In this document: positions 1 through 64,000 of the stretch, in pieces | Layout of the letters: every line of letters starts with the position of its first letter | Position numbering within the stretch: the stretch's first letter is position 1 | Assembly (NCBI GenBank): GCA_958295785.1 | Contig: OY282377.1 | Location: 3,534,896-3,598,895, forward strand | DNA length: 64,000 nt | Source of the DNA: an uncultured Latescibacterota bacterium | GTDB lineage: Bacteria > Latescibacterota > UBA2968 | Direction: 5' to 3' | Translations under genes and position numbers: made by a program | The notes under the pieces: generated by a model | Databases searched by the model: none | Told to the model about the DNA's origin: nothing | The model's input: only the letters and a program-made list of their open reading frames with translations

Positions 1-2
1 TG

Positions 3-173
3 GCCTTGCGCGCTGGCTATATGGGCAATTACGATGGCGTGGGCTTTAGCGCGGGCGTGGGGTTAAAAGTGCCTTTCGGGGTACGCAATATGACGGCCGA
101 TTTTGCCTGGCAACAAAGCAAAAACGACCTGAACGCGCCGTTGCGCTTTACTGTTGGCTTTAAGCTTTGAGCT
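3..173 (+). CDS. 3' end (partial) of an outer-membrane beta-barrel protein; C-terminus ...FAWQQSKNDLNAPLRFTVGFKL
   Basis: In-frame translation to stop at 171-173 gives alternating hydrophobic beta-strand pattern with aromatic-rich C-terminus; gene start is outside the window. Confidence 0.35.
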
Positions 174-184
174 TTGGACAACCG

Positions 185-232
185 GAAAAAAAAGGGCGAC
201 CGGATAAAAGTCTGGTCGCCCTCTCTTGTATC
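185..232. terminator. Bidirectional intrinsic terminator between convergent genes (stem GGGCGACC / GGTCGCCC flanked by A-run and T-run)
   Basis: Perfect 8-bp stem with 12-nt loop, A8 upstream and T-rich tract downstream. Confidence 0.5.
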
Positions 233-277
233 TTTTCTCTATGAATTGTAACCCCTCCCCCGGCCCAAACGCCGCCA

Positions 278-2740
278 TTATTTTTCGTACCGGAACAAAA
301 TTTCCTTGGCTGAGACCTGCTCGCTGGTGAGATCTTCCACGGTGACGGTCAGGCGGTTGTATCCCGGTTTGACTTTGTCCAGGCTGAGTTCAAAATAGCC
401 AGTTGTGGCGGGGTCGTTGCCAACTTGGTCAAAGCCGACCTTCACTTGCGTTTCTTCCTCGCGTGCAAACAGCCCGGTCAGCACGCCGACACTGCTACGC
501 AAGAGGTTGAAGGGCCGCTTGGGGGTTTCGGAACTGATGGTATAGGTGATGCGATAACGGGTCTCGCCAAAGGTATTTGGCGTCAAGTTATAGACCTCGT
601 AATACACATAAGCATTTTGATCTTTTCGATACGCCCGAGTGGTCATGGGAATCACATAGATGTCTCCCTTTTTGAATTTTTCATCGCCGCCTCTGTCCGA
701 GATGTGATAGCCCAACTGGAGGTCGCTGAGGCGCAATTCCCGCCCAGTATACGATTCGACTTGGATGAGGTGACGGTAGATGCCCTTGCGCTCTGAGGCC
801 CGGTCGTTGAGTTGGACCGTGAGCAGATAGTCCCCAGGCGGCACATTGAGGGAAAGGACATTGGGGATGAAGGCGCCTTCAGGCCATTTTCTGTGCCCGA
901 TAGCCCGATAGCCGAGCAGGTCTTGCGTGCGGTAAACCCGAGTGTAGGACGTATCGGTTAAAACAATGGCGCAATCGGCCATGATGGCACTCGTATCGCC
1001 CGACGCAAAAGTGCCCATTTCCACGGGGTCAATGCCGTAATAGACTTCGACGGTTGTGTTTCCGTGTGGATCGCGAAAATCGGCAAAGTCGTAGGCGAAT
1101 CCCAACCCCGACATGGGGCCTCCGGGCCTGTAAAAATCGGGGATTTCCACAATGGCGCGGGCCGCCGCCGCATGCGAGGAAAAATAGGCAAATTGGGAAT
1201 ACCGATGCAGGCCAATTGAGCCATCCTGTTCGGGAAAGTCTGGGATGGGCGCGTAGTCGTAGATGCCGTTGCTGTGCTCGTCTGTAAAGGTGATCTCGAT
1301 GCCTTCGCCCACATTGGTATAAACCCATGATTCCCACGGGACAATGGTCATGTCGCCGGCTGTGGTGACGGGGCGAAAATGGTGGATGTTGTCCGGGCGC
1401 GTTTGGCGTTGGTGAAAATTTTCCAAAGCGTTTTGCTGCGCGCTGCCGGCTTCGCCTGCGTCTTCGACGGTTTCGTCGGCTTCATCCAAGATAATATCCC
1501 CGAGCAAGTTGCCACCTTCATCAACGCGCTGGACCGCGGATGGATCGAGCACGCCCATAAAGGACTGGTTGCTGCGTACCGGATAAACGGGGCCAATAAA
1601 GGTTTCATCGATGGATTCCGGCCCGTAAAGCGCGAGGGCAAGGCGTTCTTTGACCTGTTCTACGGCTGTGGTCATGGGCGCGGCTGCATACCTCGACCGC
1701 GCCCGGTGGTCTGGGTCTCCATACCGAATATAAATGTCTCCGCGCATATCCCAGGGCTTTTGGCTTTGTCCAAAGTGCTGAAGCGCGTACCACACCCGGC
1801 GGTAGTGTTCAAAGAGCCGCTCGTTGACCGGGGTCAACAAGTCGAGGTCGCGCCGCGTCCAGAATTGCTCGAGAAATGCCGCGCGCTCCGCTTCGGGCAA
1901 TTGGTTGTACGCCCGGATTTCCCCCTTGCTGGCCACTGTGCCGATGTCGCGGTAATGCGTGCGTTTCCCCTCGGGCAATCCGTCGATGTACTGCTCGAAA
2001 AGCGCGAGGGCGTGCTGGGTTTCGCCCTGGTCATAGTGTATTTGCGCGGCGATGTGGAGATAGGCGCGGTCGTCCAAGTGGGCTTTGAGATCGTTGAGCG
2101 TACTTTCGTCCAAGAGGTATTTCGGGGTTGCGCGGTCTCCCTGTGACCTGCGGCGGTGCTCGATGTAGGCTGTGCCAAATAAACGCGCGGTTTCTCGGTC
2201 GTGGGGCTGAAGTTGCAGGGCGCGACCATAAGCCTTGAGGGCCGCGGCGTAGTTTTCATTCAGCCGCTCGTAGCTTTTGCCCAACAGGATATGGGCCGGG
2301 GCATAATCGGGATCCAGGCGCGTGGCGCGGCGCGAAAGGGAAACGGCTTTGCGGGCATTGCGGACCGCGAAAAATCCCCCCGCGGCGCGTCGATAGTGGA
2401 TGCGCGCCATGCCGGATTGCGCCCGCGCAGAGGCCGCGTCAATGTCCATCGCGTCTCGATACGCCCGCATGGCGCGGTCCAATTGCCCGATGTCAAAATA
2501 CGCATCGCCCACGGCAATTGAGGTTTCAACCCCCTCTGCGTCCACCTCGAGGGCCTCCTTCAAATGCGCGATGGCTTTTTTGTTCTCTCTTGCCCGATGT
2601 TCGGCCTTGGCAAGCGCGATGAGGGAATCGCGCACCGCACTCTGATCCGCGGGCACGACGTGGAAAAAGCAAAGGATGAGACCTAGCGCAACGGTCAATG
2701 GTCGCGGGTTGAGCATGGCGAGCCTCCGGATGAAAGACAT
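278..2740 (-). CDS. Secreted TPR-repeat protein with C-terminal GWxTD domain
   Basis: N-terminal signal-like segment, multiple TPR-like A/Y/L repeats, motif KPWDMRGDIYIRYGDPD matching GWxTD-RG-iYi-yG-P core. Confidence 0.55.
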   Translation of the reverse strand: MSFIRRLAMLNPRPLTVALGLILCFFHVVPADQSAVRDSLIALAKAEHRARENKKAIAHLKEALEVDAEGVETSIAVGDAYFDIGQLDRAMRAYRDAMDIDAASARAQSGMARIHYRRAAGGFFAVRNARKAVSLSRRATRLDPDYAPAHILLGKSYERLNENYAAALKAYGRALQLQPHDRETARLFGTAYIEHRRRSQGDRATPKYLLDESTLNDLKAHLDDRAYLHIAAQIHYDQGETQHALALFEQYIDGLPEGKRTHYRDIGTVASKGEIRAYNQLPEAERAAFLEQFWTRRDLDLLTPVNERLFEHYRRVWYALQHFGQSQKPWDMRGDIYIRYGDPDHRARSRYAAAPMTTAVEQVKERLALALYGPESIDETFIGPVYPVRSNQSFMGVLDPSAVQRVDEGGNLLGDIILDEADETVEDAGEAGSAQQNALENFHQRQTRPDNIHHFRPVTTAGDMTIVPWESWVYTNVGEGIEITFTDEHSNGIYDYAPIPDFPEQDGSIGLHRYSQFAYFSSHAAAARAIVEIPDFYRPGGPMSGLGFAYDFADFRDPHGNTTVEVYYGIDPVEMGTFASGDTSAIMADCAIVLTDTSYTRVYRTQDLLGYRAIGHRKWPEGAFIPNVLSLNVPPGDYLLTVQLNDRASERKGIYRHLIQVESYTGRELRLSDLQLGYHISDRGGDEKFKKGDIYVIPMTTRAYRKDQNAYVYYEVYNLTPNTFGETRYRITYTISSETPKRPFNLLRSSVGVLTGLFAREEETQVKVGFDQVGNDPATTGYFELSLDKVKPGYNRLTVTVEDLTSEQVSAKEILFRYEK

Positions 2741-2913
2741 GTAAAGGCGCGGCCCCTGTGCTTATGTGCCAACGCATTCAGCGTCCCGGCCTTGGGCAGG
2801 CCCCTGTGTCTGCCTGAAGAGACGCAGAATCTATCTGCGGGAAAATATAGCCCATCGGATGGCCTCGCACAAGCCCCATACTGCAATAATTGAAACCCCT
2901 TGGAGAACGCGCG

Positions 2914-4857
2914 ATGAGCCTCGCTGTTGAAACCCCTGCTGCGATTTCGTTTGCCGAACGGGGTGTTACCGCCCGCGCTGTGTTATTGGGCCTCGTGCTG
3001 GTGTGTGTCGAAGTTGCGGTGATTGCGTTTTCCGAGCCGGTGGCGCGGTCGTCGTCTATGAACGTGAGCCACTTTCCCGTGGGGTTTTTCATGTGGTTTG
3101 TGGCTGTGGTGCTGTGTTTGAACCCGCTCTTGACGTGGATTTATCCGGGGTACAGGCTCTCGCGCGCTGAACTGTTGACGGTTGCCGCAATGGGATTGAT
3201 CGGCGCACATATTCCCGGCAGCGGTCTTTTGGGATTTTTCTTGGGCGTGCTCGCCGCGCCTTATTATTTTGCGTCGCCCGAAAATCAATGGGAAGCCCTG
3301 CTACATCCGACCATCCCATCGTGGCTGGCACCTTTGAATGCACGTGGCGCGATGCAGGGGTTTTTTGAAGGCACGGCCTCTGGCGCGATTCCCTGGTCTG
3401 CATGGATCGCGCCCCTGTTTTGGTGGATGTGTTTGATCGGCACGCTGACCTTTGTGCTATTGTGCATCGCGGTGATGCTCAGAAAGCAATGGGTGGAAAA
3501 CGAGCGGTTGATCTATCCCCTGATTTCGCCCGTGTCCGATCTCATCGCAGATGCCGATGGGGGGGGCCTGCGCCGCAACAAGTTGTTTTGGGTGGGGTTT
3601 ATTTTCGGGTTTGGACTGCTGGCATGGAATTTTGTGTGGTATTTCTGGGATGCCTGGCCGCGCATCAACTACTTTGGGCGCAAAGACTTGGTGTTTATCG
3701 ACGGGTTTCCCGCGATGACCAACCGCATCAATTTGTACATTATCGGGTTTGGTTATTTTGCCAATCTGGACGTGTTGTTCAGCCTCTGGTTTTTCTATCT
3801 TGTGTACTGGACGCAGAATGGGGTTTTCAACCGCATCGGGCTGGATTTGGGGCCGGGCACCGGCGCGGCGAGTGCCTGGGAAAATCTGGGCGCGCTGTTC
3901 GCGCTCGTGTGGTGGGCTTTGTGGACCGCGCGGCAGCACCTGCGCGATGTCGTGCGAAAAGCGATCAATCCAAAATACGAGGTAGATGATGCGGGAGAAA
4001 TGGTCTCTTACCGCACGGCCGTGTTCGGGGTGATTTTGGGATCGGGGTTTTGCCTCTTGTGGCTGTGTCTGGCCGGAATGGCGTGGTACATCGGCGTCCT
4101 GTTTTTGCTCGCGCTTTACGGGGTGTGTTTGGGGTTGGCAAAAGTGGTGTGCGAGAGCGGGTTACTCTATCTGGCTTGGGGGGTGAGTCCGCAGGTGCTG
4201 GCGACCAATCTTCTGGGATCGGCGTCTATGTCAGGCGGAACGGTGACAACGCTGGCATTTACAGAGGGCCTGTTTTTCCACGGCAAGGGCCTGTTTATGT
4301 CGTCTTTGGCCAATGGCGCGAAGATGGGCGATCTCGCGTCAACCGGTCAGCGGCGATTGGGCAAGAGCATGGGGCTGGCGCTGCTGGTGGGCATTCCCCT
4401 GTGCGTTTATTTGAGCCTGGGATGGGGCTACGAACAGGGCGCGTATAATTTTGGCGGGTTTCCATTTCGCTACGGGCGTGACAGCGTGTTTGCGCGAGCC
4501 GTGAACACGCTACAAAGCCCTCGGGACCCCGCATCCTCTCGCTTGATTTTTTTTCTTATAGGGATGGTGGGCATGACCTTGTTGACCGTATCGCGCTACC
4601 GCTTGCCGCGGTGGCCCTTGCACCCTATTGGGTTTGCAGTGGGCGGAAGTGGGCGCGCTGCGAAATCGACGTGGTCCATTTTTATCGCTTGGGCGTGTAA
4701 GTTTTTGATTGTGAAAACCGGGGGCGTAACCCTGTATCGGCAGTATCGCCCCTTGTTCACGGGGCTGCTCGCGGGATATTCGCTCGGGGTGGGCGCGTCA
4801 TTTGCCGTGGATGTCGTGTGGTTTATGGGGCGCGGGCACTGGATTCACTTGTATTGA
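2914..4857 (+). CDS. Large polytopic integral membrane protein of unknown function
   Basis: ATG at 2914 preceded by GGAGA RBS (the ORF-track start 2890 is a TTG); >12 hydrophobic segments rich in W/F/G. Confidence 0.5.
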   Translation: MSLAVETPAAISFAERGVTARAVLLGLVLVCVEVAVIAFSEPVARSSSMNVSHFPVGFFMWFVAVVLCLNPLLTWIYPGYRLSRAELLTVAAMGLIGAHIPGSGLLGFFLGVLAAPYYFASPENQWEALLHPTIPSWLAPLNARGAMQGFFEGTASGAIPWSAWIAPLFWWMCLIGTLTFVLLCIAVMLRKQWVENERLIYPLISPVSDLIADADGGGLRRNKLFWVGFIFGFGLLAWNFVWYFWDAWPRINYFGRKDLVFIDGFPAMTNRINLYIIGFGYFANLDVLFSLWFFYLVYWTQNGVFNRIGLDLGPGTGAASAWENLGALFALVWWALWTARQHLRDVVRKAINPKYEVDDAGEMVSYRTAVFGVILGSGFCLLWLCLAGMAWYIGVLFLLALYGVCLGLAKVVCESGLLYLAWGVSPQVLATNLLGSASMSGGTVTTLAFTEGLFFHGKGLFMSSLANGAKMGDLASTGQRRLGKSMGLALLVGIPLCVYLSLGWGYEQGAYNFGGFPFRYGRDSVFARAVNTLQSPRDPASSRLIFFLIGMVGMTLLTVSRYRLPRWPLHPIGFAVGGSGRAAKSTWSIFIAWACKFLIVKTGGVTLYRQYRPLFTGLLAGYSLGVGASFAVDVVWFMGRGHWIHLY

Positions 4858-4933
4858 GCGATCTCCTTTTGCGCTTTCTGTGCCTTTTGTAACTGTCACT
4901 GGATTCATTCAGATATGCTCGGAGGATGGAATT

Positions 4934-6418
4934 TTGAAAGGGTTTGGTTATTCGCTCGCGTTGTGGCTGGCGCTGGCCTCCAATGTCAAGGCCGTTGCAC
5001 CGGCGCCGATGGACTCGGTGCTGACAGACATTATCAAGGGCGATTATTATGGGGCTATGGCGCGGTGTGAAGACGCGATTGCTGTCGATTCAACGGCGGC
5101 AAAAGCGCACCGGTTTTTGGGGTGGCTGCAAATTGTGACGCGGCAGGGCGACCTCCACGAGGCCGGGGAAAATTTGCAACGGGCGATCCAATTGCAATTA
5201 AAAGATGCGGGCGCGCACAACGATTTGGGATTTGTCTATGCGTTTCAGCGCAATTACGGCCCGGCTATGGCGGCATTTGAACAGGCGATAGCGCGAGCAC
5301 CTAACGAGACGCTCTTTCATCGCAATTTGGGTTTTGCCGCCCACATGGCGGGTGCATATCCCGCTTCGGAATCGGCGTTTCGAGTTGTTTTGGCACGCGA
5401 CCCCACAGATGACTTGGCGGTTTATGGATATGGCCTAGCACTGGGCAAACAAGCGCGCTATGACGAGGCACTCAAAGCATTTCAAAGGGCCGTTCACATG
5501 TTTGCAGATCGCAAAGAAGCGCATGTAGAAATTGGAAAAATTCGGATGATGCAAGGCGATTATACATCTGCGGCGGCGGCGTATGAGCGGGCAAAAAAAA
5601 TCGACTTTGAAGATCCCAAAAACCACTACGCGCTGGCACAGACCTATCGGCAACTGGGCGATTCCCTGTCGGCGCGGCAAGCATGGGGGGCGTTTAAGTT
5701 TTTCGACAAACGCCACCGGCACGCGGTTCGAGACAAATACGTATTGCCCGTGCGCTTTGATACAACAGCCGATTTGCTGGATCGCGGAGAACGGTTCGCA
5801 CGCCTAGGGCAGCACGAAGACGCCATCGCGGTATATCGACAAGCAGCCGATTTGGTGGCCGACCCGGAATCGCCCCTGCGCTTTAGCCCAGAAGTGCCGG
5901 TGATCTATCTCGCGCTGGGGCAGTCCTATCGAGCACTAGGCGATGTGAAGCGGGCGCGAGGGGCTTATGACGCGGCCTTCGCGCTGGGCAAAGGGGGCAT
6001 TGTGTCCAGCGAGGCATTGCGTCATGCGGCAGATATGTTTTTGTGTACTGAAGGGATGTCGGGCGAAGAGGTGAAGGGATACGCGCGGATTGTGGCGATG
6101 GATCCAATCGCGTATGCCGCGTTCTATATTTGCGATCAAATAAGCCAGGCCCAGGCGAAAACAGGCCACTTGGAAAAGTGCATCGCAACTTATGCGCGCA
6201 AAGCAGAACGGGTCGGATATGCTGCGGGATTGCTGGTGCGCTTGGGCGTGGCACGCGCGGCAGCAGGCGATATAGACGCGGCAAAGGCGTTGTACGACCG
6301 CGTGATTGAAAACGCGCAAGACCCGCGTGCGTTATATCTCCAGTTGTCAATTCTCTATCGCCGGGCCGGGCGAAAAGCAGAGGCCGAGGCGATGTCAGCA
6401 AAGGCGCGATACAAATGA
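4934..6418 (+). CDS. TPR-repeat protein with signal peptide
   Basis: TPR-like repeats throughout; probable TTG start at 4934 after GGAGGA RBS, followed by signal-like LKGFGYSLALWLALASNVKA; start uncertain. Confidence 0.45.
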   Translation: MKGFGYSLALWLALASNVKAVAPAPMDSVLTDIIKGDYYGAMARCEDAIAVDSTAAKAHRFLGWLQIVTRQGDLHEAGENLQRAIQLQLKDAGAHNDLGFVYAFQRNYGPAMAAFEQAIARAPNETLFHRNLGFAAHMAGAYPASESAFRVVLARDPTDDLAVYGYGLALGKQARYDEALKAFQRAVHMFADRKEAHVEIGKIRMMQGDYTSAAAAYERAKKIDFEDPKNHYALAQTYRQLGDSLSARQAWGAFKFFDKRHRHAVRDKYVLPVRFDTTADLLDRGERFARLGQHEDAIAVYRQAADLVADPESPLRFSPEVPVIYLALGQSYRALGDVKRARGAYDAAFALGKGGIVSSEALRHAADMFLCTEGMSGEEVKGYARIVAMDPIAYAAFYICDQISQAQAKTGHLEKCIATYARKAERVGYAAGLLVRLGVARAAAGDIDAAKALYDRVIENAQDPRALYLQLSILYRRAGRKAEAEAMSAKARYK

Positions 6419-8010
6419 TGGCGGGCGTGCAAAAGGGCGTTGTCTGGATTTTTTTCAGTGTTTTTTTTGCTTCGGACGCGAGTTTCGCAGAACAATTTGT
6501 GGAGGTCACAGAAGCGGCTGGCATCGCGTTTGTACACCGAACGGGCGCGCGGGGCAATTGGCATTATTTGGAAACCATGGGCTCCGGGTGCGCCGTGTTT
6601 GATGCCGATGGGGACGGCGATCTCGATCTGTATTTTGTCAATGGCGACCACGCGCAGGCGGGCGGTGAGAACGCGCTGTACCGAAACGAAGGCGGGTTTC
6701 GCTTTGTAGCCGTTCCAGGGGCGCCGGGAAGAGGTTATGGCATGGGGGTTGCGGTTGGCGATTACGACAACGATGGCGATCTCGATCTCTACACGACGGG
6801 ATACGATGCCAATGTGCTGTATCAAAACGACGGTCAGGGGGGGTTTGTGGAAAAAAAGGCGGGCGTGACCGGGGGCGGATGGTCTTCTGGCGCGACCTTT
6901 TTTGATGCCGATGCCGATGGCGATCTCGATCTGTATGTGGCGCGCTATCTGACATATAATGTGACAACCGAACCGCGTTGCGACCGCGTGGGCATTCGCA
7001 CCTATTGCGATCCGGGCTATTTCAAGGGCGCGCCGGATTTGCTGTATCAAAATGACGGAAATGGCAGATTTACAGATGTGTCTTTCGAGATGGGCGTGGC
7101 GGATTCTTCGGGCAAAGGGCTTGGGGTGATCAGCTTGGATTACGACGGCGATGGGGATACCGATTTGTATGTCGCAAACGATACGACGCCAAATTTTTTG
7201 TACCGCAACGATGGCGGGCACTTTGAGGATGGGGGGTTGGAAGCGGGCGTGGCATTCAATGCCGAAGGCGAGACGCAGGCCGGGATGGGCGTCGATGTGG
7301 GGGATATAGACGAGGACGGACGACCCGATATTTTTGTGACGAATTTTTCCTACGAGACCCACGCGCTCTACCAAAACCGAGCAGGTGGCTTTTTCACAGA
7401 GGTGAGCGTTTCAACAGGCATTGCCGCGCCATCCCTGTTGCCCCTCGGATTTGGCTGTAATATGTTCGATTACGACAACGACGGCGACTTGGATCTGTTT
7501 GTGGCGAACGGGCATATTTTCCCAAATGTGAAGGCATTTTCCAAAGCTGAGTCCCATCCACAGGCCGATCAGATATTCCGCAACAATGGCGGACACTTTG
7601 AGACTGTAACCGCGGGCGTTGAAGTGCCAGGGGTGAGCCGCGGGTCGGCAGTTGGCGATCTAGATGGGGATGGCGACTTGGATTTGGTGGTTCTGCATTC
7701 GGGGCAACGGGCGCGGGTGTTTCGCAACGATGGCGGAAATGCGATGCACTGGATAGCCGTAAAGTTAGTAGGCACGCGCTCAAACAGGGACGGCATTGGC
7801 GCAGTCGTGAAAGTGACTGCCAAAGGAAAGACGCAGGTGCGCGAAGTTCGTAGCCAGTCGAGCTATTTGTCGGCGAGCGATTCGCGCCTGCATTTTGGAA
7901 TAGGCCCTGCCAATCGCGTGGCACAAATCGCAGTGCATTGGCCGGGCGGGCATGTGCAAGTGTTGAAAAACATCGCCGCGGATCGGGTTGTCGTCATCAA
8001 AGAAAAATGA
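6415..8010 (+). CDS. FG-GAP repeat / ASPIC-UnbV (CRTAC1-like) protein
   Basis: Repeated DxDGDGDLDLY calcium-binding FG-GAP motifs and C-terminal UnbV-like segment (HWPGG...). Confidence 0.65.
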   Translation: MMAGVQKGVVWIFFSVFFASDASFAEQFVEVTEAAGIAFVHRTGARGNWHYLETMGSGCAVFDADGDGDLDLYFVNGDHAQAGGENALYRNEGGFRFVAVPGAPGRGYGMGVAVGDYDNDGDLDLYTTGYDANVLYQNDGQGGFVEKKAGVTGGGWSSGATFFDADADGDLDLYVARYLTYNVTTEPRCDRVGIRTYCDPGYFKGAPDLLYQNDGNGRFTDVSFEMGVADSSGKGLGVISLDYDGDGDTDLYVANDTTPNFLYRNDGGHFEDGGLEAGVAFNAEGETQAGMGVDVGDIDEDGRPDIFVTNFSYETHALYQNRAGGFFTEVSVSTGIAAPSLLPLGFGCNMFDYDNDGDLDLFVANGHIFPNVKAFSKAESHPQADQIFRNNGGHFETVTAGVEVPGVSRGSAVGDLDGDGDLDLVVLHSGQRARVFRNDGGNAMHWIAVKLVGTRSNRDGIGAVVKVTAKGKTQVREVRSQSSYLSASDSRLHFGIGPANRVAQIAVHWPGGHVQVLKNIAADRVVVIKEK

Positions 8011-8051
8011 CCACACCATCCGCAGACTAAAACGATAACCGGGAGGCAGAC

Positions 8052-10040
8052 ATGGCAGAGCGGGAAAGGCTGTTGGCGGAAATCAACTTGGCGGGGTGTC
8101 CGCTGGGCACGGTGCTGGATAAGACAGAGCCGAATCAGCGCGTGGAGGCGCGATATTTCAAGGGTTGGTGGAACGCGCTGGTCGCGCCGCCCAATTGGAA
8201 TATGCCGAGCCACTATCGGGTGGTGAAAGACGGCGATGATGAGGTGTTGGAGCACACCACCAAATCGGATCGGTGCTTGGTGACCGGCGACCCCCTGTGG
8301 GGCGATTACGCGGTGGAAGCACGAATGCGACAGTTGAATGCGTATAGCCAGCCGAGCAGTGATGATCCCCATGCGATTGTCGCACGGTCAGGCATTATGG
8401 TGCGGTATCAGGACTTGAGGCGGTATTATTATTTTTGCATGGAGGGGTTTGATCGCTTTGTCCTCTATCGCAGGGAAGACGAGGCCTGGGCCATGCTAGC
8501 GGATGTGCCCAATGGAATTGATCGGGGGCAATATTACGCCTTAAAAGTGGTGTGTAAGGGCGAGCGGTTTGCGTGTTATGTCAATGGCGAGGTGGCATTT
8601 GTCGCGTATGACGACCGCTTTCCCACCGGCAAAGTGGGCATAAGGACGAACACGCGCAGTCGCATGGGCAATGTGCGCGTCACAGCGCGAGAATCTGCCC
8701 AGACCGCGTACGCAAATCGGTTGGACGCCCATCAAAAAGCCGTGGCAGAGGCGGCGGAAAAATATCCAAAACCCGTGCTTTGGAAGCGAATTGACATCGG
8801 CGAATTTTGGCCGTGCGAAGTGCGATGCGGCGATTTTAGAGGGGCGGGGCAAAAGGAGATCGTGCTGCAACAAGAGACCGACGAGGGCCCGCGCGTCGCG
8901 TGCCTAAATTTTGATGGGGAAGTGCAATACGACCAGCACTTTCCCGCCGCAAAGGGCTTGCAGCGATCCGTCATCCACGATCTGGACGGGGATGGCGTGG
9001 AGGATTTCATCGGCATCGCGGATCAGCGGCTAAAGTTGGTGAGCGGAAAATCCGGGCAGGTGACCGCAGAAACAGAACTGCCCAAGACCGGGCCGTATCT
9101 CGGGTATCGCAACGCGGGCATGGGCAATTATTTGCATTCGCTCAAGGTGCTCTGGCCGTGCAAAATACGGCAAACAGCCAAAGCGCAGGATTTGATTTTG
9201 CGAGATGGAGACAGCGCGGGCACAGGGTATTCGATCTGGGCGTTTGATGAAACGCTGACCTTGCGCTGGCGGCAAGACGCGCACAATGCGTGGTACGGCA
9301 TGTACATTTGGTTTTACGACATCGATGGCGACGGGCGAGACGAGATTTTGCCCGGTTACGATCTCTACGACGGAGACGGCAATCACCTCTGGACGATGGA
9401 AGGCGCGGAGTACATCGAGGATTCTGGCGGTGCAGGGCATATCGACCACGCCGCCTTTGGGGAATTGGACGGAGACGAGCGCAACGGGCCAGAGATCGGG
9501 ATTGCGGGAAGCGATCCGGGGTTTTTCTTGGTGGATGCGCGCGATGGGTCCGTGTTGCGCCACCACCGCTACGGGCATGTGCAGGGGATTTACGCGGGGA
9601 ATTTCCGTCCGGATTTGCCGGGCCTCGAGATGTGGATGGGCGACCGTTGGGGCACCTACGGGATTTTGAATCTGGTGAGCGGGCAGGGGGATCCCCTCTC
9701 GCGGATGGAGCCGGACAACCGCAGCCAAGGCGGCCCGGCCGTGAACTGGCGCGGCGATGGGGAAGAACTGCTGTTTATCAGCACGAGTGCCGAAGCCTTT
9801 GGGTTTTACGACGCGGCCTGCCGCAAGGTGATCACACCCGTGTGTGAGGGCTTGCCCTTTCATTGGGCGGCCGGGATTGTGGAAGACGTGATTGGCGATC
9901 CGCGCGACGAGATCGTGTATGTACGCGATGGCGCGATTTATATTGTTACGCAAGACGCGCCCTACACAGGCGATCAGATCTACGCGCCCACGCGGCGGAT
10001 GGATATTTCGATTCCGGGATGGCGGGACCACAATGCTTGA
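8052..10040 (+). CDS. DUF1080-like (concanavalin/LamG-fold) N-terminal domain fused to FG-GAP/VCBS beta-propeller
   Basis: N-terminal approx 220 aa with DUF1080-like pattern, then repeated DxDGDG motifs (DLDGDGVEDF, DIDGDGRDEIL, ELDGDERNGPEIG). Confidence 0.45.
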   Translation: MAERERLLAEINLAGCPLGTVLDKTEPNQRVEARYFKGWWNALVAPPNWNMPSHYRVVKDGDDEVLEHTTKSDRCLVTGDPLWGDYAVEARMRQLNAYSQPSSDDPHAIVARSGIMVRYQDLRRYYYFCMEGFDRFVLYRREDEAWAMLADVPNGIDRGQYYALKVVCKGERFACYVNGEVAFVAYDDRFPTGKVGIRTNTRSRMGNVRVTARESAQTAYANRLDAHQKAVAEAAEKYPKPVLWKRIDIGEFWPCEVRCGDFRGAGQKEIVLQQETDEGPRVACLNFDGEVQYDQHFPAAKGLQRSVIHDLDGDGVEDFIGIADQRLKLVSGKSGQVTAETELPKTGPYLGYRNAGMGNYLHSLKVLWPCKIRQTAKAQDLILRDGDSAGTGYSIWAFDETLTLRWRQDAHNAWYGMYIWFYDIDGDGRDEILPGYDLYDGDGNHLWTMEGAEYIEDSGGAGHIDHAAFGELDGDERNGPEIGIAGSDPGFFLVDARDGSVLRHHRYGHVQGIYAGNFRPDLPGLEMWMGDRWGTYGILNLVSGQGDPLSRMEPDNRSQGGPAVNWRGDGEELLFISTSAEAFGFYDAACRKVITPVCEGLPFHWAAGIVEDVIGDPRDEIVYVRDGAIYIVTQDAPYTGDQIYAPTRRMDISIPGWRDHNA

Positions 10041-13000
10041 TCTTTGCCGCACAATCGGATTTTTGATGGCGTTGAGTTTGGGCGCGTGTTCGCCGCGAGG
10101 CGACCATGTACCGGCGCACGATCTGTCCGCCGCGTATGTCTCTGCATTTTATACGGGTGTGTACGCGCTGGAAGTGGGGGCTTTTGATCGGGCAGACATC
10201 AGTTTGGGGCGGGCCATCGCGCTACGACCCGACGAGCCTGGCGCGTGGACAAATCGCGGAGTGTTGAACTTGCGGCGCGGGGATTATGACAGCGCGGCCA
10301 AAGACCTGAAAACAGCGCGTTCATCGATGCCCGAAAACGGAGATATCGCGCTGTTGCAAGGGCTGGTCGAGCGGGCGAGAGGGCAATCGGACGCCGCCAT
10401 CGCGTTTTTTCAAGCGGCAGCGCGACAAGGGGTTGTGAAGGCGCGATACGCGCTGATGAAAGAGATCGAGCGGCGGGGCGGGCCGCAAAGCGATCAAGCG
10501 GTTTGGGCGCAGTTGGACGCGCTGATCAAACAGGCGCCGCACAATCCCGCGCTGTGGGTCGAGCGGGCAAGGCAGGCGGGCAAGCGGGGCGATGCAGAGG
10601 CCCTGCGGGCATCTGTGGAAAAATTGCGCGCATGGGCAACGGATTGGGGCGAGGCAGCGCGGACGCATCTGACGTTGGACATGACGCCTGTGCAAGCCGT
10701 GTTTTTGCACAATGTGTTGTTGCGTACCCCCGCGTATCGGCAGGCGCTAAATGCCCTGATCGTCCCGGCTGAACGCTTGGGTGATCCCGTGTTTGAATTT
10801 TTGAAACACAACGCGCCCCAAGCCTCGCCATCGCCGCCCGATTTGGCGACCCATTTTGTCCCCAAACCCATCGCTGGGCTGACGGGCAACACCTATCAGG
10901 TGCTCGTGCCATTTTGGTCAAAAGATCGCGTTGCCGTGCTTGCAGCGCACGCCTCACAAGTGCATAGCCCCGGGGGGATGTCGCTCGATTTTCCCGGCCT
11001 GCCCGCGGCAAATGGGGTGCTGGCCGTCGATTGGAACAACGATTTTGCATTGGACTTGGCATTGGCCGGGGCCGAGGGCTTCCGCTTGTTTCAACGCAGC
11101 GCAGAGGGAGAGTTCGAGGCAGTGGCTGTTGGATTGGACAACGCGGCAACGGCCTATTCGGGCGTGTGGGGCAGCGATGTCGAGATGGATGGGGATGTCG
11201 ATCTCGTGTTGGGCCGTTCCAACGGCCCTCCACTGCTGTTGCGAAACAACGGGGATGGATCGTTCGCGGCGCGAGAGCCCTTTGGCAGTGTGGACGGGCT
11301 GACGGGCTTTGTATGGGCAGATTGGGACGCGGATGGAGACCCTGATGCGACCATGCTGGATCGGCATGGGCAGTTGATCCACGCGATCAATGAACGGGCC
11401 GGGGATTTTGCCCTCGGACGGCAACAAGCGGTGAACGGGATCGCGCTAACAGCGGGGGATCTGGATCGGGACGGGCACTTAGAGCGCGTGGTGTTAGACC
11501 GCGATGGCAACGTGATCGCCGTATCCCAAGACGAGACCCGCAATCTGATTCGCGGTTGTTCGCCCCTTGAAGGCGCCACCCTTCTCATCGCGGATTTGGA
11601 CAACAATGGCGCGCTGGATGTGATCTGCGGCAAACGCGCCTATCTGGCATCGGAAACCGGATTTCACGCGCTGGATCTAAAAGGTCGCGCAACCGCTGTG
11701 GCCGATCTAACCGGCGATGGGCGGCTCGATTTGCTGGCTGTTTCAGACGCGGGCGAGGCGTTGCAATTGCGGAACCGGGGCACGCTGGCCTATCACTGGC
11801 AGGCGATACGTCCCATGGGTGGCAAGGCCATAGGCGACGGGCGGATCAACGCGCTGGGCCTAGGCGCAGAAGTGGAACTCCGTTCTGGCGCGCTCTATCA
11901 GAAACAGGTGGTGACTTCCCCGGTGCTGCATTTTGGGTTGGGCACTTATACGGGCACAGACATGGTGCGAATTGTGTGGCCCAATGGCATGCCGCAAGTG
12001 GAATTTGATCTCAACGCGGATCGAGAAGTGCGCGCCGTACAGCGGTTGAAAGGGTCGTGCCCTTGGGTGTTTGCCCACAATGGATCAGAGATGGCGTTTG
12101 TAACGGATTTTCTGTGGCGGTCGCCGCTGGGCATGCGGATCAATGCCCAAGCTGTGGCGGGCACGGCGCAGACAGAAGATTGGGTAAAACTCACAGGCGA
12201 TCAGTTGGTCGCGCAAAACGGAGTTTACGATATCCGAATCACAGCGGAGCTATGGGAGACGCATTTTTTTGATTGGGTGTCGCTCATCGCAGTCGATCAT
12301 CCCCCGGGGACCGAGGTTTTTGTGGATGAGCGATTTGCGCGCTCTGCCTCGCCGCTCGATGTGTGCGCGACCACACAGCCGCGCGCTTTTGCAAGGGTGA
12401 CAGACGACCGAGGACGCGATATAAGCGATAAGGTGCGGGTTCGGGATGAACAATATGCAGCCCCCTTTGACCGGGGCAAGTACCAAGGGCTGACGCGAGA
12501 ACACTATGTGGAAGTGACAGTGGGAGACCACGCGCCCCAAAAAGGGCGTTTGTACCTTATCGCTCAGGGCTGGATCCGCCCGACTGACAGTTCGATCAAC
12601 ATGGCGATTGGGCAGGGCAATCATCCACCGCCTCGGGGCATCTCCTTGCATGTGTTCGATGGCACCTCCTGGCGAGTCGCGCACTCGGACTTGGGTTTTC
12701 CAGCCGGCAAGCGCAAGACCATGCGGATCGATCTAAGCGGGGTCTTTCCGCCGCATGGCCCTCGAAAATTCAGATTGCAGACCAATTTGGAGATCTATTG
12801 GGACCGTTTGGCCTGGGCCGTGCCCCTCGACGATTCCGCGATGACCGTTCGCGCCGTGCCCTTGCAAAGCGCGATGCTGCGCTACCGGGGGTTTTCGCAA
12901 GTAACAGCAGCAAATGCGCGTTCGCCCGAAGTGCCGCATTACCACGCGCTTGGCGGCACGTCGCAACTGTGGCGCGACCTCGTGGGGTATTATACGCGAT

Positions 13001-13338
13001 ATGGGGATATCGCGCCGCTGCTCTCGCAGGTTGATGACCGCTACGCGATTGTGAATGCGGGCGATGAAATCCTGTTGCGATTTGCGGCGTTGCCGGCCTC
13101 CAACGGGAAGCGGGATTTTGTTTTGCAAGGCGATGGATGGGTAAAAGATGGCGATTACAACACGGCTTTTTCCACAACGGTGTTGCCCCTGCCCGCGCAC
13201 GGTGTTTTGAATTACGACCAACCGCCCAAGTCGCTCGAAGATGATCCCGTTTTTCAAAAACATGCAAAAGACTGGCAGCGGTTTCACACGCGATATGTGA
13301 CGCCCGAATGGTTTGACCGGGCACTGAGGCGGCCGTGA
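10033..13338 (+). CDS. Lipoprotein with N-terminal TPR repeats plus FG-GAP and ASPIC/UnbV domains (CRTAC1-like)
   Basis: ATG 10033 overlaps upstream stop; lipobox-like LSLGAC; TPR region; FG-GAP DxDGD repeats; UnbV-like C-terminus. Confidence 0.6.
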   Translation: MLDLCRTIGFLMALSLGACSPRGDHVPAHDLSAAYVSAFYTGVYALEVGAFDRADISLGRAIALRPDEPGAWTNRGVLNLRRGDYDSAAKDLKTARSSMPENGDIALLQGLVERARGQSDAAIAFFQAAARQGVVKARYALMKEIERRGGPQSDQAVWAQLDALIKQAPHNPALWVERARQAGKRGDAEALRASVEKLRAWATDWGEAARTHLTLDMTPVQAVFLHNVLLRTPAYRQALNALIVPAERLGDPVFEFLKHNAPQASPSPPDLATHFVPKPIAGLTGNTYQVLVPFWSKDRVAVLAAHASQVHSPGGMSLDFPGLPAANGVLAVDWNNDFALDLALAGAEGFRLFQRSAEGEFEAVAVGLDNAATAYSGVWGSDVEMDGDVDLVLGRSNGPPLLLRNNGDGSFAAREPFGSVDGLTGFVWADWDADGDPDATMLDRHGQLIHAINERAGDFALGRQQAVNGIALTAGDLDRDGHLERVVLDRDGNVIAVSQDETRNLIRGCSPLEGATLLIADLDNNGALDVICGKRAYLASETGFHALDLKGRATAVADLTGDGRLDLLAVSDAGEALQLRNRGTLAYHWQAIRPMGGKAIGDGRINALGLGAEVELRSGALYQKQVVTSPVLHFGLGTYTGTDMVRIVWPNGMPQVEFDLNADREVRAVQRLKGSCPWVFAHNGSEMAFVTDFLWRSPLGMRINAQAVAGTAQTEDWVKLTGDQLVAQNGVYDIRITAELWETHFFDWVSLIAVDHPPGTEVFVDERFARSASPLDVCATTQPRAFARVTDDRGRDISDKVRVRDEQYAAPFDRGKYQGLTREHYVEVTVGDHAPQKGRLYLIAQGWIRPTDSSINMAIGQGNHPPPRGISLHVFDGTSWRVAHSDLGFPAGKRKTMRIDLSGVFPPHGPRKFRLQTNLEIYWDRLAWAVPLDDSAMTVRAVPLQSAMLRYRGFSQVTAANARSPEVPHYHALGGTSQLWRDLVGYYTRYGDIAPLLSQVDDRYAIVNAGDEILLRFAALPASNGKRDFVLQGDGWVKDGDYNTAFSTTVLPLPAHGVLNYDQPPKSLEDDPVFQKHAKDWQRFHTRYVTPEWFDRALRRP

Positions 13339-15086
13339 AACCCATGGTGCAAATTTTGGCGGTGCTGTTTTTGGGCGCTGCGCTGATCGCGTTGGGCTGG
13401 GGCGGTTGGCAACGCGAGAAAAAGGATGGGCCGCCGGTTGCCCGCTATGGATTTTACCTGGAGGAAGTCGGCCGGCAAGTCGGGATCGATTTTGTCCATG
13501 AGGCACCTGTTCTAGATGCGAAGTTGGATCATATCATGCCGCTGATCGCGTCTATGGGTGCGGGCGTGTCCGTGGTGGATTACGACCGAGACGGATGGCG
13601 AGACCTGTATGTGACAAACAGCCGGAAGGGGCGTCTAAATCGGCTATATCGCAATTTGGCGGGAAGGGGATTTGAAGATGTGGCCCCGGCACTGGGCATC
13701 GCAGATGTCAACCGAGAAGGCGTGAGCATGGGCGCGGTGTGGGGCGATAGCGACAACGATGGGTTTGAAGATTTGTTTTTGTACAAATGGGGCCGCCCCG
13801 AGTTGTTTCGCAATTTGGCGGGCAAGGCGTTTGAGCGCGTAACAAAAACAGCAGGTCTGCCGGACTGGATCAATGCCGGAAGCGCGATTTGGGTCGATTA
13901 CGACTGCGACGGATATCTCGACCTTTTTGTGGCGGGCTATTGGCCCGAATCCCTCAATCTGTGGGACTTGCAGACCACGCGGATAATGCCAGAAAGTTTT
14001 GAATACGCCAATAATGGGGGGCGAAAATATTTGTTGCGAAACCGCGGCGACGGGACATTTGAAGATGTGACGGCAAGGGTCGGAATTGCCAGCAGGCGGT
14101 GGACCCTAGCCGTGGGCGCAGCGGATTTGAACGGTTCGGGGTTTCCCGATTTGTTTTTGTCCAATGACTACGGGCGTTCAGAGTTGTACGTGAACGAGGG
14201 CGGCGAGCGGTTTGTCGACCGAGGAGAACAAGCCGGGGTGGGCCGCCAGCCAAAAAGTGGCATGAATGCCGCGTTTGGCGATGTGTTCAACCGGGGCGAT
14301 TTGGCAATTTACGAGACCAATATTTCTCAGGCAGGCGTTCTCATTCAGGGAAATAATCTGTGGGTGGCAACGGCGCACATGCCCCTGCGATTTGAAAATC
14401 TGGCCGGGGCGATGGGCGTGGCCCTGGGCGGGTGGAGTTTTGGCGCGCAGTTTGGGGATTTGAACAACGACGGGATGTTGGATCTTTTTGTCACCAATGG
14501 ATATGTTTCGGCAAACGGACGCGAAAGCTATTGGTACGATTTTTCCCAAGTCGCAGGCGGGCACAGCGCGATTATTTCAGATGCGAAAAATTGGCCGCCG
14601 ATACGGGGCAGAAGCCTAGCAGGCCATCAAACCCAGCGCGTTTGGATCAATGATGGCGCAGGACAATTCGCCGAAGTGGCCCGGTCCGTGGGCGTTCGGG
14701 AGCGATTCGACGGGCGCGCCGTGGCGCTGGTCGATCTGTGGAACAGGGGCGTGCTAGACGTGGTGGTGGGCAATCAGCGGGGGCGTCTTTTGGTGTATCG
14801 CAACACCGTGCGGCCCCAGGCGAACTGGATTGGATTCGATCTGATCGGGCAACAGAGCAATCGCAGTGCGATAGGCGCGCGGGTGCAGGTGTTTTGGCGC
14901 GATAAGATGCAGGTGCAAGAAGTGTTGGGCGGCAGCGGCTATGCCTCGCAAAATCAACGACCACGCCACTTTGGCCTAGGCGAGGGCGCGGGGGTTGACA
15001 GCATTGCAATACGCTGGCCGTCGGGAAGGGTGCATAAGCTCTACGCGCCCGATATTCGGCAGGTGCATCGAATTTTGGAGCCTTGA
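13335..15086 (+). CDS. FG-GAP repeat / ASPIC-UnbV (CRTAC1-like) protein
   Basis: N-terminal TM/signal, repeated DxDxDGxxDL motifs, UnbV-like C-terminus (IRWPSGRV). Confidence 0.65.
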   Translation: MKPMVQILAVLFLGAALIALGWGGWQREKKDGPPVARYGFYLEEVGRQVGIDFVHEAPVLDAKLDHIMPLIASMGAGVSVVDYDRDGWRDLYVTNSRKGRLNRLYRNLAGRGFEDVAPALGIADVNREGVSMGAVWGDSDNDGFEDLFLYKWGRPELFRNLAGKAFERVTKTAGLPDWINAGSAIWVDYDCDGYLDLFVAGYWPESLNLWDLQTTRIMPESFEYANNGGRKYLLRNRGDGTFEDVTARVGIASRRWTLAVGAADLNGSGFPDLFLSNDYGRSELYVNEGGERFVDRGEQAGVGRQPKSGMNAAFGDVFNRGDLAIYETNISQAGVLIQGNNLWVATAHMPLRFENLAGAMGVALGGWSFGAQFGDLNNDGMLDLFVTNGYVSANGRESYWYDFSQVAGGHSAIISDAKNWPPIRGRSLAGHQTQRVWINDGAGQFAEVARSVGVRERFDGRAVALVDLWNRGVLDVVVGNQRGRLLVYRNTVRPQANWIGFDLIGQQSNRSAIGARVQVFWRDKMQVQEVLGGSGYASQNQRPRHFGLGEGAGVDSIAIRWPSGRVHKLYAPDIRQVHRILEP

Positions 15087-15089
15087 AAA

Positions 15090-15941
15090 TTGGCGTGTGA
15101 TCATCCCATATTGCGGCGTGCGACCACGGTGTGGAAATCGGGATTGCAAAGCCGCTATTTGTCGCCGGCATTGATTACGTGCATCCTGATTGGGGCGCAG
15201 GTTTCTTTTGGCATTTTGGAAAGTCTGGCACAAACCCTGACCGCCATCTCGAGCAGTGTGCTGGCAGAACTCGTGCTCGGCCGGCTGACATGGGGCGCGT
15301 GGCCGGGGCTGGTCAGCGCGTACATCACCGGCATCAGCGTGGGCATTTTGATCCGCTCGCCCCTGTTCTGGCCTTATGTGCTGTGCAGTGCCTTGTCCAT
15401 TGTCTCTAAGTACGCGTTGCGCTGGCGCGGCAAACACCTGTGGAATCCATCCAATTTTGGGGTCAGCGCGATGCTATTTCTCGGCCCCGAAGCCGTGGCA
15501 GGCTTGAGCATCCAGTGGGGTAACACCTTGTGGACGATGGGCATAATATGGATTTTAGGCAGCGCCGCCTTGTGGCAGTTGCGGCGATTTCACATCTGCG
15601 CGGTCTATGTTCTTTCGTTTTTCGCCTTTGCCCTTATTCGCAGCCTGTGGACCGGCCAGGCATACATAACCAGCCTGGCACCGATTACGGGATCTATGTA
15701 TCAGTTGTTCATTTTTTTTATGATTACAGATCCCAAAACAACGGTCCCGACCTATAAGGGCCAATGCCTCACGGCTTTTCTCGTGGCTTTTGTCGAAATG
15801 ATTTTGCGGCTCAAAGAAGCGATCTACGCACCATTCTACGCGCTGTTTATCGTGGGGCCTGTGGCAAATGCGTTTGCGATATGGCGCGAAGCCAAAGGGT
15901 CTGCCTCAGCAGCCGTTCACGAGCACAGAGAAATGCAGTAG
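15090..15941 (+). CDS. Polytopic membrane protein of unknown function
   Basis: About 8 hydrophobic helices; motif FFMITDPKTT; family not recognised with confidence. Confidence 0.4.
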   Translation: MACDHPILRRATTVWKSGLQSRYLSPALITCILIGAQVSFGILESLAQTLTAISSSVLAELVLGRLTWGAWPGLVSAYITGISVGILIRSPLFWPYVLCSALSIVSKYALRWRGKHLWNPSNFGVSAMLFLGPEAVAGLSIQWGNTLWTMGIIWILGSAALWQLRRFHICAVYVLSFFAFALIRSLWTGQAYITSLAPITGSMYQLFIFFMITDPKTTVPTYKGQCLTAFLVAFVEMILRLKEAIYAPFYALFIVGPVANAFAIWREAKGSASAAVHEHREMQ

Positions 15942-16065
15942 GCCACACGCCTATATTCTCGCTTTTCATCTGCGTTCATTTTTAACAACAGCTTCTTAGA
16001 AACCCTAACATAAAGAAATCAAGCGTCTGAAACAGATGAGAGAACAGCCGATGGAGAGGAACGCC

Positions 16066-16377
16066 TCATGGATGTCCGCTCTGCGCTCGTAGCGCACTCA
16101 CTCGCAGTCTGCGGAACTGACGGAGCCAGGCCAGAGTCCGCTCAACGACCCACCGGTACACACCCAACCCGCTACCATGCTCTGCACCCCGTCGGGCTAT
16201 CACCGACGAGATGTGGCGTGCACGCAGGGCCTTCCGGTGTGCCCTCGAGTCATAGGCACGGTCTGCATACAGCCGTTGGGGTCTGCGACGCGGCCGACCG
16301 CGTTTGCCTCTGACCGCGGGCACAGCGTCCACCAAGGGCAACAATTGCGTCACATCATGCCGGTTCGCCCCAGTCAC
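16066..16377 (-). CDS. IS5-family transposase ORFB (DDE C-terminal part; probably joined to ORFA by frameshift)
   Basis: ADRAYDSRAHRKALRARHI...RWVVERTLAWLRQFRRLRV matches the C-terminal DDE_Tnp_1_2-like region. Confidence 0.55.
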   Translation of the reverse strand: MTGANRHDVTQLLPLVDAVPAVRGKRGRPRRRPQRLYADRAYDSRAHRKALRARHISSVIARRGAEHGSGLGVYRWVVERTLAWLRQFRRLRVSALRAQSGHP

Positions 16378-16423
16378 AATCGCGGCCAGAGGCAGCCCAT
16401 TGGCATCGGTGATCCCATGATGC

Positions 16424-16909
16424 TTACGCCCGGGCTTGCGGCGGTCTGTGGGATTGGGGCCGGGTTTTCCCCCCAGCGCCTACCGCACGCAGGGAGGCGC
16501 TGTCCACGCAGGCACGAGACCCGGCCAGGCCATCGGCCGCTCGCAGTTTGGACAACAGCAGATGATGAAGCCGCTCCCACACGCCGGCGTCATGCCATGC
16601 CTTCAGACGACGCCAGCAGGTCATCCCGGAACCACACCCCATCTCTTGGGGCAACTGCTCCCATGGGATGCCGCTCTTCAGGACGAATAGAATGCCGGTC
16701 AACGCCTTGCGGTCGTCAATGCGCTTACGTCCGGGAAAGCGGAACCGTCCAGGCTTGGGAACCGGCAAAAGGGGGGGCCCTTTTCCCAGAGTGCATCGCT
16801 CACGAGGGGGTTGGACATTTGTTCCTCCTCGCCCGGTTGCAGATGCCGGGCATGGACGTTGTAAGGGTTGGGCTGAGAAGAAAATCGGCCTCTCACAAAT
16901 CCATGTCAA
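16424..16909 (-). CDS. IS5-family transposase ORFA (N-terminal part; start likely internal to this ORF)
   Basis: Motifs PKPGRF...GRKRIDDRKALTGILFVLKSGIPWEQLP...CWRRLKAWHDAGVWERL typical of the IS427-group DUF4096 region. Confidence 0.55.
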   Translation of the reverse strand: MTWICERPIFFSAQPLQRPCPASATGRGGTNVQPPRERCTLGKGPPLLPVPKPGRFRFPGRKRIDDRKALTGILFVLKSGIPWEQLPQEMGCGSGMTCWRRLKAWHDAGVWERLHHLLLSKLRAADGLAGSRACVDSASLRAVGAGGKTRPQSHRPPQARA

Positions 16910-17026
16910 CGCTTTTTGTTAGGGCTTCTTAGAGTTTTTTTTGTGTAAAAAAGAAAAAATATCGTATATTGAAAATATCCATATTGAAAATATCCCTTAT
17001 TGAGCCTTTTGTGAAAGGATGACCAC

Positions 17027-18862
17027 ATGCCCAACGCGCTTCTCGTGTATCCAAAAAACCCGGTGACGTTTTGGAGTTTTGACGAAGCTCTGAAATTGGT
17101 CGGAAAAAAGTCGGCCTTCCCGCCTTTGGGGTTGTTGACCATTGCCGGTATGATGCCCGACCACTACGATTTGCGGGTTGTCGATGTCAATGTGTATCCC
17201 CTGACAGATGGCGATCTGAATTGGGCAGATATTGTGATTACATCGTCGATGATTATCCACTGGCATTCCCTCGAGGAAATTATCGCCCGGTGCAATGCTG
17301 CAGGCGTGCCCGTGCTCAATGGCGGCCCTTTGCCCACGCAGTATTGCGAAGAAATTGAAGGGCATGCGGCTTTTTATTTGGGCGAGGCGGAAAATGGCTT
17401 CATGGATGTGGTAGAGCGGTTGGTGAACGAGCCTTACAGTGGGGGGCGCGAATACATCGACCGGCGCGGCGAGTTCCAAAGCCTCGAGAAAACCCCGCTT
17501 CCGCGTTGGGAGCTGATCGATTTTGACGATTACACGGTGATGGTGATTCAGATTACGCGCGGCTGTCCGGAAAGCTGTACGTTTTGCAATATCCCATCGC
17601 TTTACGGCAAGATCACGCGCCTAAAAAACAGCAGTCGCGTGATTCGAGAACTCGACGCGCTTTACGACCGGGGCTGGCGCGGCGCGATCATGGCGGTCGA
17701 CGACAATTTCGTCGGCAACAGCGAAGAGATCAGGCAAACGCTGGAAGAAGAGGTGATCCCGTGGCAAAAGGAGCGCGGATATCCCTTCCAACTCAACACG
17801 CAAGCCAGCATTCGCGTCAGCGATGATCCCGCGCTGTTAGAAGCGATGCACCGCGCTGGATTCGACAAAATTTTTGCGGGGATTGAATCGCCCGTGCGAG
17901 AAAGCCTGAAGTTTATGGGCGCGCAAAAAAACTTGCAGGGCGAGACGCCTTTGTTGGACAAAGTAAAGGTGTTGCAATCTTATGGGATGGAAGTGCAGGC
18001 CGGGTTTATTATGGGACTGGATACGGACCCAGACAATATCGCCGACCGCATGATCGCATTTATCAGAGAAGCGGGCATCCCCGTGGCAATGGTCGGCATT
18101 TTGGGCGTGTTGCGCGACACGCCGGATTACAAGCGCTACAAGCGGTTGGGCCGCCTGATCGAAGGCGCGAAATACACGGGCGATTCCGGGATTTTCAGCC
18201 GGCAGTTGAGCTATGTGCCCCTCATCGATCCGGACGAACTGCTCGCTCGCCATCGCCGCGTCGTGGAAACCCTGAACAGCCCCGAGATATTTTTTGAACG
18301 CTGCCGCACGCACTACGCCCATCGCACGCGCAGACCCATCGCGTCTATGCCCATTGGTTGGACCGAAATTAAAGCGTGTTTCCGCTCTTTGTGGCAACAA
18401 GGCGTGGTCGGTACGTATCGGTGGGCGTTCTGGAAGTTTATGGCCTATATGCTCGTGCATCATCCCCGGTATTTGGGCGATGGCCTGCGCCTCGCCATTC
18501 AGGGCAATCACCTCATTCTCACCACGCGCGAAGCCCTGCAAGTCGATGAGGTGAAAACATTTTTGGATGAGGCCCTGGATCATCTGAAGCGATTTGGCGA
18601 AGGGTATCGAGAAAAACATGTCGGCGACTACGCGAGCCAATTGATGCACGCCTTGCACGGGCGTTTTGATCATTTCCAAGACGATTATCGCGCCTTACAG
18701 CACAATGCCGAGGTGCTGTTGAAAGCCGCCCATGAATACTGCGAATTGATCCGCGAAGAATTTCGCCACCAAATCGCAGAACCCCTCGAGTGTTTTCAGC
18801 AAGAAATCGAAGCCATCCTCGAAGCCTATACCAAGCAAAACGGTTTGCAACCCGCACGGTAG
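17027..18862 (+). CDS. B12-binding domain radical SAM protein with C-terminal DUF4070-like region
   Basis: CPESCTFC (CxxxCxxC) motif after N-terminal B12-binding-like Rossmann region; about 610 aa. Confidence 0.7.
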   Translation: MPNALLVYPKNPVTFWSFDEALKLVGKKSAFPPLGLLTIAGMMPDHYDLRVVDVNVYPLTDGDLNWADIVITSSMIIHWHSLEEIIARCNAAGVPVLNGGPLPTQYCEEIEGHAAFYLGEAENGFMDVVERLVNEPYSGGREYIDRRGEFQSLEKTPLPRWELIDFDDYTVMVIQITRGCPESCTFCNIPSLYGKITRLKNSSRVIRELDALYDRGWRGAIMAVDDNFVGNSEEIRQTLEEEVIPWQKERGYPFQLNTQASIRVSDDPALLEAMHRAGFDKIFAGIESPVRESLKFMGAQKNLQGETPLLDKVKVLQSYGMEVQAGFIMGLDTDPDNIADRMIAFIREAGIPVAMVGILGVLRDTPDYKRYKRLGRLIEGAKYTGDSGIFSRQLSYVPLIDPDELLARHRRVVETLNSPEIFFERCRTHYAHRTRRPIASMPIGWTEIKACFRSLWQQGVVGTYRWAFWKFMAYMLVHHPRYLGDGLRLAIQGNHLILTTREALQVDEVKTFLDEALDHLKRFGEGYREKHVGDYASQLMHALHGRFDHFQDDYRALQHNAEVLLKAAHEYCELIREEFRHQIAEPLECFQQEIEAILEAYTKQNGLQPAR

Positions 18863-19023
18863 TGCAAATTGACGACCAGGTGGTTAGCGATCAGCCCGCC
18901 CCAAACCATTATACACAATGTCGATGAACTTCTATCGCAGCCTGACCCTGATAGAATCGATCAGGGGTTATCAGCTCAATGTCACACCCCGTCCATAGAT
19001 TCGCCGATTCGCGGAAAAGAAAA

Positions 19024-19058
19024 AAGGCTACGAATAATCTCGTAGCCTTTTAATTTTT
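19024..19058. terminator. Bidirectional intrinsic terminator (AGGCTACGA...TCGTAGCCT) shared by tRNA-Asn and the radical SAM gene
   Basis: 9-bp perfect stem flanked by A-run and T-run. Confidence 0.45.
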
Positions 19059-19133
19059 GGCTCCGGCGGTAGGACTCGAACCTACGACTTAGTGGTTAAC
19101 AGCCACTCGCTCTGCCGACTGAGCTACGCCGGA
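19058..19133 (-). tRNA. tRNA-Asn (anticodon GTT)
   Basis: Cloverleaf folded by hand: acceptor UCCGGCG/CGCCGGA, anticodon loop CU-GUU-AA, T-loop GGTTCGAGTCC, encoded CCA. Confidence 0.85.
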
Positions 19134-19406
19134 ACATCCTATCCGATGGTGGTCAAATTTACGGGAAGTGAATACAGGTGTCAAGTGCAATTTTTACGTT
19201 GATCTCTCGGGGTATTGGCAACGCTGGATCGCGGGCATTCCCCTTGACAAATCCCATGTGAACATCTATGTTGTCGGCTCTTAGCCATCAGCTACAGTTC
19301 CCAATTTTTCGCTTTTCTTACAAAAAAAATGAACGTAACGCGAAAGCGGCACTATGCCTTTGGACGGCGAAATGCAACGGCAACCGCGCATTTGAGACCG
19401 CCGATC

Positions 19407-20132
19407 ATGCGGATTGCACACAGAGGGGCTTCAGGCGAGGGGCTCGCCCCTGAAAATACCTTGGCTGCCGTCAAAAAGGCACTTGATATTGGGGTAGATC
19501 TGGTCGAAGTAGATATCCACTTAACAGCCGATAGACAACCCGTCGTCATTCACGACCAAATGGTGGACCGCACGACCAACGGCACGGGTCTGGTCAGTAC
19601 AATGACCCTATCTCAGATCGTGGAACTGGATGCTGGAAGTTGGTTTGGGACCCAATTCAAGGGCGAGTCGATTCCAACCTTAGAGGAAGTAATCGCCATG
19701 TGCCGGTCCAGGGCACTGGTGCTGGTTGAAGCAAAAACCGTTGACGCTGCTGAGGCGGCGGCTGTGCGCGTGCGGGCCATGCGGGCTCAATCGCATGTGA
19801 TGATTCAATCCTTTCACGGTGCGGGTATCCGCGCGGTCAACAGATTGGACAAGCGCATTCCCACGGCATTTTTGATGACGGGAAGTGAGGCGACTTTGCG
19901 GCGGCGCACGGGGGGTGTCAAGCGCGTTTTAAAATTGGGTGCCAACGCTCTCGCGCTCAACCATCGGGCCGCACAGCCCGGCCTCGTGGCACAATTTCTG
20001 GCGCGGGCACTGGGGTTCTGGGTGTACACTGTCGATGAAGAACGAGATATGCGGGCGATGATTGAGATGGGGGTAGGCGGGATAATTACGAATTATCCGG
20101 ATCGCCTGAATCGGGTGCTCGAAGAAGGGTGA
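19407..20132 (+). CDS. Glycerophosphodiester phosphodiesterase (GDPD family)
   Basis: MRIAHRGASG...EVDIHLTADRQPVVIHDQ catalytic His/Glu/Asp pattern. Confidence 0.75.
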   Translation: MRIAHRGASGEGLAPENTLAAVKKALDIGVDLVEVDIHLTADRQPVVIHDQMVDRTTNGTGLVSTMTLSQIVELDAGSWFGTQFKGESIPTLEEVIAMCRSRALVLVEAKTVDAAEAAAVRVRAMRAQSHVMIQSFHGAGIRAVNRLDKRIPTAFLMTGSEATLRRRTGGVKRVLKLGANALALNHRAAQPGLVAQFLARALGFWVYTVDEERDMRAMIEMGVGGIITNYPDRLNRVLEEG

Positions 20133-20182
20133 AAATCCGTGCTGCATGGCGCGGCCAAACTGATTTGACAAATTGACAACTG

Positions 20183-20896
20183 ATGAACGAAAAATTGATA
20201 CAGCGGATTGTCGCCGAAGTGGTGCGGCGGTTGAGAGCACTAGAGGGAATCGCGGCTTGCGAACCGGTTGATCCGCCAGTGAATTTGGTGACGGAAGAAC
20301 GGGTCAAATCCGCACTCAACCGCGGCGGCGATGCGGTTTATGTGACGCCCAATGCCATTGTGACGCCATTGGCGCGCGATCTGATCAGGCAGCAAAAAGT
20401 GCGTCTGGTAGTGGCTACCGATGACGCGGTGATTCAATCGCAGAAATCGGATGGGGTGGCGATTGGGGCAGACCACACGGGTTTTGAGTCGAAGAAACAG
20501 ATCGCGCAAATGTTGCGAGATGCCGGGCGAGAGGTGATGGATTGTGGCGTGCATGGCCCGCAAGAGACCTCTTATGTCGATATAACAAAAAAGGTGGCGG
20601 ATGCGGTCACAGAGAACAATTTAATGACGGGCATTGTCGTTGATGGAAATGGCATGGCTGCTGCCATCGTTGCCAACAAAGCAAAGGGGATTCGCGCCGT
20701 GTCCTGCCACGATGTGACCTCGGCCAAATTTGCCCGCGCCCATGTGGATGCCAATGTGTTGTGTCTCGGCGTGGACATTGTGGGCCCCACAGTGGCAAAA
20801 GAGATCATCGCCACCTGGTTGAGCACGCCATTTGAAGGCGGGCAATACGCCGTGCGCGTTCGGGAAATTGACGCTGTGGCGCGTGAGAATCAGTAA
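20183..20896 (+). CDS. RpiB/LacAB-family sugar-phosphate isomerase with approx 90-aa N-terminal extension
   Basis: C-terminal approx 145 aa match the RpiB fold (IGADHTGF...DGNGMAAAIVANK...CHD). Confidence 0.55.
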   Translation: MNEKLIQRIVAEVVRRLRALEGIAACEPVDPPVNLVTEERVKSALNRGGDAVYVTPNAIVTPLARDLIRQQKVRLVVATDDAVIQSQKSDGVAIGADHTGFESKKQIAQMLRDAGREVMDCGVHGPQETSYVDITKKVADAVTENNLMTGIVVDGNGMAAAIVANKAKGIRAVSCHDVTSAKFARAHVDANVLCLGVDIVGPTVAKEIIATWLSTPFEGGQYAVRVREIDAVARENQ

Positions 20897-21104
20897 GAGA
20901 AGGCTATCGGCAACCAGCTTGAGCCTCGACCATCCCCCCTTGAAGACGACTTGTTTTGCTGGCTACTTCCCGCTGATACCGACCGCCAAACCGAAAAGTT
21001 GAAGGTTGACTCTATGTGGAGAAATCCGTATATTTTTTTTGTTTCTAATCGGGAGTTGTTTTCCACACTTTGGAGTCTGCGTGCAGGACGATGATCTGAC
21101 GGGC

Positions 21105-21539
21105 ATGAAACTCGCCCTTGAAGAAGCCCGAGCCGCAACACGCGAACGCGAAGTGCCCGTTGGTGCGGTTGTGATGTGCAATGGCGAGGTCATCGCACGA
21201 GATCACAATCGCGTTGTTCAACGAGATGATCCCACAGCGCATGCCGAAATGCTCGTTCTTCGGCAGGCCACGCAAAAAATGGGGGTTCGGTGGCTGAATG
21301 ACTGCGCGCTTTACACGACGCTCGAACCCTGTGCGATGTGTGCAGGTGCGATGGTGCTCGCCCGATTGTCCCGGTTGGTCTTTGGCGCGTGCGATCCCAA
21401 AACCGGGGCGTGTGGTTCCTTGAGAAATATTGTCGAAGACAAACGCCTGAATCGCCGCTTGGCCGTGCGACGAGGGGTTTTGGAAGAAGAATGCAGTCAG
21501 ATATTGCGGGCGTTTTTTCAAACTTTGCGAAAAAAATAA
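21105..21539 (+). CDS. tadA: tRNA-specific adenosine deaminase
   Basis: HAEMLVL and PCAMCAGA zinc-binding deaminase motifs; alternative GTG start at 21081. Confidence 0.8.
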   Translation: MKLALEEARAATREREVPVGAVVMCNGEVIARDHNRVVQRDDPTAHAEMLVLRQATQKMGVRWLNDCALYTTLEPCAMCAGAMVLARLSRLVFGACDPKTGACGSLRNIVEDKRLNRRLAVRRGVLEEECSQILRAFFQTLRKK

Positions 21540-21547
21540 AATATTGC

Positions 21548-21637
<90 letters not shown>

Positions 21638-21693
21638 AAAACAAGTGATCAGCACGCCCAAAAAATGGCGTGCGAAAAGTCGAAAACCATTGT

Positions 21694-21783
<90 letters not shown>

Positions 21784-21822
21784 AAAACAAACGATCACCG
21801 ACAGCTATTTTACGAGGTCGTT

Positions 21823-22197
21823 ATGCCGCATCCCATTCGCATCACAGTTGGCGATATTCAACTCGACGCGCAGTTGAACGATTCGGAAACAGCGCGCAAA
21901 ATTTACGAGCTTTTGCCACTCAATTGTTCGTTTAATACCTGGGGCGACGAGATTTATTTTGCGATTCCCCTTGAAATGGGGCCCGAAGACCCACGAGAAA
22001 CCGTGTCGCTAAACGAACTCGGGTATTGGCCTCCGGGTCATGCGTTCTGCATTTTTTACGGATTGACCCCGGCCAGTCGGGATGGCAGTGAAATTCGCCC
22101 GGCGAGTCCCGTCAATATCATCGGTCGGGTTCTGGACGATGCCACGGTGCTCAAGTCCGCATCGGGCGCGCATAACATTGCGGTCGAAGCCGTTTAG
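21823..22197 (+). CDS. Cyclophilin-like fold protein (DUF3830-like)
   Basis: IRITVGDIQLDAQLNDSETARKIYELLP...NTWGDEIYF...GYWPPGHAFCIFYG...IRPASPVNIIG pattern. Confidence 0.55.
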   Translation: MPHPIRITVGDIQLDAQLNDSETARKIYELLPLNCSFNTWGDEIYFAIPLEMGPEDPRETVSLNELGYWPPGHAFCIFYGLTPASRDGSEIRPASPVNIIGRVLDDATVLKSASGAHNIAVEAV

Positions 22198-22198
22198 G

Positions 22199-22275
<77 letters not shown>

Positions 22276-22356
22276 AAAAATAATTGTCAGGGGTCGGTGT
22301 CCTGTCCCATTGGCGTTGGACGGGGAACTGAGTTCTGATCGCAGTTTAGATTTTCA

Positions 22357-22629
22357 GGTCGTGCTAGACGGGGAGATAGCGGTGCCCTGTAGCCCGCAAT
22401 CCGCTATAGCGGGGTCGAATTCCACGTCTGAGAACCGGTATTTTGGATCGCGGTCAACGAGTAAGCAGTGTTGATCGTCAGGTCCTGCGCAACGTGCCTA
22501 TGCCGAATCCCGTCAGGACCGGAAGGTAGCAGCGGTAAGCAAATCGGCGCGTGTGCCGCAGGGGCACCTGGCAGGAGCCCGCGCTCGTTGAACGCCCTGG
22601 GATAGCGGTTCGAAGCGCGGTGCACGGCC
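22357..22629 (+). ncRNA. ffs: Signal recognition particle RNA, long (Bacillus-type, Alu-domain-containing) form
   Basis: GUCGUGCUAGACGGGGAGAUAGCGGUGCCCUGUAGCCCGCAAUCCGC and GUCAGGACCGGAAGGUAGCAGC and GUGUGCCGCAGGGG and GGUGCACGGCC blocks closely match B. subtilis scRNA from memory; T-run follows; upstream of dnaX as in Bacillus. Confidence 0.75.
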
Positions 22630-22665
22630 TTTTTTTGTTTTTTTCAAAGCCCTTTTGGAGTTTTT

Positions 22666-24396
22666 ATGTCTTACACGGTAATGGCGCGAAAGCGGAGGCC
22701 ACAGGCATTTGAAACCGTGGTCGCACAAAGCCATGTAACCACCACATTGCAAAACGCCATTCGGCTGGGGCGCGTGGCGCAGTCCTACTTGTTTTCCGGG
22801 CCGCGGGGAACGGGCAAGACCACCACGGCGCGCTTGCTCGCTATGGCACTCAATTGCGATCAGGGGCCGACCTCTGAACCGTGTGGACAGTGTGCTTCGT
22901 GCGTTGCCATTCGGCAGGGCAACAGCATGGATGTGCTAGAGATCGACGGGGCTTCAAACCGCGGGATCGACGAAATCAGACAATTGCGCGAAGAGGTGGG
23001 ATACGCGGCTTCGCAGGGCAAGCGCAGGGTTTATATCATCGACGAAGTTCACATGCTAACCACCGAGGCGTTTAATGCCCTGCTCAAAACGCTCGAAGAA
23101 CCGCCAGCGCACGTCGTGTTTGTGTTTGCGACGACCGAATCCCACAAGGTGCCCGAAACGATTTTGTCGCGCTGCCAGCGATACAATTTTCGGCGCATTC
23201 CGGCCGCGGCAATTGTGGAAGAACTCAAAATAGCCGTGGCCGAAGAGGGCGTAAAAGCCGAAGAATCCGCGCTGTTTTTGATCGCCCGAAAAGCCGATGG
23301 CGGCATGCGCGATGCGTTGAGCTTGCTCGATCAGGTCATTGCCTTTTCAGAGGCCGGCATTGCCGAAGATGCGGTGCAAAATTTACTGGGGCTGATTCCC
23401 CGAGATGTGTATTTCGATCTGACCCAAGCGATTGTGGAGCGGGATGGCAGCCGGGCACTGGGCGTTTTGGATAATCTGATGCGCGAAGGCAGCGACCTCA
23501 GCGAATTTGTGGCGGGTCTGATGGCGCATTTTCGGCATCTATTGGTCGCCCGTGCCGTGGGCAAATTGACAGATGAAAATTTGCCAGAAGCCGATAGCAA
23601 GCAATACACAGAGGTTGCAGCGCAATTTGAAGAGCCGGATCTCGTGCGTATGCTCAATGCCGTGGGCGAGTTGGAAACGCAGATCAGCCGCGTGACCGAG
23701 CCTCGATTCTGGCTCGAATTGACGGTTATGAAACTCGTGCAGATGACGGCGAGCGTGGATTTGCAGGTTTTGATCGGTCGCTTGGAGCAACTCGAGCGCG
23801 ACTTAAAACGCCGTGGAACAGTATCTGCACGCACGCCAGCCGCCATTCGGAACTCGCCCAGGCCCAAAACACCTTCTCAAAACACAACATCGCCCGGGCG
23901 AAACAGCAACATCAGACCAGCACCCCCTCAAAGGGCAACCGATTCCAAACCCCCTCTCGCAGCACAACCGCAGGGTAATGGTCGGGGCGCGTCAGAAACG
24001 CCGCGGATTGCAGAAAACGCACCGCCAATTGTATCCAATGGCAAGCCGCCAGACCCTTCGGTTGTAGAAGACAGGTGGGCGCAACTCGTGCAAGCGGTGA
24101 AAGACAAAAAAATTTCACTGGGCACATTTTTGGATGAAGGCCGCCTGCAATCCCTGGATGGAAAGCGTTTGGTGGTGGCTTTTGAAAAGGACCGCGAATT
24201 TCACGCCAATCAGGTGCGGCGCAACCGCGCATTGGTCGAAGAAGTGGCAGGGGGTGTTTTTGGAGGCACAGTCACCATTTCGTGCGAGGTCGTGTACGAT
24301 AACGACAACGCGCAAATCCCGGAGGAGAAAGGCCCGGAAAACGACGAGCGCGTGCAGATGGTGATGCAGGTGTTCGGCGGGGAAGTGATCGGGTAA
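22666..24396 (+). CDS. dnaX: DNA polymerase III subunit gamma/tau
   Basis: Walker A GPRGTGKTT, zinc module CGQCASC, DEVHML; low-complexity Pro/Ser-rich linker. Confidence 0.85.
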   Translation: MSYTVMARKRRPQAFETVVAQSHVTTTLQNAIRLGRVAQSYLFSGPRGTGKTTTARLLAMALNCDQGPTSEPCGQCASCVAIRQGNSMDVLEIDGASNRGIDEIRQLREEVGYAASQGKRRVYIIDEVHMLTTEAFNALLKTLEEPPAHVVFVFATTESHKVPETILSRCQRYNFRRIPAAAIVEELKIAVAEEGVKAEESALFLIARKADGGMRDALSLLDQVIAFSEAGIAEDAVQNLLGLIPRDVYFDLTQAIVERDGSRALGVLDNLMREGSDLSEFVAGLMAHFRHLLVARAVGKLTDENLPEADSKQYTEVAAQFEEPDLVRMLNAVGELETQISRVTEPRFWLELTVMKLVQMTASVDLQVLIGRLEQLERDLKRRGTVSARTPAAIRNSPRPKTPSQNTTSPGRNSNIRPAPPQRATDSKPPLAAQPQGNGRGASETPRIAENAPPIVSNGKPPDPSVVEDRWAQLVQAVKDKKISLGTFLDEGRLQSLDGKRLVVAFEKDREFHANQVRRNRALVEEVAGGVFGGTVTISCEVVYDNDNAQIPEEKGPENDERVQMVMQVFGGEVIG

Positions 24397-24450
24397 GACG
24401 CAATTAGCTATCGGCTTTTGGCTTTCAGCTGTCAGTCTAAGGAGAAAAAA

Positions 24451-24780
24451 ATGGCAAAAAGCATGGGTGCCATGATGAAGCAGGCTCAAAAATTACAGGC
24501 CAAACTGGCCAAGGTGCAAAAAGAACTGGGGGCAAAAGAGGTCGAGGCAACCTCGGGCGGGGGCATGGTGACGGTGCGGGCGAATGGGCATCAGGAGATT
24601 TTGTCCGTGAAAATCAATCCCGAAGTCGTCGATCCCGAAGATGTGGACATGCTGGAAGACCTCGTGCTGGCAGCGATTCAGCAGGCGCGGGAAAAATCAG
24701 CGGAAATGGCCGAAGCGGAAATGCAAAAAGCCACAGCGGGGCTGATTCCCCCGGGCATGAATATGCCGGGGTTCATGTAA
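24451..24780 (+). CDS. ybaB: Nucleoid-associated protein YbaB/EbfC
   Basis: MAKSMGAMMKQAQKLQ...GGGMVTVRANGHQEILSVKINPEVVDPEDVDMLEDLV; AAGGAG RBS; conserved dnaX-ybaB-recR context. Confidence 0.85.
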   Translation: MAKSMGAMMKQAQKLQAKLAKVQKELGAKEVEATSGGGMVTVRANGHQEILSVKINPEVVDPEDVDMLEDLVLAAIQQAREKSAEMAEAEMQKATAGLIPPGMNMPGFM

Positions 24781-24799
24781 AGGAGAAAGGAGTAACGTC

Positions 24800-25207
24800 A
24801 TGCCAGCGAGACTTTTGGCTGTATTCGTTTTGATGTCGTTCTCAGGCGTTGCTTTTGGTGCTTCATCTCCTTCTTCAACCAATCCAAGTGTTGAAGAAAG
24901 ATTGGCGACACTTGAAACGACCATGAAACTTCAATATGAAGCCTTGAGCAAGCAGATTGAGGCAAATCACCAGGCCACGCTTAAGTTGATTGAGGCGAAT
25001 CACCAGGCCACGCTTAAGTTGATCGAAGTTACGAATAATCGAATTGATACATTGAACAACTGGGTCATCGCTTTATTCGGAGCTATGGTGGCCTGTGTCG
25101 TGGCCGCTGTAACGTATGCGTTAGGGCTTTGGAAAACTCCCAAGAAAGATAAAACCGTGGCAACGGAAGCAAACGCGAACAGGTCAGAAGTAAGCCATAC
25201 CGCGTGA
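24800..25207 (+). CDS. Small protein: signal peptide, hendecad (11-aa) coiled-coil repeats x2, C-terminal TM helix (cassette copy 1, gene A)
   Basis: AGGAGAAAGGAG RBS; KQIEANHQATL repeated; TM WVIALFGAMVACVVAAVTYALGLW. Confidence 0.45.
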   Translation: MPARLLAVFVLMSFSGVAFGASSPSSTNPSVEERLATLETTMKLQYEALSKQIEANHQATLKLIEANHQATLKLIEVTNNRIDTLNNWVIALFGAMVACVVAAVTYALGLWKTPKKDKTVATEANANRSEVSHTA

Positions 25208-25272
25208 TTTGTTGATTGGCATTTATCCGCGCAGATATGAACGCGATCAACCTTTTCACCATAGAGGTAGCA

Positions 25273-25530
25273 ATGGCTGCGACAATTGAAGAATTGGACA
25301 AACGACAAGCGGTTTTAGAAGTTCAACAAAAAACTTTGGAAACCGAACAGCGAACCCCTGCACAAGGGCATACCGACCTTCGGGAACGCCAAACCCGGGT
25401 AGAGGAAACGGATAGGCGAATATTAGAGCAGTTGGCGTTTATCCGCGTTGAGATTGGAGAAGTTAGAACCAATATTAGGGAAGTTAAAACCTTTTTTACT
25501 TGGTTCGTCAGCCTCGTCGTGGCGATCTGA
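25273..25530 (+). CDS. Small coiled-coil protein with truncated C-terminal hydrophobic tail (cassette copy 1, gene B)
   Basis: Start at MAATIEEL after GAGGT RBS; a 30-bp deletion relative to copy 2 creates an early stop after SLVVAI. Confidence 0.4.
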   Translation: MAATIEELDKRQAVLEVQQKTLETEQRTPAQGHTDLRERQTRVEETDRRILEQLAFIRVEIGEVRTNIREVKTFFTWFVSLVVAI

Positions 25531-25688
25531 ACTGAGCATGACCGCGTCTAATTTTGACGCCTGAGAGTCATTTGTGCAGGCGCGAGAATACCGGGAAAAC
25601 GCGCTTACAATGGCCTGGCCTATAAAGGCCAGAACAAAGATGCGAGGATAGAAACGTAGGTGCCCGAAAATGCAAGAAGGAGTACGTC

Positions 25689-26117
25689 ATGCCAGCGAGA
25701 CTTTTGGCTGTATTCGTTTTGATGTCGTTTTCAGGGGGTGCTTTTGGTGCGTCACCAAATCCAAGTGTTGAAGAAAGATTGGCGACACTTGAAACGACCA
25801 TGAAACTTCAATATGAAGCCTTGAGCAAGCAGATTGAGGCGACCCACCAGTCCACACTCAAGCAGATTGAGACGATCCATCTGTCCACACTCAAACAGAT
25901 TGAGGCGAATCACCAGTCCACGCTTAAGTTGATCGAAGTTACGAATAATCGAATTGATACATTGAACAACTGGGTCATCGCTTTATTCGGAGCTATGGTA
26001 GCCTGTGTCGTGGCCGCTGTAACGTATGCGTTAGGGCTTTGGAGAACGCCCAAGAAAGATAAAACCGTGGCAACGGAAGCAAATGCGAACAGGTCAGAAG
26101 TAAGCCATACCGCGTGA
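25689..26117 (+). CDS. Small protein: signal peptide, hendecad repeats x3, C-terminal TM (cassette copy 2, gene A)
   Basis: Identical 5' end and RBS to copy 1; one extra 11-aa unit (KQIEATHQSTL KQIETIHLSTL KQIEANHQSTL). Confidence 0.45.
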   Translation: MPARLLAVFVLMSFSGGAFGASPNPSVEERLATLETTMKLQYEALSKQIEATHQSTLKQIETIHLSTLKQIEANHQSTLKLIEVTNNRIDTLNNWVIALFGAMVACVVAAVTYALGLWRTPKKDKTVATEANANRSEVSHTA

Positions 26118-26182
26118 TTTGTTGATTGGCATTTATCCGCGCAGATATGAACGCGATCAACCTTTTCACCATAGAGGTAGCA

Positions 26183-26455
26183 ATGGTTGCGACAATTGAA
26201 GAATTGGACAAACGACAAGCGGTTTTAGAAGTTCAACAAAAAACTTTGGAGACCGAACAGCGAACCCCTGCACAAGGGCATACCGACCTTCGGGAACGCC
26301 AAACCCGGGTAGAGGAAACGGATAGACGAATATTAGAGCAGTTGGCGTTTATCCGCGTTGAGATTGGCGCGGTCAAAACCTTTTTTACTTGGTTTGTCAG
26401 CCTCGTCGTGGCGATTGGCATTTTGATTGTCGGCCTGTTGAACTATCTGAACTGA
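26183..26455 (+). CDS. Small coiled-coil protein with full C-terminal TM helix (cassette copy 2, gene B)
   Basis: FFTWFVSLVVAIGILIVGLLNYLN tail; near-identical to 25273-25530 otherwise. Confidence 0.4.
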   Translation: MVATIEELDKRQAVLEVQQKTLETEQRTPAQGHTDLRERQTRVEETDRRILEQLAFIRVEIGAVKTFFTWFVSLVVAIGILIVGLLNYLN

Positions 26456-26494
26456 GCATGACCGCTTTGTATTCTTCAACGCTTGGAGTTTCAA

Positions 26495-27088
26495 ATGGCA
26501 TCAGAAGCCATTGAAAAATTGATTGTCGGTTTGAATCGGTTGCCCGGAATCGGCGCCAAATCAGCGCGGCGCATCGCGCTGGATATGCTGACATGGGATA
26601 CGGAAGCGGTGCGCTCACTCGCCGATTTGATGGTCGATGTCAAGACTCGAGTGCGCCGTTGCTCAATCTGTTTTAATCTGACCGAGGTCGAACCGTGTTC
26701 TGTGTGTAGCGACGTGCGGCGAGATCGCTCCCGAGTGATGGTGATCGATTTTATCGGCGACTTGTTGGCATTTGAGCGCACGGGGCTTTATCGCGGGCTT
26801 TACCATGTGCTGGACGGGCGGATTTCGCCCTTGGACGGCGTTGGCCCAGAGGATTTAAATATTTCCCAACTGTTGCACCGCTTGCGCCAGGGGGAAATCC
26901 GCGAAGTGATTTTAGCCAATGGCCCAACAGTCGAAGGCGATGCCACCGCGCAATACCTGTCTCGGTGTTTGGCGCCTTATGAGGTGTCTGTCACGCAAAT
27001 TGCACGCGGGTTGCCCGTGGGCAGCGATCTCGCCCTGGCCGATCAAGTGACCTTGTCGCGCGCGCTGGAAGGACGTCGGGAGTACTAA
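26495..27088 (+). CDS. recR: Recombination protein RecR
   Basis: HhH LPGIGAKSARRIA, C4 zinc finger CSICFN...CSVCSD, Toprim region; GGAG RBS. Confidence 0.85.
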   Translation: MASEAIEKLIVGLNRLPGIGAKSARRIALDMLTWDTEAVRSLADLMVDVKTRVRRCSICFNLTEVEPCSVCSDVRRDRSRVMVIDFIGDLLAFERTGLYRGLYHVLDGRISPLDGVGPEDLNISQLLHRLRQGEIREVILANGPTVEGDATAQYLSRCLAPYEVSVTQIARGLPVGSDLALADQVTLSRALEGRREY

Positions 27089-27730
27089 ATGCCCCAGGTA
27101 AATACCATAGAGCCGAATCGCATGACAGTGCCCAAACCGCGTCCCGCAAACCGGTTGTGGACCGTGCCCAATGTGTTGACCGTGTCGCGCTTGGTGCTCA
27201 CACCCGTGTTTTGGCTGTTGATTTTTGCCGCCAACTGGTATTTCAAAATCCTCGCGCTGTTGGTCTTTACCGTGGCCTCGTTGACCGATTTCTACGACGG
27301 GCGCATTGCGCGGCGCGACGGCACAGTGACCAATTTCGGTCGCTTTATGGATCCCCTTGCCGATAAACTGCTGGTGTCTTCGGCCCTGATCGCATTTGTG
27401 CGCCTAGGCATGATCGAAGCCTGGCTCATCGGCGCGATGCTCTTGCGCGATGTCGTGATCACCGGGTTGCGAATTCTTGCGATTCGGCGCGGCAAGCCCG
27501 TGGTGACCTCGCAACTCGCCAAGTGGAAAACCATGCTGCAACTGGTGCTCGTGTTTGGCATTCTGGTCTTTATCAACGTGCGCGTGGTCGAGGCCAAATT
27601 GGCCGCCCAACCCATTGTGCTCGTGGGCGATATTTCCTATTGGGTTTTGAATGCACTGGTGGCACTTGTCACCCTTGTCGCCGTGGTTTCAGGCGTTCGG
27701 TATTTGATCGAAAACCGAAAGGCGTTTTGA
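27089..27730 (+). CDS. pgsA: CDP-diacylglycerol--glycerol-3-phosphate 3-phosphatidyltransferase
   Basis: CDP-alcohol phosphatidyltransferase motif DGRIARR...G...DPLADKLL; 4-5 TM helices. Confidence 0.8.
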   Translation: MPQVNTIEPNRMTVPKPRPANRLWTVPNVLTVSRLVLTPVFWLLIFAANWYFKILALLVFTVASLTDFYDGRIARRDGTVTNFGRFMDPLADKLLVSSALIAFVRLGMIEAWLIGAMLLRDVVITGLRILAIRRGKPVVTSQLAKWKTMLQLVLVFGILVFINVRVVEAKLAAQPIVLVGDISYWVLNALVALVTLVAVVSGVRYLIENRKAF

Positions 27731-27740
27731 CGGAATTTCC

Positions 27741-28205
27741 ATGACCGATTTTCGACCCTCCAAGCCGCCGTTTTTTGTCCGGTTGATCGCAACCGGCTTT
27801 TTTTCTGGCTATTCGGTTTTCGCCCCCGGCACAGCGGGTTCATGCGTGGCACTGGCGATTTATTGCTTGTTGCCGCCGCTGAGCGCGTGGGCGTGGTGTG
27901 GCCTGTTGTCTGGGCTTTTTTTTCTGGGCGTTTATGCGTCCCGAGCCGGTGAAAAAGCATGGGGTAAAGATCCCAAATACGTGGTGATCGACGAGTTTCT
28001 CGGTTTTTTTGTCACGGTGAGCCTGCTTCCACAATCGGTGCTCATGGGCATTGTGGGGTTTGTCGCGTTTCGCATTTTAGATATCATCAAGCCACCGCCA
28101 GCCCGACAGGCCGAGGCATTGCCCGGAGGGTGGGGCATCGTGGCAGACGACGTCATCGCGGGCATTTACGGGCATCTGATTTTGCGCGGGTTGCTGATGT
28201 TGTAA
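27741..28205 (+). CDS. pgpA: Phosphatidylglycerophosphatase A
   Basis: GFFSGYSVFAPGTAGS PgpA signature, about 154 aa membrane protein, follows pgsA. Confidence 0.7.
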   Translation: MTDFRPSKPPFFVRLIATGFFSGYSVFAPGTAGSCVALAIYCLLPPLSAWAWCGLLSGLFFLGVYASRAGEKAWGKDPKYVVIDEFLGFFVTVSLLPQSVLMGIVGFVAFRILDIIKPPPARQAEALPGGWGIVADDVIAGIYGHLILRGLLML

Positions 28206-28220
28206 ATGCCCAATTATTCC

Positions 28221-28248
28221 TTGACTTTACACAAATGTTCACTATATT
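28221..28248 (+). promoter_or_regulatory. Putative sigma70-type promoter of recA (TTGACT - 16 nt - TATATT)
   Basis: Near-consensus -35/-10 hexamers about 60 bp upstream of the recA start. Confidence 0.4.
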
Positions 28249-28312
28249 CTCTGCGGCAGACGACGAGATAGACAGTGCCGCGATCCCCAACCTTTTGTAA
28301 GGAGAGATGCAG

Positions 28313-29374
28313 ATGGCAAAACGAAAAACGAAGAACAAGCCGCAAATTGAAGGCAAGGAGCAAGCCATTGAAAATGCAATTGCCCAAATCGAAAAGCAAT
28401 TTGGGCAAGGCTCAATTATGCGCTTGGGCGGCGAGGAAGCCGAGCCCGTCACAAAAGAGGTTATCCCCACCGGGTCTTTGAGCCTCGATGTGGCCTTGGG
28501 CGCAGGTGGCGTTCCGTATGGTCGCGTGGTCGAGATATTTGGCCCCGAAGGGTCGGGCAAGACCACCTTGATTTTGCACATCATTGCCGAGGCGCAAAAG
28601 CGCGGTGGCGTGACCGCTTTTGTCGATGCCGAACACGCCTTGAATGTGGAATTGGCCGAACGCCTGGGCGTGGATCTTTCAAATTTGTTGATCGCCCAGC
28701 CCGATTCGGGCGAAGAAGCCCTTGAAATTACCGATACCCTCGTGCGAAGCGGCGCGTTTGAAGTGGTGGCTTTAGACTCTGTGGCCGCGCTGGTGCCGCG
28801 CGCCGAACTCGAAGGCGAAATGGGCGATTCCCACATGGGCCTCCACGCCCGCCTGATGTCGCAAGCCCTCCGCAAAATGACCGGGTCGATCAGTCGGTCT
28901 AAAACCTGTCTGATTTTCGCCAATCAGATTCGCATGAAGATCGGCGTGATGTTCGGCAACCCAGAAACGACCACGGGCGGTCGCGCCCTTCCCTTTTACG
29001 CATCGGTGCGCCTGGACATTCGGCGCATCGGCTCCATCAAAGACGGGCAAGAAGTCATCGGCAATCGCGTGCGGATTCGCGTGGTGAAAAACAAGATGGC
29101 GCCGCCCTTCAAAGATTGCGAAGTCGATCTGATGTTCGGCGAGGGCATTTCCAAAGAAGGCAGCCTGATCGATATGGCCGAATTGCACGGCATCGTCAAA
29201 AAAAGCGGTACGTGGTTCTCTTGTGGCGACGAGCGGCTCGGGCAGGGGCGCGAAAATGTCAAGCGGCACCTGAAAGAAAACGCGGCCCTGGCTGCAAAAA
29301 TTGAACACCAAGTGCGCGAGATTGTGGGCCTGCCCGTCGATCCGGCATTTCAACTCGAGTCCGAACCCGCTTAA
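28313..29374 (+). CDS. recA: Recombinase RecA
   Basis: Walker [11 protein letters not shown]1/L2 loops, canonical RecA; second ATG chosen for RBS spacing (the ORF-track start is 28307). Confidence 0.9.
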
Positions 29375-29406
29375 GAGCTGTCTGAAAACCGCATTTTAGG
29401 CTTTGA

Positions 29407-29456
29407 CAACAGAGTGGGTTTGCCTATTTTAATACCCGCTCTGTTGTTCTTTTTTG
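29407..29456 (+). terminator. Intrinsic terminator after recA
   Basis: 12-bp stem CAACAGAGTGGG/CCCGCTCTGTTG then TTCTTTTTTG. Confidence 0.5.
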
Positions 29457-29469
29457 TAAAGGAGTTGGC

Positions 29470-29979
29470 GTGAAACTGTTTGAGGTTGACGAGGCGGTTG
29501 AAAAGGCCAAGGCGTATGCTATGCGCCTGCTCGGCTATCGGGCATATACCCAAAAGGAGATTGGCGACAAACTCGCCAACCGCGGCTATGCACAACGTGC
29601 GATTGAACAAACCCTATCCACCCTCGAGCGGCTCAATTTAATCGACGATGCGCTGTTTGCGCGTCAATTTGTCGCACAGCGGTTGCGGTCGCGCCCTGCG
29701 GGCCGAAAGGGGCTTGCATTTGACCTTGTGCGGCGCGGCGTCCCATCCGAAGTGATCGAGCGCGTTTTGGACGAGGCTCTCTCAGATGTCGATGTCGAAA
29801 ATATGGCACTCGATCTGATGATGCACCGGGCAAATCGCTACCGGGGCTTGTCGCGCGAGCGCGCACTGGGGCGGATGTACGGGTTTTTGGGGCGCAGGGG
29901 ATTCGAGGCGTCGGTCGCGCGAGAGGTGGCCCAAAAAGTGTGGACGACTATCGAGAATGAAAAGGTTGAGCAAAGATGA
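29470..29979 (+). CDS. recX: RecA regulator RecX (GTG start)
   Basis: RecX-like helical repeats (LLGYRAYTQKEI..., RLNLIDD...); recA-recX-alaS synteny. Confidence 0.75.
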   Translation: MKLFEVDEAVEKAKAYAMRLLGYRAYTQKEIGDKLANRGYAQRAIEQTLSTLERLNLIDDALFARQFVAQRLRSRPAGRKGLAFDLVRRGVPSEVIERVLDEALSDVDVENMALDLMMHRANRYRGLSRERALGRMYGFLGRRGFEASVAREVAQKVWTTIENEKVEQR

Positions 29980-32591
29980 AAACCGCTACACAAATACGCG
30001 AAGAGTTTCAGGCGTTTTTTGAATCCAAAGGCCATGTGCGAGTTCCAAGCGCGCCTCTCGTCCCGCAAGACGACCCCACCTTGTTGTTCACCAATGCGGG
30101 GATGAATCAGTTTAAGGATGTGTTTTTGGGCACCGGGCGTCGGCCTTATGCGCGTGCGGTGGATACTCAGAAGTGTTTGCGCGTTTCGGGCAAGCACAAC
30201 GATCTGGAAGAAGTGGGGTTCAGCCCCAACCACCACACGTTTTTCGAGATGTTGGGCAACTGGTCTTTTGGCGACTATTTCAAAAAAGAAGCCATTGCAT
30301 GGGCCTGGGAGTTGCTCACCGAAGTGTGGCAATTGCCAAAAGATCGCCTGTGGGCAACGGTGTTTGGCGGCGACGAGGCCGATGGCCTCGAGGCCGATTC
30401 AGAGGCCGAGAGCCTTTGGTCGCAGGTGACGGATTTGCCCGCCTATCGCGTGCTGCGCTTGGGGAAAAACGACAATTTTTGGGAAATGGGCAATACGGGC
30501 CCTTGTGGCCCGTGTTCCGAAATCCACCTCTATCTCGGCGACGACCCAACACTTCAGAAGGCCGTGCCCAATTTAGACACAGAGGATTATGTCGAACTCT
30601 GGAATCTGGTCTTTATTCAGTACAATCGCAGTGCCGATGGCAGCCTAGAGCCTCTGCCCGATCAACACGTAGATACGGGCCTGGGCTTCGAGCGGATCTG
30701 CGCGATTTTGCAAAACGCGGAAACCACTTACGATACGGATGTGTTTTTGCCCATCCTCGCGGGGATCAGCGATATGACCCGCAAGCCCTATCGCGGCGAC
30801 CATATCGTGCCCATGCGCGTGATCGCCGATCACATCCGCACCCTCACCTTTGCTATCGCAGATGGCGCGCTGCCGTCCAATGAAGGCAGGGGCTATGTTT
30901 TGCGGCGAATTTTGCGCCGCGCCGCGCGGTTTGGGCGCGCATTGGACAGGCGCGAGCCATTCATTTTTCAATTGGTCGAGATCGTGGCCCGAGAAATGGG
31001 CGCGGCATTCCCCGAAGTGGCAAAAAAGCGCGATCACATCGCACGGGTGATTCGGTCCGAAGAAGAGAGCTTTGGCAAAACACTGGATCGCGGCCTGGAA
31101 ATTTTTGAAACCATGCGCGCAAAAGGGCGTATTTCCGGCGCAGACGCCTTTCGCCTATACGATACTTATGGTTTTCCCATCGATTTAACCCGGTTGATGG
31201 CAGCCGAAAAAGGCATTGAGGTCGATGAGGCGGGCTTTGAAGCGCGCATGGCCGCACAGCAGACGCGGTCTCGCAAAGCGGGCAAGCATGTGTTTGCATC
31301 GCAAGAAGCGCGACAACCCCTGCCGCAAAACCATTCGGAATTTGTCGGATACGAAACCCTGACGGCCCATTCCCGCGTCGTGGCCTATCAACCCGTGCGC
31401 GATGGGTTGCTGGACCTCTATTTGGACATCACGCCCTTTTACGCCGAATCGGGCGGGCAGGTCGGCGACAGGGGCACGCTCACAGGCGATGGCACGCGCT
31501 TTGACGTGGCGACCACCTTCAAGGATGGCGAGGCCATTGTCCATCGCGGTCGCCTGTGCGATGGGCCAGCCGAAGCCCTCATGGGCCTGCGCGTGATGGC
31601 ATCCGTCGATGCCGAAACCCGCTTGAACACGGCGCGCAACCACACGGCCACGCATCTGATGCACCGCGCCCTGCGGCAGGTCTTGGGCGATCACGTCCAC
31701 CAAGCCGGTTCCCTGGTCGCTCCGGATAGGTCGCGCTTCGATTTTACGCATTTTGAAGGCGTGGAACCCGCCCAATTAGACGATATTGTGGGGATTGTCA
31801 ATGACGCGATCCGTAGCGATTGGGCCGTGGATATTTCCCTTGTCCCCTTGGCCCGCGCTGCGGAAATGGGCGCGATGATGTTGTTTGACGAAAAATACGG
31901 CGATGTGGTTCGCATGGTGCAAGTGGCAGACTTCAGCTTGGAGTTGTGCGGGGGCACGCATGTGCAAAGCACCGGACAAATCGGACTGTTTCAACTCGCG
32001 CACGAGACGGGCATTGCAGCGGGCGTGCGGCGCGTGGAAGCGGTCACAGGGCCGGGCGCGGAGGCCATGGTGCGCGATCAAAGAAAAATTTTGACCGATC
32101 TCACGTCCCAACTGAGCGCGCAAACTTCTGAATTGCCCAACAAGGTCGCGCACTTGCTGGCGCGCACTCGCGCACTCGAGCGCGAGGTGCAATCCATGCG
32201 CCGCGAGCACGCGGGTTTGGAGATGGACGCGCTGGTGGGCCGCGCCATCAATGTGGATGGGGTGCGCGTGGTCGCCGCCGAAGTCTCGCCGCCCGATATG
32301 GACGGGTTTCGCACCCTGGGCGACGGGTTGCGCGGCGCGCTGGGCACTGGCGGGGTCGGCGTGATTGGCGCGAACCTCAATGGCAAAGCGTCTCTCCTCG
32401 CGGTGGTGACAGACGATCTGATCGGTCGAGGCGTGCAGGCCGGCGATGTGGTCAAAGCCATCGCAAAGACCGTGGGCGGGGGCGGGGGCGGGCGGCCCCA
32501 TCTGGCGCAGGCCGGCGGCAAATTCCCCGAAAAGATCGGCGAGGCTTTGGCGCGAGTCCCCGCCATCATTCGGGCACAGGTGGGAGGGTAG
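29976..32591 (+). CDS. alaS: Alanine--tRNA ligase
   Basis: Class II motifs incl. FFEMLGNWSFGDYFK, editing-domain HxxxH/CxxxH, C-terminal DHHA1 GGGGG. Confidence 0.9.
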   Translation: MKTATQIREEFQAFFESKGHVRVPSAPLVPQDDPTLLFTNAGMNQFKDVFLGTGRRPYARAVDTQKCLRVSGKHNDLEEVGFSPNHHTFFEMLGNWSFGDYFKKEAIAWAWELLTEVWQLPKDRLWATVFGGDEADGLEADSEAESLWSQVTDLPAYRVLRLGKNDNFWEMGNTGPCGPCSEIHLYLGDDPTLQKAVPNLDTEDYVELWNLVFIQYNRSADGSLEPLPDQHVDTGLGFERICAILQNAETTYDTDVFLPILAGISDMTRKPYRGDHIVPMRVIADHIRTLTFAIADGALPSNEGRGYVLRRILRRAARFGRALDRREPFIFQLVEIVAREMGAAFPEVAKKRDHIARVIRSEEESFGKTLDRGLEIFETMRAKGRISGADAFRLYDTYGFPIDLTRLMAAEKGIEVDEAGFEARMAAQQTRSRKAGKHVFASQEARQPLPQNHSEFVGYETLTAHSRVVAYQPVRDGLLDLYLDITPFYAESGGQVGDRGTLTGDGTRFDVATTFKDGEAIVHRGRLCDGPAEALMGLRVMASVDAETRLNTARNHTATHLMHRALRQVLGDHVHQAGSLVAPDRSRFDFTHFEGVEPAQLDDIVGIVNDAIRSDWAVDISLVPLARAAEMGAMMLFDEKYGDVVRMVQVADFSLELCGGTHVQSTGQIGLFQLAHETGIAAGVRRVEAVTGPGAEAMVRDQRKILTDLTSQLSAQTSELPNKVAHLLARTRALEREVQSMRREHAGLEMDALVGRAINVDGVRVVAAEVSPPDMDGFRTLGDGLRGALGTGGVGVIGANLNGKASLLAVVTDDLIGRGVQAGDVVKAIAKTVGGGGGGRPHLAQAGGKFPEKIGEALARVPAIIRAQVGG

Positions 32592-32596
32592 CCTCC

Positions 32597-33346
32597 ATGA
32601 CGGTATTTGAACAATTGGTGGCTGTTCGAAACCGCCGAGGCGCGGGTTTTTTGCCCTATCTGGATCCCGACCGGCTCGACAAGAAGGATTTGGCGCACAC
32701 GGCTGCGGTTTGCGAAGCACAGGGCGCAGACGCCATTTTGATCGGCGGGAGTTTTTTGTTTTCCGCCAATTTCGACCGCATGGTACGCGAAGTCGCCCGA
32801 GCCGTTGAGGTGCCGGTGATTATTTTTCCCGGCGATACCAACCAGATATCGCCAGCGGCAGATGCGATTTTGTTTTTGTCCCTCATCAGCGGGCGCAATG
32901 CCGATTTGCTCATCGGGCAACACGTCAAGGCCGCGCCCATGTTGAAAGCGTGTGGCATAGAACCCATAGCCACCGGCTACGCGCTCATAGACACGGGACA
33001 GCAGACCACGACCGAATACGTGAGCAATACCCGGCCTTTGCCCCGCGACAAACCCGAGATCGCTATGGCGCACGCCTTGGCAGCCGAGTATTTGGGCATG
33101 CAATGCGCCTATTTGGATGCCGGCAGCGGGCCGGAGTTGATGGTGCCCGAAGATATGGTGTGCGCTGTGTGCGACTATGTCGACATTCCAGTCATTGTCG
33201 GCGGCGGCATCCGCGACCCCAAAGCCGCTGCAAAACGGGTCGCACTCGGCGCGTCTTTTGTGGTGGTTGGCAGTGCGTTTGAAGAAACGGGTTGGGACGC
33301 CGCGCTGATTGGCGCGTTTGCCGCTGCCATTCACCATCTCGACTGA
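32597..33346 (+). CDS. GGGP synthase / heptaprenylglyceryl-phosphate synthase family (PcrB-like) prenyltransferase
   Basis: TIM-barrel PcrB/GGGPS pattern: ...YLDPD...ILIGGS...IFPG...AYLDAGSG...VIVGGGIR...VVVGSA. Confidence 0.65.
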   Translation: MTVFEQLVAVRNRRGAGFLPYLDPDRLDKKDLAHTAAVCEAQGADAILIGGSFLFSANFDRMVREVARAVEVPVIIFPGDTNQISPAADAILFLSLISGRNADLLIGQHVKAAPMLKACGIEPIATGYALIDTGQQTTTEYVSNTRPLPRDKPEIAMAHALAAEYLGMQCAYLDAGSGPELMVPEDMVCAVCDYVDIPVIVGGGIRDPKAAAKRVALGASFVVVGSAFEETGWDAALIGAFAAAIHHLD

Positions 33347-33422
33347 GTTCATTTTTTGTTTTTTACGATAGGGTATAGTCTTACCGTCTTTGCCGACGGT
33401 TTTTTTATGCGAGTGTATTGTT

Positions 33423-34313
33423 ATGGCTATTTCATCTGGTGCAGTTTTGTGTTACGGTTTTTTGGGTATAGATCAAATTGTTCAAGTGCCGTGGTTTCCC
33501 GAGCGCAATGGGCACACGCGCGTGCTGCGAGACGAGGAATTTGTCGGCGGCGAAGCGACCAATACAGCGGTGACTTTGGGCGGATTGGGCGTTGACGTGC
33601 GGTTGATGGGCTGCGCGATTGGCGAGGATCGCAGGGGGGCGTTTTTCCTGCGCGCCATGCGTCAATTTAACTTGGATGTTCGCAAGTTGGATATAGACCC
33701 GAGCGTTCGCACGGGGCACACCGTTATCCTGTCAGATGTCAACGGCGGGCGAACGATTTGCGGGCATTTTCTCGACGTGCGAAGCCGCCCCTTGACCGAA
33801 GCAGATCTCGAAGGCGTCGCCCTGTTGTCGGTCGATCCCTTTTTGGGCGAAAATGCGATCCGCGCAGCTAAAATCGCACGGGCCTGCGATGTGACGGTGT
33901 TTGCCATTGAATTGACACCCGATCACCAACTCGCAAAATTCTGCGATGTGGTGATCAATTCGGCCGGGTTTATGCGCCGGCACAGGATGGGCCCGCCCGC
34001 AGATGTGGCGGTTGGGCTGTTGAAAGCCGGCGTGGAAACCGTGGTGATTACCAAGGGAAAACTGGGAAGTCAGGTTTTTCAGGAAAATGGCAACAGTTTT
34101 GACCAACGCGCATACCAAGTCTCTGCACGCGAGACCACCGGCGCGGGCGATGCGTTTCGCGCCGGCCTCATCTACGGGTATTTGCAGGGATGGACCCTGA
34201 CGCGCAGCGTGCAATTTGCCAGCGGCAGCGCGGCCATAACGTGTACAAGGGCCGGCGGTGCAGGCCATATTCACGGGGAAGAACAGGTCTTGAAACTGAT
34301 CGCCGAAGAGTGA
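33423..34313 (+). CDS. PfkB-family carbohydrate/nucleoside kinase
   Basis: Ribokinase-fold motifs incl. C-terminal TTGAGDAFRAGLIYG. Confidence 0.65.
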   Translation: MAISSGAVLCYGFLGIDQIVQVPWFPERNGHTRVLRDEEFVGGEATNTAVTLGGLGVDVRLMGCAIGEDRRGAFFLRAMRQFNLDVRKLDIDPSVRTGHTVILSDVNGGRTICGHFLDVRSRPLTEADLEGVALLSVDPFLGENAIRAAKIARACDVTVFAIELTPDHQLAKFCDVVINSAGFMRRHRMGPPADVAVGLLKAGVETVVITKGKLGSQVFQENGNSFDQRAYQVSARETTGAGDAFRAGLIYGYLQGWTLTRSVQFASGSAAITCTRAGGAGHIHGEEQVLKLIAEE

Positions 34314-34409
34314 GGCATTTAAGAACTGACGTTACGCAACGTCGCGTCGTTGCAACAGCGGTGTACAACTGCGATTCCTACGTAGGTCTTAAGCAAAGGT
34401 GACGTATTT

Positions 34410-34670
34410 ATGCAGGAACAACGGGCAATCGTCAAAAACGAACTGGGCATCCACGCCCGACCTGCGGCTTTGCTCGTGCAGGCGGCGGCCAAGTTCACTT
34501 CTGAAATCACATTGAAAAAAGATGGCCTCGCGATCAATGGCAAGAGCATTATGGGCGTGATGATGTTGGCCGCAGAAGCGGGTTCTGTGATCACCGTGCA
34601 GGCCGAGGGCGACGATGCACGCGAGGCACTAGATCACATCGTCAAAATGATCGAGTCGAAATTCGACTGA
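34410..34670 (+). CDS. ptsH: Phosphocarrier protein HPr
   Basis: GIHARPAA active-site His15 motif and Ser46 region KSIMGVMML. Confidence 0.85.
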
Positions 34671-34798
34671 ACATGAGAAGCCATCTTAAAACGAAGACCC
34701 TTCCCCGCGATGGGGATGTGAGGCGATATGCCGACATCAATTGCGAATTGGGGAGCATGGGGCATTCCTCATTTCCCAAAATTTATGGCGACTGACTT

Positions 34799-36592
34799 AT
34801 GAAGCACTTTAAAGGCATACAGGCTTCTCCCGGCATTGCGATTGGACCGGTGTATCTCTACGATCCCGAAGAGTTTCTCGTGGATCAACGCCGGGTACAT
34901 CCCCGGGATATTCCCGCAGAAGAATCCAGATTGCGAGACGCGATAGCGGCCGTGGCCGAGGATTTTGCGGCCACGCGGGCGCATGTCGAAGATGTGCTCG
35001 GCAAAGAACACGCGCAGATTTTCGATGCCCACCTGCTCATTTTGCAAGACGCCGCACTCCTCGATCCCACCATTGCGCGCATTCGCGACGAGGCGCGCAA
35101 TGCCGAATACGCCTTCTGGACGACCTTCCGGCATTTGCGCCGCCAATTTGAAGCGATCCAAGACGATTATTTGCGCGAACGCGGCACAGATCTGTTGGGC
35201 ATTGAAAAGCGGGTTTTGGCAAAATTGTGCAACTGGGAAAAGGCAGGATTAGACCGATTGCCCCACGAGGCGATAGTGGTCGCGCGCGATTTGATGCCCG
35301 ACGATATGGCACACATGCAACCCGACCGGGTTTTGGGGCTGATCACAGAGGTGGGAGGCCCCACGTCGCACGCGATCATTTTGGCGCGCGGCTTGGAAAT
35401 CCCCGCGGTTGTCAGCGTCGTCCATGCGTTGTCTGAAGCGCGCATGGGAGATATGGCAATCGTCGATGGACAGCGCGGACATTTTATTCTCCATCCCGAT
35501 AGAGAAACACTTGCACACTATCGCCGCCTGTCAAAAAAGCTCAGGGCGCGAAAGGCGGGATTGGTCGATTCTCGGGATTTGCCGGCCGAGACCACAGATG
35601 GGGTTCGCGTCGCGTTGCAGGCCAATGTGGAATTGCCCAACGAGGTGCATTCCGCCATGGCCTACGGCGCCGAGGGCGTGGGGTTGTACCGCACGGAATA
35701 CCTCTATCTCGCGCAAAATACCTTGCCCGATGAGGCGTCCCAAGTCGCCGCCTATTCGCAAATGGCCGAGCGCATCGCGCCGCAACCGCTCGTGATTCGC
35801 ACCCTGGATTTGGGGGGCGATAAAATGTCGCATGTGCTCAACACACAGCCGGAAATGAATCCCTTTTTGGGCCTGCGATCCATCCGCCTGACAATGGAGC
35901 ACCGCGATCTGTTCAAAACGCAGTTGCGGGCCATCCTAAAGGCGAGTGCCGTCGGCAATGTGAAAGTGATGTTCCCTCTGATTTCGGGGGTCGGTGAATT
36001 GCGCGAGGCCCTGTTGGTGCTCGCCGAGGTGCGCGAAGAATTGACGCGGGAAGGCGTGCCTTTTGACGACCGCTGTCCCGTCGGGGTCATGATCGAAGTC
36101 CCTGCCGCCGCGCTGGTGGCCGATCAATTGGCGCGCGAAGTCAATTTTTTCAGCATTGGCACCAATGACCTGATTCAATACACGCTCGCGGTTGATCGCG
36201 GCAACGATCTCGTGGCCTATTTGTTCGAGCCGTTTCACCCTGCGGTCTTGCGCTTGATCAAGCGCGTGATAGACGCGGCGCACGCGCAACAAATACCCGT
36301 GACCGTGTGCGGCGAGATGGCGGGCAATCCGCATTCCGGCCTGTTGCTGATGGGCATGGGCGTGGATAAACTCTCCATGACGCCCTCGGCCCTGCCAGAG
36401 GTCAAACGCGCCATCCGCGCCGTGTCCTTTGACCAACTCCAATCTCTCGCCGAAGACGTGCTCAACATGCATGTAATCGCAGAAATTCGCGCGCGCATAA
36501 CCCACGCATTTTCCGAGGAAGATGACGCGGGAGAAGCCAGAGGTCAAGAGTCAGTTCGCCCATCCACGCACAAGAACGCAGCGCAGGCGTAA
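34799..36592 (+). CDS. ptsI: Phosphoenolpyruvate--protein phosphotransferase (PTS enzyme I)
   Basis: PEP-utilising motifs GGPTSHAIILARGLEIPAVV and C-terminal GEMAG/GTNDL. Confidence 0.85.
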   Translation: MKHFKGIQASPGIAIGPVYLYDPEEFLVDQRRVHPRDIPAEESRLRDAIAAVAEDFAATRAHVEDVLGKEHAQIFDAHLLILQDAALLDPTIARIRDEARNAEYAFWTTFRHLRRQFEAIQDDYLRERGTDLLGIEKRVLAKLCNWEKAGLDRLPHEAIVVARDLMPDDMAHMQPDRVLGLITEVGGPTSHAIILARGLEIPAVVSVVHALSEARMGDMAIVDGQRGHFILHPDRETLAHYRRLSKKLRARKAGLVDSRDLPAETTDGVRVALQANVELPNEVHSAMAYGAEGVGLYRTEYLYLAQNTLPDEASQVAAYSQMAERIAPQPLVIRTLDLGGDKMSHVLNTQPEMNPFLGLRSIRLTMEHRDLFKTQLRAILKASAVGNVKVMFPLISGVGELREALLVLAEVREELTREGVPFDDRCPVGVMIEVPAAALVADQLAREVNFFSIGTNDLIQYTLAVDRGNDLVAYLFEPFHPAVLRLIKRVIDAAHAQQIPVTVCGEMAGNPHSGLLLMGMGVDKLSMTPSALPEVKRAIRAVSFDQLQSLAEDVLNMHVIAEIRARITHAFSEEDDAGEARGQESVRPSTHKNAAQA

Positions 36593-36705
36593 CCTACAAC
36601 ATATCGAAGATGGTACTGTGCCCGCCCAAAGATCGACTCTGTATCGATGAACTGCTAGCGCGGTTGTACCCTGTTTCGCAATTTTTTTGACAGGAGTAAC
36701 TTTTT

Positions 36706-37860
36706 ATGAACCGTTTGTTTACGTCTGAATCGGTTTCCGAAGGGCATCCGGACAAGGTGGCCGATCAAATTTCAGATGCCGTGCTCGATGCCATGTTGTC
36801 GCAAGACCCCAAATCCAGGGTGGCCTGCGAAACGCTGGTGACGACCGGGCTCGTGGTGGTCGCGGGCGAAGTGACCAGCGACGCGGTCGTGGATTTTGAA
36901 TCGCTGGTGCGCGGCGTGGTCAAAGACATTGGATATACGGATGCGAGCTATGGATTTGATTACAAAAGCTGTGAGGTGATGGTGCGATTAGGCCAGCAAT
37001 CGCCCGATATTTCCCAAGGCGTGACAGCGGGCGAGGGGTTGCACACCGAGCAAGGGGCGGGCGATCAGGGGATGATGTTTGGCTATGCGTGCAGGGAAAC
37101 GCCGGAATTGATGCCGCTGCCCATTACCCTGTCGCACAATCTGGTGAGCGAACTCGCGCAAATCCGCAAAGACAAAGGGCTTTCGTATTTGCGCCCCGAT
37201 GGCAAAGCACAAGTGACCGTGGCATACGACGGAGACGAACCGCGCCGCGTCCACACCGTGGTGGTCTCAACGCAACACGATGAAAACATATCCCACGATC
37301 AGATTGTGCGCGACATCAAAAACAAAGTGATCCGCGAGGTGGTGCCCTCGCATCTCTTGGATGGGGAGACAATTTATCACGTCAACCCAACCGGCAAATT
37401 TGTGGTGGGCGGGCCACACGGCGATTGCGGGTTGACCGGGCGAAAAATTATCGTGGATACGTACGGGGGCATGGGGCGTCACGGCGGGGGCGCGTTTTCG
37501 GGCAAAGACCCGAGCAAAGTGGATCGCAGCGCGCATTACGCCGCGCGTTGGGTCGCCAAAAACATCGTGGCGGCGGGCCTCGCGTCTCGATGCGAAGTGC
37601 AACTCGCCTACGCTATCGGCGTGGCAAAACCCGTTTCGGTTGCCATCGACACGTTTGGCACGGGCAAACAGACGGAATCAAAAATCGCAACGCTGATCGA
37701 GGAACATTTCGACCTGACGCCATCTGGCATCATTGAGACCCTTCAATTGACCAAGCCCATCTATCGCGCCACAGCCGCGTATGGTCACTTCGGGCGCGGC
37801 GAATTTACCTGGGAACAAACCGATAGAGCCAACGCCTTAAAACGGGCCGCTGGCCTGTAG
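36706..37860 (+). CDS. metK: S-adenosylmethionine synthetase
   Basis: GHPDK, GAGDQG and GGGAFSGKD signatures. Confidence 0.9.
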
Positions 37861-37867
37861 AAACGCA

Positions 37868-37903
37868 AAAGAGCGGGCGCGAATGCCCGCTCTTTTTTTT
37901 TAA
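37868..37903. terminator. Intrinsic terminator after metK (AGAGCGGGC...GCCCGCTCT + T9), between convergent genes
   Basis: 9-bp GC-rich stem and long T-run. Confidence 0.55.
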
Positions 37904-37913
37904 CATCTCTTGC

Positions 37914-38801
37914 TTAGAACTGGTACCTCAGGCTGAGGCCCGCGCCCCAAAACCGGGTGTCGTCCGTCCTGACTTGGTATAAAATCTGCCCGCCTCGGCC
38001 GACGGAAGACTCGTGGCTGCGGAGCTGATTCCATTCTCTCCTTTCGCTCTTGAATTTTCTGAAATCCGCCATGCGAAATCTGAAATCCAGCGCGACCCGG
38101 TCGCTGAACAGATAGTTTGCGCCGGCGAGTATCTGATAGCCGATCAAGCGATCTGCCAAGCGCGCCTCGCCGATGGTGGTCGAACCTGCAACTTTCGCTT
38201 TCAGCATCGGATCTTCAAACGTCGCGATCTTGTCGGGATCGTCATTTCGCTTCCAATGCGTAAAGTAGTAAAACGACGTATTGCCCAATCCCGCGCCAGC
38301 CCCCACGTATGGCGTAAAGGGCGATTTCAAAGAGAAGTTGTAGTACACATTGGCAAAAAAGTTGTGCGACGCCATATTGTCGATGCCGCCGACCGCCAAC
38401 TCGATTTCCTGATCCTGCTTGCCGAGAGTCACTGCGTCGAGAATGGTGATATCGGCACGCTCGTTATAGATCGTGACGCGATAGAAATACTCCCCTTCAA
38501 CCCTGACCGCTCCTCGGCGATATCCAAAGGCAATACCCGACTGCATGCCGGTGCCTCCGCCCAATGCCTGACTCCACTCTCCCGGCCCCGGGGGGTTATT
38601 GCACTCATCTGTCACTTCCAACCCATCGGGATTGATGATCCGGTCACACTTGGTGCTCCAGTCGTTATCGTCGCCATCCATGTCAAATGCCGGGGATACA
38701 ACGAGCCCCAAGCCCATCTGAATGTACACGCCATCCCGTGCAATGGCTTGCCCAGACAAACTCAGCGCAGCCACCATCCACAACAAAACGCGCGAACACA
38801 T
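37914..38801 (-). CDS. Outer-membrane beta-barrel (porin/OmpA-like) protein with signal peptide
   Basis: Start MCSRVLLWMVAALSLSGQAIA (signal peptide); amphipathic beta-strand pattern; C-terminal ...LSLRYQF. Confidence 0.5.
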   Translation of the reverse strand: MCSRVLLWMVAALSLSGQAIARDGVYIQMGLGLVVSPAFDMDGDDNDWSTKCDRIINPDGLEVTDECNNPPGPGEWSQALGGGTGMQSGIAFGYRRGAVRVEGEYFYRVTIYNERADITILDAVTLGKQDQEIELAVGGIDNMASHNFFANVYYNFSLKSPFTPYVGAGAGLGNTSFYYFTHWKRNDDPDKIATFEDPMLKAKVAGSTTIGEARLADRLIGYQILAGANYLFSDRVALDFRFRMADFRKFKSERREWNQLRSHESSVGRGGQILYQVRTDDTRFWGAGLSLRYQF

Positions 38802-38995
38802 CGCCCTCTCCTTTGAAAAATAAAAATCGCCAACGCTTCCATCCCGCCCAATTTTCCCTTCGAATCCCAAAAAAATAGTATAAAACAAAAAAGGCAACTG
38901 TATACAGCTATCGGCCCCTACCCATTCGCCCCAAAGCGATGTAGGAACTTGCCGCTCGTTTGCCGACCCCTGATCCTTCGGCTTGCACAATCCTC

Positions 38996-40357
38996 TCATT
39001 TTTCGAGCGCGTAATAGTTGATTTTCTTGTGTAAGTTGGTGCGTTCAATGCCCAAGGCGTTGGCCGCGTGCGTGACGTTCCAGTCGTGCTGATTGAGTGC
39101 TTCGGCAATATGGTGTCGCTCGACGGCTTCGCGCACCTGACGGAGCGATTTCCCCGGGCCCAGGCCGGGGATGGCGTCGGCCGGTCTCGGCGCGTTCACA
39201 CCCTCTAAAGCGGGCAAATCTTCGGCGTAAATCGCAGCGCCCGAAACCATGATCGAGAGGCGTTCAACCAGGTTTTTCAATTCGCGGATATTGCCGGGCC
39301 AGTCGTAGCGCAAGAGCACATCCCGCGCATCTGACGCCAGTGTTTTGGGCAAAAATCCGTTTTCTTCCGCATAGGCGACAAAAAAATATTCGGCCAGATC
39401 CGGGATGTCTTCGCGGCGCTCTCGCAGGGCCGGCGCGGTCAAGGGCACCACATTGAGGCGAAAGTAGAGGTCTTCTCGAAATTTGCCCTGCGCGACTTCG
39501 GCGTGCAAATTTTTGTTGGTCGCGGCGATGACGCGCACATCCACGCGAAAGGTCTTCGCGCCGCCCACCCGTTCAAACTCTCCCTGCTCGAGCGCGCGCA
39601 ACACCTTGGCCTGCACCGACAGGCTCATATCGCCAATTTCATCGAGAAATAGCGTTCCCCCATCGGCTTGCAAAAACTTGCCATCGCGCGTTTTCACCGC
39701 GCCGGTAAACGCGCCGCGATCACTGCCGAACAATTCGCTTTCGATGAGTTCTTCGGGAATGGCGGCGCAGTTCACTTTGATAAATGGCGCGTTCGCCCTG
39801 CGGCTCATTTTGTGAACAGCGCGCGCGATGAGTTCCTTGCCTGTGCCGCTTTCGCCCAAGATGAGCACGCGCCCATTGGTCGGCGCGACGCGCGCAATTT
39901 GATTGCGAATATCCGTCAGCGCATCGCTCGTCCCCACCATTTCATAGCGGCTTTCAATTTGTTGCTTGAGGTCGCGGTTTTCCGCGGCGAGTTCTTGCGT
40001 TTGCAGGGCGCGAGAAACCGCCAAGAGCACTTTGTCGCGCGACAAGGGCTTTTCCAAAAAATCATAAGCCCCCAATTTGATGGCGCGAACCGCGTTTTGC
40101 ACATTGCCGTGCCCCGAAATCACGACAACGGCCAAGTCCGGGCGCACCTCGAGGAGTTTGGGCAACAGGTCGAGGCCATTGATTTCGGGCATCACGATAT
40201 CGAGCAAGACCAAGTGGATGGGTTCTTTGTGCAACACGCCGAGGCCGGCTTGCCCCGAAGCGCGGGCAAAAACCCGATAGCCTTCGCCCGATAAGATCAT
40301 GTCCAAAGTTCGGCGGATGTTTCTTTCGTCGTCGATGATGAGAATATTTTGGCTCAT
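38996..40357 (-). CDS. Sigma-54-dependent two-component response regulator (NtrC family)
   Basis: REC domain (DDERNIR...LLDIVMP), AAA+ GESGTGKE, GAFTGA, C-terminal Fis-type HTH. Confidence 0.8.
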   Translation of the reverse strand: MSQNILIIDDERNIRRTLDMILSGEGYRVFARASGQAGLGVLHKEPIHLVLLDIVMPEINGLDLLPKLLEVRPDLAVVVISGHGNVQNAVRAIKLGAYDFLEKPLSRDKVLLAVSRALQTQELAAENRDLKQQIESRYEMVGTSDALTDIRNQIARVAPTNGRVLILGESGTGKELIARAVHKMSRRANAPFIKVNCAAIPEELIESELFGSDRGAFTGAVKTRDGKFLQADGGTLFLDEIGDMSLSVQAKVLRALEQGEFERVGGAKTFRVDVRVIAATNKNLHAEVAQGKFREDLYFRLNVVPLTAPALRERREDIPDLAEYFFVAYAEENGFLPKTLASDARDVLLRYDWPGNIRELKNLVERLSIMVSGAAIYAEDLPALEGVNAPRPADAIPGLGPGKSLRQVREAVERHHIAEALNQHDWNVTHAANALGIERTNLHKKINYYALEK

Positions 40358-41796
40358 CGCTGTTCCTCCTGTTTTGCGCGTTCCGGAATGGGGAATTGAA
40401 TGTCGAATCGCGCCCCGCCCGTGGGCGCGTCTGTCACCGAGATGTGCCCGCCGTGGTCTTCGATAATGCTCCGCACCACCGCAAGGCCCAAGCCCATCCC
40501 GCTTTCCTTTGTGGAAACGTAGGGTTGGAAAATGCGCGCGCGATCTTCTATGGGCACGCCCGGCCCGCTGTCGATGACCGAGAGGACCGCCGTCTCCCCA
40601 TCCCTGTGCGTGCGAATGGTGATCTGCCCGTTTTTGCCCGAGGCGTCAATGCCGTTTTCGATGAGGTTGATCAACACGCGGCGCATCTGCTCTTCGTCGA
40701 GTTCGAGCAGGGGCTGGTTGTCCGCCAAGTCGAGGTGAATGCGCGCATCCGGGTACAGGCGAACAACGCGGCGCAAGCTCTCGTTGAGATCGCTCGGCGA
40801 AAGCGACAGAGATGGCATGCGCGCAAAGTTGGCAAATTCCTGTACGAGTGAACGGAGAGTTGTGACTTCTTCTGTGACGATTTCCGTGCAGTCGGTGACA
40901 AAGCGTTGATACTCCGGATCGTCGCCCGCGTACTTGTCGCGCATTTGTTGCACCGCGAGTTGAATGGGCGTCAAGGGATTTTTGATTTCGTGCGCCAACC
41001 GCCGCGCGATTTCGCGCCACGCTGCGATTTGCTCGGCTTCGAGGCGTTTGCGCCTGTTTTCCACGAGGTCTTGTGCCATCTGGTTAAACGATTCGATCAA
41101 CACCCCGACCTCGTCATCCCTGTCGTTGGGAATGCGGTATTGCAAGTTGTCGCGCGCCATTTCCCGCGTGCCTTTCAGCAAGGCGTGAAGCGGTTGCGTG
41201 ATTCCAAAGCCAATGCGAATGCCGATCACGCATGCCAGAACGACTACGCCGGCCGCGGCGACGAGAAAGGCGAGCAAAAAGGCCGTTCGCAAATCGCTTG
41301 CCGCCATTTCGATGTGCTTGTAAGTACGCACGGCATTTCCAACCGCGATGAGTGCATCGAGCGAATGCAGCGCGATCAATGCCCGCTGCGAGTCGGGAAG
41401 CACGAGGGCGAGTTGGAGTTGATCGGTCGCCACTTTGGAGACCACCGGGCCGTGCGCGAGATCCATTTCGACCTGTTCCACGGGCGCGATCCGCAGGGTC
41501 AGATCCTCCAACCCGGCAGTTGCAAACGCGGCGCGTATGGCTTCGCGGTCGCGGTGAGGCGGCGCGGACAAGAGATGCCCAATCTCCTGAAGTTGTCGCT
41601 TTTTCGAGTCGTAATTCTCTTTTGCCAACGCGAGCGCGCTGGTCATCGCGCTGCCCATCTCGACATTGACGCTGGTCTGAAGCTGAAGACTCAGTGCCAA
41701 GAAGTGGCGGGCGAGCAGGGTGAGCGCGAGCGTCGTGCCCAAGGCCAGTCCAATCAGCGCGACGATAATGCGCCACCGCAAGGGGAGAGCTTTCAT
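40354..41796 (-). CDS. Sensor histidine kinase (HAMP-HisKA-HATPase)
   Basis: Two TM helices, H-box LAHEIKNPLTPI, N/G boxes (ENGIDASG, GMGLGLAVV); overlaps regulator by 4 bp. Confidence 0.8.
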   Translation of the reverse strand: MKALPLRWRIIVALIGLALGTTLALTLLARHFLALSLQLQTSVNVEMGSAMTSALALAKENYDSKKRQLQEIGHLLSAPPHRDREAIRAAFATAGLEDLTLRIAPVEQVEMDLAHGPVVSKVATDQLQLALVLPDSQRALIALHSLDALIAVGNAVRTYKHIEMAASDLRTAFLLAFLVAAAGVVVLACVIGIRIGFGITQPLHALLKGTREMARDNLQYRIPNDRDDEVGVLIESFNQMAQDLVENRRKRLEAEQIAAWREIARRLAHEIKNPLTPIQLAVQQMRDKYAGDDPEYQRFVTDCTEIVTEEVTTLRSLVQEFANFARMPSLSLSPSDLNESLRRVVRLYPDARIHLDLADNQPLLELDEEQMRRVLINLIENGIDASGKNGQITIRTHRDGETAVLSVIDSGPGVPIEDRARIFQPYVSTKESGMGLGLAVVRSIIEDHGGHISVTDAPTGGARFDIQFPIPERAKQEEQR

Positions 41797-41912
41797 GGTG
41801 TGTCTCCATAAGTAAGACGCGAGACGTGAGATGGAAGTTTATCCACAAAAGGCGAGTGTGTGTAGGGGCAATGCCCCCGTGCTCGCCCAAAGATACAAGA
41901 GGGTCATCTGTT

Positions 41913-42524
41913 TTATTTCTCGAGAAGATGCGGAAGCGCGCTGGGGCGAAATTTGATCACGTCAACCCATTCGGACGACGGGGGGCTGTCCAGCGAATAA
42001 AAAAATTCGAGATAACTGCCCTTTTCCAAAATCTTGAGCCACCGCCGCGTGCGCTCTTGCTGTTCGGGCGAAATGGGGTTCACGTCTATCCGCATTTGCA
42101 GGGTGAGGGGTACGTTGGGCAGGGGCAACCCGGCTAGATCGAGCCCCTGAAGTCGGGAACACCCGCGTCGAATGTCTTCAAAACGCGGCGTTATCAACGT
42201 GTCTGCCTGCGCGGCTTGTCGGATGAGGCGGTATTCCCCTTCCCATATATCGTGTTCCAAGCGCGTGGTCAGGCCGCGCTGTCCCACCTGATCCCCGCGC
42301 CCGGTCCGCAGGCGAAATTGCACGACAATCGACGTTGTCATGCCCGATTCAATCGCGTCTATCGCCCGTTTGGAAAACAGGGACGCGATAGTCGCATCCA
42401 CGCGAAGCGTATCGGATTGTACATAAATGTAAAGACTGTCTTTCGAGATGTGCTGTGCAAACACGGGCCGAAAGGGTGCGAACATGCATGCAACGAGCAT
42501 CGGGATATGGATGAACCGAGCCAT
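41913..42524 (-). CDS. Secreted/periplasmic protein of unknown function (possibly DUF4390-like kinase partner)
   Basis: Start MARFIHIPMLVACMFA signal peptide; immediately upstream of the histidine kinase. Confidence 0.35.
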   Translation of the reverse strand: MARFIHIPMLVACMFAPFRPVFAQHISKDSLYIYVQSDTLRVDATIASLFSKRAIDAIESGMTTSIVVQFRLRTGRGDQVGQRGLTTRLEHDIWEGEYRLIRQAAQADTLITPRFEDIRRGCSRLQGLDLAGLPLPNVPLTLQMRIDVNPISPEQQERTRRWLKILEKGSYLEFFYSLDSPPSSEWVDVIKFRPSALPHLLEK

Positions 42525-42531
42525 CTTTGCC

Positions 42532-43800
42532 TCACAGACCGAACTTGATGCCGCCAAAGCGATGCGATTTGACGATCAGTGTGCCCGTGTTGATCCCAAA
42601 GCTGATGTCGATGCGGTTGAACAGCAACAAGCCCACGCCAATCGCAGTGCCAGCGTCTCGCCGACTGTTGTCGTTCACAAAGCGACAGACACCGCCGCTT
42701 TCGGCAAAGGCATATATCCGCCCCAGGGGTTTGATAGCCACGGCATAGAGGGCTTCGGCTACAAAAAACAGGGTGCCTCCTTCAGGGCCAATAACGCGGC
42801 GTTCAATCCCCCTGAGTTGGTTATCGCCATCGAGGTAAAAGCGTTCGTAAAAGGGCGGATGCCCCCAGATGCCCCCTGCTTTGATCCCCAGCGAGAGGAT
42901 GTGCCCGGCAAAAAGGTGCTGGTGTCGATAGAGTTCTGTGCGGAATTTGGCGTAATTGGCAACCGATCCCAGCACTTTGGACGACAGGGTGAGGCGGGCG
43001 TTAAAATCCGTGCCATGCCCCCATGGGCCGCCCGTGGATTGCTTGAACAGGTGCAACGCGAGTGTGGATAGTTTTTCCCGGCCTTCGGCCTCTGCAATTT
43101 CATTGGCGAAAACCTCGTCACCTGTGGCAATGGCGGGCCGTTGAAACGCGCCGATTTGGATGGCTTCAAAGGCGTATTTCAAGACGAAATGGTACGCGCG
43201 CAGAGGAGAAGGTTGACCAATTCCCAGAGCAAATCCGATGCGTTCGAGATCGTATCGCCCCCGGATATCGGGGTTTGAATGGCGAAAAATATCGCGATCC
43301 GCAGAAGATCCCCTGACCTGAATGTGAAATGCCTGATTGGTTTTGAGAAAGAGCGGATCGCCGTATCGAAACCCCCAGTATTTGAGGCGTTCGCGCCAAC
43401 CATAAGCCGCGCCGATCAATTTGCCCTCTCCGCGCAGATTGGCGTAATAAGCATCCGCGGCCAGGCCAAAGCCGTCGAGTTCGGAATATTCGAGACTTCC
43501 GCCCAGGGTGCCAAAGCGTTTTTCCCGCACGTACACGACGAGAATGGCCTTGCCTTTTTGCGTGCCGGGTTTGACATTGACAAAGACCGTGCGAAACAGC
43601 AACAACCGCTCGAGCACCACGCGGCAGCGATCCAGATCCCCTTCGCGCAGGGGATCCCCAATTTTGATGGGCAAGACCTGCCGAATGATTTCCGCGCGGG
43701 TTTTTTCATTGCCGCGCACTTCAATCTGTTCTATCTCGTGCCCAATTTGAGCCAAAGCAGGCGCGGCAATCAGGCAGAGGATGGCGAGGTATTTGAACAT
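42532..43800 (-). CDS. Omp85/BamA-family outer membrane protein (single POTRA + beta-barrel)
   Basis: Signal MFKYLAILCLIAAPALA, POTRA-like IEQIEVRGNEKTRAEIIRQVLPIKIGDPL, C-terminal barrel ending ...GGIKFGL. Confidence 0.6.
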   Translation of the reverse strand: MFKYLAILCLIAAPALAQIGHEIEQIEVRGNEKTRAEIIRQVLPIKIGDPLREGDLDRCRVVLERLLLFRTVFVNVKPGTQKGKAILVVYVREKRFGTLGGSLEYSELDGFGLAADAYYANLRGEGKLIGAAYGWRERLKYWGFRYGDPLFLKTNQAFHIQVRGSSADRDIFRHSNPDIRGRYDLERIGFALGIGQPSPLRAYHFVLKYAFEAIQIGAFQRPAIATGDEVFANEIAEAEGREKLSTLALHLFKQSTGGPWGHGTDFNARLTLSSKVLGSVANYAKFRTELYRHQHLFAGHILSLGIKAGGIWGHPPFYERFYLDGDNQLRGIERRVIGPEGGTLFFVAEALYAVAIKPLGRIYAFAESGGVCRFVNDNSRRDAGTAIGVGLLLFNRIDISFGINTGTLIVKSHRFGGIKFGL

Positions 43801-44075
43801 GACAGAGGCACTCGTGTGGATTTTGAATATCATTGGGCAAAAACCGTGCCCAATGGCCGCAACTGTTCTTGGGCAAAAAATAAAATTTGGAAAAACAAGA
43901 AGTTGTGCGTATATATAACGCCAAAGCCCGGGGCGCGTTCTGTGAAAGAATACGACATGTGTATCTTTTTTGCAACAGGATTGCAACATACAGCAACCGA
44001 ACTGGAGACGCGCCATGACCCCAGAGCAAAGTATTTCGCAAAAGAAAATCGCGTAAACGAAACGAGGAGGCCTAC

Positions 44076-45399
44076 TATGTCAAATTTGCAACTCGAATCC
44101 ATTGAATCCTGGGCGCCGCATCCAACCGCCGCACCATTGACAGAACGCAGCGAAGACGCGCTGGCAATTGCCGCGAATGGCACGCGCACCTGCATTGGCG
44201 GATGGCAGGTTGTGTATTCGGGCACTCGGGCCGGCAAAGTGTATGAGATTGTTGCCCATACACAGTTTCAAGACGTGGATCACGCGCGCGATGTGTTGCG
44301 TTGCGAGGCGTATTGGGGCCACATGCCCCGGGACAATGCGCGGCGAAACAACGTGCTGTCTTGGGATTATCTTCTGCCCGAATGGAACGGCAATACCGTG
44401 CAATTTTCGCGACGCCTCACCGCGCCCAAAGGCGCCGACCACCTGACCGTGCGCTATACGTTCCGATGGTCCATCAAAGGCGCGTCCGAATGGCAATTGC
44501 CCAATGTGACCGTACACGGGCAGGGCGAATCGTCCAAACCCGTAAAAATCTGCGTGGCAACGGGCCGGCGGGAAGATCGCAACCGGCGGTTTGCGTCCAT
44601 TCAAGACAATGTCGATCTGTACGCGTCTTTGTGCCGCTCGGCCTGTGAACGCGAAAAACCCGATCTCATTGTGTTGCCCGAGATCGCATTGCAATACGGG
44701 ATTCAAGGCAGCCCTTTGGATTTGGCCGTGCCCGTGCCGAGTGCGGATACAGCACCGTTTTCAGATCTTGCGCGAGACTATGGCATCCATGTGCTCTTGG
44801 GCGCGATTGAACGCGATGGCGATGCGGTGTACAACACAGCCGCGTTGTTCGCGCCCAATGGCGGCATAGCGGGCAAATACCGCAAGGTGCATCTGGCCGT
44901 GGGTGGAGAAATGGATTCCGGCATTTTGCCGGGCGATGATTTCCCGGTGTTCGATACGGCAATCGGCCGGATCGGGTGCAATATTTGTATGGATTCTTCG
45001 GCGGCCGAGTCCTCGCGGATGATCGGACTCAATGGCGCGGACTTTTTGCTGTTGCCCATTATGGGCGATCACCGCGCTTGGCATCCGGAAGATCATACGT
45101 GGGACGCCCAACGCTTTCGCGGCATCATGCAAACGCGCGCGCTGGACAATCAGTTGTGCATGGTGGTGGCCGTCAACCGCGCAGAGGGCAGTTGCATCAT
45201 CGACCGCACCGGGCATGTGCTGGCCTGGAACGATGGCAGTCAGCCCTTTGTCACCGCCGAAGTCGATCTCGCAGATGGCTTCCGCCCGCAAAATCGCGGA
45301 TGCTATCGCAGCATCAACTGGATGCAACGCCGCCCCCATGCGTACCGCGTTTCAGTCGATGAAACAAACGCGGGCGGCCTGCGCCTTGAAGCGTATTGA
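44076..45399 (+). CDS. Carbon-nitrogen hydrolase (nitrilase superfamily) with approx 150-aa N-terminal extension
   Basis: AGGAGG RBS before ATG 44076; catalytic E-K-C triad contexts LPEIAL, KYRKVHL, GCNICMD; the ORF-track 5' extension to 43279 is antisense to the Omp85 gene. Confidence 0.7.
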
Positions 45400-45441
45400 T
45401 GGGGAATGGAACAATCCTCGACATCGCCAAAGGAGATATGC

Positions 45442-45625
45442 CGTGAATGCGATTGACGACATCCGGGCAGAACAAGTCCAACGGCGGGAAAGACAAGCCC
45501 GAATTGAAGGCATCAATGAGCAGATTTTAGCGCGGCTGACGAGCATTGAAATTTGGCAGAGATTGGCTGGTTGTGCGGGAATCTGTCGTCGAATACAAGG
45601 CGGGGCAGGACTGCCGAAGGGGTAG
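45442..45625 (+). CDS. Small hypothetical protein (approx 61 aa, GTG start)
   Basis: AAGGAG RBS 8 nt upstream; followed by a clear intrinsic terminator; no recognisable family. Confidence 0.25.
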
Positions 45626-45654
45626 AGGTGAATAAGCACGTTGCGCCAAAACAA

Positions 45655-45690
45655 AAGCCTCCGAGACGATGTGTTCGGAGGCTTTTTTAG
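45655..45690 (+). terminator. Intrinsic terminator (AGCCTCCGA...CGGAGGCT + TTTTTT)
   Basis: 9-bp stem, T-run. Confidence 0.5.
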
Positions 45691-45775
45691 ATGTCGGCCT
45701 CAGCGTATCCATTGCAAGTTGGGGTGGCGCGGGGCATTCCTAATTCCCGATGGGATGCAGGAACTCGAAATCAAA

Positions 45776-46429
45776 TCAAATGGGTATAACACCCCTTTGT
45801 TTGAGCGTTTCGGGGGTATCAGCCGAGACAGAGATGGCGCCGAGTTCTCTGAGGTGGGCGTTGTCCGGCGAGTCCAAAGCGAATACCGGCTTGCCCTGGG
45901 CGAGCGCGGCCTTGCACAGCCCCTCGGTCTTGCTGCCCGGTTCGGCATGGGCGATGAAGATGTGGTCGGCCAACGCGGCGACGTAGGCATTGCGCCGGGC
46001 AGCTATAGCGACGGTTGGGCGCCGGATGGTGTCGGCGAAAAAGGACAGGATGAGCAAGCGGCCTTGGGTGAGTGCGGGTTTCCAACTTTTCGGGATTCGC
46101 AGGCGCTGGAATCCCCGCGCCGGACAAACGACAATGGACGCCGTGCCCCGCAACAGAATGTCCAGAAATTCTTTCTCCATCGCGGACTGAAAACCGCCGA
46201 TGATCGCCGCGTCTGCCTCTCGGAGTGCCTGCGCCAGATCATAGGTCTTGAGGATAATGTCGCCCGGACACCGCACAGAGCAAAAGAACCCAATCGGGGT
46301 TCTGTCCAGTGCGCCGAGATTGCCTCGTGCTGTGACGACAGGAGGGGTGCCGTTATCCTCACATTGGCGCAACACCGCCGGATAGTCCGCAGCGTCGGGG
46401 CTTAACAGCGTTTGCTTCTCATTATCCAT
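45776..46429 (-). CDS. DprA/Smf-like Rossmann-fold (SLOG) domain protein, short stand-alone version
   Basis: Matches DprA Rossmann core (...AIIGGF...EKEFL..., NAYVAALADHIFIAHAEPGSKTEGLCKAALAQGKPVFAL) but only 217 aa. Confidence 0.55.
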   Translation of the reverse strand: MDNEKQTLLSPDAADYPAVLRQCEDNGTPPVVTARGNLGALDRTPIGFFCSVRCPGDIILKTYDLAQALREADAAIIGGFQSAMEKEFLDILLRGTASIVVCPARGFQRLRIPKSWKPALTQGRLLILSFFADTIRRPTVAIAARRNAYVAALADHIFIAHAEPGSKTEGLCKAALAQGKPVFALDSPDNAHLRELGAISVSADTPETLKQRGVIPI

Positions 46430-46529
46430 AGCATCCGGCTCTCAGCCATTCTCATTGTCCATGGCCTCCAACAGGCGGGCAATTTCCCGTGGCGACGGCA
46501 ACTGCCCTTGGCGTTCTTTCTACTTTTGT

Positions 46530-46567
46530 AAAAACCCCGCGCTGGAATGACCAGACGGGGTTTTTGT
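46530..46567. terminator. Bidirectional hairpin AAAACCCCG...CGGGGTTTTT
   Basis: 5-bp G/C stem extended by complementary A/T runs on both sides. Confidence 0.4.
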
Positions 46568-46584
46568 CATGTACTCCAATTACC

Positions 46585-46864
46585 GCGAGATACAAATTAC
46601 GCCCTGCTTTCGCCGCGCTTAGGAGAAGGCCAGCGCGGGATTGCTCGATGGGCAGTAGCTTCCCATTTGCGCGATTTATTCCCCTTCGACAACCGGATGG
46701 CCGTCTTCACCGCGTTCTGGGATCCTCGGATCTTCGTCGGTGAGGATGGCTTCTGACTCAGTGGGAGGGTCTTGAGTCTCATGGTTTATCTCCTTGAATT
46801 GACCCAAGAGGGTCAGCCCTTCATTTAGCTTGGGATTAGGGCATCAAAAATTGCATCTAATTCC
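46585..46864. repeat. Direct repeat B copy 1: degenerate copy of the 3' end of the protease gene plus its downstream sequence
   Basis: Approx 95% identical by eye to 47345-47634; a 1-nt deletion (AATCCCAAGC vs AATCCCCAAGC) frameshifts the protease reading frame. Confidence 0.7.
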
Positions 46865-46875
46865 GGTAGCAGTTA

Positions 46876-47085
46876 CTACATGTTTGTGTGGTCCGTCGTC
46901 GTTATTGTCTGCGGTTCTTTTGTTGCCGCTCGGTAAGCGTCAAGTCCGCTGTCGGCCTTTTGCCAGTTTCGATAGACTTCCATGACTTCGTGCACGCCCG
47001 GACGCGCCAATGCCGCTTCCAACATGGCCTTCCGGTCTTGCTCCCGCTTGGAGTCTCGATGCTTGGTTGCGTGTGTATCGCTCAT
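46876..47085 (-). CDS. Small hypothetical protein (69 aa)
   Basis: Strong AGGAGGA RBS 5 nt upstream of the ATG; no recognisable family. Confidence 0.35.
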   Translation of the reverse strand: MSDTHATKHRDSKREQDRKAMLEAALARPGVHEVMEVYRNWQKADSGLDAYRAATKEPQTITTTDHTNM

Positions 47086-47100
47086 TTTATCCTCCTATGT

Positions 47101-47316
47101 TCACATTCGTTGTTTGAAGTGTACGCAAAAATAAAATTGGTAGGCGATCATGTCGCGCTTGTGGGCGATGTCTTTGAGCGCGTAAGGCTTGTCGGCGACC
47201 GTGACTTCAACATCCGCTCCGCCGGGGTTCTAGCTGAACTCGTCAGTGAACAGCGTCTGGAGATCAAAGGTCTCCAGATGCTGTTTGACTTTGTTTCTGT
47301 CGAGAGGCGTCGACAT
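47101..47316 (-). pseudogene. Remnant of the N-terminus (approx first 60 codons) of a third PglX-like methyltransferase copy, with an in-frame TAG
   Basis: Translation MSTPLDRNKVKQHLETFDLQTLFTDEFS*NPGGADVEVTVADKPYALKDIAHKRDMIAYQ parallels MNFNRNTVKRHLENFDLQTLFIEELGWDHGGADTEVTIAGKTYALEAIAHKRGMVAYQ; TGG to TAG at 47229-47231. Confidence 0.6.
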
Positions 47317-47344
47317 TTCAAGGGCCTCACAAGGATGGCGGCGG

Positions 47345-47634
47345 CAGAATACAAATTACGCCCTGCTTTCGCCGTGCTTAGGAGAAGGCCAGCGCGGGAT
47401 TGCTCGATGGGCAGTAGCTTCCCATTTGCGCGATTTATTCCCCTTCGACAACCGGATGGCCGTCTCCACCGCGTTCCGAGTTCCTCGGCTCCGCGTTGGT
47501 GGAGTCGATTTCTGACTCTGTGGAGAGGTCTTGAGTCTCATGGTTTACCTCCTTGAATTGACCCAAGAGGGTCAGCCCTTCATTTAGCTTGGGGATTAGG
47601 GCATTAAAAATTTCATCTAATTCCTGCGGTGATT
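47345..47634. repeat. Direct repeat B copy 2 (functional 3' end of the protease gene and downstream sequence)
   Basis: See copy 1. Confidence 0.7.
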
Positions 47635-48469
47635 TTTCAACTTTTAGACCGATCCTCTCGGCCTCATCCGAGTCAATCACAAATCCGTGCTCGGGATATT
47701 GTTCCACTAAACGACGTGCTATCTTTCTCGATTGTTCATCTGTGTGTTTTGATGATAGCAAACGGATCGCATACTCCTCAGCCACTTGCAAAACTCGTGC
47801 CATTTGTGTGTAATGCACTGCGTCAATATTCTCTATTAAGGGCCGTATAAAATTGGCTGTGTACTCAAGGACAGGCGGCAAAATGGTTTCTATCTTTTTT
47901 CCTGTTCGCCCTAACAACAGCAACATAGTTTGATAGAAAACATTGAGTGCAGCGGCATTTAATCGTTCGAGGGTGTGAACCTCGTCAAGTGCCGACATAA
48001 CATTCTCTCTATCGACATCTCTTATTTGGACATCAAGCGGTCCCAACTCGGCATCTACCCCCAAGTAAATTTGATGTGCGCCGAGGGCAAGAAGTGTGGC
48101 CGCGCTTTTGGCATATCGGGGAATGAGTGCTATGAAACCGGCTCGTCGATTGAAAAGCCGAGCAATCTGATAGGCCACTCGAGTATCCCCGCCCGATGAA
48201 TCTATCAGTAGCAACGCTGGTTGTTCTGAGGATATCTGGCTCTTTCTTTCCAAAAATTCATGTTGCAACCCATCAGAAATTGGTTCTTCGCCAAAGAGGA
48301 ATAGCCAAAGCGGTAGATTCTCAAACTGCAATTGAGAGGGCAGGACAGCGTTCAAAGATCTCACGCTCATCTCTTGCAACTGACATAGCAGACGAGCAAA
48401 CTCGTCATCCAGTTCGGCTTTTTCGCCACAATATATGTCAGCGGTGTATTTCCGTTGGTTTTGGGACAT
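47435..48469 (-). CDS. SDH-family / ClpP-fold serine protease
   Basis: ClpP-like active-site context LLLIDSSGGDTRVAYQIARLF (compare ClpP INSPGG), approx 344 aa. Confidence 0.55.
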   Translation of the reverse strand: MSQNQRKYTADIYCGEKAELDDEFARLLCQLQEMSVRSLNAVLPSQLQFENLPLWLFLFGEEPISDGLQHEFLERKSQISSEQPALLLIDSSGGDTRVAYQIARLFNRRAGFIALIPRYAKSAATLLALGAHQIYLGVDAELGPLDVQIRDVDRENVMSALDEVHTLERLNAAALNVFYQTMLLLLGRTGKKIETILPPVLEYTANFIRPLIENIDAVHYTQMARVLQVAEEYAIRLLSSKHTDEQSRKIARRLVEQYPEHGFVIDSDEAERIGLKVEKSPQELDEIFNALIPKLNEGLTLLGQFKEVNHETQDLSTESEIDSTNAEPRNSERGGDGHPVVEGE

Positions 48470-48572
48470 TCGTCTTCCTCCTTATCAGCACGTTTCTGAC
48501 AATTTAGCCGCCTAACCGAGATTTGTCAAGACAGGAACTTCTCATCATGCCTTGCTCGTGCATTGCTATTGC

Positions 48573-48806
48573 TCACCGCCCCATGCGATACTTGATGTCG
48601 TAGTTGATGATGAAGTCCAATTCCTCGTCCGTGAAGCCGTAGTGTTTGGCCAACACGCGGTCAATTTCGTCGATAATAGGCTTTGATTCCCTATGGTAGT
48701 ACTCATAATCCGTTTGCTTAGTTCCAACAAATTTTTTGTTTTCTTCCAAGTGCAGTTCAAGAGACCTGCCAAGCTTGATGAGTGACTTTCTATTAGTTTT
48801 AGACAT
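48573..48806 (-). pseudogene. Displaced C-terminal fragment (77 codons) of methyltransferase copy 1, separated from the gene body by the IS
   Basis: Begins exactly at the IS left end; tail ...IDEIDRVLAKHYGFTDEELDFIINYDIKY parallels the copy-2 C-terminus ...HEIDEWISTTFSIKPERVEEI. Confidence 0.6.
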
Positions 48807-49900
48807 TTAGGACTTACGCATGCTGAGTTAAAAAAGGGTGCAATTCCGTAAAATTTATCACTTTGAGGAGGTATCAATGCGCCACCCGACGCGTTTGGAT
48901 TACTGTCAGTATCTGCTTAGCAGTCCCCTCAACTATACCCTGACCCATTTCGCCGACCATAGCGAAGGGTTCAGTCATGATATGATCAACCGCTATCTCG
49001 CCGGTGCGCGTATCCCACCCCGCTTGGTGTGGGAACACGTCAAAGACCACATCGCGTTGACGCCCAAAGGCTATGTGATCTTTGATGACACGGTTTTAGA
49101 CAAGCGACACGCACGCAAGATCGCGTTAGTGCGCCGTCAATATAGCGGCAACGCCCAAGGCGTCATCAACGGCATCGGGGTGGTCACATGTGTCTATGTC
49201 AATCCGCAAGAGGATCGGTTCTGGCTGATTGACTATCGGATTTATGACCCGCAAGGCGATGGCAAAACCAAATTGGATCATCTCAAGGACATGCTCTCTG
49301 GGTTGGTCTATCAGAAGCGCCTTCCTTTTACCGGGGTCTTGATGGACAGTTGGTATGCGACCAAAACGGTCATGCTACACATAGAGCAGATGCAAAAAAC
49401 CTATTATTGTCCCCTCAAGACGAACCGGCGCGTGGACGATTCGGCAGGCACAATCCCCTACCAGCGCGTAGATAGCTTAACTTGGACTCAAGAGGAGCGC
49501 AAACAAGGCAAGTCCATTAAAATCAGAGGGTTCCCCAAAGACCACAAAGTGAAATTATTCCGGGTGGCGTCTTCTGCCAGACGCACGGCGTATGTCGTGA
49601 CCAACGACCATGCTCAAAACGATTCTTCAGTGGTACAACAGGTGTGTCACCAAAGATGGAAAATTGAGCAATTTCACCGCGAAGTCAAACAAGTGACCGG
49701 GCTTGAAAAGTGTCAATGCCGGTTGGCACGCATTGTACGAAATCATATTGGGTGTGCGATGTTAGTTTGGATAAGACTCGAGCAGGTGGCCTATCAAACA
49801 GGACAAACCATTTATCAAGTCAAATACCGAGGGCTGGCTGACTTCTTGAGACAACAACTCAAAGCACCTCATATTCCAATGGTGATTGCGTAAGTCCTAA
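48807..49900 (+). mobile_element. Insertion sequence (approx 1.09 kb) with 13-bp perfect terminal inverted repeats TTAGGACTTACGC / GCGTAAGTCCTAA, inserted into methyltransferase copy 1
   Basis: Inverted repeats at 48807-48819 and 49888-49900; flanking CAT/ATG triplet appears duplicated (48804-48806 and 49901-49903). Confidence 0.7.
48877..49893 (+). CDS. DDE transposase (IS4/IS5/IS701-superfamily-like)
   Basis: GAGGAGG RBS; candidate DDE residues in VIFDDTVLDK, VLMDSWYATK and RWKIEQFHREVKQ. Confidence 0.65.
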   Translation: MRHPTRLDYCQYLLSSPLNYTLTHFADHSEGFSHDMINRYLAGARIPPRLVWEHVKDHIALTPKGYVIFDDTVLDKRHARKIALVRRQYSGNAQGVINGIGVVTCVYVNPQEDRFWLIDYRIYDPQGDGKTKLDHLKDMLSGLVYQKRLPFTGVLMDSWYATKTVMLHIEQMQKTYYCPLKTNRRVDDSAGTIPYQRVDSLTWTQEERKQGKSIKIRGFPKDHKVKLFRVASSARRTAYVVTNDHAQNDSSVVQQVCHQRWKIEQFHREVKQVTGLEKCQCRLARIVRNHIGCAMLVWIRLEQVAYQTGQTIYQVKYRGLADFLRQQLKAPHIPMVIA

Positions 49901-52900
49901 CATTTTTCCCAAGTCAATACGAAAATCGCTCACGTCATCAACAGTCAAATGCCAGCAGTCTCCTTTAGTTTCCCAATGCCAAAAGAACAAGCTGGAATTA
50001 AACACACCTGACAACTCCTCTGGTTGAATTCCTTTTGCCGGATAATAAGTTTTAAACTCCCGTGACTTCTTGGAGGCAAGAAAACACTTTACCCACATCA
50101 TCAATCTAATGTTCAAATAGAATGGTTGAGAATCAGTTTTGCGATTAGAGTACAACGTATTCAGTGGGAGAATGTCCCTGTTGATTTTGCTGATAATGGA
50201 TTCTTCAAGTTCCGTTGCAAACTTACGAATAAATCCCTTTCGATAGTTTAGTCTGTTGTAATCCAGGTTGTTAAAAAGATGATTCCTTTCACTGTCGGGA
50301 GCTCTTCCATAAAAGTGAGTAAATCCTGTGGAATGGATGGCAGAATTTCCCTTAGTGCAAAGTATGATTGAAAGTTTCTGATGTACCCCAAAAAATAATG
50401 TAGATGGTCTGTCAGCATAATTACTGATATGCAACATAGGATAGGTTGCGGTTATGACATTTCGAGCTTGATTCATCCTCTTGGTTGACACCCAAGAGAT
50501 AGGAATTATCCACCCCGCATTTCTTTGACCGAGCGAGGTTCCCCGCTCAAGCACGAAGGCGTAAAGGCTGCCGCAGGATTCGGTTTCGTAGCCTTTGACG
50601 GTGTAGCCTTCTTTGGTTTTTTTGACTTTGCTGTATTCCACATACGGCGGATTCCCAATAATCACATCAAAGCCACCCTTGTGCATGATGCCGTAGAACT
50701 CGACGAACCAATGAAACGGCTGATGGCTGTCGCGCCATCGCTGATACGCTCGCCGGCTCTTGGGCTTGACGCCGTATTCACCGGCCAAATACTCGTCCAA
50801 CTCATCGCGCAGATTAGTGAGGCGTTTCCGCAATTTCAACTTCGCGCTGGCAAACGCACTGGCGTCCATCCCAGGTTTCGTCTGCATCTGGCGGAACTGG
50901 CGAAAGGCGCGGTCGGCTTTCTCGGCGCGTTCCTCGATCTGGGGAAGCGACAGTTGCTTGATCAGGTCGCTACTCAATGCTTCCTTCACTTGCGCGAGCG
51001 AAGTGAAGCCGACGAGCGTGTTCCCGGCGCGGACGTTGAAGTCGATGTCGGGCAACGGCTCGATCTGCTCGTAAGTATCCAACTGCGCGACGAGTTTGAG
51101 GAACAGCCGCAGCTTGCAGATTTCCACCGCCTCCTCCATGATATCCACGCCGTAGAGATTGCCGATGATGATCGACTTGAGAATGAAATAGCGTTCGCTG
51201 GCGTGCTCTTCAACCTGTTGCAACACTTGGCGAAAATCGCGCAGTTTCTCGGGGCGGTGCTTGCGGTTCAAGCGTTCCAAGTCGTCGAGGAAACCGCGCA
51301 TGGCCTCCAAGCAGGCGACGTAGAGCGGCTCCAAAATGTTGAGCGCGGCGAATAGGAATGCGCCCGAGCCGCAGGTGGGATCGAGGACGGAGACCGCGTT
51401 GATCGCCTTCCAAAAAGCGTGCACCAGTTCCGGCCCCTCGCTGCTCGCAATGACGTCTTGGGCAAACTTTTCGATGTCCAAATTGTACGTGATCAGATCG
51501 TTGATCGACGCGATTGCACCAGCGGCGAGTTTGGCGCGGATGTCCTCATAGCGTTGGCGGCGGGCAATGTGCTCGCGCCACGTCTCGGTCGGCAGAGCGT
51601 ATTCGGGCGGGGCCGCTTCGTTCCAGCCATCGCGCTTTGCTATGTCGTCCAGACCGGCGGCGATCTCCGGCGGCAGGGCGCGTTTTTCGGCAAGGTCCGC
51701 GTTGTTGTGCAGATCGTAGGTGATGCCGTGACGCACCGCCTCGTGAAAGTAGCGATCCGGGGCGTCCGACAGCAACCGCCATATCCAGCCATCGGGCGAG
51801 AAGGCGATGGCGCATGCCTTTCGCGCTCGGTCGAACAAGAACGGAATGATGCTGTTGCGGCTAATGTAGCCGGTAATGTCTTCCTTGGTGTAGTACGCCC
51901 CCATCTGTTTCTGGTTGATGTACTTCTCGAAAATGTAGCCGAGCACATCGGGGTTGATCTCGTTGTCGTTGCGGAGCGGCCGGTCGTCGAGATGCCATTG
52001 GTACGCGTCGAAGAACGCGAAAATCTGTTCAAAGGCTTCGTCGGGAATGTGAATTTCCGGGTTGTCCCGCTCCAAGTCATGCACCTCGAACAAGCCGCCG
52101 TTGAGATAGGGGACTTTGCCGATCAGGGCGACCAAGGCGGGGGCGCGGTCAGCTTCGGGCTGTCCCAAGCCCTCGTGAAACAGCCGCAACAGGAACAGCC
52201 GGTAAAAGCCGAGGAAGTTGCCCTCGCCCTGTTGCTGGCGCACCCGTTCCAAACGGTCGCGCAGATAGTTTGGGTTGTTGTCGAGAAAACCGCGCTTCTG
52301 GATGAAGTAAATGAACATCATGCGATTGAGCATCAGCGAGGCGTACCACTCGCGGTCAGTCAAATTTTCAATGCCCTCGATGAAGTCCAGAAACGCGCTG
52401 TGCTCTTTCTTGAACCGGTCATAGAATCGCTTGGCGACTTTCTCCACATCGAAAGCCGCCCGCACTCGGCTCGTCACATCGACAAGGGTGAGGGCTTCTT
52501 CCTCCTCCAGCGCGAAGGCGATTTGCTCTAACTTCTGGACCAGGGATTCGCCCGATTGCCCCCGATCATAGATATGCTGTCGAGACCGATCGGGGCGACC
52601 CGGTTCGCGCTTGACCCATTGCCAATACTGGGCATCGGCGCGTGCGTAGATGATGAGGTGTTCGCGGACGGTCTTGGCGACATTCCGCTCGATCTTCTGC
52701 CGAGTGGGGTAATCGGGCAAGGCCCTGTCCGAATCCGCCATGTATTGATAGGCAACCATACCGCGCTTGTGGGCGATGGCCTCGAGCGCGTAAGTCTTAC
52801 CGGCGATAGTAACCTCGGTATCCGCTCCGCCGTGGTCCCAGCCGAGTTCTTCAATGAAGAGCGTCTGAAGATCGAAGTTCTCCAGATGTCGTTTGACTGT

Positions 52901-52918
52901 GTTTCTGTTGAAATTCAT
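49859..52918 (-). CDS. PglX/DrmMI-like (Eco57I-superfamily) N6-adenine DNA methyltransferase, copy 1; TRD truncated by the IS, so likely inactivated
   Basis: Motif I VLDPTCGSGAFL, motif IV IIGNPPYV; last 13 aa (LGLTQSPLEYEVL) are encoded by the IS right end. Confidence 0.75.
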   Translation of the reverse strand: MNFNRNTVKRHLENFDLQTLFIEELGWDHGGADTEVTIAGKTYALEAIAHKRGMVAYQYMADSDRALPDYPTRQKIERNVAKTVREHLIIYARADAQYWQWVKREPGRPDRSRQHIYDRGQSGESLVQKLEQIAFALEEEEALTLVDVTSRVRAAFDVEKVAKRFYDRFKKEHSAFLDFIEGIENLTDREWYASLMLNRMMFIYFIQKRGFLDNNPNYLRDRLERVRQQQGEGNFLGFYRLFLLRLFHEGLGQPEADRAPALVALIGKVPYLNGGLFEVHDLERDNPEIHIPDEAFEQIFAFFDAYQWHLDDRPLRNDNEINPDVLGYIFEKYINQKQMGAYYTKEDITGYISRNSIIPFLFDRARKACAIAFSPDGWIWRLLSDAPDRYFHEAVRHGITYDLHNNADLAEKRALPPEIAAGLDDIAKRDGWNEAAPPEYALPTETWREHIARRQRYEDIRAKLAAGAIASINDLITYNLDIEKFAQDVIASSEGPELVHAFWKAINAVSVLDPTCGSGAFLFAALNILEPLYVACLEAMRGFLDDLERLNRKHRPEKLRDFRQVLQQVEEHASERYFILKSIIIGNLYGVDIMEEAVEICKLRLFLKLVAQLDTYEQIEPLPDIDFNVRAGNTLVGFTSLAQVKEALSSDLIKQLSLPQIEERAEKADRAFRQFRQMQTKPGMDASAFASAKLKLRKRLTNLRDELDEYLAGEYGVKPKSRRAYQRWRDSHQPFHWFVEFYGIMHKGGFDVIIGNPPYVEYSKVKKTKEGYTVKGYETESCGSLYAFVLERGTSLGQRNAGWIIPISWVSTKRMNQARNVITATYPMLHISNYADRPSTLFFGVHQKLSIILCTKGNSAIHSTGFTHFYGRAPDSERNHLFNNLDYNRLNYRKGFIRKFATELEESIISKINRDILPLNTLYSNRKTDSQPFYLNIRLMMWVKCFLASKKSREFKTYYPAKGIQPEELSGVFNSSLFFWHWETKGDCWHLTVDDVSDFRIDLGKMLGLTQSPLEYEVL

Positions 52919-52958
52919 GGTGAAACCTCTACTGCGAAACTACGAAAAACGCGAAAAG
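50650..52958. repeat. Approx 2.3-kb near-identical direct repeat (copy 1) covering the methyltransferase 5' leader through the NPPY motif
   Basis: Matches 55195-57503; identity degrades at the low-coordinate boundary. Confidence 0.8.
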
Positions 52959-53016
52959 GCGCAAAAAAAACAATGCCCATTCTTCAGTCCTTTCGCGCCT
53001 TTCACGTTTTTCGTAG
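52936..53016. repeat. Long imperfect hairpin (22-bp arms CTACGAAAAACGCGAAAAGGCGC / GCGCCTTTCACGTTTTTCGTAG) between the HNH gene and methyltransferase copy 1
   Basis: Arms are near-perfect reverse complements separated by approx 35 nt; same motif family recurs at 57481-57668 and 58058. Confidence 0.45.
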
Positions 53017-53040
53017 TCCCTTTTCGCCCCATGCGATTTC

Positions 53041-54009
53041 TCAGGCCAACTCGACTCCCCGCAACTCACTGCCGAGTGAAAGGTTATCCGGTGCAGGAAA
53101 CCACTCGTCATTGGCTGGCAGAAGTAGTTCACTTCTGAGTTGCTCTTCGTACCTACTCAGCCCATCGGCTCTGCCCATTTTTTTTAAGTGCTTAACTCTA
53201 GACGAGTTCAGATGGATTGAGTAGTCATCCCGAACATAGAGTAGTCCGGTATCGAAAGACCGATGATGCAAGGAGCAAAGAGCCAAGCCATTGCTGACTA
53301 CATCATGCCCTTGTAGATGGGCGTGTGGCACAATATGAGCGGCATCTACAAGGCCCAGTTGAATCCCGCACATTGCACACCTGTAGGAGTACGCTTCTAA
53401 CACCGCTTGCCTGAATCGTGGGTTTCGAGGATACGCAGTACTAGTTACCTGTATTCTCTGTCGCTTGACCGCGATTGGTCGCGCAAGGAATTGCTTATAG
53501 TCTCGGGCTATCCTTTGCAATGCCCGATCAGTATCTCGGTGAAGTGCTGCCTGGTTCTCCACATACAAACCAATGAGATCGGGGCGAAACATGATCACGA
53601 TTTGCCCATCGGTGTCGGTATGAGTTGATAATCCCTGTGCGGCAGCCTCCTGCATGCGCGATAACCGAGTATAGAGAGAAAATCGCTGGACTCTCGATTT
53701 CCGGTCCAAAAGTCTGTCTGGATCCCATGCGCTGAATGTATTTACGTCTGCGGAAAATCCGAGAACGAGAACCTTGTCCTCCCTTTGTCTATTCCTGAGT
53801 TTCTCAGGCAAGTCGCCTGGACATTGGATCCGATATTCATCCGGCGTACGGCTAGTAGAATGGATGTTGCCAATGAAAACAGTAACGAACTTGTCTTTGA
53901 AGAAAAAGCGGTACGGATTGTCTCTGCCATCAAAATAGACGAGGTCTGTGTGTTGTCGAAAAGCGTCGAACAATGCATGGAACAGATCCATCTTGTTTAG
54001 TATGACCAT
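53041..54009 (-). CDS. HNH endonuclease with approx 200-aa uncharacterised N-terminal domain
   Basis: C-terminal HNH motif CAMCGIQLGLVDAAHIVPHAHLQGHDVVSNGLALCSLHHRSFD. Confidence 0.7.
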   Translation of the reverse strand: MVILNKMDLFHALFDAFRQHTDLVYFDGRDNPYRFFFKDKFVTVFIGNIHSTSRTPDEYRIQCPGDLPEKLRNRQREDKVLVLGFSADVNTFSAWDPDRLLDRKSRVQRFSLYTRLSRMQEAAAQGLSTHTDTDGQIVIMFRPDLIGLYVENQAALHRDTDRALQRIARDYKQFLARPIAVKRQRIQVTSTAYPRNPRFRQAVLEAYSYRCAMCGIQLGLVDAAHIVPHAHLQGHDVVSNGLALCSLHHRSFDTGLLYVRDDYSIHLNSSRVKHLKKMGRADGLSRYEEQLRSELLLPANDEWFPAPDNLSLGSELRGVELA

Positions 54010-54037
54010 TTCAAATTATCCTCAATCGTTATGCCGA

Positions 54038-57000
54038 CTAAATTTCTTCAACGCGCTCAGGTTTAATCGAGAATGTCGTCGATATCCACTCGTCAATTTC
54101 GTGCAGACGACCATCGGCGGAAAAATCCATGGGACTCGGCGGCAGGAAACGCTCTCTTAGAGATGGGGGGATGTTCTTCTCTCCGGCTTCGTAGTTGATA
54201 CTACGTACCAAAGAAATAAAAAAAAATAATTCTTTCAAATCAGCCCAACCTGCACCCAGTCCCGAAAGAAATACAACATCGGCCTTTCTCGTCAGTGAAA
54301 GCAACTTTTGATAGTTGAAATTTCCAACGTACTTACCTGCGTTTTTCTTAAAGACAAGCGCGGAATATCTTTGTTGGTGTAGTAATTCTCCAATGGTAGC
54401 CAGCCTGCGTAAATGATCTTTTGGAAACGAAGCGATGGGCGCGAGGAGGTCCGTGAGTAACCAGTTTGTAACGTGGAATCCATCCCCTCGCGTTAGCCAA
54501 TACCAAAAGCAGGCGTCGCCTGCTGTACTCGCGAGCGCGGCAAATGCTATCTCATCAGAGGGCAGTGTCAGCCAGCCGCACTGAGCGGGATCGAGCACAC
54601 ATCCGTCATCTACGTGCAATACGGGTGGCTGTTCAAGATATGTAGAAATGAAATTCCGCGCTGTGGGCGAAAATCCCAATCTGACTGTTGCACCATCTGT
54701 AGCGCAGGGCGAGGTTGGCTTTGAGGGAGATGACTCGATGTGCAATGCCAACAGTTTTGCACAGTAGCGATTCGCCAAGCGGGGAATGCCGAAATTTTCG
54801 GCGGGGACGCCATTAGCTACCTTGTTATAGGTTATGTTGTTCAGCAGAAAAGTCCGAAACGCCGAGCGCCATCTAAAGAGACGAGTGGCGAACGAATCGC
54901 CATCCGATGGGGAACTAAGCCAGATTGTGCATCGCTGGCTTACGCCGGAAAAGAGGGTTGCGGGCCCATTGTCGAAAGAAGAAAACCAATGCGTCCCCCT
55001 GTTGGCGAGTTGCCCCCGGAGGTCAGAAAACTCAAAGCTGAAGGTCACAGAAAGGGGAACAATAACCCCGTAGCGTCCGCACTGATTGGTGATGCGGTGG
55101 GATTGCATGACCACGTATCCATAAATGTCCGGGAATTTCAGGGACTTGGGCGACTGCACAACGTATTCCAGTGACTTGCAGTTGATATACGGCGGGTTCC
55201 CGATCACCACATCAAAGCCGCCCTTGTGCATGATGCCGTAGAACTCGACGAACCAATGAAACGGCTGGTGGCTGTCGCGCCATCGCTGATACGCTCGCCG
55301 GCTCTTGGGCTTGACGCCGTATTCACCGGCCAAATACTCGTCCAATTCGTCGCGCAGATTGGTGAGGCGTTTCCGCAATTCCGACTTCGCGCTGGCAAAC
55401 GCACTGGCATCCATCCCAGGTTTCGTCTGCATGGCGTGGAACTGGCGAAAGGCGTGGTCGGCTTTCTCGGCGCGTTTCTCGATCTGGGGAAGCGACAGTT
55501 GCTTGATCAGGTCGCTACTCAATGCTTCCTTCACTTGCGCGAGCGACGTGAAGCCGACGAGCGTGTTCCCGGCGCGGACGTTGAAGTCGATGTCGGGCAA
55601 CGGCTCGATCTGCTCGTAAGTATCCAACTGCGCGACGAGTTTGAGGAACAGCCGTAGCTTGCAGATTTCCACCGCCTCCTCCATGATATCCACGCCATAG
55701 AGATTGCCGATGATGATCGACTTGAGAATGAAATAGCGTTCGCTGGCGTGCTCTTCAACCTGTTGCAACACTTGGCGGAAGTCGCACAGTTTCTCGGGAT
55801 GGTGCTTGCGGTTCGAGCGTTCCAAGTCGTCGAGGAAACCGCGCATGGCCTCCAAGCAGGCGACGTAGAGCGGCTCCAAAATGTTGAGCGCGGCGAATAG
55901 GAATGCGCCCGAGCCGCAGGTGGGATCGAGGACGGAGACCGCGTTGATCGCCTTCCAAAAAGCGCGAATCAGTTCCGGCCCCTCGCTGCTCGCAATGACG
56001 TCTTGGGCAAACTTTTCGATGTCCAAATTGTACGTGATCAGATCGTTGATCGACGCGATTGCACCAGCGGCGAGTTTGGCGCGGATGTCCTCATAGCGTT
56101 GGCGGCGGGCGATGTGCTCGCGCCACGTCTCGGTCGGCAGAGCGTATTCGGGCGGGGCCGCTTCGTTCCAGCCATCGCGCTTTGCTATGTCGTCCAGACC
56201 GGCGGCGATCTCCGGCGGCAGGGCGCGTTTTTCGACAAGGTCCGCGTTGTTGTGCAGATCGTAGGTGATGCCGTGACGCACCGCCTCGTGAAAGTAGCGA
56301 TCCGGGGCGTCCGACAGCAACCGCCATACCCAGCCATCGGGCGAGAAGGCGATGGCGCATGCCTTTCGCGCTCGGTCGAACAAGAACGGAATGATGCTGT
56401 TGCGGCTAATGTAGCCGGTGATGTCTTCCTTGGTGTAGTACGCCCCCATCTGTTTCTGGTTGATGTACTTCTCGAAAATGTAGCCGAGCACATCGGGGTT
56501 GATCTCGTTGTCGTTGCGGAGCGGCCGGTCGTCGAGATGCCATTGGTACGCGTCGAAGAACGCGAAAATCTGTTCAAAGGCTTCGTCGGGAATGTGAATT
56601 TCCGGGTGGTCCCGCTCCAAGTCATGCACCTCGAACAAGCCGCCATTGAGATAGGGGACTTTGCCGATCAGGGCGACCAAGGCGGGGGCGCGGTCGGCTT
56701 CGGGCTGTCCCAAGCCCTCGTGAAACAGCCGCAACAGGAACAGCCGGTAAAAGCCGAGGAAGTTGCCCTCGCCCTGTTGCTGGCGCACCCGTTCCAAACG
56801 GTCGCGCAGATAGTTTGGGTTGTTGTCGAGAAAACCGCGCTTCTGGATGAAGTAAATGAACATCATGCGATTGAGCATCAGCGAGGCGTACCACTCGCGG
56901 TCAGTCAAATTTTCAATGCCCTCGATGAAGTCCAGAAACGCGCTGTGCTCTTTCTTGAACCGATCATAGAATCGCTTGGTGACTTTCTCCACATCGAAAG

Positions 57001-57463
57001 CCGCCCGCACTCGGCTCGTCACATCGACAAGGGTGAGGTCTTCTTCCTCCTCCAGCGCGAAGGCGATTTGCTCTAACTTCTGGACCAGGGATTCGCCCGA
57101 TTGCCCCCGATCATAGATATGCTGTCGAGACCGATCGGGGCGACCCGGTTCGCGCTTGACCCATTGCCAATACTGGGCATCGGCGCGTGCGTAGATGATG
57201 AGGTGTTCGCGGACGGTCTTGGCGACATTCCGCTCGATCTTCTGCCGAGTGGGGTAATCGGGCAAGGCCCTGTCCGAATCCGCCATGTATTGATAGGCAA
57301 CCATACCGCGCTTGTGGGCGATGGCCTCGAGCGCGTAAGTCTTACCGGCGATAGTAACCTCGGTATCCGCTCCGCCGTGGTCCCAGCCGAGTTCTTCAAT
57401 GAAGAGCGTCTGAAGATCGAAGTTCTCCAGATGTCGTTTGACTGTGTTTCTGTTGAAATTCAT
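54038..57463 (-). CDS. PglX/DrmMI-like (Eco57I-superfamily) N6-adenine DNA methyltransferase, copy 2 (1141 aa, apparently intact)
   Basis: Motif I VLDPTCGSGAFL, motif IV VIGNPPYI; N-terminal approx 745 aa approx 97-98% identical (by eye) to copy 1; C-terminal approx 390 aa unrelated. Confidence 0.8.
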   Translation of the reverse strand: MNFNRNTVKRHLENFDLQTLFIEELGWDHGGADTEVTIAGKTYALEAIAHKRGMVAYQYMADSDRALPDYPTRQKIERNVAKTVREHLIIYARADAQYWQWVKREPGRPDRSRQHIYDRGQSGESLVQKLEQIAFALEEEEDLTLVDVTSRVRAAFDVEKVTKRFYDRFKKEHSAFLDFIEGIENLTDREWYASLMLNRMMFIYFIQKRGFLDNNPNYLRDRLERVRQQQGEGNFLGFYRLFLLRLFHEGLGQPEADRAPALVALIGKVPYLNGGLFEVHDLERDHPEIHIPDEAFEQIFAFFDAYQWHLDDRPLRNDNEINPDVLGYIFEKYINQKQMGAYYTKEDITGYISRNSIIPFLFDRARKACAIAFSPDGWVWRLLSDAPDRYFHEAVRHGITYDLHNNADLVEKRALPPEIAAGLDDIAKRDGWNEAAPPEYALPTETWREHIARRQRYEDIRAKLAAGAIASINDLITYNLDIEKFAQDVIASSEGPELIRAFWKAINAVSVLDPTCGSGAFLFAALNILEPLYVACLEAMRGFLDDLERSNRKHHPEKLCDFRQVLQQVEEHASERYFILKSIIIGNLYGVDIMEEAVEICKLRLFLKLVAQLDTYEQIEPLPDIDFNVRAGNTLVGFTSLAQVKEALSSDLIKQLSLPQIEKRAEKADHAFRQFHAMQTKPGMDASAFASAKSELRKRLTNLRDELDEYLAGEYGVKPKSRRAYQRWRDSHQPFHWFVEFYGIMHKGGFDVVIGNPPYINCKSLEYVVQSPKSLKFPDIYGYVVMQSHRITNQCGRYGVIVPLSVTFSFEFSDLRGQLANRGTHWFSSFDNGPATLFSGVSQRCTIWLSSPSDGDSFATRLFRWRSAFRTFLLNNITYNKVANGVPAENFGIPRLANRYCAKLLALHIESSPSKPTSPCATDGATVRLGFSPTARNFISTYLEQPPVLHVDDGCVLDPAQCGWLTLPSDEIAFAALASTAGDACFWYWLTRGDGFHVTNWLLTDLLAPIASFPKDHLRRLATIGELLHQQRYSALVFKKNAGKYVGNFNYQKLLSLTRKADVVFLSGLGAGWADLKELFFFISLVRSINYEAGEKNIPPSLRERFLPPSPMDFSADGRLHEIDEWISTTFSIKPERVEEI

Positions 57464-57503
57464 GGTGAAACCTCTACTGCGAAACTACGAAAAACGCGAA
57501 AAA
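55195..57503. repeat. Approx 2.3-kb near-identical direct repeat (copy 2)
   Basis: See 50650-52958. Confidence 0.8.
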
Positions 57504-57526
57504 GGCAAGGCCATAGCCCCGCTTTG

Positions 57527-57668
57527 ATTTTCGCGTCCTTTCGCGCTTTTCGTAGTGGAAAATACGATCATCTATAACTACGAAAGAGAAAAAAAAGACA
57601 AAGCCCACTCCTCGCCCCTTTCGCGTCCTTCCGCGCTTTTCGTAGTGGAAAATACGATCATCCTATAA
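57527..57668. repeat. Tandem approx 90-bp units containing palindromic motif TTTCGCGTCCTTTCGCGCTTTTCGTAGTGGAAAATACGATCATC in the methyltransferase-2 leader
   Basis: Units at 57527-57578 and 57620-57668 plus partial third copy at 58058-58085; CTACGAAA/TTTCGTAG inverted cores. Confidence 0.5.
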
Positions 57669-57686
57669 GACGCGAAAGGGATGTTT

Positions 57687-58052
57687 TACAATTCGTTGAC
57701 GAAACGTTCGTATTCTAATTTTGGGTGATAGCCGAAATTGACGAGCAGGCCGAGTTTCATACCTGTTGATTTCAGGTAATTGATGATTTGGCGCGATGTC
57801 GGTCTTGATTTCCACAATTATTGTGTCGAAACAGAGAAAATCAGGTAGGTAGAACTGCTTCAACGCCTGCCCTTTGTAACGAAGTTTCAATTTTGTCTTT
57901 TCCTTGTGCGGGATATCCGAAGAAGTGAATTCCATTGCGAGGCACTCTTGATAAACAGCTTCGAGAAAGCCGGATCCTTTTTCTTTGTACACTTCAAAGC
58001 AGGCACCGATAATCCGGTAACTTTCTTCCTGATAGACAATTTTTCCAGTCAT
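57687..58052 (-). pseudogene. GxxExxY-family (PD-(D/E)XK-like) protein gene with an internal frameshift or small deletion
   Basis: N-part MTGKIVYQEESYRIIGACFEVYKEKGSGFLEAVYQEC...IIVEIKTDIA in one frame; C-part QIINYLKSTGMKLGLLVNFGYHPKLEYERFVNEL in another; ATG overlaps helicase stop as ATGA. Confidence 0.6.
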
Positions 58053-61000
58053 AATTTTCGCGTCCTTTCGCGCTTTTCGTCGTTCATCAGACCCATAGAG
58101 CAGATAATGCGCGGCTCTTGGCGTTCGTCTTCTTCGTGCATGATGCAAAGCCGGTCGTCATCTCTGAGCGCGATAACCAATTGCGCGAGGGCCTCGTCGG
58201 AGATGCTGCTACGCAACTGGCGGTTCAGCGTATCCACCGCCGTTTGGCGCAGGGGATAGCGGTAAATGTCTTCAATTGTACGCCGCAGCGAATCGGTATC
58301 GAACAACGTGCCTTTGACGTTTTCCGCATAGCTCTTGAGCCTTTCATAAGCGCGAAACCGCGCACCGGATGGCCGGCCGAGATGACCGCCGACCTGCTTT
58401 TCCTCACGGGCGATATGTTCTGCGGCTTTGCGAACCAAATCGTGGTGGGTCTCGTGGCGCGGGAGGGCCGGCGTATCGGGCACGCATGCGGCGGCGTGCA
58501 AAATCTCGAATTGACTTTCGGTCACGCTATTGCCATCGCGATTCATCCACGCCAAGGCATCGTGCCCCTGCGCTGTACGCATATAAACCAGCGCGCCTTC
58601 GGGCCGCTGTGGCGTTTCCGGATATGCCATTGATGAATGCACCACGGATGGCATCGCTTCAATTTTCCGCTCGAGCGATGGATCGGCTGTTGTCGCGTTT
58701 TTCCAAATCTGATACGCATACGAGGCGAGATCGACATCCGTCTCGTCGTCGCTGTCGAGAATCCCCGCCTTTTCGTTGTAGAGGTCGAGCACGGCCCGTT
58801 GATCCTCATCCTCGAAAAACGCCTCGTCCGTTCCCATCACCTCGGCATTGTCGCGGAGGCGCGTCCGAACGCGGGCGCGAAGTCGGATCAAGCGTTCAAT
58901 GCCCTCGGCAGGCAAAAAGGAGCAGCACAAAATATCTCGCGCCTGTTGACCGATGCGGTCCACGCGCCCGGCCCGTTGAATCAAGCGGATAATCGCCCAC
59001 GGCAAATCGTAATTGACAACGATGGCGCAGTCTTGCAGGTTTTGCCCCTCACTGAGCACGTCGGTTGCGACCAGCACGCGCAACTCGCCTCTAGATGAGA
59101 CCCAAGCCGTCTTGTCGTTGCTCTTTGGACTGAACCGCCACGCGAGTTCCGTCGGGTTCGCCATGTCCCCAGTCGCGGCGGCTATCCCGGACACGCCGCG
59201 TGCTTTTAGCTCCATCTCCAAATAGCGCACCGTGTCGGCGAACTGCGTAAAGACCAGAATTTTGCGGTCGGGATGTTCGTCCATGAGCAGGACTTCCAAG
59301 GCGCGGAGTTTCGCGTCTTCAGCCGCCCGCCACGCGCCGAACTGCGCCAACAAATTGAGCAGCGTCTCGGTGTCGGCGACCAAGTTCCTGCGAAGGGCGT
59401 CGCCAAAATGATGCGAGGCCAACCACCGAAACCGCCTTGTGTAGGTGTTGGCAAAGCGTGCGTAGATCGCGGCAGCGCGGTTGCGAAAATCCCTTTCGGC
59501 TCTTAGCGGCGTCGGCTCTGCGGGGGCCTCATTCTCCTCGTCATCCGCATCAAAAAAATCCCCGATAGTCTGATCGGCGTCCTCGTCAAAAGACTGCGGA
59601 TCCAAGAGTCCCGCATCTGTCGTCCCTATCGGAAGCGGCAGGTCATTTTCAAGGGCATACAAAAAAATGAAGTTCCGCAGAACGTGCCGTTCAACCGACA
59701 GCAAGAAGGCGTGGCCGCTGCTCTCCAAGCGTTTGAACAAATTGGTTCGGCAAAAACCCATCAGCCGCTTGCCCGCGCGCGACAAATCGTCCAGCACCTT
59801 CTTTTCTCTCGGCGTGGGTGGCATAGGCGGCGACGCCCCGACGTAGTTGCCGAGTCCATAGCGCGGCAGTTCCAAGCTGTTTATGGCGTCGATCACGTCG
59901 TTTGCAAATAGCCGGGCGTACTGATCGTCAATGTCGAACGGAATCGTCTTTGGAACCCGAGTCGGAAAATACGACCGCGTGCCATCTTCAAAGGTCAGGT
60001 ACTTGCGACCACTGTGCGGATCCGTGTCGGCGTAGTGTGCACGAATAAAACTGCGCGTCCGGCGCACGAGATATAAGCGCATGAGCTCGCGCCAGTCGTC
60101 CGCGTACTCGGATTTTTCAAACGCGGATAGAGACCGCACAGACGCTTGGTGCCGGCGGATGAACTCGGTTTCGCCGATCTCCTGCAACATGCGCTCTGGG
60201 CGAATGCCCAAGTCCTCGTCTTCGGGCACAAACAAGCGGAGTTGGCTGGACAGATCGAGATACGTTTTGTTGTAGGGCGTCGCGGACAGCAGAATACACT
60301 TGCTGTCGTTTTCCCAGATGTATTCTCGGATGGCCCGGTAGCGTTTGCCCTCGCGGTTTCTCAGGTTGTGGCTTTCGTCGATGATCACCAACCGATACCG
60401 GCGCAGGTCGGGCAGTTCGTTGATGACGCGGCTCACCGATAGCACGCGGGCGCGCATGCGGTATTGATCGCGGTAATCCTCCCACATGGAAACGAGGTTT
60501 TTCGGACTTATGATCAGGGTTTCGAGGCCGTGATCGTCTTCGAACACACGCGCCAAGGCCGTCGCCATCAGGGTCTTGCCCAGCCCGACGACATCGCCGA
60601 TGATGACGCCGCCGCGTCGGTTGAGGTGATGCGCGGCGATTTTCACGGCAGCCGTTTGGAAATCGAGGAGTTTGTCGCCAAAATCTTTCGGGATGCGAAA
60701 TTCCGCCAAGCCGGCCCGCGCTTCTTGCGAGAGGTGGTACGCAATCTTGATGTAGATATGGTGCGGCGGGATCAGTTCTTCTCGCGCCCAACTCTCGTCG
60801 ATAATCTCGGCGAGCGCGTCAGAAATATCCACGCACCAGCGGTCATTCCAGCGGTCTTCAAACCACTGGGCGAGTTTTTCGCAGGCGTCTCGGTCGAGCA
60901 CGTCAATGTTGAGTTCGCCCTGTCGGGACAGCCCCGATAGCGTGAGATTGCTGCTTCCGAGATAGCCAACCGTCGGGTTGATCGGATCGGGACGGAATAA

Positions 61001-61462
61001 CAAGTAGAGCTTGGCGTGAAGCGGGTGTTTGAGAAAGAGCTTGACGACGACTTTCTCAGCCTTGATCTGCGCTGCCAACCGCCGCAGACCCGCCTCATCT
61101 TCATTGGTCGGCGCGCCCAAGATCAGTTGTTCCCGAAATTCTTCCGCGAGTCTTTTCTTTATGCGGTGTGCCGCCTGATTGTCGAGCGCGGAGCGATTGC
61201 CCGACAAGCTCGCGGACAGCCGAAACTCGTCGTGTGGCAAGCGTTGCATCCCAACGAGAAGCCGGCAACAATGTCCGACGCCTCCGCGCCACTTTTCCAC
61301 GTATTCATCAATTGACCGCCATCCTCGCAGGTTGAAATAGCCCACGCAAAAATCCGCCCGCTCTGCGATCTCCAGGGTCTCCGCCAACGCGGGATGGAGG
61401 TGTTGTTCAATATTGTCGAAAATTCGGGGCATACATGCTCCTACGGTTTGGAATTGGATCAT
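58049..61462 (-). CDS. Fusion protein: N-terminal PLD-family (single HKD) nuclease-like domain + SNF2-family helicase
   Basis: HKD motif HAKLYLLFRPD...GSSN; SNF2 motifs GLGKTL (I), IIDESHNLRN (II), helicase-C QRAGRVDRIGQ (VI); AGGAGA RBS. Confidence 0.8.
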   Translation of the reverse strand: MIQFQTVGACMPRIFDNIEQHLHPALAETLEIAERADFCVGYFNLRGWRSIDEYVEKWRGGVGHCCRLLVGMQRLPHDEFRLSASLSGNRSALDNQAAHRIKKRLAEEFREQLILGAPTNEDEAGLRRLAAQIKAEKVVVKLFLKHPLHAKLYLLFRPDPINPTVGYLGSSNLTLSGLSRQGELNIDVLDRDACEKLAQWFEDRWNDRWCVDISDALAEIIDESWAREELIPPHHIYIKIAYHLSQEARAGLAEFRIPKDFGDKLLDFQTAAVKIAAHHLNRRGGVIIGDVVGLGKTLMATALARVFEDDHGLETLIISPKNLVSMWEDYRDQYRMRARVLSVSRVINELPDLRRYRLVIIDESHNLRNREGKRYRAIREYIWENDSKCILLSATPYNKTYLDLSSQLRLFVPEDEDLGIRPERMLQEIGETEFIRRHQASVRSLSAFEKSEYADDWRELMRLYLVRRTRSFIRAHYADTDPHSGRKYLTFEDGTRSYFPTRVPKTIPFDIDDQYARLFANDVIDAINSLELPRYGLGNYVGASPPMPPTPREKKVLDDLSRAGKRLMGFCRTNLFKRLESSGHAFLLSVERHVLRNFIFLYALENDLPLPIGTTDAGLLDPQSFDEDADQTIGDFFDADDEENEAPAEPTPLRAERDFRNRAAAIYARFANTYTRRFRWLASHHFGDALRRNLVADTETLLNLLAQFGAWRAAEDAKLRALEVLLMDEHPDRKILVFTQFADTVRYLEMELKARGVSGIAAATGDMANPTELAWRFSPKSNDKTAWVSSRGELRVLVATDVLSEGQNLQDCAIVVNYDLPWAIIRLIQRAGRVDRIGQQARDILCCSFLPAEGIERLIRLRARVRTRLRDNAEVMGTDEAFFEDEDQRAVLDLYNEKAGILDSDDETDVDLASYAYQIWKNATTADPSLERKIEAMPSVVHSSMAYPETPQRPEGALVYMRTAQGHDALAWMNRDGNSVTESQFEILHAAACVPDTPALPRHETHHDLVRKAAEHIAREEKQVGGHLGRPSGARFRAYERLKSYAENVKGTLFDTDSLRRTIEDIYRYPLRQTAVDTLNRQLRSSISDEALAQLVIALRDDDRLCIMHEEDERQEPRIICSMGLMNDEKRERTRKL

Positions 61463-61505
61463 TTGGTTTGATCTCCTAAGATTACGCTGGCGATGTCAGC
61501 ACGGG

Positions 61506-61528
61506 TTGACGAAAGGGCATCGTCAACG
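61506..61528. promoter_or_regulatory. Perfect 8-bp inverted repeat GTTGACGA-N7-TCGTCAAC between a TATAAT-like -10 and the helicase RBS (candidate operator)
   Basis: Located in the 90-bp gap upstream of the helicase start; not followed by a T-run on the coding strand. Confidence 0.3.
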
Positions 61529-61553
61529 CATCGCATATTTTGAGAACTAAAAA

Positions 61554-63119
61554 TTATATGCCGAGCGCGCTTTGTTCGCACTCGGCGTATTTTTTTCTGA
61601 GCGCGTCGTACACTGCGGGATTGGAGGGCGAGACCGCAGAGGCGGATAGGGGGTTGGCGATGCCCGCGATGAGGTCTTCCCAAGGGGTGTCCTGCGAGGC
61701 GTTGAGGTGGGCGTGGGCTGCGCGCAAAGCCGCGCCGAGGGCCGCGCTGTTGGTGACTTCAAACGGGTACACCGGGCAGTTTTGCACATCGGCCATGATC
61801 TGGAGGATTTCGGGATTGACAGACGCGCCGCCGGTCGCGTAAATGGCCGAGGGCCGCACGCCCATCCATTCCGCGTGCAAGCGCATGGACATCATCTGTG
61901 CCTCGACAACCGCGCGGCAATTGCCAGCCGCGTCTCGTTCGTCGAGGTCAAAGCGGTGAACGCGAGGGACGAGCACATTCGGCACAATCTCAGGCTCGAA
62001 ATAGGGCAGCATGATTTTGCCATCATTGCCGGGAGGCGTGGATTGAAGGGCGCGAGAAAAATCGTCCCAGTCCAAGCCGTGCGCTTTGCGAACCGCGTCG
62101 CGGGCGAGCGAGCCATTTTTGAAACACAAGAGGGTCATATAGTCGCCCGTGGGCGAAACAAAAACGTGCCCCTCGCCGCGCGGATCGGTCTGGCAAAATT
62201 TCATCGTGCCAAAATAGGTGTCGCTGGTGCCGAGCGAAATGGCGACCATGCCCTCGCGGATGAGACCTAGGCCAATGACGCTGTTGGGATTGTCGCCCGA
62301 CCAAACAAGGGCCTGCGCCTGGGGATTGAAATCGTATTTATCGACAAAATACCGGCTGACCGGCCCGATCACTGCGCGGGATGCGGCAAGCGGGGGCAGG
62401 CGGTCAGACAGGCCGGGGGCGGTGGCGTCGAGCGCGCGGGGATGCCATGCGCGCCGCTGAATGTCCATCAAATTCATGCCCGCGCCATCGCCGTGATCGA
62501 TGGGGGCAACTGTGCCCGCGATCAAAGAAGCCATAAAGGAACTGACGAGCATGACATGTGCCGTGTGGGCATAAGCATCGGGTTGCGTTTTGTAAAATTT
62601 GCGAATCTGCGGCCCTGTAAAGCGTTCAAAAGTCGTCGAGCCGGTGGCCCTCGTGGTCGCCTGAAGCCCGCCCAAGGCAGCGCGAATTTCATCGCATTCA
62701 ACGCGCGTTGAGGAATCCATCCAGATCGGCGATGTGTTGCGAGAGAATACCCCATCGAGATTTTGAACGAGGGATTTTGCGGGATCGAGATTGGACAAGG
62801 CGCGCACAATGCCGGCGTTGAGATAGACAGAGCCGTGTTGCTGCCCCGAACCCGAGATGGCCCGAATATGGCCCAGGCTGACGCCTTCGGCTTTCAGAGT
62901 GTCAAACAGCGCGTCGAGGGCCTCGGCCCACATGAGGGGCGGCGCGTGAACAATTTTGGGATCGGGATTGTCTAAAACGCCATTTTGCGTGCCGTAGTGC
63001 GGCAGCGTTTCGTCGTAGTTTAAGGAAATATCGCACACCGCGTTGCGGGTGTCGAGATCGATAAGAACAGCACTCAAGCTCTGTGTGCTCGCGTCGAGTC
63101 CGAGATAGAGGGTGCTCAT
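61554..63119 (-). CDS. FGGY-family carbohydrate kinase (xylulokinase-like)
   Basis: N-terminal LGLDASTQSLSAVL and GQQHG motifs, approx 520 aa. Confidence 0.7.
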   Translation of the reverse strand: MSTLYLGLDASTQSLSAVLIDLDTRNAVCDISLNYDETLPHYGTQNGVLDNPDPKIVHAPPLMWAEALDALFDTLKAEGVSLGHIRAISGSGQQHGSVYLNAGIVRALSNLDPAKSLVQNLDGVFSRNTSPIWMDSSTRVECDEIRAALGGLQATTRATGSTTFERFTGPQIRKFYKTQPDAYAHTAHVMLVSSFMASLIAGTVAPIDHGDGAGMNLMDIQRRAWHPRALDATAPGLSDRLPPLAASRAVIGPVSRYFVDKYDFNPQAQALVWSGDNPNSVIGLGLIREGMVAISLGTSDTYFGTMKFCQTDPRGEGHVFVSPTGDYMTLLCFKNGSLARDAVRKAHGLDWDDFSRALQSTPPGNDGKIMLPYFEPEIVPNVLVPRVHRFDLDERDAAGNCRAVVEAQMMSMRLHAEWMGVRPSAIYATGGASVNPEILQIMADVQNCPVYPFEVTNSAALGAALRAAHAHLNASQDTPWEDLIAGIANPLSASAVSPSNPAVYDALRKKYAECEQSALGI

Positions 63120-63131
63120 GCGCGCTCCTTT

Positions 63132-63917
63132 TTACGCCCCGTAAATCACCGGGCATTTGGACAGGTCGTCAATATGTCGGGTCAGGCCCTGCCGCAAGTC
63201 GTTGACCGGGCGCGATTTTTCGCTCCGCATGTGAATGGCAAAGCTGCGGCGGGGGCCATTGGAACGGTTGGGGCCGCTACCGTGCAGGGTGAAGCAGTCG
63301 TGCAGGCTCAACGCGCCGTGCGGCAAGAGCATGGGCACTTCGCGCCACGTTTCGCGTTCGGGAATTGCGATGCCGCCGCGCAAGGTGTCGAGGTCCTGTT
63401 GTTGAAAGCCGAAGTCGATGTCCAAAAGCCCCCAGCGGTGCGACCCCGGCACAAAGCGCATCGGCCCGGCATCGGGGGTGATGTCGCTGAGGGCAATCCA
63501 CGCCGTGAAAAGTTCGCTGCCATCTTCCCACGCACGCCAATAGTAGCGGTCCTGATGCCAGCCGATGTTGGTGACGCGCTCGCCTTCGGGTTCGCCCACG
63601 GGTTTGTAGAGCAGTTGCACCCACCAGACCTGCACCATTTTCGCCCCCGTGACCTCGGCCGCGAGTTTGCCCAGCGCGGGATGCGCGACCAAGTCCATAA
63701 TGGCGCGGCTCGCCAGTTGGGGCATTTCAATTTTGCACAGGGTTTGGGGATCGTCGCCCGGGGTCCAGCGCGAGTTTTCCGGCGGGCATCCCGTATCGTA
63801 CTGTCCCGCGCGCACGGCGTCCATGCCCGCAACTGCGGCATCGACGACCTCGGCGGGCATAACCGGTTGCAAAACCGCGCAAAAACCGTCTTTTCGATAG
63901 CGTTCTGAAAGGGTCAT
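63132..63917 (-). CDS. PhyH-family Fe(II)/2-oxoglutarate-dependent dioxygenase
   Basis: WHQDRYYW (HxD) and distal His in PhyH-like context, approx 260 aa. Confidence 0.6.
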   Translation of the reverse strand: MTLSERYRKDGFCAVLQPVMPAEVVDAAVAGMDAVRAGQYDTGCPPENSRWTPGDDPQTLCKIEMPQLASRAIMDLVAHPALGKLAAEVTGAKMVQVWWVQLLYKPVGEPEGERVTNIGWHQDRYYWRAWEDGSELFTAWIALSDITPDAGPMRFVPGSHRWGLLDIDFGFQQQDLDTLRGGIAIPERETWREVPMLLPHGALSLHDCFTLHGSGPNRSNGPRRSFAIHMRSEKSRPVNDLRQGLTRHIDDLSKCPVIYGA

Positions 63918-64000
63918 CGCGTCCTTTCTGAAAATGTTTTAACGAAGGGCATAGCACGCTCAATGAACATGCCTTTTGCGCCAAATTCGACAAATCTGCG

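Follow-up and report, generated by a model that had tools for sequence, protein, structure and literature searches.

Repeats at a restriction-modification-like locus of a Latescibacterota bacterium as probable arms of an inverted-repeat cassette family associated with GxxExxY nuclease genes

Repeats lying ahead of methyltransferase genes were analysed in a 64,000-nt stretch of DNA from an uncultured Latescibacterota bacterium (hereafter, the window), and in related loci from other genomes. On balance, we favour the view that these repeats are the arms of an inverted-repeat cassette family, that the arms serve as DNA recognition arrays, probably for the nuclease encoded by the cassette, and that they form recombination breakpoints. 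The cassette is apparently undescribed and widespread, and appears normally to enclose a small GxxExxY nuclease gene. In its proposed full form, two arms of ~28 nt would bracket this gene, with the 5′ arm ending just ahead of the ATG and the 3′ arm beginning just past the C-terminal ERFVN motif, and the whole would occupy the short gap between two same-direction genes. The full cassette would then have given rise to gene-less hairpins, to solo arms and to arm arrays, whether tandem or nested. No published account of GxxExxY genes (PDDEXK_3/PF13366, TIGR04256) with these arms was found in the literature searched.

Every gene at the locus lies on the minus strand, which amends the initial annotation. 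Three units (C, B and A) stand in tandem within a restriction-modification-like operon, and a fourth is found upstream of methyltransferase 1. Unit C contains a frameshifted GxxExxY gene in its loop, while hairpins B and A are gene-less and lie upstream of methyltransferase 2. The features, from the upstream side of the operon, are:

58049–61462, minus strand: PLD (HKD) + SNF2 helicase, 1137 aa, the upstream neighbour, with a C-terminus that extends into an arm
58056–58083, minus strand: 5′ arm of unit C (ACGACGAAAAGCGCGAAAGGACGCGAAA), which also codes for the C-terminal ~10 residues of the helicase (ending MNDEKRERTRKL before the stop)
57686–58052, minus strand: GxxExxY / PD-(D/E)XK gene (TIGR04256, PF13366), with a frameshift near 57790–57805
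57669–57680, minus strand: truncated 3′ arm of unit C (CCCTTTCGCGTC), an inverted repeat that starts 5 nt past the TAA
57647–57668, minus strand: spacer copy 1 (TTATAGGATGATCGTATTTTCC), preceding hairpin B
57577–57646, minus strand: gene-less hairpin B, with an intact 5′ arm and a degenerate 3′ arm
57557–57576, minus strand: spacer copy 2 (TATAGATGATCGTATTTTCC), preceding hairpin A
57484–57556, minus strand: gene-less hairpin A (−34.3 kcal/mol, z −4.95)
57461–57483, minus strand: TTCGCAGTAGAGGTTTCACCATG, the ribosome-binding site and start of methyltransferase 2
54038–57463, minus strand: Eco57I / type IIG-like methyltransferase, copy 2, 1141 aa
53041–54009, minus strand: MTaX1 + HNH protein, 322 aa
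52939–53017, minus strand: gene-less fourth hairpin, between the MTaX1-HNH gene and methyltransferase 1 (−39.9 kcal/mol, z −7.3)
49859–52918, minus strand: Eco57I / type IIG-like methyltransferase, copy 1, 1019 aa

The helicase stop (58051–58049) overlaps the GxxExxY ATG at 58052 as ATGA. The canonical C-terminus of the GxxExxY protein (ending INYLKSTGMKLGLLVNFGYHPKLEYERFVNEL before the stop) is found in another frame, and ends at the TAA at 57688–57686. The two methyltransferase copies are nearly identical over approximately their first 760 residues and then diverge, and TTCGCAGTAGAGGTTTCACCATG also occurs 3′ of the leader-1 hairpin.

The tandem repeat first reported between methyltransferase 2 and the GxxExxY gene was confirmed. 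A 44-nt unit occurs at 57529–57572 and 57619–57662 (98% identical, 90-nt spacing), and a second segment (57483–57512 / 57576–57605, 77% identical) completes a tandem unit of ~90 bp. The units are present and repeated beyond chance: the first 25 nt of the unit, allowing ≤3 mismatches, gave three matches in 64 kb and none in any of 100 shuffles. Tandem Repeats Finder reported only a 10-nt period within one arm, and missed the 90-nt duplication. The 44-nt unit, described earlier as palindromic, is not itself a palindrome, but consists of one arm and a 16-nt spacer. The palindrome is formed by an arm and its partner arm 37–60 nt away, giving hairpins at 57484–57556, 57577–57646 and 52939–53017. 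On the minus (gene) strand, every unit makes up the 5′ arm of a long but imperfect hairpin, and each arm comprises three 9-nt sub-repeats (NNCRCGAAA). The window arm ACTACGAAAAGCGCGAAAGGACGCGAAA has the core expected of a cassette arm, C(A/G)CGAAA, with the cores 9 nt apart.

A third, truncated copy had also been proposed, inside the start of the GxxExxY gene and after the helicase stop. The first 25 nt of the unit do recur exactly, at 58056–58080; the placement, however, was incorrect, as this copy covers the final ~10 helicase codons, and the arm ends 3 nt short of the GxxExxY ATG. Together with the truncated 3′ arm after the TAA, where intact cassettes elsewhere have CCTTTCGCGnnTTTCGCGnnTTTCGTAGT, this arrangement fits unit C to the cassette layout. 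The core motif CTACGAAA occurs seven times in the window against 1.0 expected, with all seven occurrences between 50584 and 57645 and six of them in the two methyltransferase leaders. Searches with an 18-mer arm consensus (≤3 mismatches) and with a relaxed two-core pattern placed arms only at 52939–53017, 57484–57646 and 58056–58083. The description of the repeats as a local family was wrong in scope, since the arm family is present in many phyla.

The wider distribution was determined by searching a 20-nt arm pattern against one-genome-per-species contigs. This yielded 111 loci, compared with an estimated ~35 expected by chance, most of them in PVC phyla, Desulfobacterales and a Thiotrichales MAG; one fragmentary Thiotrichales MAG contained seven exact pattern matches. 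GxxExxY genes among these loci were bracketed by arms in every case (8/8). In a metagenomic sample of 71 evaluable GxxExxY genes, picked by protein similarity alone, 53 had at least 20 of 26 complementary flank positions (shuffled mean 16.2). When GxxExxY genes were sampled independently, 75–86% of them were bracketed precisely, at the ATG and after ERFVN. Across phyla, and in otherwise unrelated surroundings, these genes are flanked by the same arms, with the cassettes located between genes reading in the same direction, and gene-less hairpins and solo arms also occur in the family. Five loci (L011, L119, L124, L126 and L129) share cassette-flanking genes, and the same syntenic position is often kept across species; such retention looks more like that of a stable host gene than of an active mobile element. 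The IMG/VR loci contained 88 arms in 524 kb, with several arm-pattern matches on some single contigs, and no GxxExxY gene within that sequence. At these loci the partner could be a host factor, or there could be no protein partner.

The two arms of a cassette were found to co-vary. Changes on both sides were seen at 19 of 28 positions (85 cells, against 29 ± 5 when shuffled), and none of 500 shuffles reached the observed values. Overall, 88.8% of cells were paired, compared with 34–52% in slid controls, although the former value is biased upward because the sequences were aligned along the best complementary diagonal. The sub-repeat period across the family was 9 nt in 61 of the 80 core-to-core intervals listed. 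Core variants in the family include CGAAA, CGAAT, CGGAA, CAGAA and GCTAAA. All six 9-nt sub-repeats of one element share one core variant, and the cores are more conserved between arms than are the spacers (88% vs 71% complementary). These two properties point to sequence recognition.

The associated gene family is PF13366 PDDEXK_3 / TIGR04256, of ~125 aa. The modelled GxxExxY protein is predicted to adopt a minimal PD-(D/E)XK fold, and homologues show no variation at the motif residues D71, E81 and K83. The query had more than 7,600 homologues at E ≤ 1e-10. Sequence searches found no solved structure for GxxExxY, a fold search with the model returned only generic PD-(D/E)XK relatives with low TM scores, and no PADLOC model matched the protein. 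Where the initial annotation had suggested binding sites for a regulator, the GxxExxY nuclease is possibly the better candidate to act on the putative sites in the arms.

Comparison of orthologous loci showed that unit number varies, with one, two or three units in near-identical strains. A single hairpin is present at loci L113 and L114 and a pair at L001 and L115, and the window has three units, one of them with the gene. The helicase and methyltransferase-2 proteins are 98.5–99.3% identical to those of the window (measured for L001 and L113), and in sister strains, with neighbour proteins 99% identical, the one or two hairpins occur without a GxxExxY gene. The nearest GxxExxY homologues (80% and 72% identity) are found at the same helicase–methyltransferase junction in relatives with helicases 68–71% and methyltransferases 74–75% identical; in these ~70% relatives, the gene sits among 3–10 arms and MazE-PIN modules. 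The hairpin after the HNH gene is kept in L113–115, where methyltransferase 1 is absent downstream, and the related loci L196 and L197 have a methyltransferase with no hairpin in front. Some strains have the second methyltransferase and others lack it, and the variable DNA begins exactly past the 3′ arm of the hairpin. Hairpin 52939–53017 is the upstream edge both of the methyltransferase duplication and of the strain-variable segment. In the sequences compared, the differences between near-identical strains fall at the repeats, and involve the number of hairpins, the nuclease gene and the second methyltransferase. The second methyltransferase has a different C-terminal (putative recognition) domain.

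The history we favour for the locus is that the cassette has resided at the helicase–methyltransferase junction since before the ~70%-identity relatives split. The window strain would have retained a decaying, frameshifted gene and two gene-less hairpins, with a fourth hairpin behind the HNH gene, while the sister strains would have lost the gene and retained one or two hairpins. As recognition-site arrays, the arms would act at the DNA level, like iterons. The GxxExxY nuclease, supplied in cis or in trans, would most probably bind or cut them, in a dependence like that of REPINs on a RAYT. We infer this mechanism for what we read as a REPIN/IVS-like DNA element. Because identical arms lie close together, they would also be substrates for unequal recombination or replication slippage, which may lead to changes in copy number, loss or gain of the gene, and duplication or replacement of methyltransferase modules. 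Any effect of the hairpins on methyltransferase expression, via the operon transcript, would be secondary.

An action of the repeats as RNA was also considered, and appears unlikely. Hairpins would form in the helicase–GxxExxY–methyltransferase–HNH–methyltransferase transcript and, by analogy with the stems of 23S rRNA intervening sequences and with Correia elements, would either be cleaved by RNase III or serve to stabilise or partially terminate the transcript, tuning or uncoupling methyltransferase expression. The stems are predicted to be highly stable (−25 to −46 kcal/mol, z −2.3 to −8.4). Sense RNA folded better than antisense for all six local hairpins (three from the window, three from L001), by 7–13 kcal/mol (−24.9 vs −12.3 kcal/mol for hairpin B), which is compatible with an RNA role at this locus, although the six, being related as paralogues or orthologues, do not count as independent observations. 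Each methyltransferase ATG lies 20 nt beyond the end of a 3′ arm, as at hairpin A and methyltransferase 2; on the sense strand, hairpins A and B each have at their apex a GC stem with a U run after it; and the genes flanking cassettes read in the same direction. Across the family, however, G:U pairs on the gene strand (29) were not in excess over A:C pairs (36), and gene-less hairpins in other genomes had no consistent orientation or strand bias, as judged from crude ORF calls. A sense RNA hairpin was therefore rejected as a rule for the family. Same-direction arm arrays with no partner arm also occur, which cannot form hairpins, and concerted conservation of six sub-repeat cores is not required for pairing. 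Terminator-like matches in a scan of the region (9) were not above shuffled sequences (6.5 ± 3.0). An Rfam scan of the whole window at gathering thresholds found no family in the repeat region, and a permissive scan of 52500–58500 gave only sub-threshold microRNA-precursor models, which are generic long hairpins. The pair counts and the partnerless arrays, together with core conservation, the 9-nt period and the many arms of the IMG/VR loci, favour recognition at the DNA level over an RNA hairpin.

Other DNA-level roles were less consistent with the data. The initial suggestion, that the repeats are promoter or operator modules serving the two methyltransferase genes specifically, is highly improbable. 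A hairpin does stand at the same distance before each methyltransferase start, and the two copies are identical in sequence from the 3′ arm up to and including the ATG, but this identity arises from the methyltransferase duplication, the edge of which falls inside the 3′ arm. None of the seven promoter-like sites of 52800–58300 lay in the repeats, in a scan confined to sigma-70 −35/−10 hexamers with 16–18 nt spacing. The persistence of the HNH-gene hairpin with no methyltransferase downstream, and the methyltransferases with no hairpin ahead, also argue against this role, as does the linkage of the family, in unrelated contexts, to GxxExxY genes and not to methyltransferases. A recognition array for a host or phage factor (for example a regulator, nucleoid or replication protein) unrelated to GxxExxY, with GxxExxY genes merely lodging between the sites, seems quite unlikely. 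It would suit the arm-rich IMG/VR sequences that lack the gene, and the position of solo arms 0–60 nt upstream of an ORF start (38/64, vs 23/64 in the control). That enrichment is weak, however, and long ORFs nearby show no strand bias (28 vs 26); bracketing as precise as that observed is hard to reconcile with chance lodging, and arm variants change along with the cassette. The arm as a 5′-UTR or gene-start element was rejected, as enrichment in the IMG/VR loci was only weak.

Of the roles first proposed, that of MITE-like elements promoting rearrangement came closest, in that unit number, the GxxExxY gene and the second methyltransferase all vary between strains. The elements are nevertheless not classical MITEs, because there is neither target-site duplication nor transposase. 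Internally deleted DDE transposon derivatives, moved by a transposase elsewhere in the genome, could share the ~28-nt inverted terminal arms, the element length of 54–208 nt, the multiple copies in some genomes, and the variable presence between strains, yet there is very little likelihood of such an origin here. A flanking direct repeat of at least 4 bp was found for none of 26 gene-less hairpins (shuffled-partner mean 0.42), the sole gene ever found between arms encodes the 125-aa PD-(D/E)XK protein and not a transposase, and the IS1595 transposase in L113 had no link to the arms. Integron attC cassettes were also rejected, as the arms, judged by eye, lack GTTRRRY/RYYYAAC cores.

The family resembles the REPIN–RAYT system in its short, hairpin-forming inverted repeats dispersed in intergenic DNA, its small low-copy gene flanked by the same repeats and outnumbered by gene-less copies, the lack of target-site duplication, and long-term persistence at fixed positions (PMC3116915, PMC3337134). 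REPINs, however, reach tens to hundreds of copies per genome, whereas the cassette copy number seen so far is low, and any mobility of the cassette is hypothetical. The cassette gene encodes a ~125-aa PD-(D/E)XK protein in place of an IS200/IS605-type (Y1) HUH tyrosine transposase, it usually lies inside the hairpin loop, and the arm consists of three 9-nt sub-repeats instead of one REP palindrome. The 23S rRNA intervening sequences with an ORF (Coxiella IVS, S23p; PMC4990558) likewise have a small ORF within a long terminal-inverted-repeat stem, inserted in a host transcription unit. Cassettes, in contrast, lie between protein-coding genes and not in 23S rRNA helix 25 or 45 (no rRNA was detected in the window by Rfam at gathering thresholds), their ORF belongs to PF13366 (TIGR04256) and not to the S23p four-helix bundle, and the family has no RNA-strand signature.

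Correia or NEMIS-type MITEs of Neisseria are ~100-nt hairpins that are co-transcribed with their neighbours and can alter their expression; Correia elements carry duplicated TA targets and are not known to have a coding variant. The hairpin elements described here are of a similar kind, but they lack target-site duplication and include a gene-bearing form. Iteron-type and transposon-end arrays consist of several short direct repeats at fixed spacing, which form repeated protein-binding sites. Cassette arms also contain short direct repeats, with a core conserved in concert within an element, though as binding sites they are putative. To our knowledge, no described system has a 9-nt period and a three-plus-three inverted layout around a nuclease gene.

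A broader proposal, which we put forward only tentatively, is that GxxExxY proteins are the cognate nucleases of an undescribed, cross-phylum REPIN–RAYT-like system, each recognising the 9-nt sub-repeats in its own arms. Such a nuclease would have gene-less hairpins and solo arms as its non-autonomous dependants, and arm arrays would be junctions at which modules are swapped in defence operons. If this is true, such arrays would move methyltransferase specificity variants and toxin–antitoxin pairs in and out of these operons. GxxExxY (TIGR04256 / PF13366) is a very large family without known function, and its flanking architecture is new to the literature searched. The co-varying, three-part inverted repeat around most sampled members provides a testable hypothesis, that the repeats are the target of the nuclease. 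The cassette may also account for the occurrence of GxxExxY genes as ‘extras’ in restriction-modification and other operons, and the locus differences at the repeats bear on the diversification of defence islands.

Self-comparison of the window identified a 44-nt unit at 57529-57572 and 57619-57662, the two copies lying 90 nt apart and being 98% identical, and the first 25 nt of this unit recurred exactly at 58056-58080. With up to three mismatches allowed, the 25-mer matched three times in the 64-kb window and not at all in 100 shuffles. A second pair of segments (57483-57512 and 57576-57605, 77% identical) filled out a unit of about 90 bp, so that both the repeats and the tandem duplication described in the initial annotation were borne out. 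The window contained seven copies of CTACGAAA, where one was expected; all but one of them lay in the two methyltransferase leaders.

The unit was not, as had been proposed, palindromic in itself. On the gene strand, the 25-28 nt that recur (ACTACGAAAAGCGCGAAAGGACGCGAAA) made up the 5′ arm of an extended, imperfect hairpin whose 3′ arm (TTTTTCGCGTTTTTCGTAGT) lay 37-60 nt downstream. A spacer of 20-22 nt, TATAG(G)ATGATCGTATTTTCC, preceded hairpins B and A, and the 44-nt unit was thus one arm plus 16 nt of spacer. The third copy, previously placed inside the GxxExxY gene, instead coded for the final ~10 helicase residues, ending 3 nt before the GxxExxY ATG; it was the 5′ arm of a unit with the GxxExxY gene in its loop. 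These repeats are the arms of GxxExxY cassettes, in which the gene lies between two complementary arms, and of their gene-less derivatives. Searched with an 18-mer consensus of the arm, and with a relaxed two-core pattern, the window showed arms only at 52939-53017, 57484-57646 and 58056-58083. The earlier failure to find the motif elsewhere in the 64 kb was borne out, arms occurring only around this locus, but the family is widespread and not local.

Features of the locus, in window positions
61462..58049, minus strand: PLD(HKD)+SNF2 helicase, 1137 aa
58052..57686, minus strand: GxxExxY / PD-(D/E)XK gene
57680..57669, minus strand: truncated 3′ arm CCCTTTCGCGTC, after the GxxExxY TAA
57646..57577, minus strand: hairpin B, -24.9 kcal/mol, 3′ arm degenerate
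57556..57484, minus strand: hairpin A, -34.3 kcal/mol, z -4.95
57463..54038, minus strand: Eco57I / type IIG-like methyltransferase copy 2, 1141 aa
54009..53041, minus strand: MTaX1-HNH protein
53017..52939, minus strand: leader-1 hairpin, -39.9 kcal/mol, z -7.3
52918..49859, minus strand: methyltransferase copy 1, 1019 aa

The helicase stop and GxxExxY start overlapped as ATGA. The window GxxExxY gene was frameshifted, its closest homologue aligning in frame -2 (residues 1 to ~84) and frame -3 (residues 95-128); the spliced translation gave an end-to-end TIGR04256 match (117 bits), and the frameshift may be an assembly error. The two methyltransferases were near-identical for ~760 N-terminal residues and unrelated beyond, in the putative target-recognition part, and the divergent 3′ parts look like exchangeable specificity modules. 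GC content dipped to 0.42-0.47 at 49500-50999 and 53500-54499, compared with 0.55-0.60 in the surroundings. Both dips spanned the divergent methyltransferase 3′ parts, the second also taking in part of the HNH gene, and are consistent with foreign or exchanged segments. A large bacterial SRP RNA (256-nt model) and four tRNA genes, at 22359-22627, 19061-19133 and 21548-22272, were unconnected with the repeats.

Four orthologous loci (L001, L113, L114 and L115), with methyltransferase 2 in a cluster of at least 90% identical proteins, were compared with the window; helicase and methyltransferase-2 identities were 98.5-99.3% for L001 and L113. The array differed between these near-identical strains, unit number being 1, 2 or 3; whether it varies at orthologous loci was a check suggested in the initial annotation. 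Between helicase and methyltransferase, L113 and L114 carried one hairpin, and L001 and L115 carried two hairpins plus spacer; the GxxExxY gene was found in none of the four. Methyltransferase copy 1 occurred only in the window and L001 (1019 versus 1087 aa) and was absent from L113-115, where the post-HNH hairpin was kept and different DNA directly followed its 3′ arm. In the window, identity of the two methyltransferase leaders started within the 3′ arm. Since variable DNA and leader identity begin at or within 3′ arms, and unit number varies, the hairpins are located at three structural breakpoints. An IS1595 transposase lay near the L113 site without methyltransferase copy 1. The helicase C-terminus, encoded by a repeat arm (window 58049-58083), also varied among near-identical strains, ending in ..MNDEKRERTRKL in the window versus ..MNAEKREKQD in L001 (9760-9800); in L113 (5890-5980) the helicase was called at 1151 aa, its ORF running on across the whole hairpin and stopping at the TAG of TTTCGTAGT.

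The proteins most similar to the window GxxExxY protein, P0076 (80% identity) and P0091 (72%), were encoded at the same helicase-methyltransferase junction. In the related loci L196, L197 and L198, the genes on either side of the junction encoded a PLD-SNF2 helicase with 68-71% identity and an Eco57I-like methyltransferase with 74-75% identity, and the junction also held MazE-PIN toxin-antitoxin modules lying between ~100-nt direct repeats that contained arms. In L196, a stretch of ~110 bp with the 3′ end of the helicase gene, the 5′ arm and the opening codons of GxxExxY formed a threefold tandem duplication, and tandem arrays of 3′ arms ranged from four arms in L196 to about ten in L198 (junction features at L196 2180-2500 and 2900-3120; L198 1400-1520, 2380-2460 and 3110-3630). 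The divergence of the nuclease gene is similar to that of its neighbours, so the simplest history is an old resident cassette recently lost by the 99%-identical strains; re-acquisition of the gene by the window strain is a possible alternative.

A scan of one genome per species with a 20-nt degenerate arm pattern gave 111 loci, against ~35 by chance by our own estimate. The ACTACGAAA form accounted for 74 matches, mostly in Verrucomicrobiota, Opitutales, Kiritimatiellia, Lentisphaerota, Planctomycetota and Desulfobacterales, with seven in one Thiotrichales MAG; the other, ACGACG matches included repeated coding-sequence matches, such as near-identical Rhodobacteraceae ones. All eight GxxExxY genes in the scan loci were bracketed by arms, and after one of them came a gene-less hairpin, the arrangement also seen in the window; 23 matches were complete gene-less hairpins of 54-208 nt. 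An independent sample was drawn from metagenome contigs by protein similarity alone (582 relatives found, 80 kept). For the 71 genes with sufficient flanks, 70 nt upstream and 130 nt downstream were compared over 26 positions: complementarity reached at least 20/26 in 53 and at least 18/26 in 61, against a shuffled mean of 16.2. In the 53 elements with at least 19/26 Watson-Crick pairs, the gene lay inside a hairpin in 46 and between two hairpins in seven.

Arms varied by lineage, including ACTACGAAA, ACCACGAAA, CCCGCGAAT, ACCACGGAA, CCGCAGAA and CCGCTAAA, and the two arms of one element matched. When 28 elements were aligned, changes on both sides were seen at 19 of the 28 pairs; two-sided changes filled 85 cells versus 29±5 after shuffling, a count reached in 0 of 500 shuffles. 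Pairing was 88.8%, versus 34-52% in slid controls, a value inflated by alignment on the best complementary diagonal, which affects the two-sided count less. Several groups of loci shared flanking genes yet differed in arm variant, for example CGAAA-type versus CGAAT-type (L011/L119/L124/L126/L129; also L136/L139/L159/L163 and L135/L140/L170), so cassettes keep their syntenic position as the six sub-repeats all change in step. In Verrucomicrobiota and Kiritimatiellia loci, runs of 5′ arms pointing the same way, first of the CGAAA and then of the CGAAT core type, were spaced 50-110 nt apart with no partner arm nearby (L022 3490-3680, reverse strand; L109 2710-3370; L013), and may be nested or half elements. 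The IMG/VR loci, from contigs classed as viral, held 88 three-sub-repeat arms in 524 kb, mostly solo, and no GxxExxY gene. Several of these contigs had multiple exact pattern matches (six in the 37-kb IMGVR_UViG_3300028901_000135), and many arms had TTTA just before them and an ORF start within 0-60 nt, though this enrichment was weak.

Several results bear on whether the arms act as an RNA stem or as DNA. All six local hairpins, three each from the window and L001, which are copies of each other, were 7-13 kcal/mol more stable as sense than as antisense RNA, and an RNA role is possible at this locus. Across gene-bearing elements, however, non-Watson-Crick positions on the gene strand comprised 29 G:U, 36 A:C and 88 others, indicating that RNA pairing is not specifically protected. 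Between-arm complementarity was 88% in the CGAAA-type cores versus 71% in the spacers; cores were spaced 9 nt apart, with one variant common to all six sub-repeats of an element. Same-direction arm arrays without a partner arm exist, and the orientation of gene-less hairpins relative to neighbouring ORFs was inconsistent, as judged from ORF calls that are crude as to strand in GC-rich DNA. With G:U not favoured, cores conserved, partnerless arrays, solo IMG/VR arms and no orientation rule, the family data fit DNA-level recognition of a short repeated motif better than selection for an RNA stem. The proposal that the repeats serve the methyltransferases as dedicated promoters or operators was not supported, as the post-HNH hairpin stays where methyltransferase copy 1 is missing. 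A secondary effect of the hairpins on methyltransferase mRNA processing or translation is possible.

The AlphaFold2 model of P0076 (mean pLDDT 80.8) showed an alpha-alpha-beta4-alpha-beta2 core. Foldseek searches of the PDB with this model returned only distant PD-(D/E)XK relatives (TM scores 0.3-0.6), namely Cas4 SSO0001 (E 4.5e-4), tRNA-splicing endonucleases, Hjc resolvases and lambda exonuclease. The PD-(D/E)XK motif residues D71, E81 and K83 were invariant in 40 homologues. Sequence matching found no solved structure for the GxxExxY protein, and no PADLOC model matched it.

Under DNA-level recognition, each arm would be a row of recognition sites, and the most plausible protein to use them, in cis or in trans, would be the nuclease that the cassette encodes. 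Identical arms close together would drive unequal recombination or slippage, which could change unit number and swap neighbouring modules. The earlier suggestion of MITE-like elements promoting rearrangement stands as far as unit number varies and arms lie at breakpoints, but classical MITEs were not supported, no target-site duplication having been found. The repeats matched no Rfam family. In their proposed mode of action, the closest known system is REPIN-RAYT (PMC3116915, PMC3337134), whose gene is a tyrosine transposase; the cassettes, with a PD-(D/E)XK protein, fall outside that family. The 23S rRNA intervening sequences with an ORF (PMC4990558) likewise hold an ORF inside a stem, but differ in location and ORF family. 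A link between GxxExxY genes and flanking repeats was not found in the searchable literature. The initial observation was thus confirmed with corrections, and its interpretation partly supported. The repeats at this locus point to something general about the large GxxExxY family of unknown function, a feature for which we found no description.

Follow-up and report, generated by a model that had tools for sequence, protein, structure and literature searches.

A fused PLD-SNF2 protein paired with N6-adenine methyltransferases as the likely motor-nuclease subunit of a two-protein restriction-modification system

One gene in the window, by which we mean the whole 64-kb stretch of DNA that was analyzed, encodes a polypeptide (here called PLD-SNF2) in which a single-HKD PLD domain is joined to an intact dsDNA-translocase core of the SNF2 type and to a C-terminal domain that is conserved in the family. 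It is co-inherited with a large MmeI/Eco57I/PglX-like methyltransferase (MTase) bearing its own target-recognition region. We consider PLD-SNF2 likely to supply the motor and nuclease (the "R" subunit) in a Type I/III/ISP-like restriction-modification (RM) system that consists of two proteins and depends on ATP. The original prediction of a restriction effector comparable with the helicase-nuclease proteins of Type I/III/ISP systems holds as the best reading, because the N-terminal segment models as a PLD fold, the protein is not RapA-like, and an MTase adjoins it in 78 of 80 related loci.

The PLD-SNF2 gene (58049..61432, minus strand) was located from the list of open reading frames, its translation, and matches in Pfam, PADLOC, and NCBIfam; the plus-strand translation of the same interval is full of stops. 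The stop codon occupies positions 58049-58051, and the product has 1127 aa if counted from the ATG at 61432 (Met11) or 1137 aa from an in-frame ATG upstream at 61462, from which residues are numbered here. The true start is probably the ATG at 61432, because the ribosome-binding-site check found AGGAG about 6 nt upstream of it, homologs begin at the Met11 position, and the gene call on an ENA contig is an identical 1127-aa protein that also starts at Met11. The interval first proposed, 58049-61462, was right and lies on the minus strand, but its start probably has to be moved to 61432.

The N-terminal PLD (single HKD) nuclease-like domain covers approximately aa 11-215 (60818..61432, minus strand) and exceeded the curated Pfam cutoffs for PLDc_2 (33.4 bits, cutoff 27, E = 4.5e-8) and RE_NgoFVII (25.1 bits, cutoff 23.8). 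Its HKD motif, HAKLYLLFRPDPINPTVGYLGSSN, was read from the minus-strand translation at aa 149-172 (60947..61018, minus strand). The HKD residues were present as predicted, but their spacing was not the proposed HxK-x4-D-x6-GSxN; it was H149-x-K151-x7-D159-x9-G169-S-S-N172, which is noncanonical, with Phe156 at K+5. Across 81 aligned homologs, H149, D159, G169, S170, S171, and N172 were invariant, and K151 was retained in 80. Catalytic motif and above-threshold profile match both place the protein in the single-HKD branch of the PLD superfamily. In the predicted structure the N-terminal segment modeled as a PLD fold, as had been anticipated, and the confidence of the AF2 model was low precisely around the GSSN loop. 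A fold search with this domain gave nucleases as the best matches, the nearest PLD folds including SauUSI, Zucchini, NucT, Nuc, NgoAVII, and BfiI. Two single-HKD PLD domains have to come together for a single active site, Nuc, BfiI, and SauUSI being examples.

The SNF2-type SF2 ATPase core follows at approximately aa 262-870 (58853..60679, minus strand) and was matched by the Pfam models SNF2-rel_dom (39.8 bits, cutoff 24.9), Helicase_C (62.5 bits, cutoff 23.5), ResIII, and DEAD. The three motifs on which an SNF2 core had been proposed were all found in the minus-strand translation, namely GLGKT (motif I, aa 293-297), DESH (motif II, aa 362-365), and QRAGRVDRIGQ (motif VI, aa 829-839), together with SATP (motif III, aa 393-396) and TDVLSEGQNL (motif V, aa 800-809). 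Profiles and motifs I, II, III, V, and VI together assign the protein to the SNF2 family. Motifs I, III, V, and VI were invariant or nearly so in the 81 homologs, and in motif II the D, E, and S were invariant and the H was present in 89%. Since the Pfam scores exceed curated cutoffs and the residues are conserved in 81 homologs, the HKD and helicase motif matches are not due to chance. The conservation profile showed a long, poorly conserved insert (approximately aa 600-720) separating the two helicase lobes. The C-terminal region (aa 871-1137; 58052..58852, minus strand) is conserved in the family; its small beta-sheet gives way to a helical bundle, and the region may serve in docking or regulation. 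The fusion of a nuclease-like PLD domain and an SNF2 motor in one polypeptide is confirmed.

Two MTase genes lie on the same strand in the window. Methyltransferase 1 (MT1; 1141 aa; 54038..57463, minus strand) belongs to the gamma-class N6-adenine MTases of the Eco57I/MmeI/PglX-like kind and carries a specificity region of its own at the C terminus, as seen from its Pfam matches (Eco57I and MmeI_Mtase), its PADLOC match (REase_MTase_IIG, E = 7.6e-284), and its motifs I (DPTCGSGAF) and IV (NPPY); the MTase profiles matched were BrxX/PglX, TaqI, HsdM, and MmeI. Methyltransferase 2 (MT2; 1019 aa; 49859..52918, minus strand; REase_MTase_IIG, E = 0) matches MT1 at approximately 98% identity through aa 1-760 but carries a different specificity region beyond that point, and it shares 48% identity over its full length with Slr6050 (M.Ssp6803IV) of Synechocystis. 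Because the specificity regions differ, the two enzymes probably have two recognition sequences, as judged from their sequences. Two tandem MTases with differing specificity regions are an unusual feature of the window.

These REase_MTase_IIG and Pfam matches, together with a weak HSDR_N similarity that Hagemann et al. noted in Slr6050 (PMC6105098), could also be taken to mean that the large MTase is a self-sufficient bifunctional Type IIG/IIL enzyme and that PLD-SNF2 is an accessory remodeler or an independent defense gene. We consider this unlikely. An alignment of 27 sequences revealed no invariant acidic/lysine triad in MTase aa 1-110, where the sole invariant residues were L20, G26, A49, P68, R73, W99, and W101, and MmeI was only a marginal profile match (E = 1.6e-3). 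Moreover, helicase-flanked MmeI homologs lack the PD-ExK motif, and two that were expressed had no endonuclease activity (Morgan et al., PMC2731913). A self-sufficient MTase would also offer little reason for its strict pairing and co-evolution with a motor that carries a nuclease.

That pairing was evident when we examined 80 loci encoding PLD-SNF2 homologs. The original prediction had suggested a survey of homologs for m6A methyltransferase neighbors, and the outcome was strongly positive: directly downstream of the helicase gene and in the same orientation, 78 of the 80 loci had an Eco57I/MmeI/PglX-like N6-adenine MTase. The remaining two stop short of the MTase position, which leaves an informative count of 78 of 78. 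The gap between the two genes had a median of 9 nt and was 100 nt or less in 61 of 76 cases, and on Pelobacter pPRO1 the genes abut. Helicase identity and MTase N-terminal identity were correlated across 71 loci (r = 0.84). Of the 80 loci, 42 encoded a DprA-like homolog in the same orientation; it followed the MTase at a distance of 4 to 4200 nt in 41 of them and preceded the helicase in one (L024). It is a frequent third gene of the module. The gaps of the module hold variable defense-type cargo (HNH, PIN/VapC, AAA_21 ATPase, and GxxExxY genes).

The window carries several of these additional genes. The DprA-like (DNA_processg_A/SLOG-type Rossmann) protein (217 aa; 45776..46429, minus strand; Pfam PF02481, 39 bits) matched PsyrA (E = 1.7e-14) and also ShosA in PADLOC, and its gene is collinear with loci L001, L002, L004, L009, and L012. 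The MTase starts of the same five loci were matched by blastn with a segment at 47134..47320 (minus strand), which tblastn and repeat family D2 identified as the 5'-end remnant of a third MTase (aa 3-59, 63% amino acid identity to MT1/MT2). An accessory nuclease with MTaX1 and HNH endonuclease domains (322 aa; 53041..54009, minus strand; Pfam MTaX1 and HNH_2, PADLOC HNH) weakly matched an NCBIfam model of phosphorothioate-DNA restriction endonucleases; its gene accompanies MT1-type MTases and follows the MTase in L001, L002, L007, L009, L018, L026, and L075. A GxxExxY/PDDEXK_3 gene (57686..58052, minus strand) sits in the helicase-MTase gap, as in L015 and L018, with its ATG overlapping the helicase stop (ATGA) and direct repeats of 25 to 44 nt (family D4) on both sides. 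Its Pfam and NCBIfam matches stop at profile position 77 of 117, and because of a frameshift near 57795 it probably is a pseudogene or contains a sequencing error. An IS701-family transposase gene (48838..49893, plus strand; NCBIfam transpos_IS701_2, 398 bits, cutoff 250) abuts the 3' end of MT2 and is an insertion inside the island. The island also contains a chimeric SDH-like ORF and duplicated segments; its GC content falls to 0.42-0.50 in the variable parts, and its flanks look metabolic (FGGY kinase, PhyH, CN-hydrolase).

The IS701 insertion, the frameshifted GxxExxY gene, the chimeric ORF, the MTase remnant, and the duplications would fit a decaying relic in the source genome, in which the MTases are orphan epigenetic enzymes and PLD-SNF2 has no restriction activity, as proposed for DnmA-YeeB-YeeC. 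There is a precedent in Bacillus subtilis, where the analogous DnmA-YeeB-YeeC cluster gave neither restriction nor phage protection (PMC7261158, PMC9973331), which counts against the RM reading as well. We regard a relic as quite improbable, given that the PLD-SNF2, MT1, and MT2 ORFs are full length, align with homologs from end to end and contain no frameshifts, that every catalytic motif is intact, and that MT1 and MT2 have been kept approximately 98% identical over 2.3 kb. Owing to the decay of the island (IS701, the frameshifted gene, and gene remnants), restriction activity in the window is nevertheless not guaranteed.

Distribution bears on a further reading, which denies PLD-SNF2 any role in defense and makes it either a RapA-like housekeeping factor for transcription or repair or a phospholipase that acts on lipids. 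Among solved sequences, RapA and SNF2 chains came nearest, and did so for helicase lobe 2 only, and the flanks of the island are metabolic looking. The NCBIfam RapA score of 52 bits is, however, far below the cutoff of 576; the nearest PLD folds include nucleases; a DNA MTase partner is always present; and the island shows dips in GC content. Homologs from different phyla share 66 to 80% identity, their distribution is patchy, and copies occur on plasmids, which together are typical of mobile defense genes. This neighborhood and distribution evidence effectively refutes the housekeeping reading, to which we attach hardly any probability.

The RM reading for PLD-SNF2 is in line with several characterized systems. 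The direct ortholog pair is found on pSYSX of Synechocystis sp. PCC 6803, where the helicase WP_011153866 (52% identity to PLD-SNF2 over 98% of its length) and slr6050 have the same gene order as in the window, with a toxin-antitoxin pair in the same inter-gene slot; that locus has a single MTase instead of two, with no DprA-like or HNH gene in its vicinity. The asymmetric site GA(m6A)GGC was tentatively attributed to Slr6050, and a deletion of its gene never fully segregated, which fits an active cognate nuclease partner; the helicase partner was neither discussed nor tested in that work (PMC6105098). MmeI homologs that lack a nuclease motif and have a flanking helicase were proposed to form Type I-like systems, and the window system has the features of this helicase-flanked class (Morgan et al. 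2009, PMC2731913). The invariable pairing of an SF2 helicase gene with an MmeI-like MTase that lacks a nuclease motif of its own is shared with DnmA(YeeA)-YeeB-YeeC clusters. Those clusters have a separate GIY-YIG/T5orf172 nuclease (YeeC) and the MTase gene first, whereas here the PLD nuclease domain is part of the SNF2 helicase, whose gene precedes that of the MTase; because a separate GIY-YIG/YeeC-type nuclease is absent, the window system is a variant of the class. A Vibrio yeeAB pair gives phage protection.

Type ISP (LlaGI, LlaBIII), Type I, and Type III systems share the same set of activities, i.e., a nuclease, a dsDNA translocase, a gamma-class N6-adenine MTase, and a specificity region, and they recognize asymmetric sites and cleave in an ATP-dependent manner. 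ISP enzymes are single polypeptides with an Mrr/PD-(D/E)XK nuclease, whereas the window system has two proteins, a PLD nuclease, and an SNF2 motor, and so falls outside Type ISP despite its shared functions; Type I/III R subunits have PD-(D/E)XK nucleases and non-SNF2 motors. SauUSI, an ATP-dependent Type IV restriction enzyme, is a solved example of an N-terminal PLD domain joined to an SF2 ATPase (PDB 7clg). It carries a C-terminal modified-cytosine reader and attacks modified DNA; it is not known to have an MTase partner, and its ATPase lies outside the SNF2 family. In the ATP-dependent Type II systems NgoAVII and CglI, the NTPase is a protein apart from the nuclease, which has a B3-like DNA-binding domain, and the MTases are likewise separate.

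The helicase of Hma/Type-2 BREX-related (BR) systems is likewise a fusion of an HKD endoDNase and Swi2/Snf2 with the HKD part N-terminal, and HmaA-type Snf2-nuclease fusions are proven defense effectors, both activities of HmaA being required (PMC11232893). Next to the HKD-Snf2 helicase and the MTase, Hma/BR systems need genes for a DUF499 AAA+ ATPase and a DUF3780 protein (PMC12839542), and a related archaeal operon has a COG1743 MTase. We rejected this identity since DUF499, DUF3780, and the COG1743 MTase were absent from the island and not recurrent in the 80 loci, in which no ATPase cluster of approximately 1000 aa recurred; PADLOC HmaA scored just 69 bits on PLD-SNF2. The comparison with DISARM held only as a resemblance: DrmC, DrmD, and DrmMI of class 1 DISARM are, respectively, a PLD nuclease, an SNF2 helicase, and a related MTase, all with weak-to-moderate HMM matches here, but PLD and SNF2 are separate proteins in DISARM and one protein in the window. 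DISARM was rejected, as DrmA (a DUF1998-associated helicase) and DrmB were absent from the island and not recurrent in the 80 loci, and DISARM_DrmD reached 119 bits against a cutoff of 610.

The closest solved relatives of the MTase are BREX PglX/BrxX (E of approximately 4e-11), which counts against the RM reading, BREX being not obviously cleavage based, as do the noncanonical HKD spacing and the low AF2 confidence around the GSSN loop. With weak NCBIfam matches to BREX PglX, the same spacing, and the Snf2-type helicases BrxHII and those of BR systems, this relationship could point to a BREX-like exclusion without cutting, in which methylation is the self mark, the SNF2 motor stops replication of unmarked DNA, and the PLD part is degenerate or has a target other than bulk DNA backbones. 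We find this improbable: the strict conservation of H, K, D, and GSSN in 81 homologs argues for catalysis, the fold search with the PLD domain matched nucleases best, and PglZ, BrxC, BrxA/B, and DUF499 were absent from the window and not recurrent in the 80 loci.

Under the two-protein RM reading, the MTase would read a short asymmetric site and methylate the host copies, and on unmethylated DNA it would recruit or license PLD-SNF2. The latter is probably dimeric, since single-HKD domains must pair; it would move along duplex DNA driven by ATP and cleave at a distance or upon collision, as do Type I, III, and ISP enzymes. In the window, one motor-nuclease may serve two MTases, with the DprA-like protein and the MTaX1-HNH nuclease as accessory parts.

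The fusion had been thought an unusual architecture, which proved incorrect. Among the matches listed, PLD-SNF2 homologs formed more than 8000 clusters at 90% identity, and the fusion occurred in at least 530 species of many phyla (66 to 92% identity); the PLD domain alone gave 2216 clusters at 50% identity. At NCBI the homologs already go under the names "helicase-related protein" or "NgoFVII family restriction endonuclease." An "HKD+Snf2" model in PADLOC (PDLC01075, C3a139; no curated cutoff) aligned with aa 123-871 through positions 87-761 of its 948 (E = 3.2e-48, 163 bits). The NCBIfam model NF042964 ("phospholipase D-like domain-containing anti-phage protein") gave 135.9 bits, below its cutoff of 1100, with the alignment confined to the helicase C-lobe. 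Earlier papers mention SWI2/SNF2-PLD fusions as parts of predicted RM-like systems (PMC7641849, PMC12839542), as well as the same PLD-SNF2 and MTase gene pair (PMC9881135). SauUSI also joins an N-terminal PLD domain to an SF2 ATPase, and the literature yielded no restriction, ATPase, or nuclease test for members of the PLD-SNF2 family. Judged by these sequence data, PLD-SNF2 is one of the commoner large defense proteins and represents a very widespread predicted kind of RM system.

A single long open reading frame of 1,137 aa, counted from the ATG at 61462, occupies positions 58049 to 61462 on the minus strand (ORF list and translation), and the plus strand over the same interval has no open reading, with stops throughout. 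The true start of this gene, which encodes the PLD-SNF2 protein, is probably the ATG at 61432 (Met11; minus strand, 61432-58049), from which the product has 1,127 aa; we preferred this start because AGGAG lies about 6 nt upstream and because almost every homolog, like the ENA gene call, starts at the equivalent of Met11. The original prediction had the locus right, and all the strings that it quoted were present in the minus-strand translation; what needed correcting was the strand, the start, and the spacing of the HKD motif. Numbered from the ATG at 61462, the HKD motif HAKLYLLFRPDPINPTVGYLGSSN lies at aa 149 to 172, and the helicase strings GLGKT, DESH, and QRAGRVDRIGQ lie at aa 293 to 297, 362 to 365, and 829 to 839, respectively. 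The formula first offered for the HKD motif, HxK-x4-D-x6-GSxN, was inexact: Phe stands at K+5, and the motif is in fact spaced HxK-x7-D-x9-GSSN.

Next, we looked at the domain content and conservation of the protein. Pfam models placed PLDc_2 (33.4 bits; cutoff, 27) and RE_NgoFVII (25.1; cutoff, 23.8) at aa 111 to 205, SNF2-rel_dom, ResIII, and DEAD at aa 262 to 399, and Helicase_C at aa 718 to 838, all of them above their cutoffs. In an alignment of the PLD-SNF2 protein with 80 homologs from other genomes (81 sequences), H149, D159, G169, S170, S171, and N172 were invariant, and K151 was present in 80 of the 81. Helicase motifs I, III, V, and VI were invariant or nearly so in the homolog alignment, as were D, E, and S of motif II (DESH; these three invariant), whose H was kept in 89%. 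The predicted structure had its lowest confidence around the GSSN loop, and a PDB sequence search with the helicase returned generic helicase C-lobe matches only. With Pfam domains above cutoffs and catalytic residues conserved across 81 sequences, the fusion of a PLD domain to an SNF2 helicase is genuine, as had been proposed.

The proposal that this architecture is unusual did not survive the abundance search. Among 5.8 billion clustered proteins there were at least 8,000 matching candidates, the best 120 of which were 75 to 92% identical and had the same domain set. All but one of these 120 were 1,089 to 1,156 aa long (the exception has 943 aa and lacks a PLDc_2 match), and where names were given, they were "helicase-related protein" or "NgoFVII family restriction endonuclease." The PLD domain alone, used as the query, matched 2,216 clusters at 50% identity (308 with an E value of ≤1e-30), and in every full-length match it occupied residues 1 to 250 of a protein of about 1,100 aa. 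Relatives were found in at least 530 species when one genome per species was searched, and the 80 best loci (66 to 80% identity) came from Latescibacterota, Acidobacteriota, Gamma- and Alphaproteobacteria, Chloroflexota, Nitrospirota, Desulfobacterota, Planctomycetota, Verrucomicrobiota, Bacteroidota, and Firmicutes, a patchy spread across phyla. The gene was also present on 37 plasmid records; the phage collection yielded distant helicase matches and no true homolog. From the cluster, species, and plasmid counts and the constant PLD position, the fusion is therefore a fixed and abundant architecture and an ordinary representative of a very large family rather than an oddity.

We surveyed the neighborhoods of these 80 loci by tblastn with the window's neighbor genes and by clustering all ORFs there. 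A methyltransferase homolog directly followed the helicase on the same strand in 78 of the 80, and the remaining two loci end at or just past the helicase. The gap between the two genes had a median of 9 nt (≤100 nt in 61 of 76), the genes abut on Pelobacter pPRO1, and helicase identity correlated with identity over the N-terminal 450 aa of the methyltransferase (r = 0.84, n = 71). A conserved neighborhood with N6-adenine methyltransferases, which the original prediction had named as the thing to look for, is thus present, and given this pairing in 78 of 80 loci, we regard a housekeeping role outside any defense context as highly improbable. The reading of the PLD-SNF2 gene as a restriction effector, unlike the claim of unusual architecture that came with it, is well supported by the methyltransferase context.

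Two such methyltransferases, both large and Eco57I/MmeI/PglX-like, lie downstream on the minus strand in the window: MT1 (57463-54038; 1,141 aa) and MT2 (52918-49859; 1,019 aa). Both carry motif I DPTCGSGAF and NPPY, and both match Pfam Eco57I and MmeI_Mtase. The PADLOC "Type IIG" model also matches (E value = 7.6e-284 for MT1 and 0 for MT2), in keeping with a self-sufficient Type IIG enzyme, a reading that we consider unlikely, as the N-terminal 110 aa or so contain no invariant nuclease triad. This N-terminal stretch is highly conserved and is even kept in a remnant copy. MmeI homologs are known to form two classes, with or without a PD-ExK nuclease, of which the latter is always flanked by a helicase gene, was inactive as an endonuclease on its own, and has been proposed to be Type I-like with single-strand methylation (Morgan et al. 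2009, PMC2731913). A PDB search with a single methyltransferase sequence gave no match; a profile was required to find solved relatives, the nearest being BREX PglX/BrxX, followed by TaqI and HsdM, with MmeI marginal. This likeness could point to BREX-like exclusion with no cleavage, which we judge improbable, and DUF499, DUF3780, DrmA/B, PglZ, and BrxC were all nonrecurrent in the 80 loci.

MT1 and MT2 are about 98% identical over aa 1 to 760 (about 2.3 kb of DNA) and then diverge into unrelated C-terminal specificity regions, with a gene for an MTaX1-HNH protein (54009-53041, minus strand) between them. Two methyltransferase copies within 10 kb occurred in none of the 80 related loci, and the most interesting local feature is this tandem, in which specificity regions have been swapped downstream of a single motor-nuclease. 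Recombination between the repeats would delete the specificity region of MT1 together with the HNH gene. The very same pairing, of a Type II RM coding sequence with a neighboring PLD (cd09178)/SNF coding sequence, has been found among loci with programmed inversions (Milman et al. 2023, PMC9881135). We rejected such an inversion shufflon here because the methyltransferase repeats are direct and the repeat search found no inverted repeats of ≥40 nt in 46000-62000.

Clustering of ORFs in the 80 loci revealed only one further recurrent gene, encoding a DprA-like protein (Pfam DNA_processg_A) with weak PADLOC matches to PsyrA and ShosA, which are DprA-like proteins of antitoxin type. Of the 80 loci, 42 carry it in the same orientation; in 41 of these it trails the methyltransferase by 4 to 4,200 nt, and in L024 it lies ahead of the helicase. 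Its product may restrain or regulate the effector, as the analogy with PsyrA and ShosA would suggest. Variable cargo lies between the DprA-like gene and the methyltransferase; behind the methyltransferase, 8 loci have MTaX1-HNH and 7 have an AAA_21 ATPase, while cargo in the helicase-methyltransferase gap was PIN/VapC (5 loci plus Synechocystis pSYSX) or GxxExxY (3 loci, including L015 and L018). MTaX1-HNH was restricted to loci with an MT1-type C-terminal region (L001, L002, L007, L009, L018, L026, and L075), which suggests that its association is with that specificity module and not with the helicase; the protein weakly matches a phosphorothioate-DNA-binding restriction endonuclease model. 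Our literature search found no paper on the association of PLD-SNF2, this methyltransferase, and DprA-like genes and no named system combining the three.

In the window, the island spans about 45.7 to 61.5 kb and is flanked by metabolic genes, for a CN-hydrolase on one side and for PhyH and an FGGY kinase on the opposite side. The promoter and terminator scan gave nothing decisive, but it showed a terminator-like hairpin behind the upstream FGGY gene, consistent with a new transcription unit. The ATG of a GxxExxY/PDDEXK_3 gene (58052-57686, minus strand) overlaps the helicase stop (ATGA), and a frameshift interrupts the gene near 57795. Copies of a 25- to 44-nt repeat (TTTCGCGTCCTTTCGCGCTTTTCGT...) flank the gene at 58056, 57619, and 57529, the first of them coding for the helicase's nonconserved tail (DEKRERTRK), and the gene looks like an inserted mobile cassette. 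Beyond MT2, a plus-strand IS701-family transposase gene (48838-49893) overlaps its last 35 nt, and minus-strand features follow: a 344-aa ORF with a partial SDH/ClpP-like protease match (47435-48469), a 5' remnant of a third methyltransferase (47320-47134), and the DprA-like gene (46429-45776). A hairpin with a 19-bp stem lies at 47247-47287 within the remnant. One segment is duplicated at 47348-47728 and 46592-46868 (92% alike) and is present as a single copy in L001, right after the HNH gene; the 344-aa ORF is probably chimeric, since its last 75 aa come from this post-HNH segment. The remnants (46592-47728) point to repeated cassette turnover. They and the frameshift would also suit a decaying relic in this genome, which we think quite improbable beside the uninterrupted PLD-SNF2 reading frame. 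GC content is 0.42 to 0.50 in the specificity regions, HNH gene, and IS region (49500-50500, 53000-54500, and 47000-49500) versus 0.56 to 0.59 in the conserved helicase and methyltransferase cores, as would fit variable modules that are exchanged horizontally. Outside the island, a sigma-54 response regulator and a HAMP histidine kinase are encoded at 38996-41796 (minus strand); such a pair is near the PLD-SNF2 system in five Latescibacterota loci, on the opposite side and strand. The regulator matched PADLOC "RtcR_PspF2 CARF_AAA_HTH" (E value = 5.5e-116), but a CARF-type regulator was rejected, as Pfam shows a receiver domain, not CARF; by its domains it is an ordinary NtrC-type regulator whose PADLOC match is owed to the AAA+ part.

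The classic sign that an RM pair is active is a methyltransferase that cannot be deleted beside an intact gene for the nuclease. The ortholog operon on Synechocystis 6803 pSYSX encodes a helicase-related protein, VapBC, and then a 1,100-aa DNA methyltransferase, slr6050/M.Ssp6803IV, which is 48% identical to MT2. GA(m6A)GGC has been tentatively assigned to slr6050, whose knockout never segregated (PMC6105098); we infer a link to an active neighboring nuclease, which the authors of PMC6105098 did not draw. On pSYSX (L081, 16924-19545), the operon adjoins a ubiquitin-like conjugation cluster (ThiF-family, E2/UBC, multiubiquitin, and DUF6527 genes) and an HTH and ImmA/IrrE pair, a setting that resembles a defense island.

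We assign the PLD-SNF2 gene to an already known kind of predicted RM system. DnmA-YeeB-YeeC of B. subtilis methylates GACGAG, with no restriction seen (PMC7261158, PMC9973331), and phage protection has been shown for the Vibrio yeeAB pair. SWI2/SNF2 proteins fused to PD-(D/E)XK or PLD/HKD nucleases occur in DUF499-centered (Hma/BR) systems (Bell et al. 2020, PMC7641849; Rakesh & Krishnan 2026, PMC12839542), and both the helicase and nuclease domains of HmaA are required for defense (PMC11232893). We rejected Hma/Type-2 BR because DUF499 and DUF3780 are absent, DISARM because the DrmD, DrmA, and DrmMI matches are partial and far under cutoffs with no DrmA or DrmB, NF042964 "phospholipD_antiphage" because its score is far under cutoff, and Druantia (preprint) because the helicase there is a different one.

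Domain content, catalytic-residue conservation, and operon coupling are the observed basis for a mechanism. By analogy with Type I, III, and ISP systems, the methyltransferase with its target-recognition region would recognize an asymmetric site, protect host DNA, and engage a PLD-SNF2 dimer at unmodified sites. This dimer, forming a composite active site from two HKD domains as in Nuc, BfiI, and SauUSI, would use ATP to translocate on duplex DNA and cut remotely or on collision. The methyltransferase N-terminal 110 aa or so and the conserved helicase C-terminal domain are, speculatively, a candidate contact surface. It is conceivable, if short of likely, that PLD-SNF2, the MmeI/PglX-like methyltransferase, and the frequent DprA-like gene together make up a distinct, unnamed class of ATP-dependent RM system, among the most widespread defense modules, that may be called split, PLD-armed, and ISP-like. 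Its two cargo slots, the helicase-methyltransferase and methyltransferase-DprA-like gaps, would collect toxins and extra nucleases, and the DprA-like protein would regulate the motor-nuclease or serve as its antitoxin, as in PsyrTA and Shosta. Here, one motor-nuclease would work with two interchangeable methyltransferase-specificity subunits and so acquire two recognition sequences, loosely resembling the use of alternative HsdS subunits in Type I systems.

For the window, the result is mainly a correction, in that the fusion is genuine and not rare. In annotation pipelines, the partner methyltransferase appears as "Type IIG restriction enzyme-methyltransferase" and the nuclease-bearing motor as "helicase-related protein"; a very common, predicted two-gene RM type is therefore misdescribed. 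The PLD nuclease and SNF2 motor offer a compact model of how a methyltransferase-specificity subunit licenses a translocating nuclease, and the pair that they form with the methyltransferase is a model for the swapping of specificity modules and accessory genes in a defense operon.
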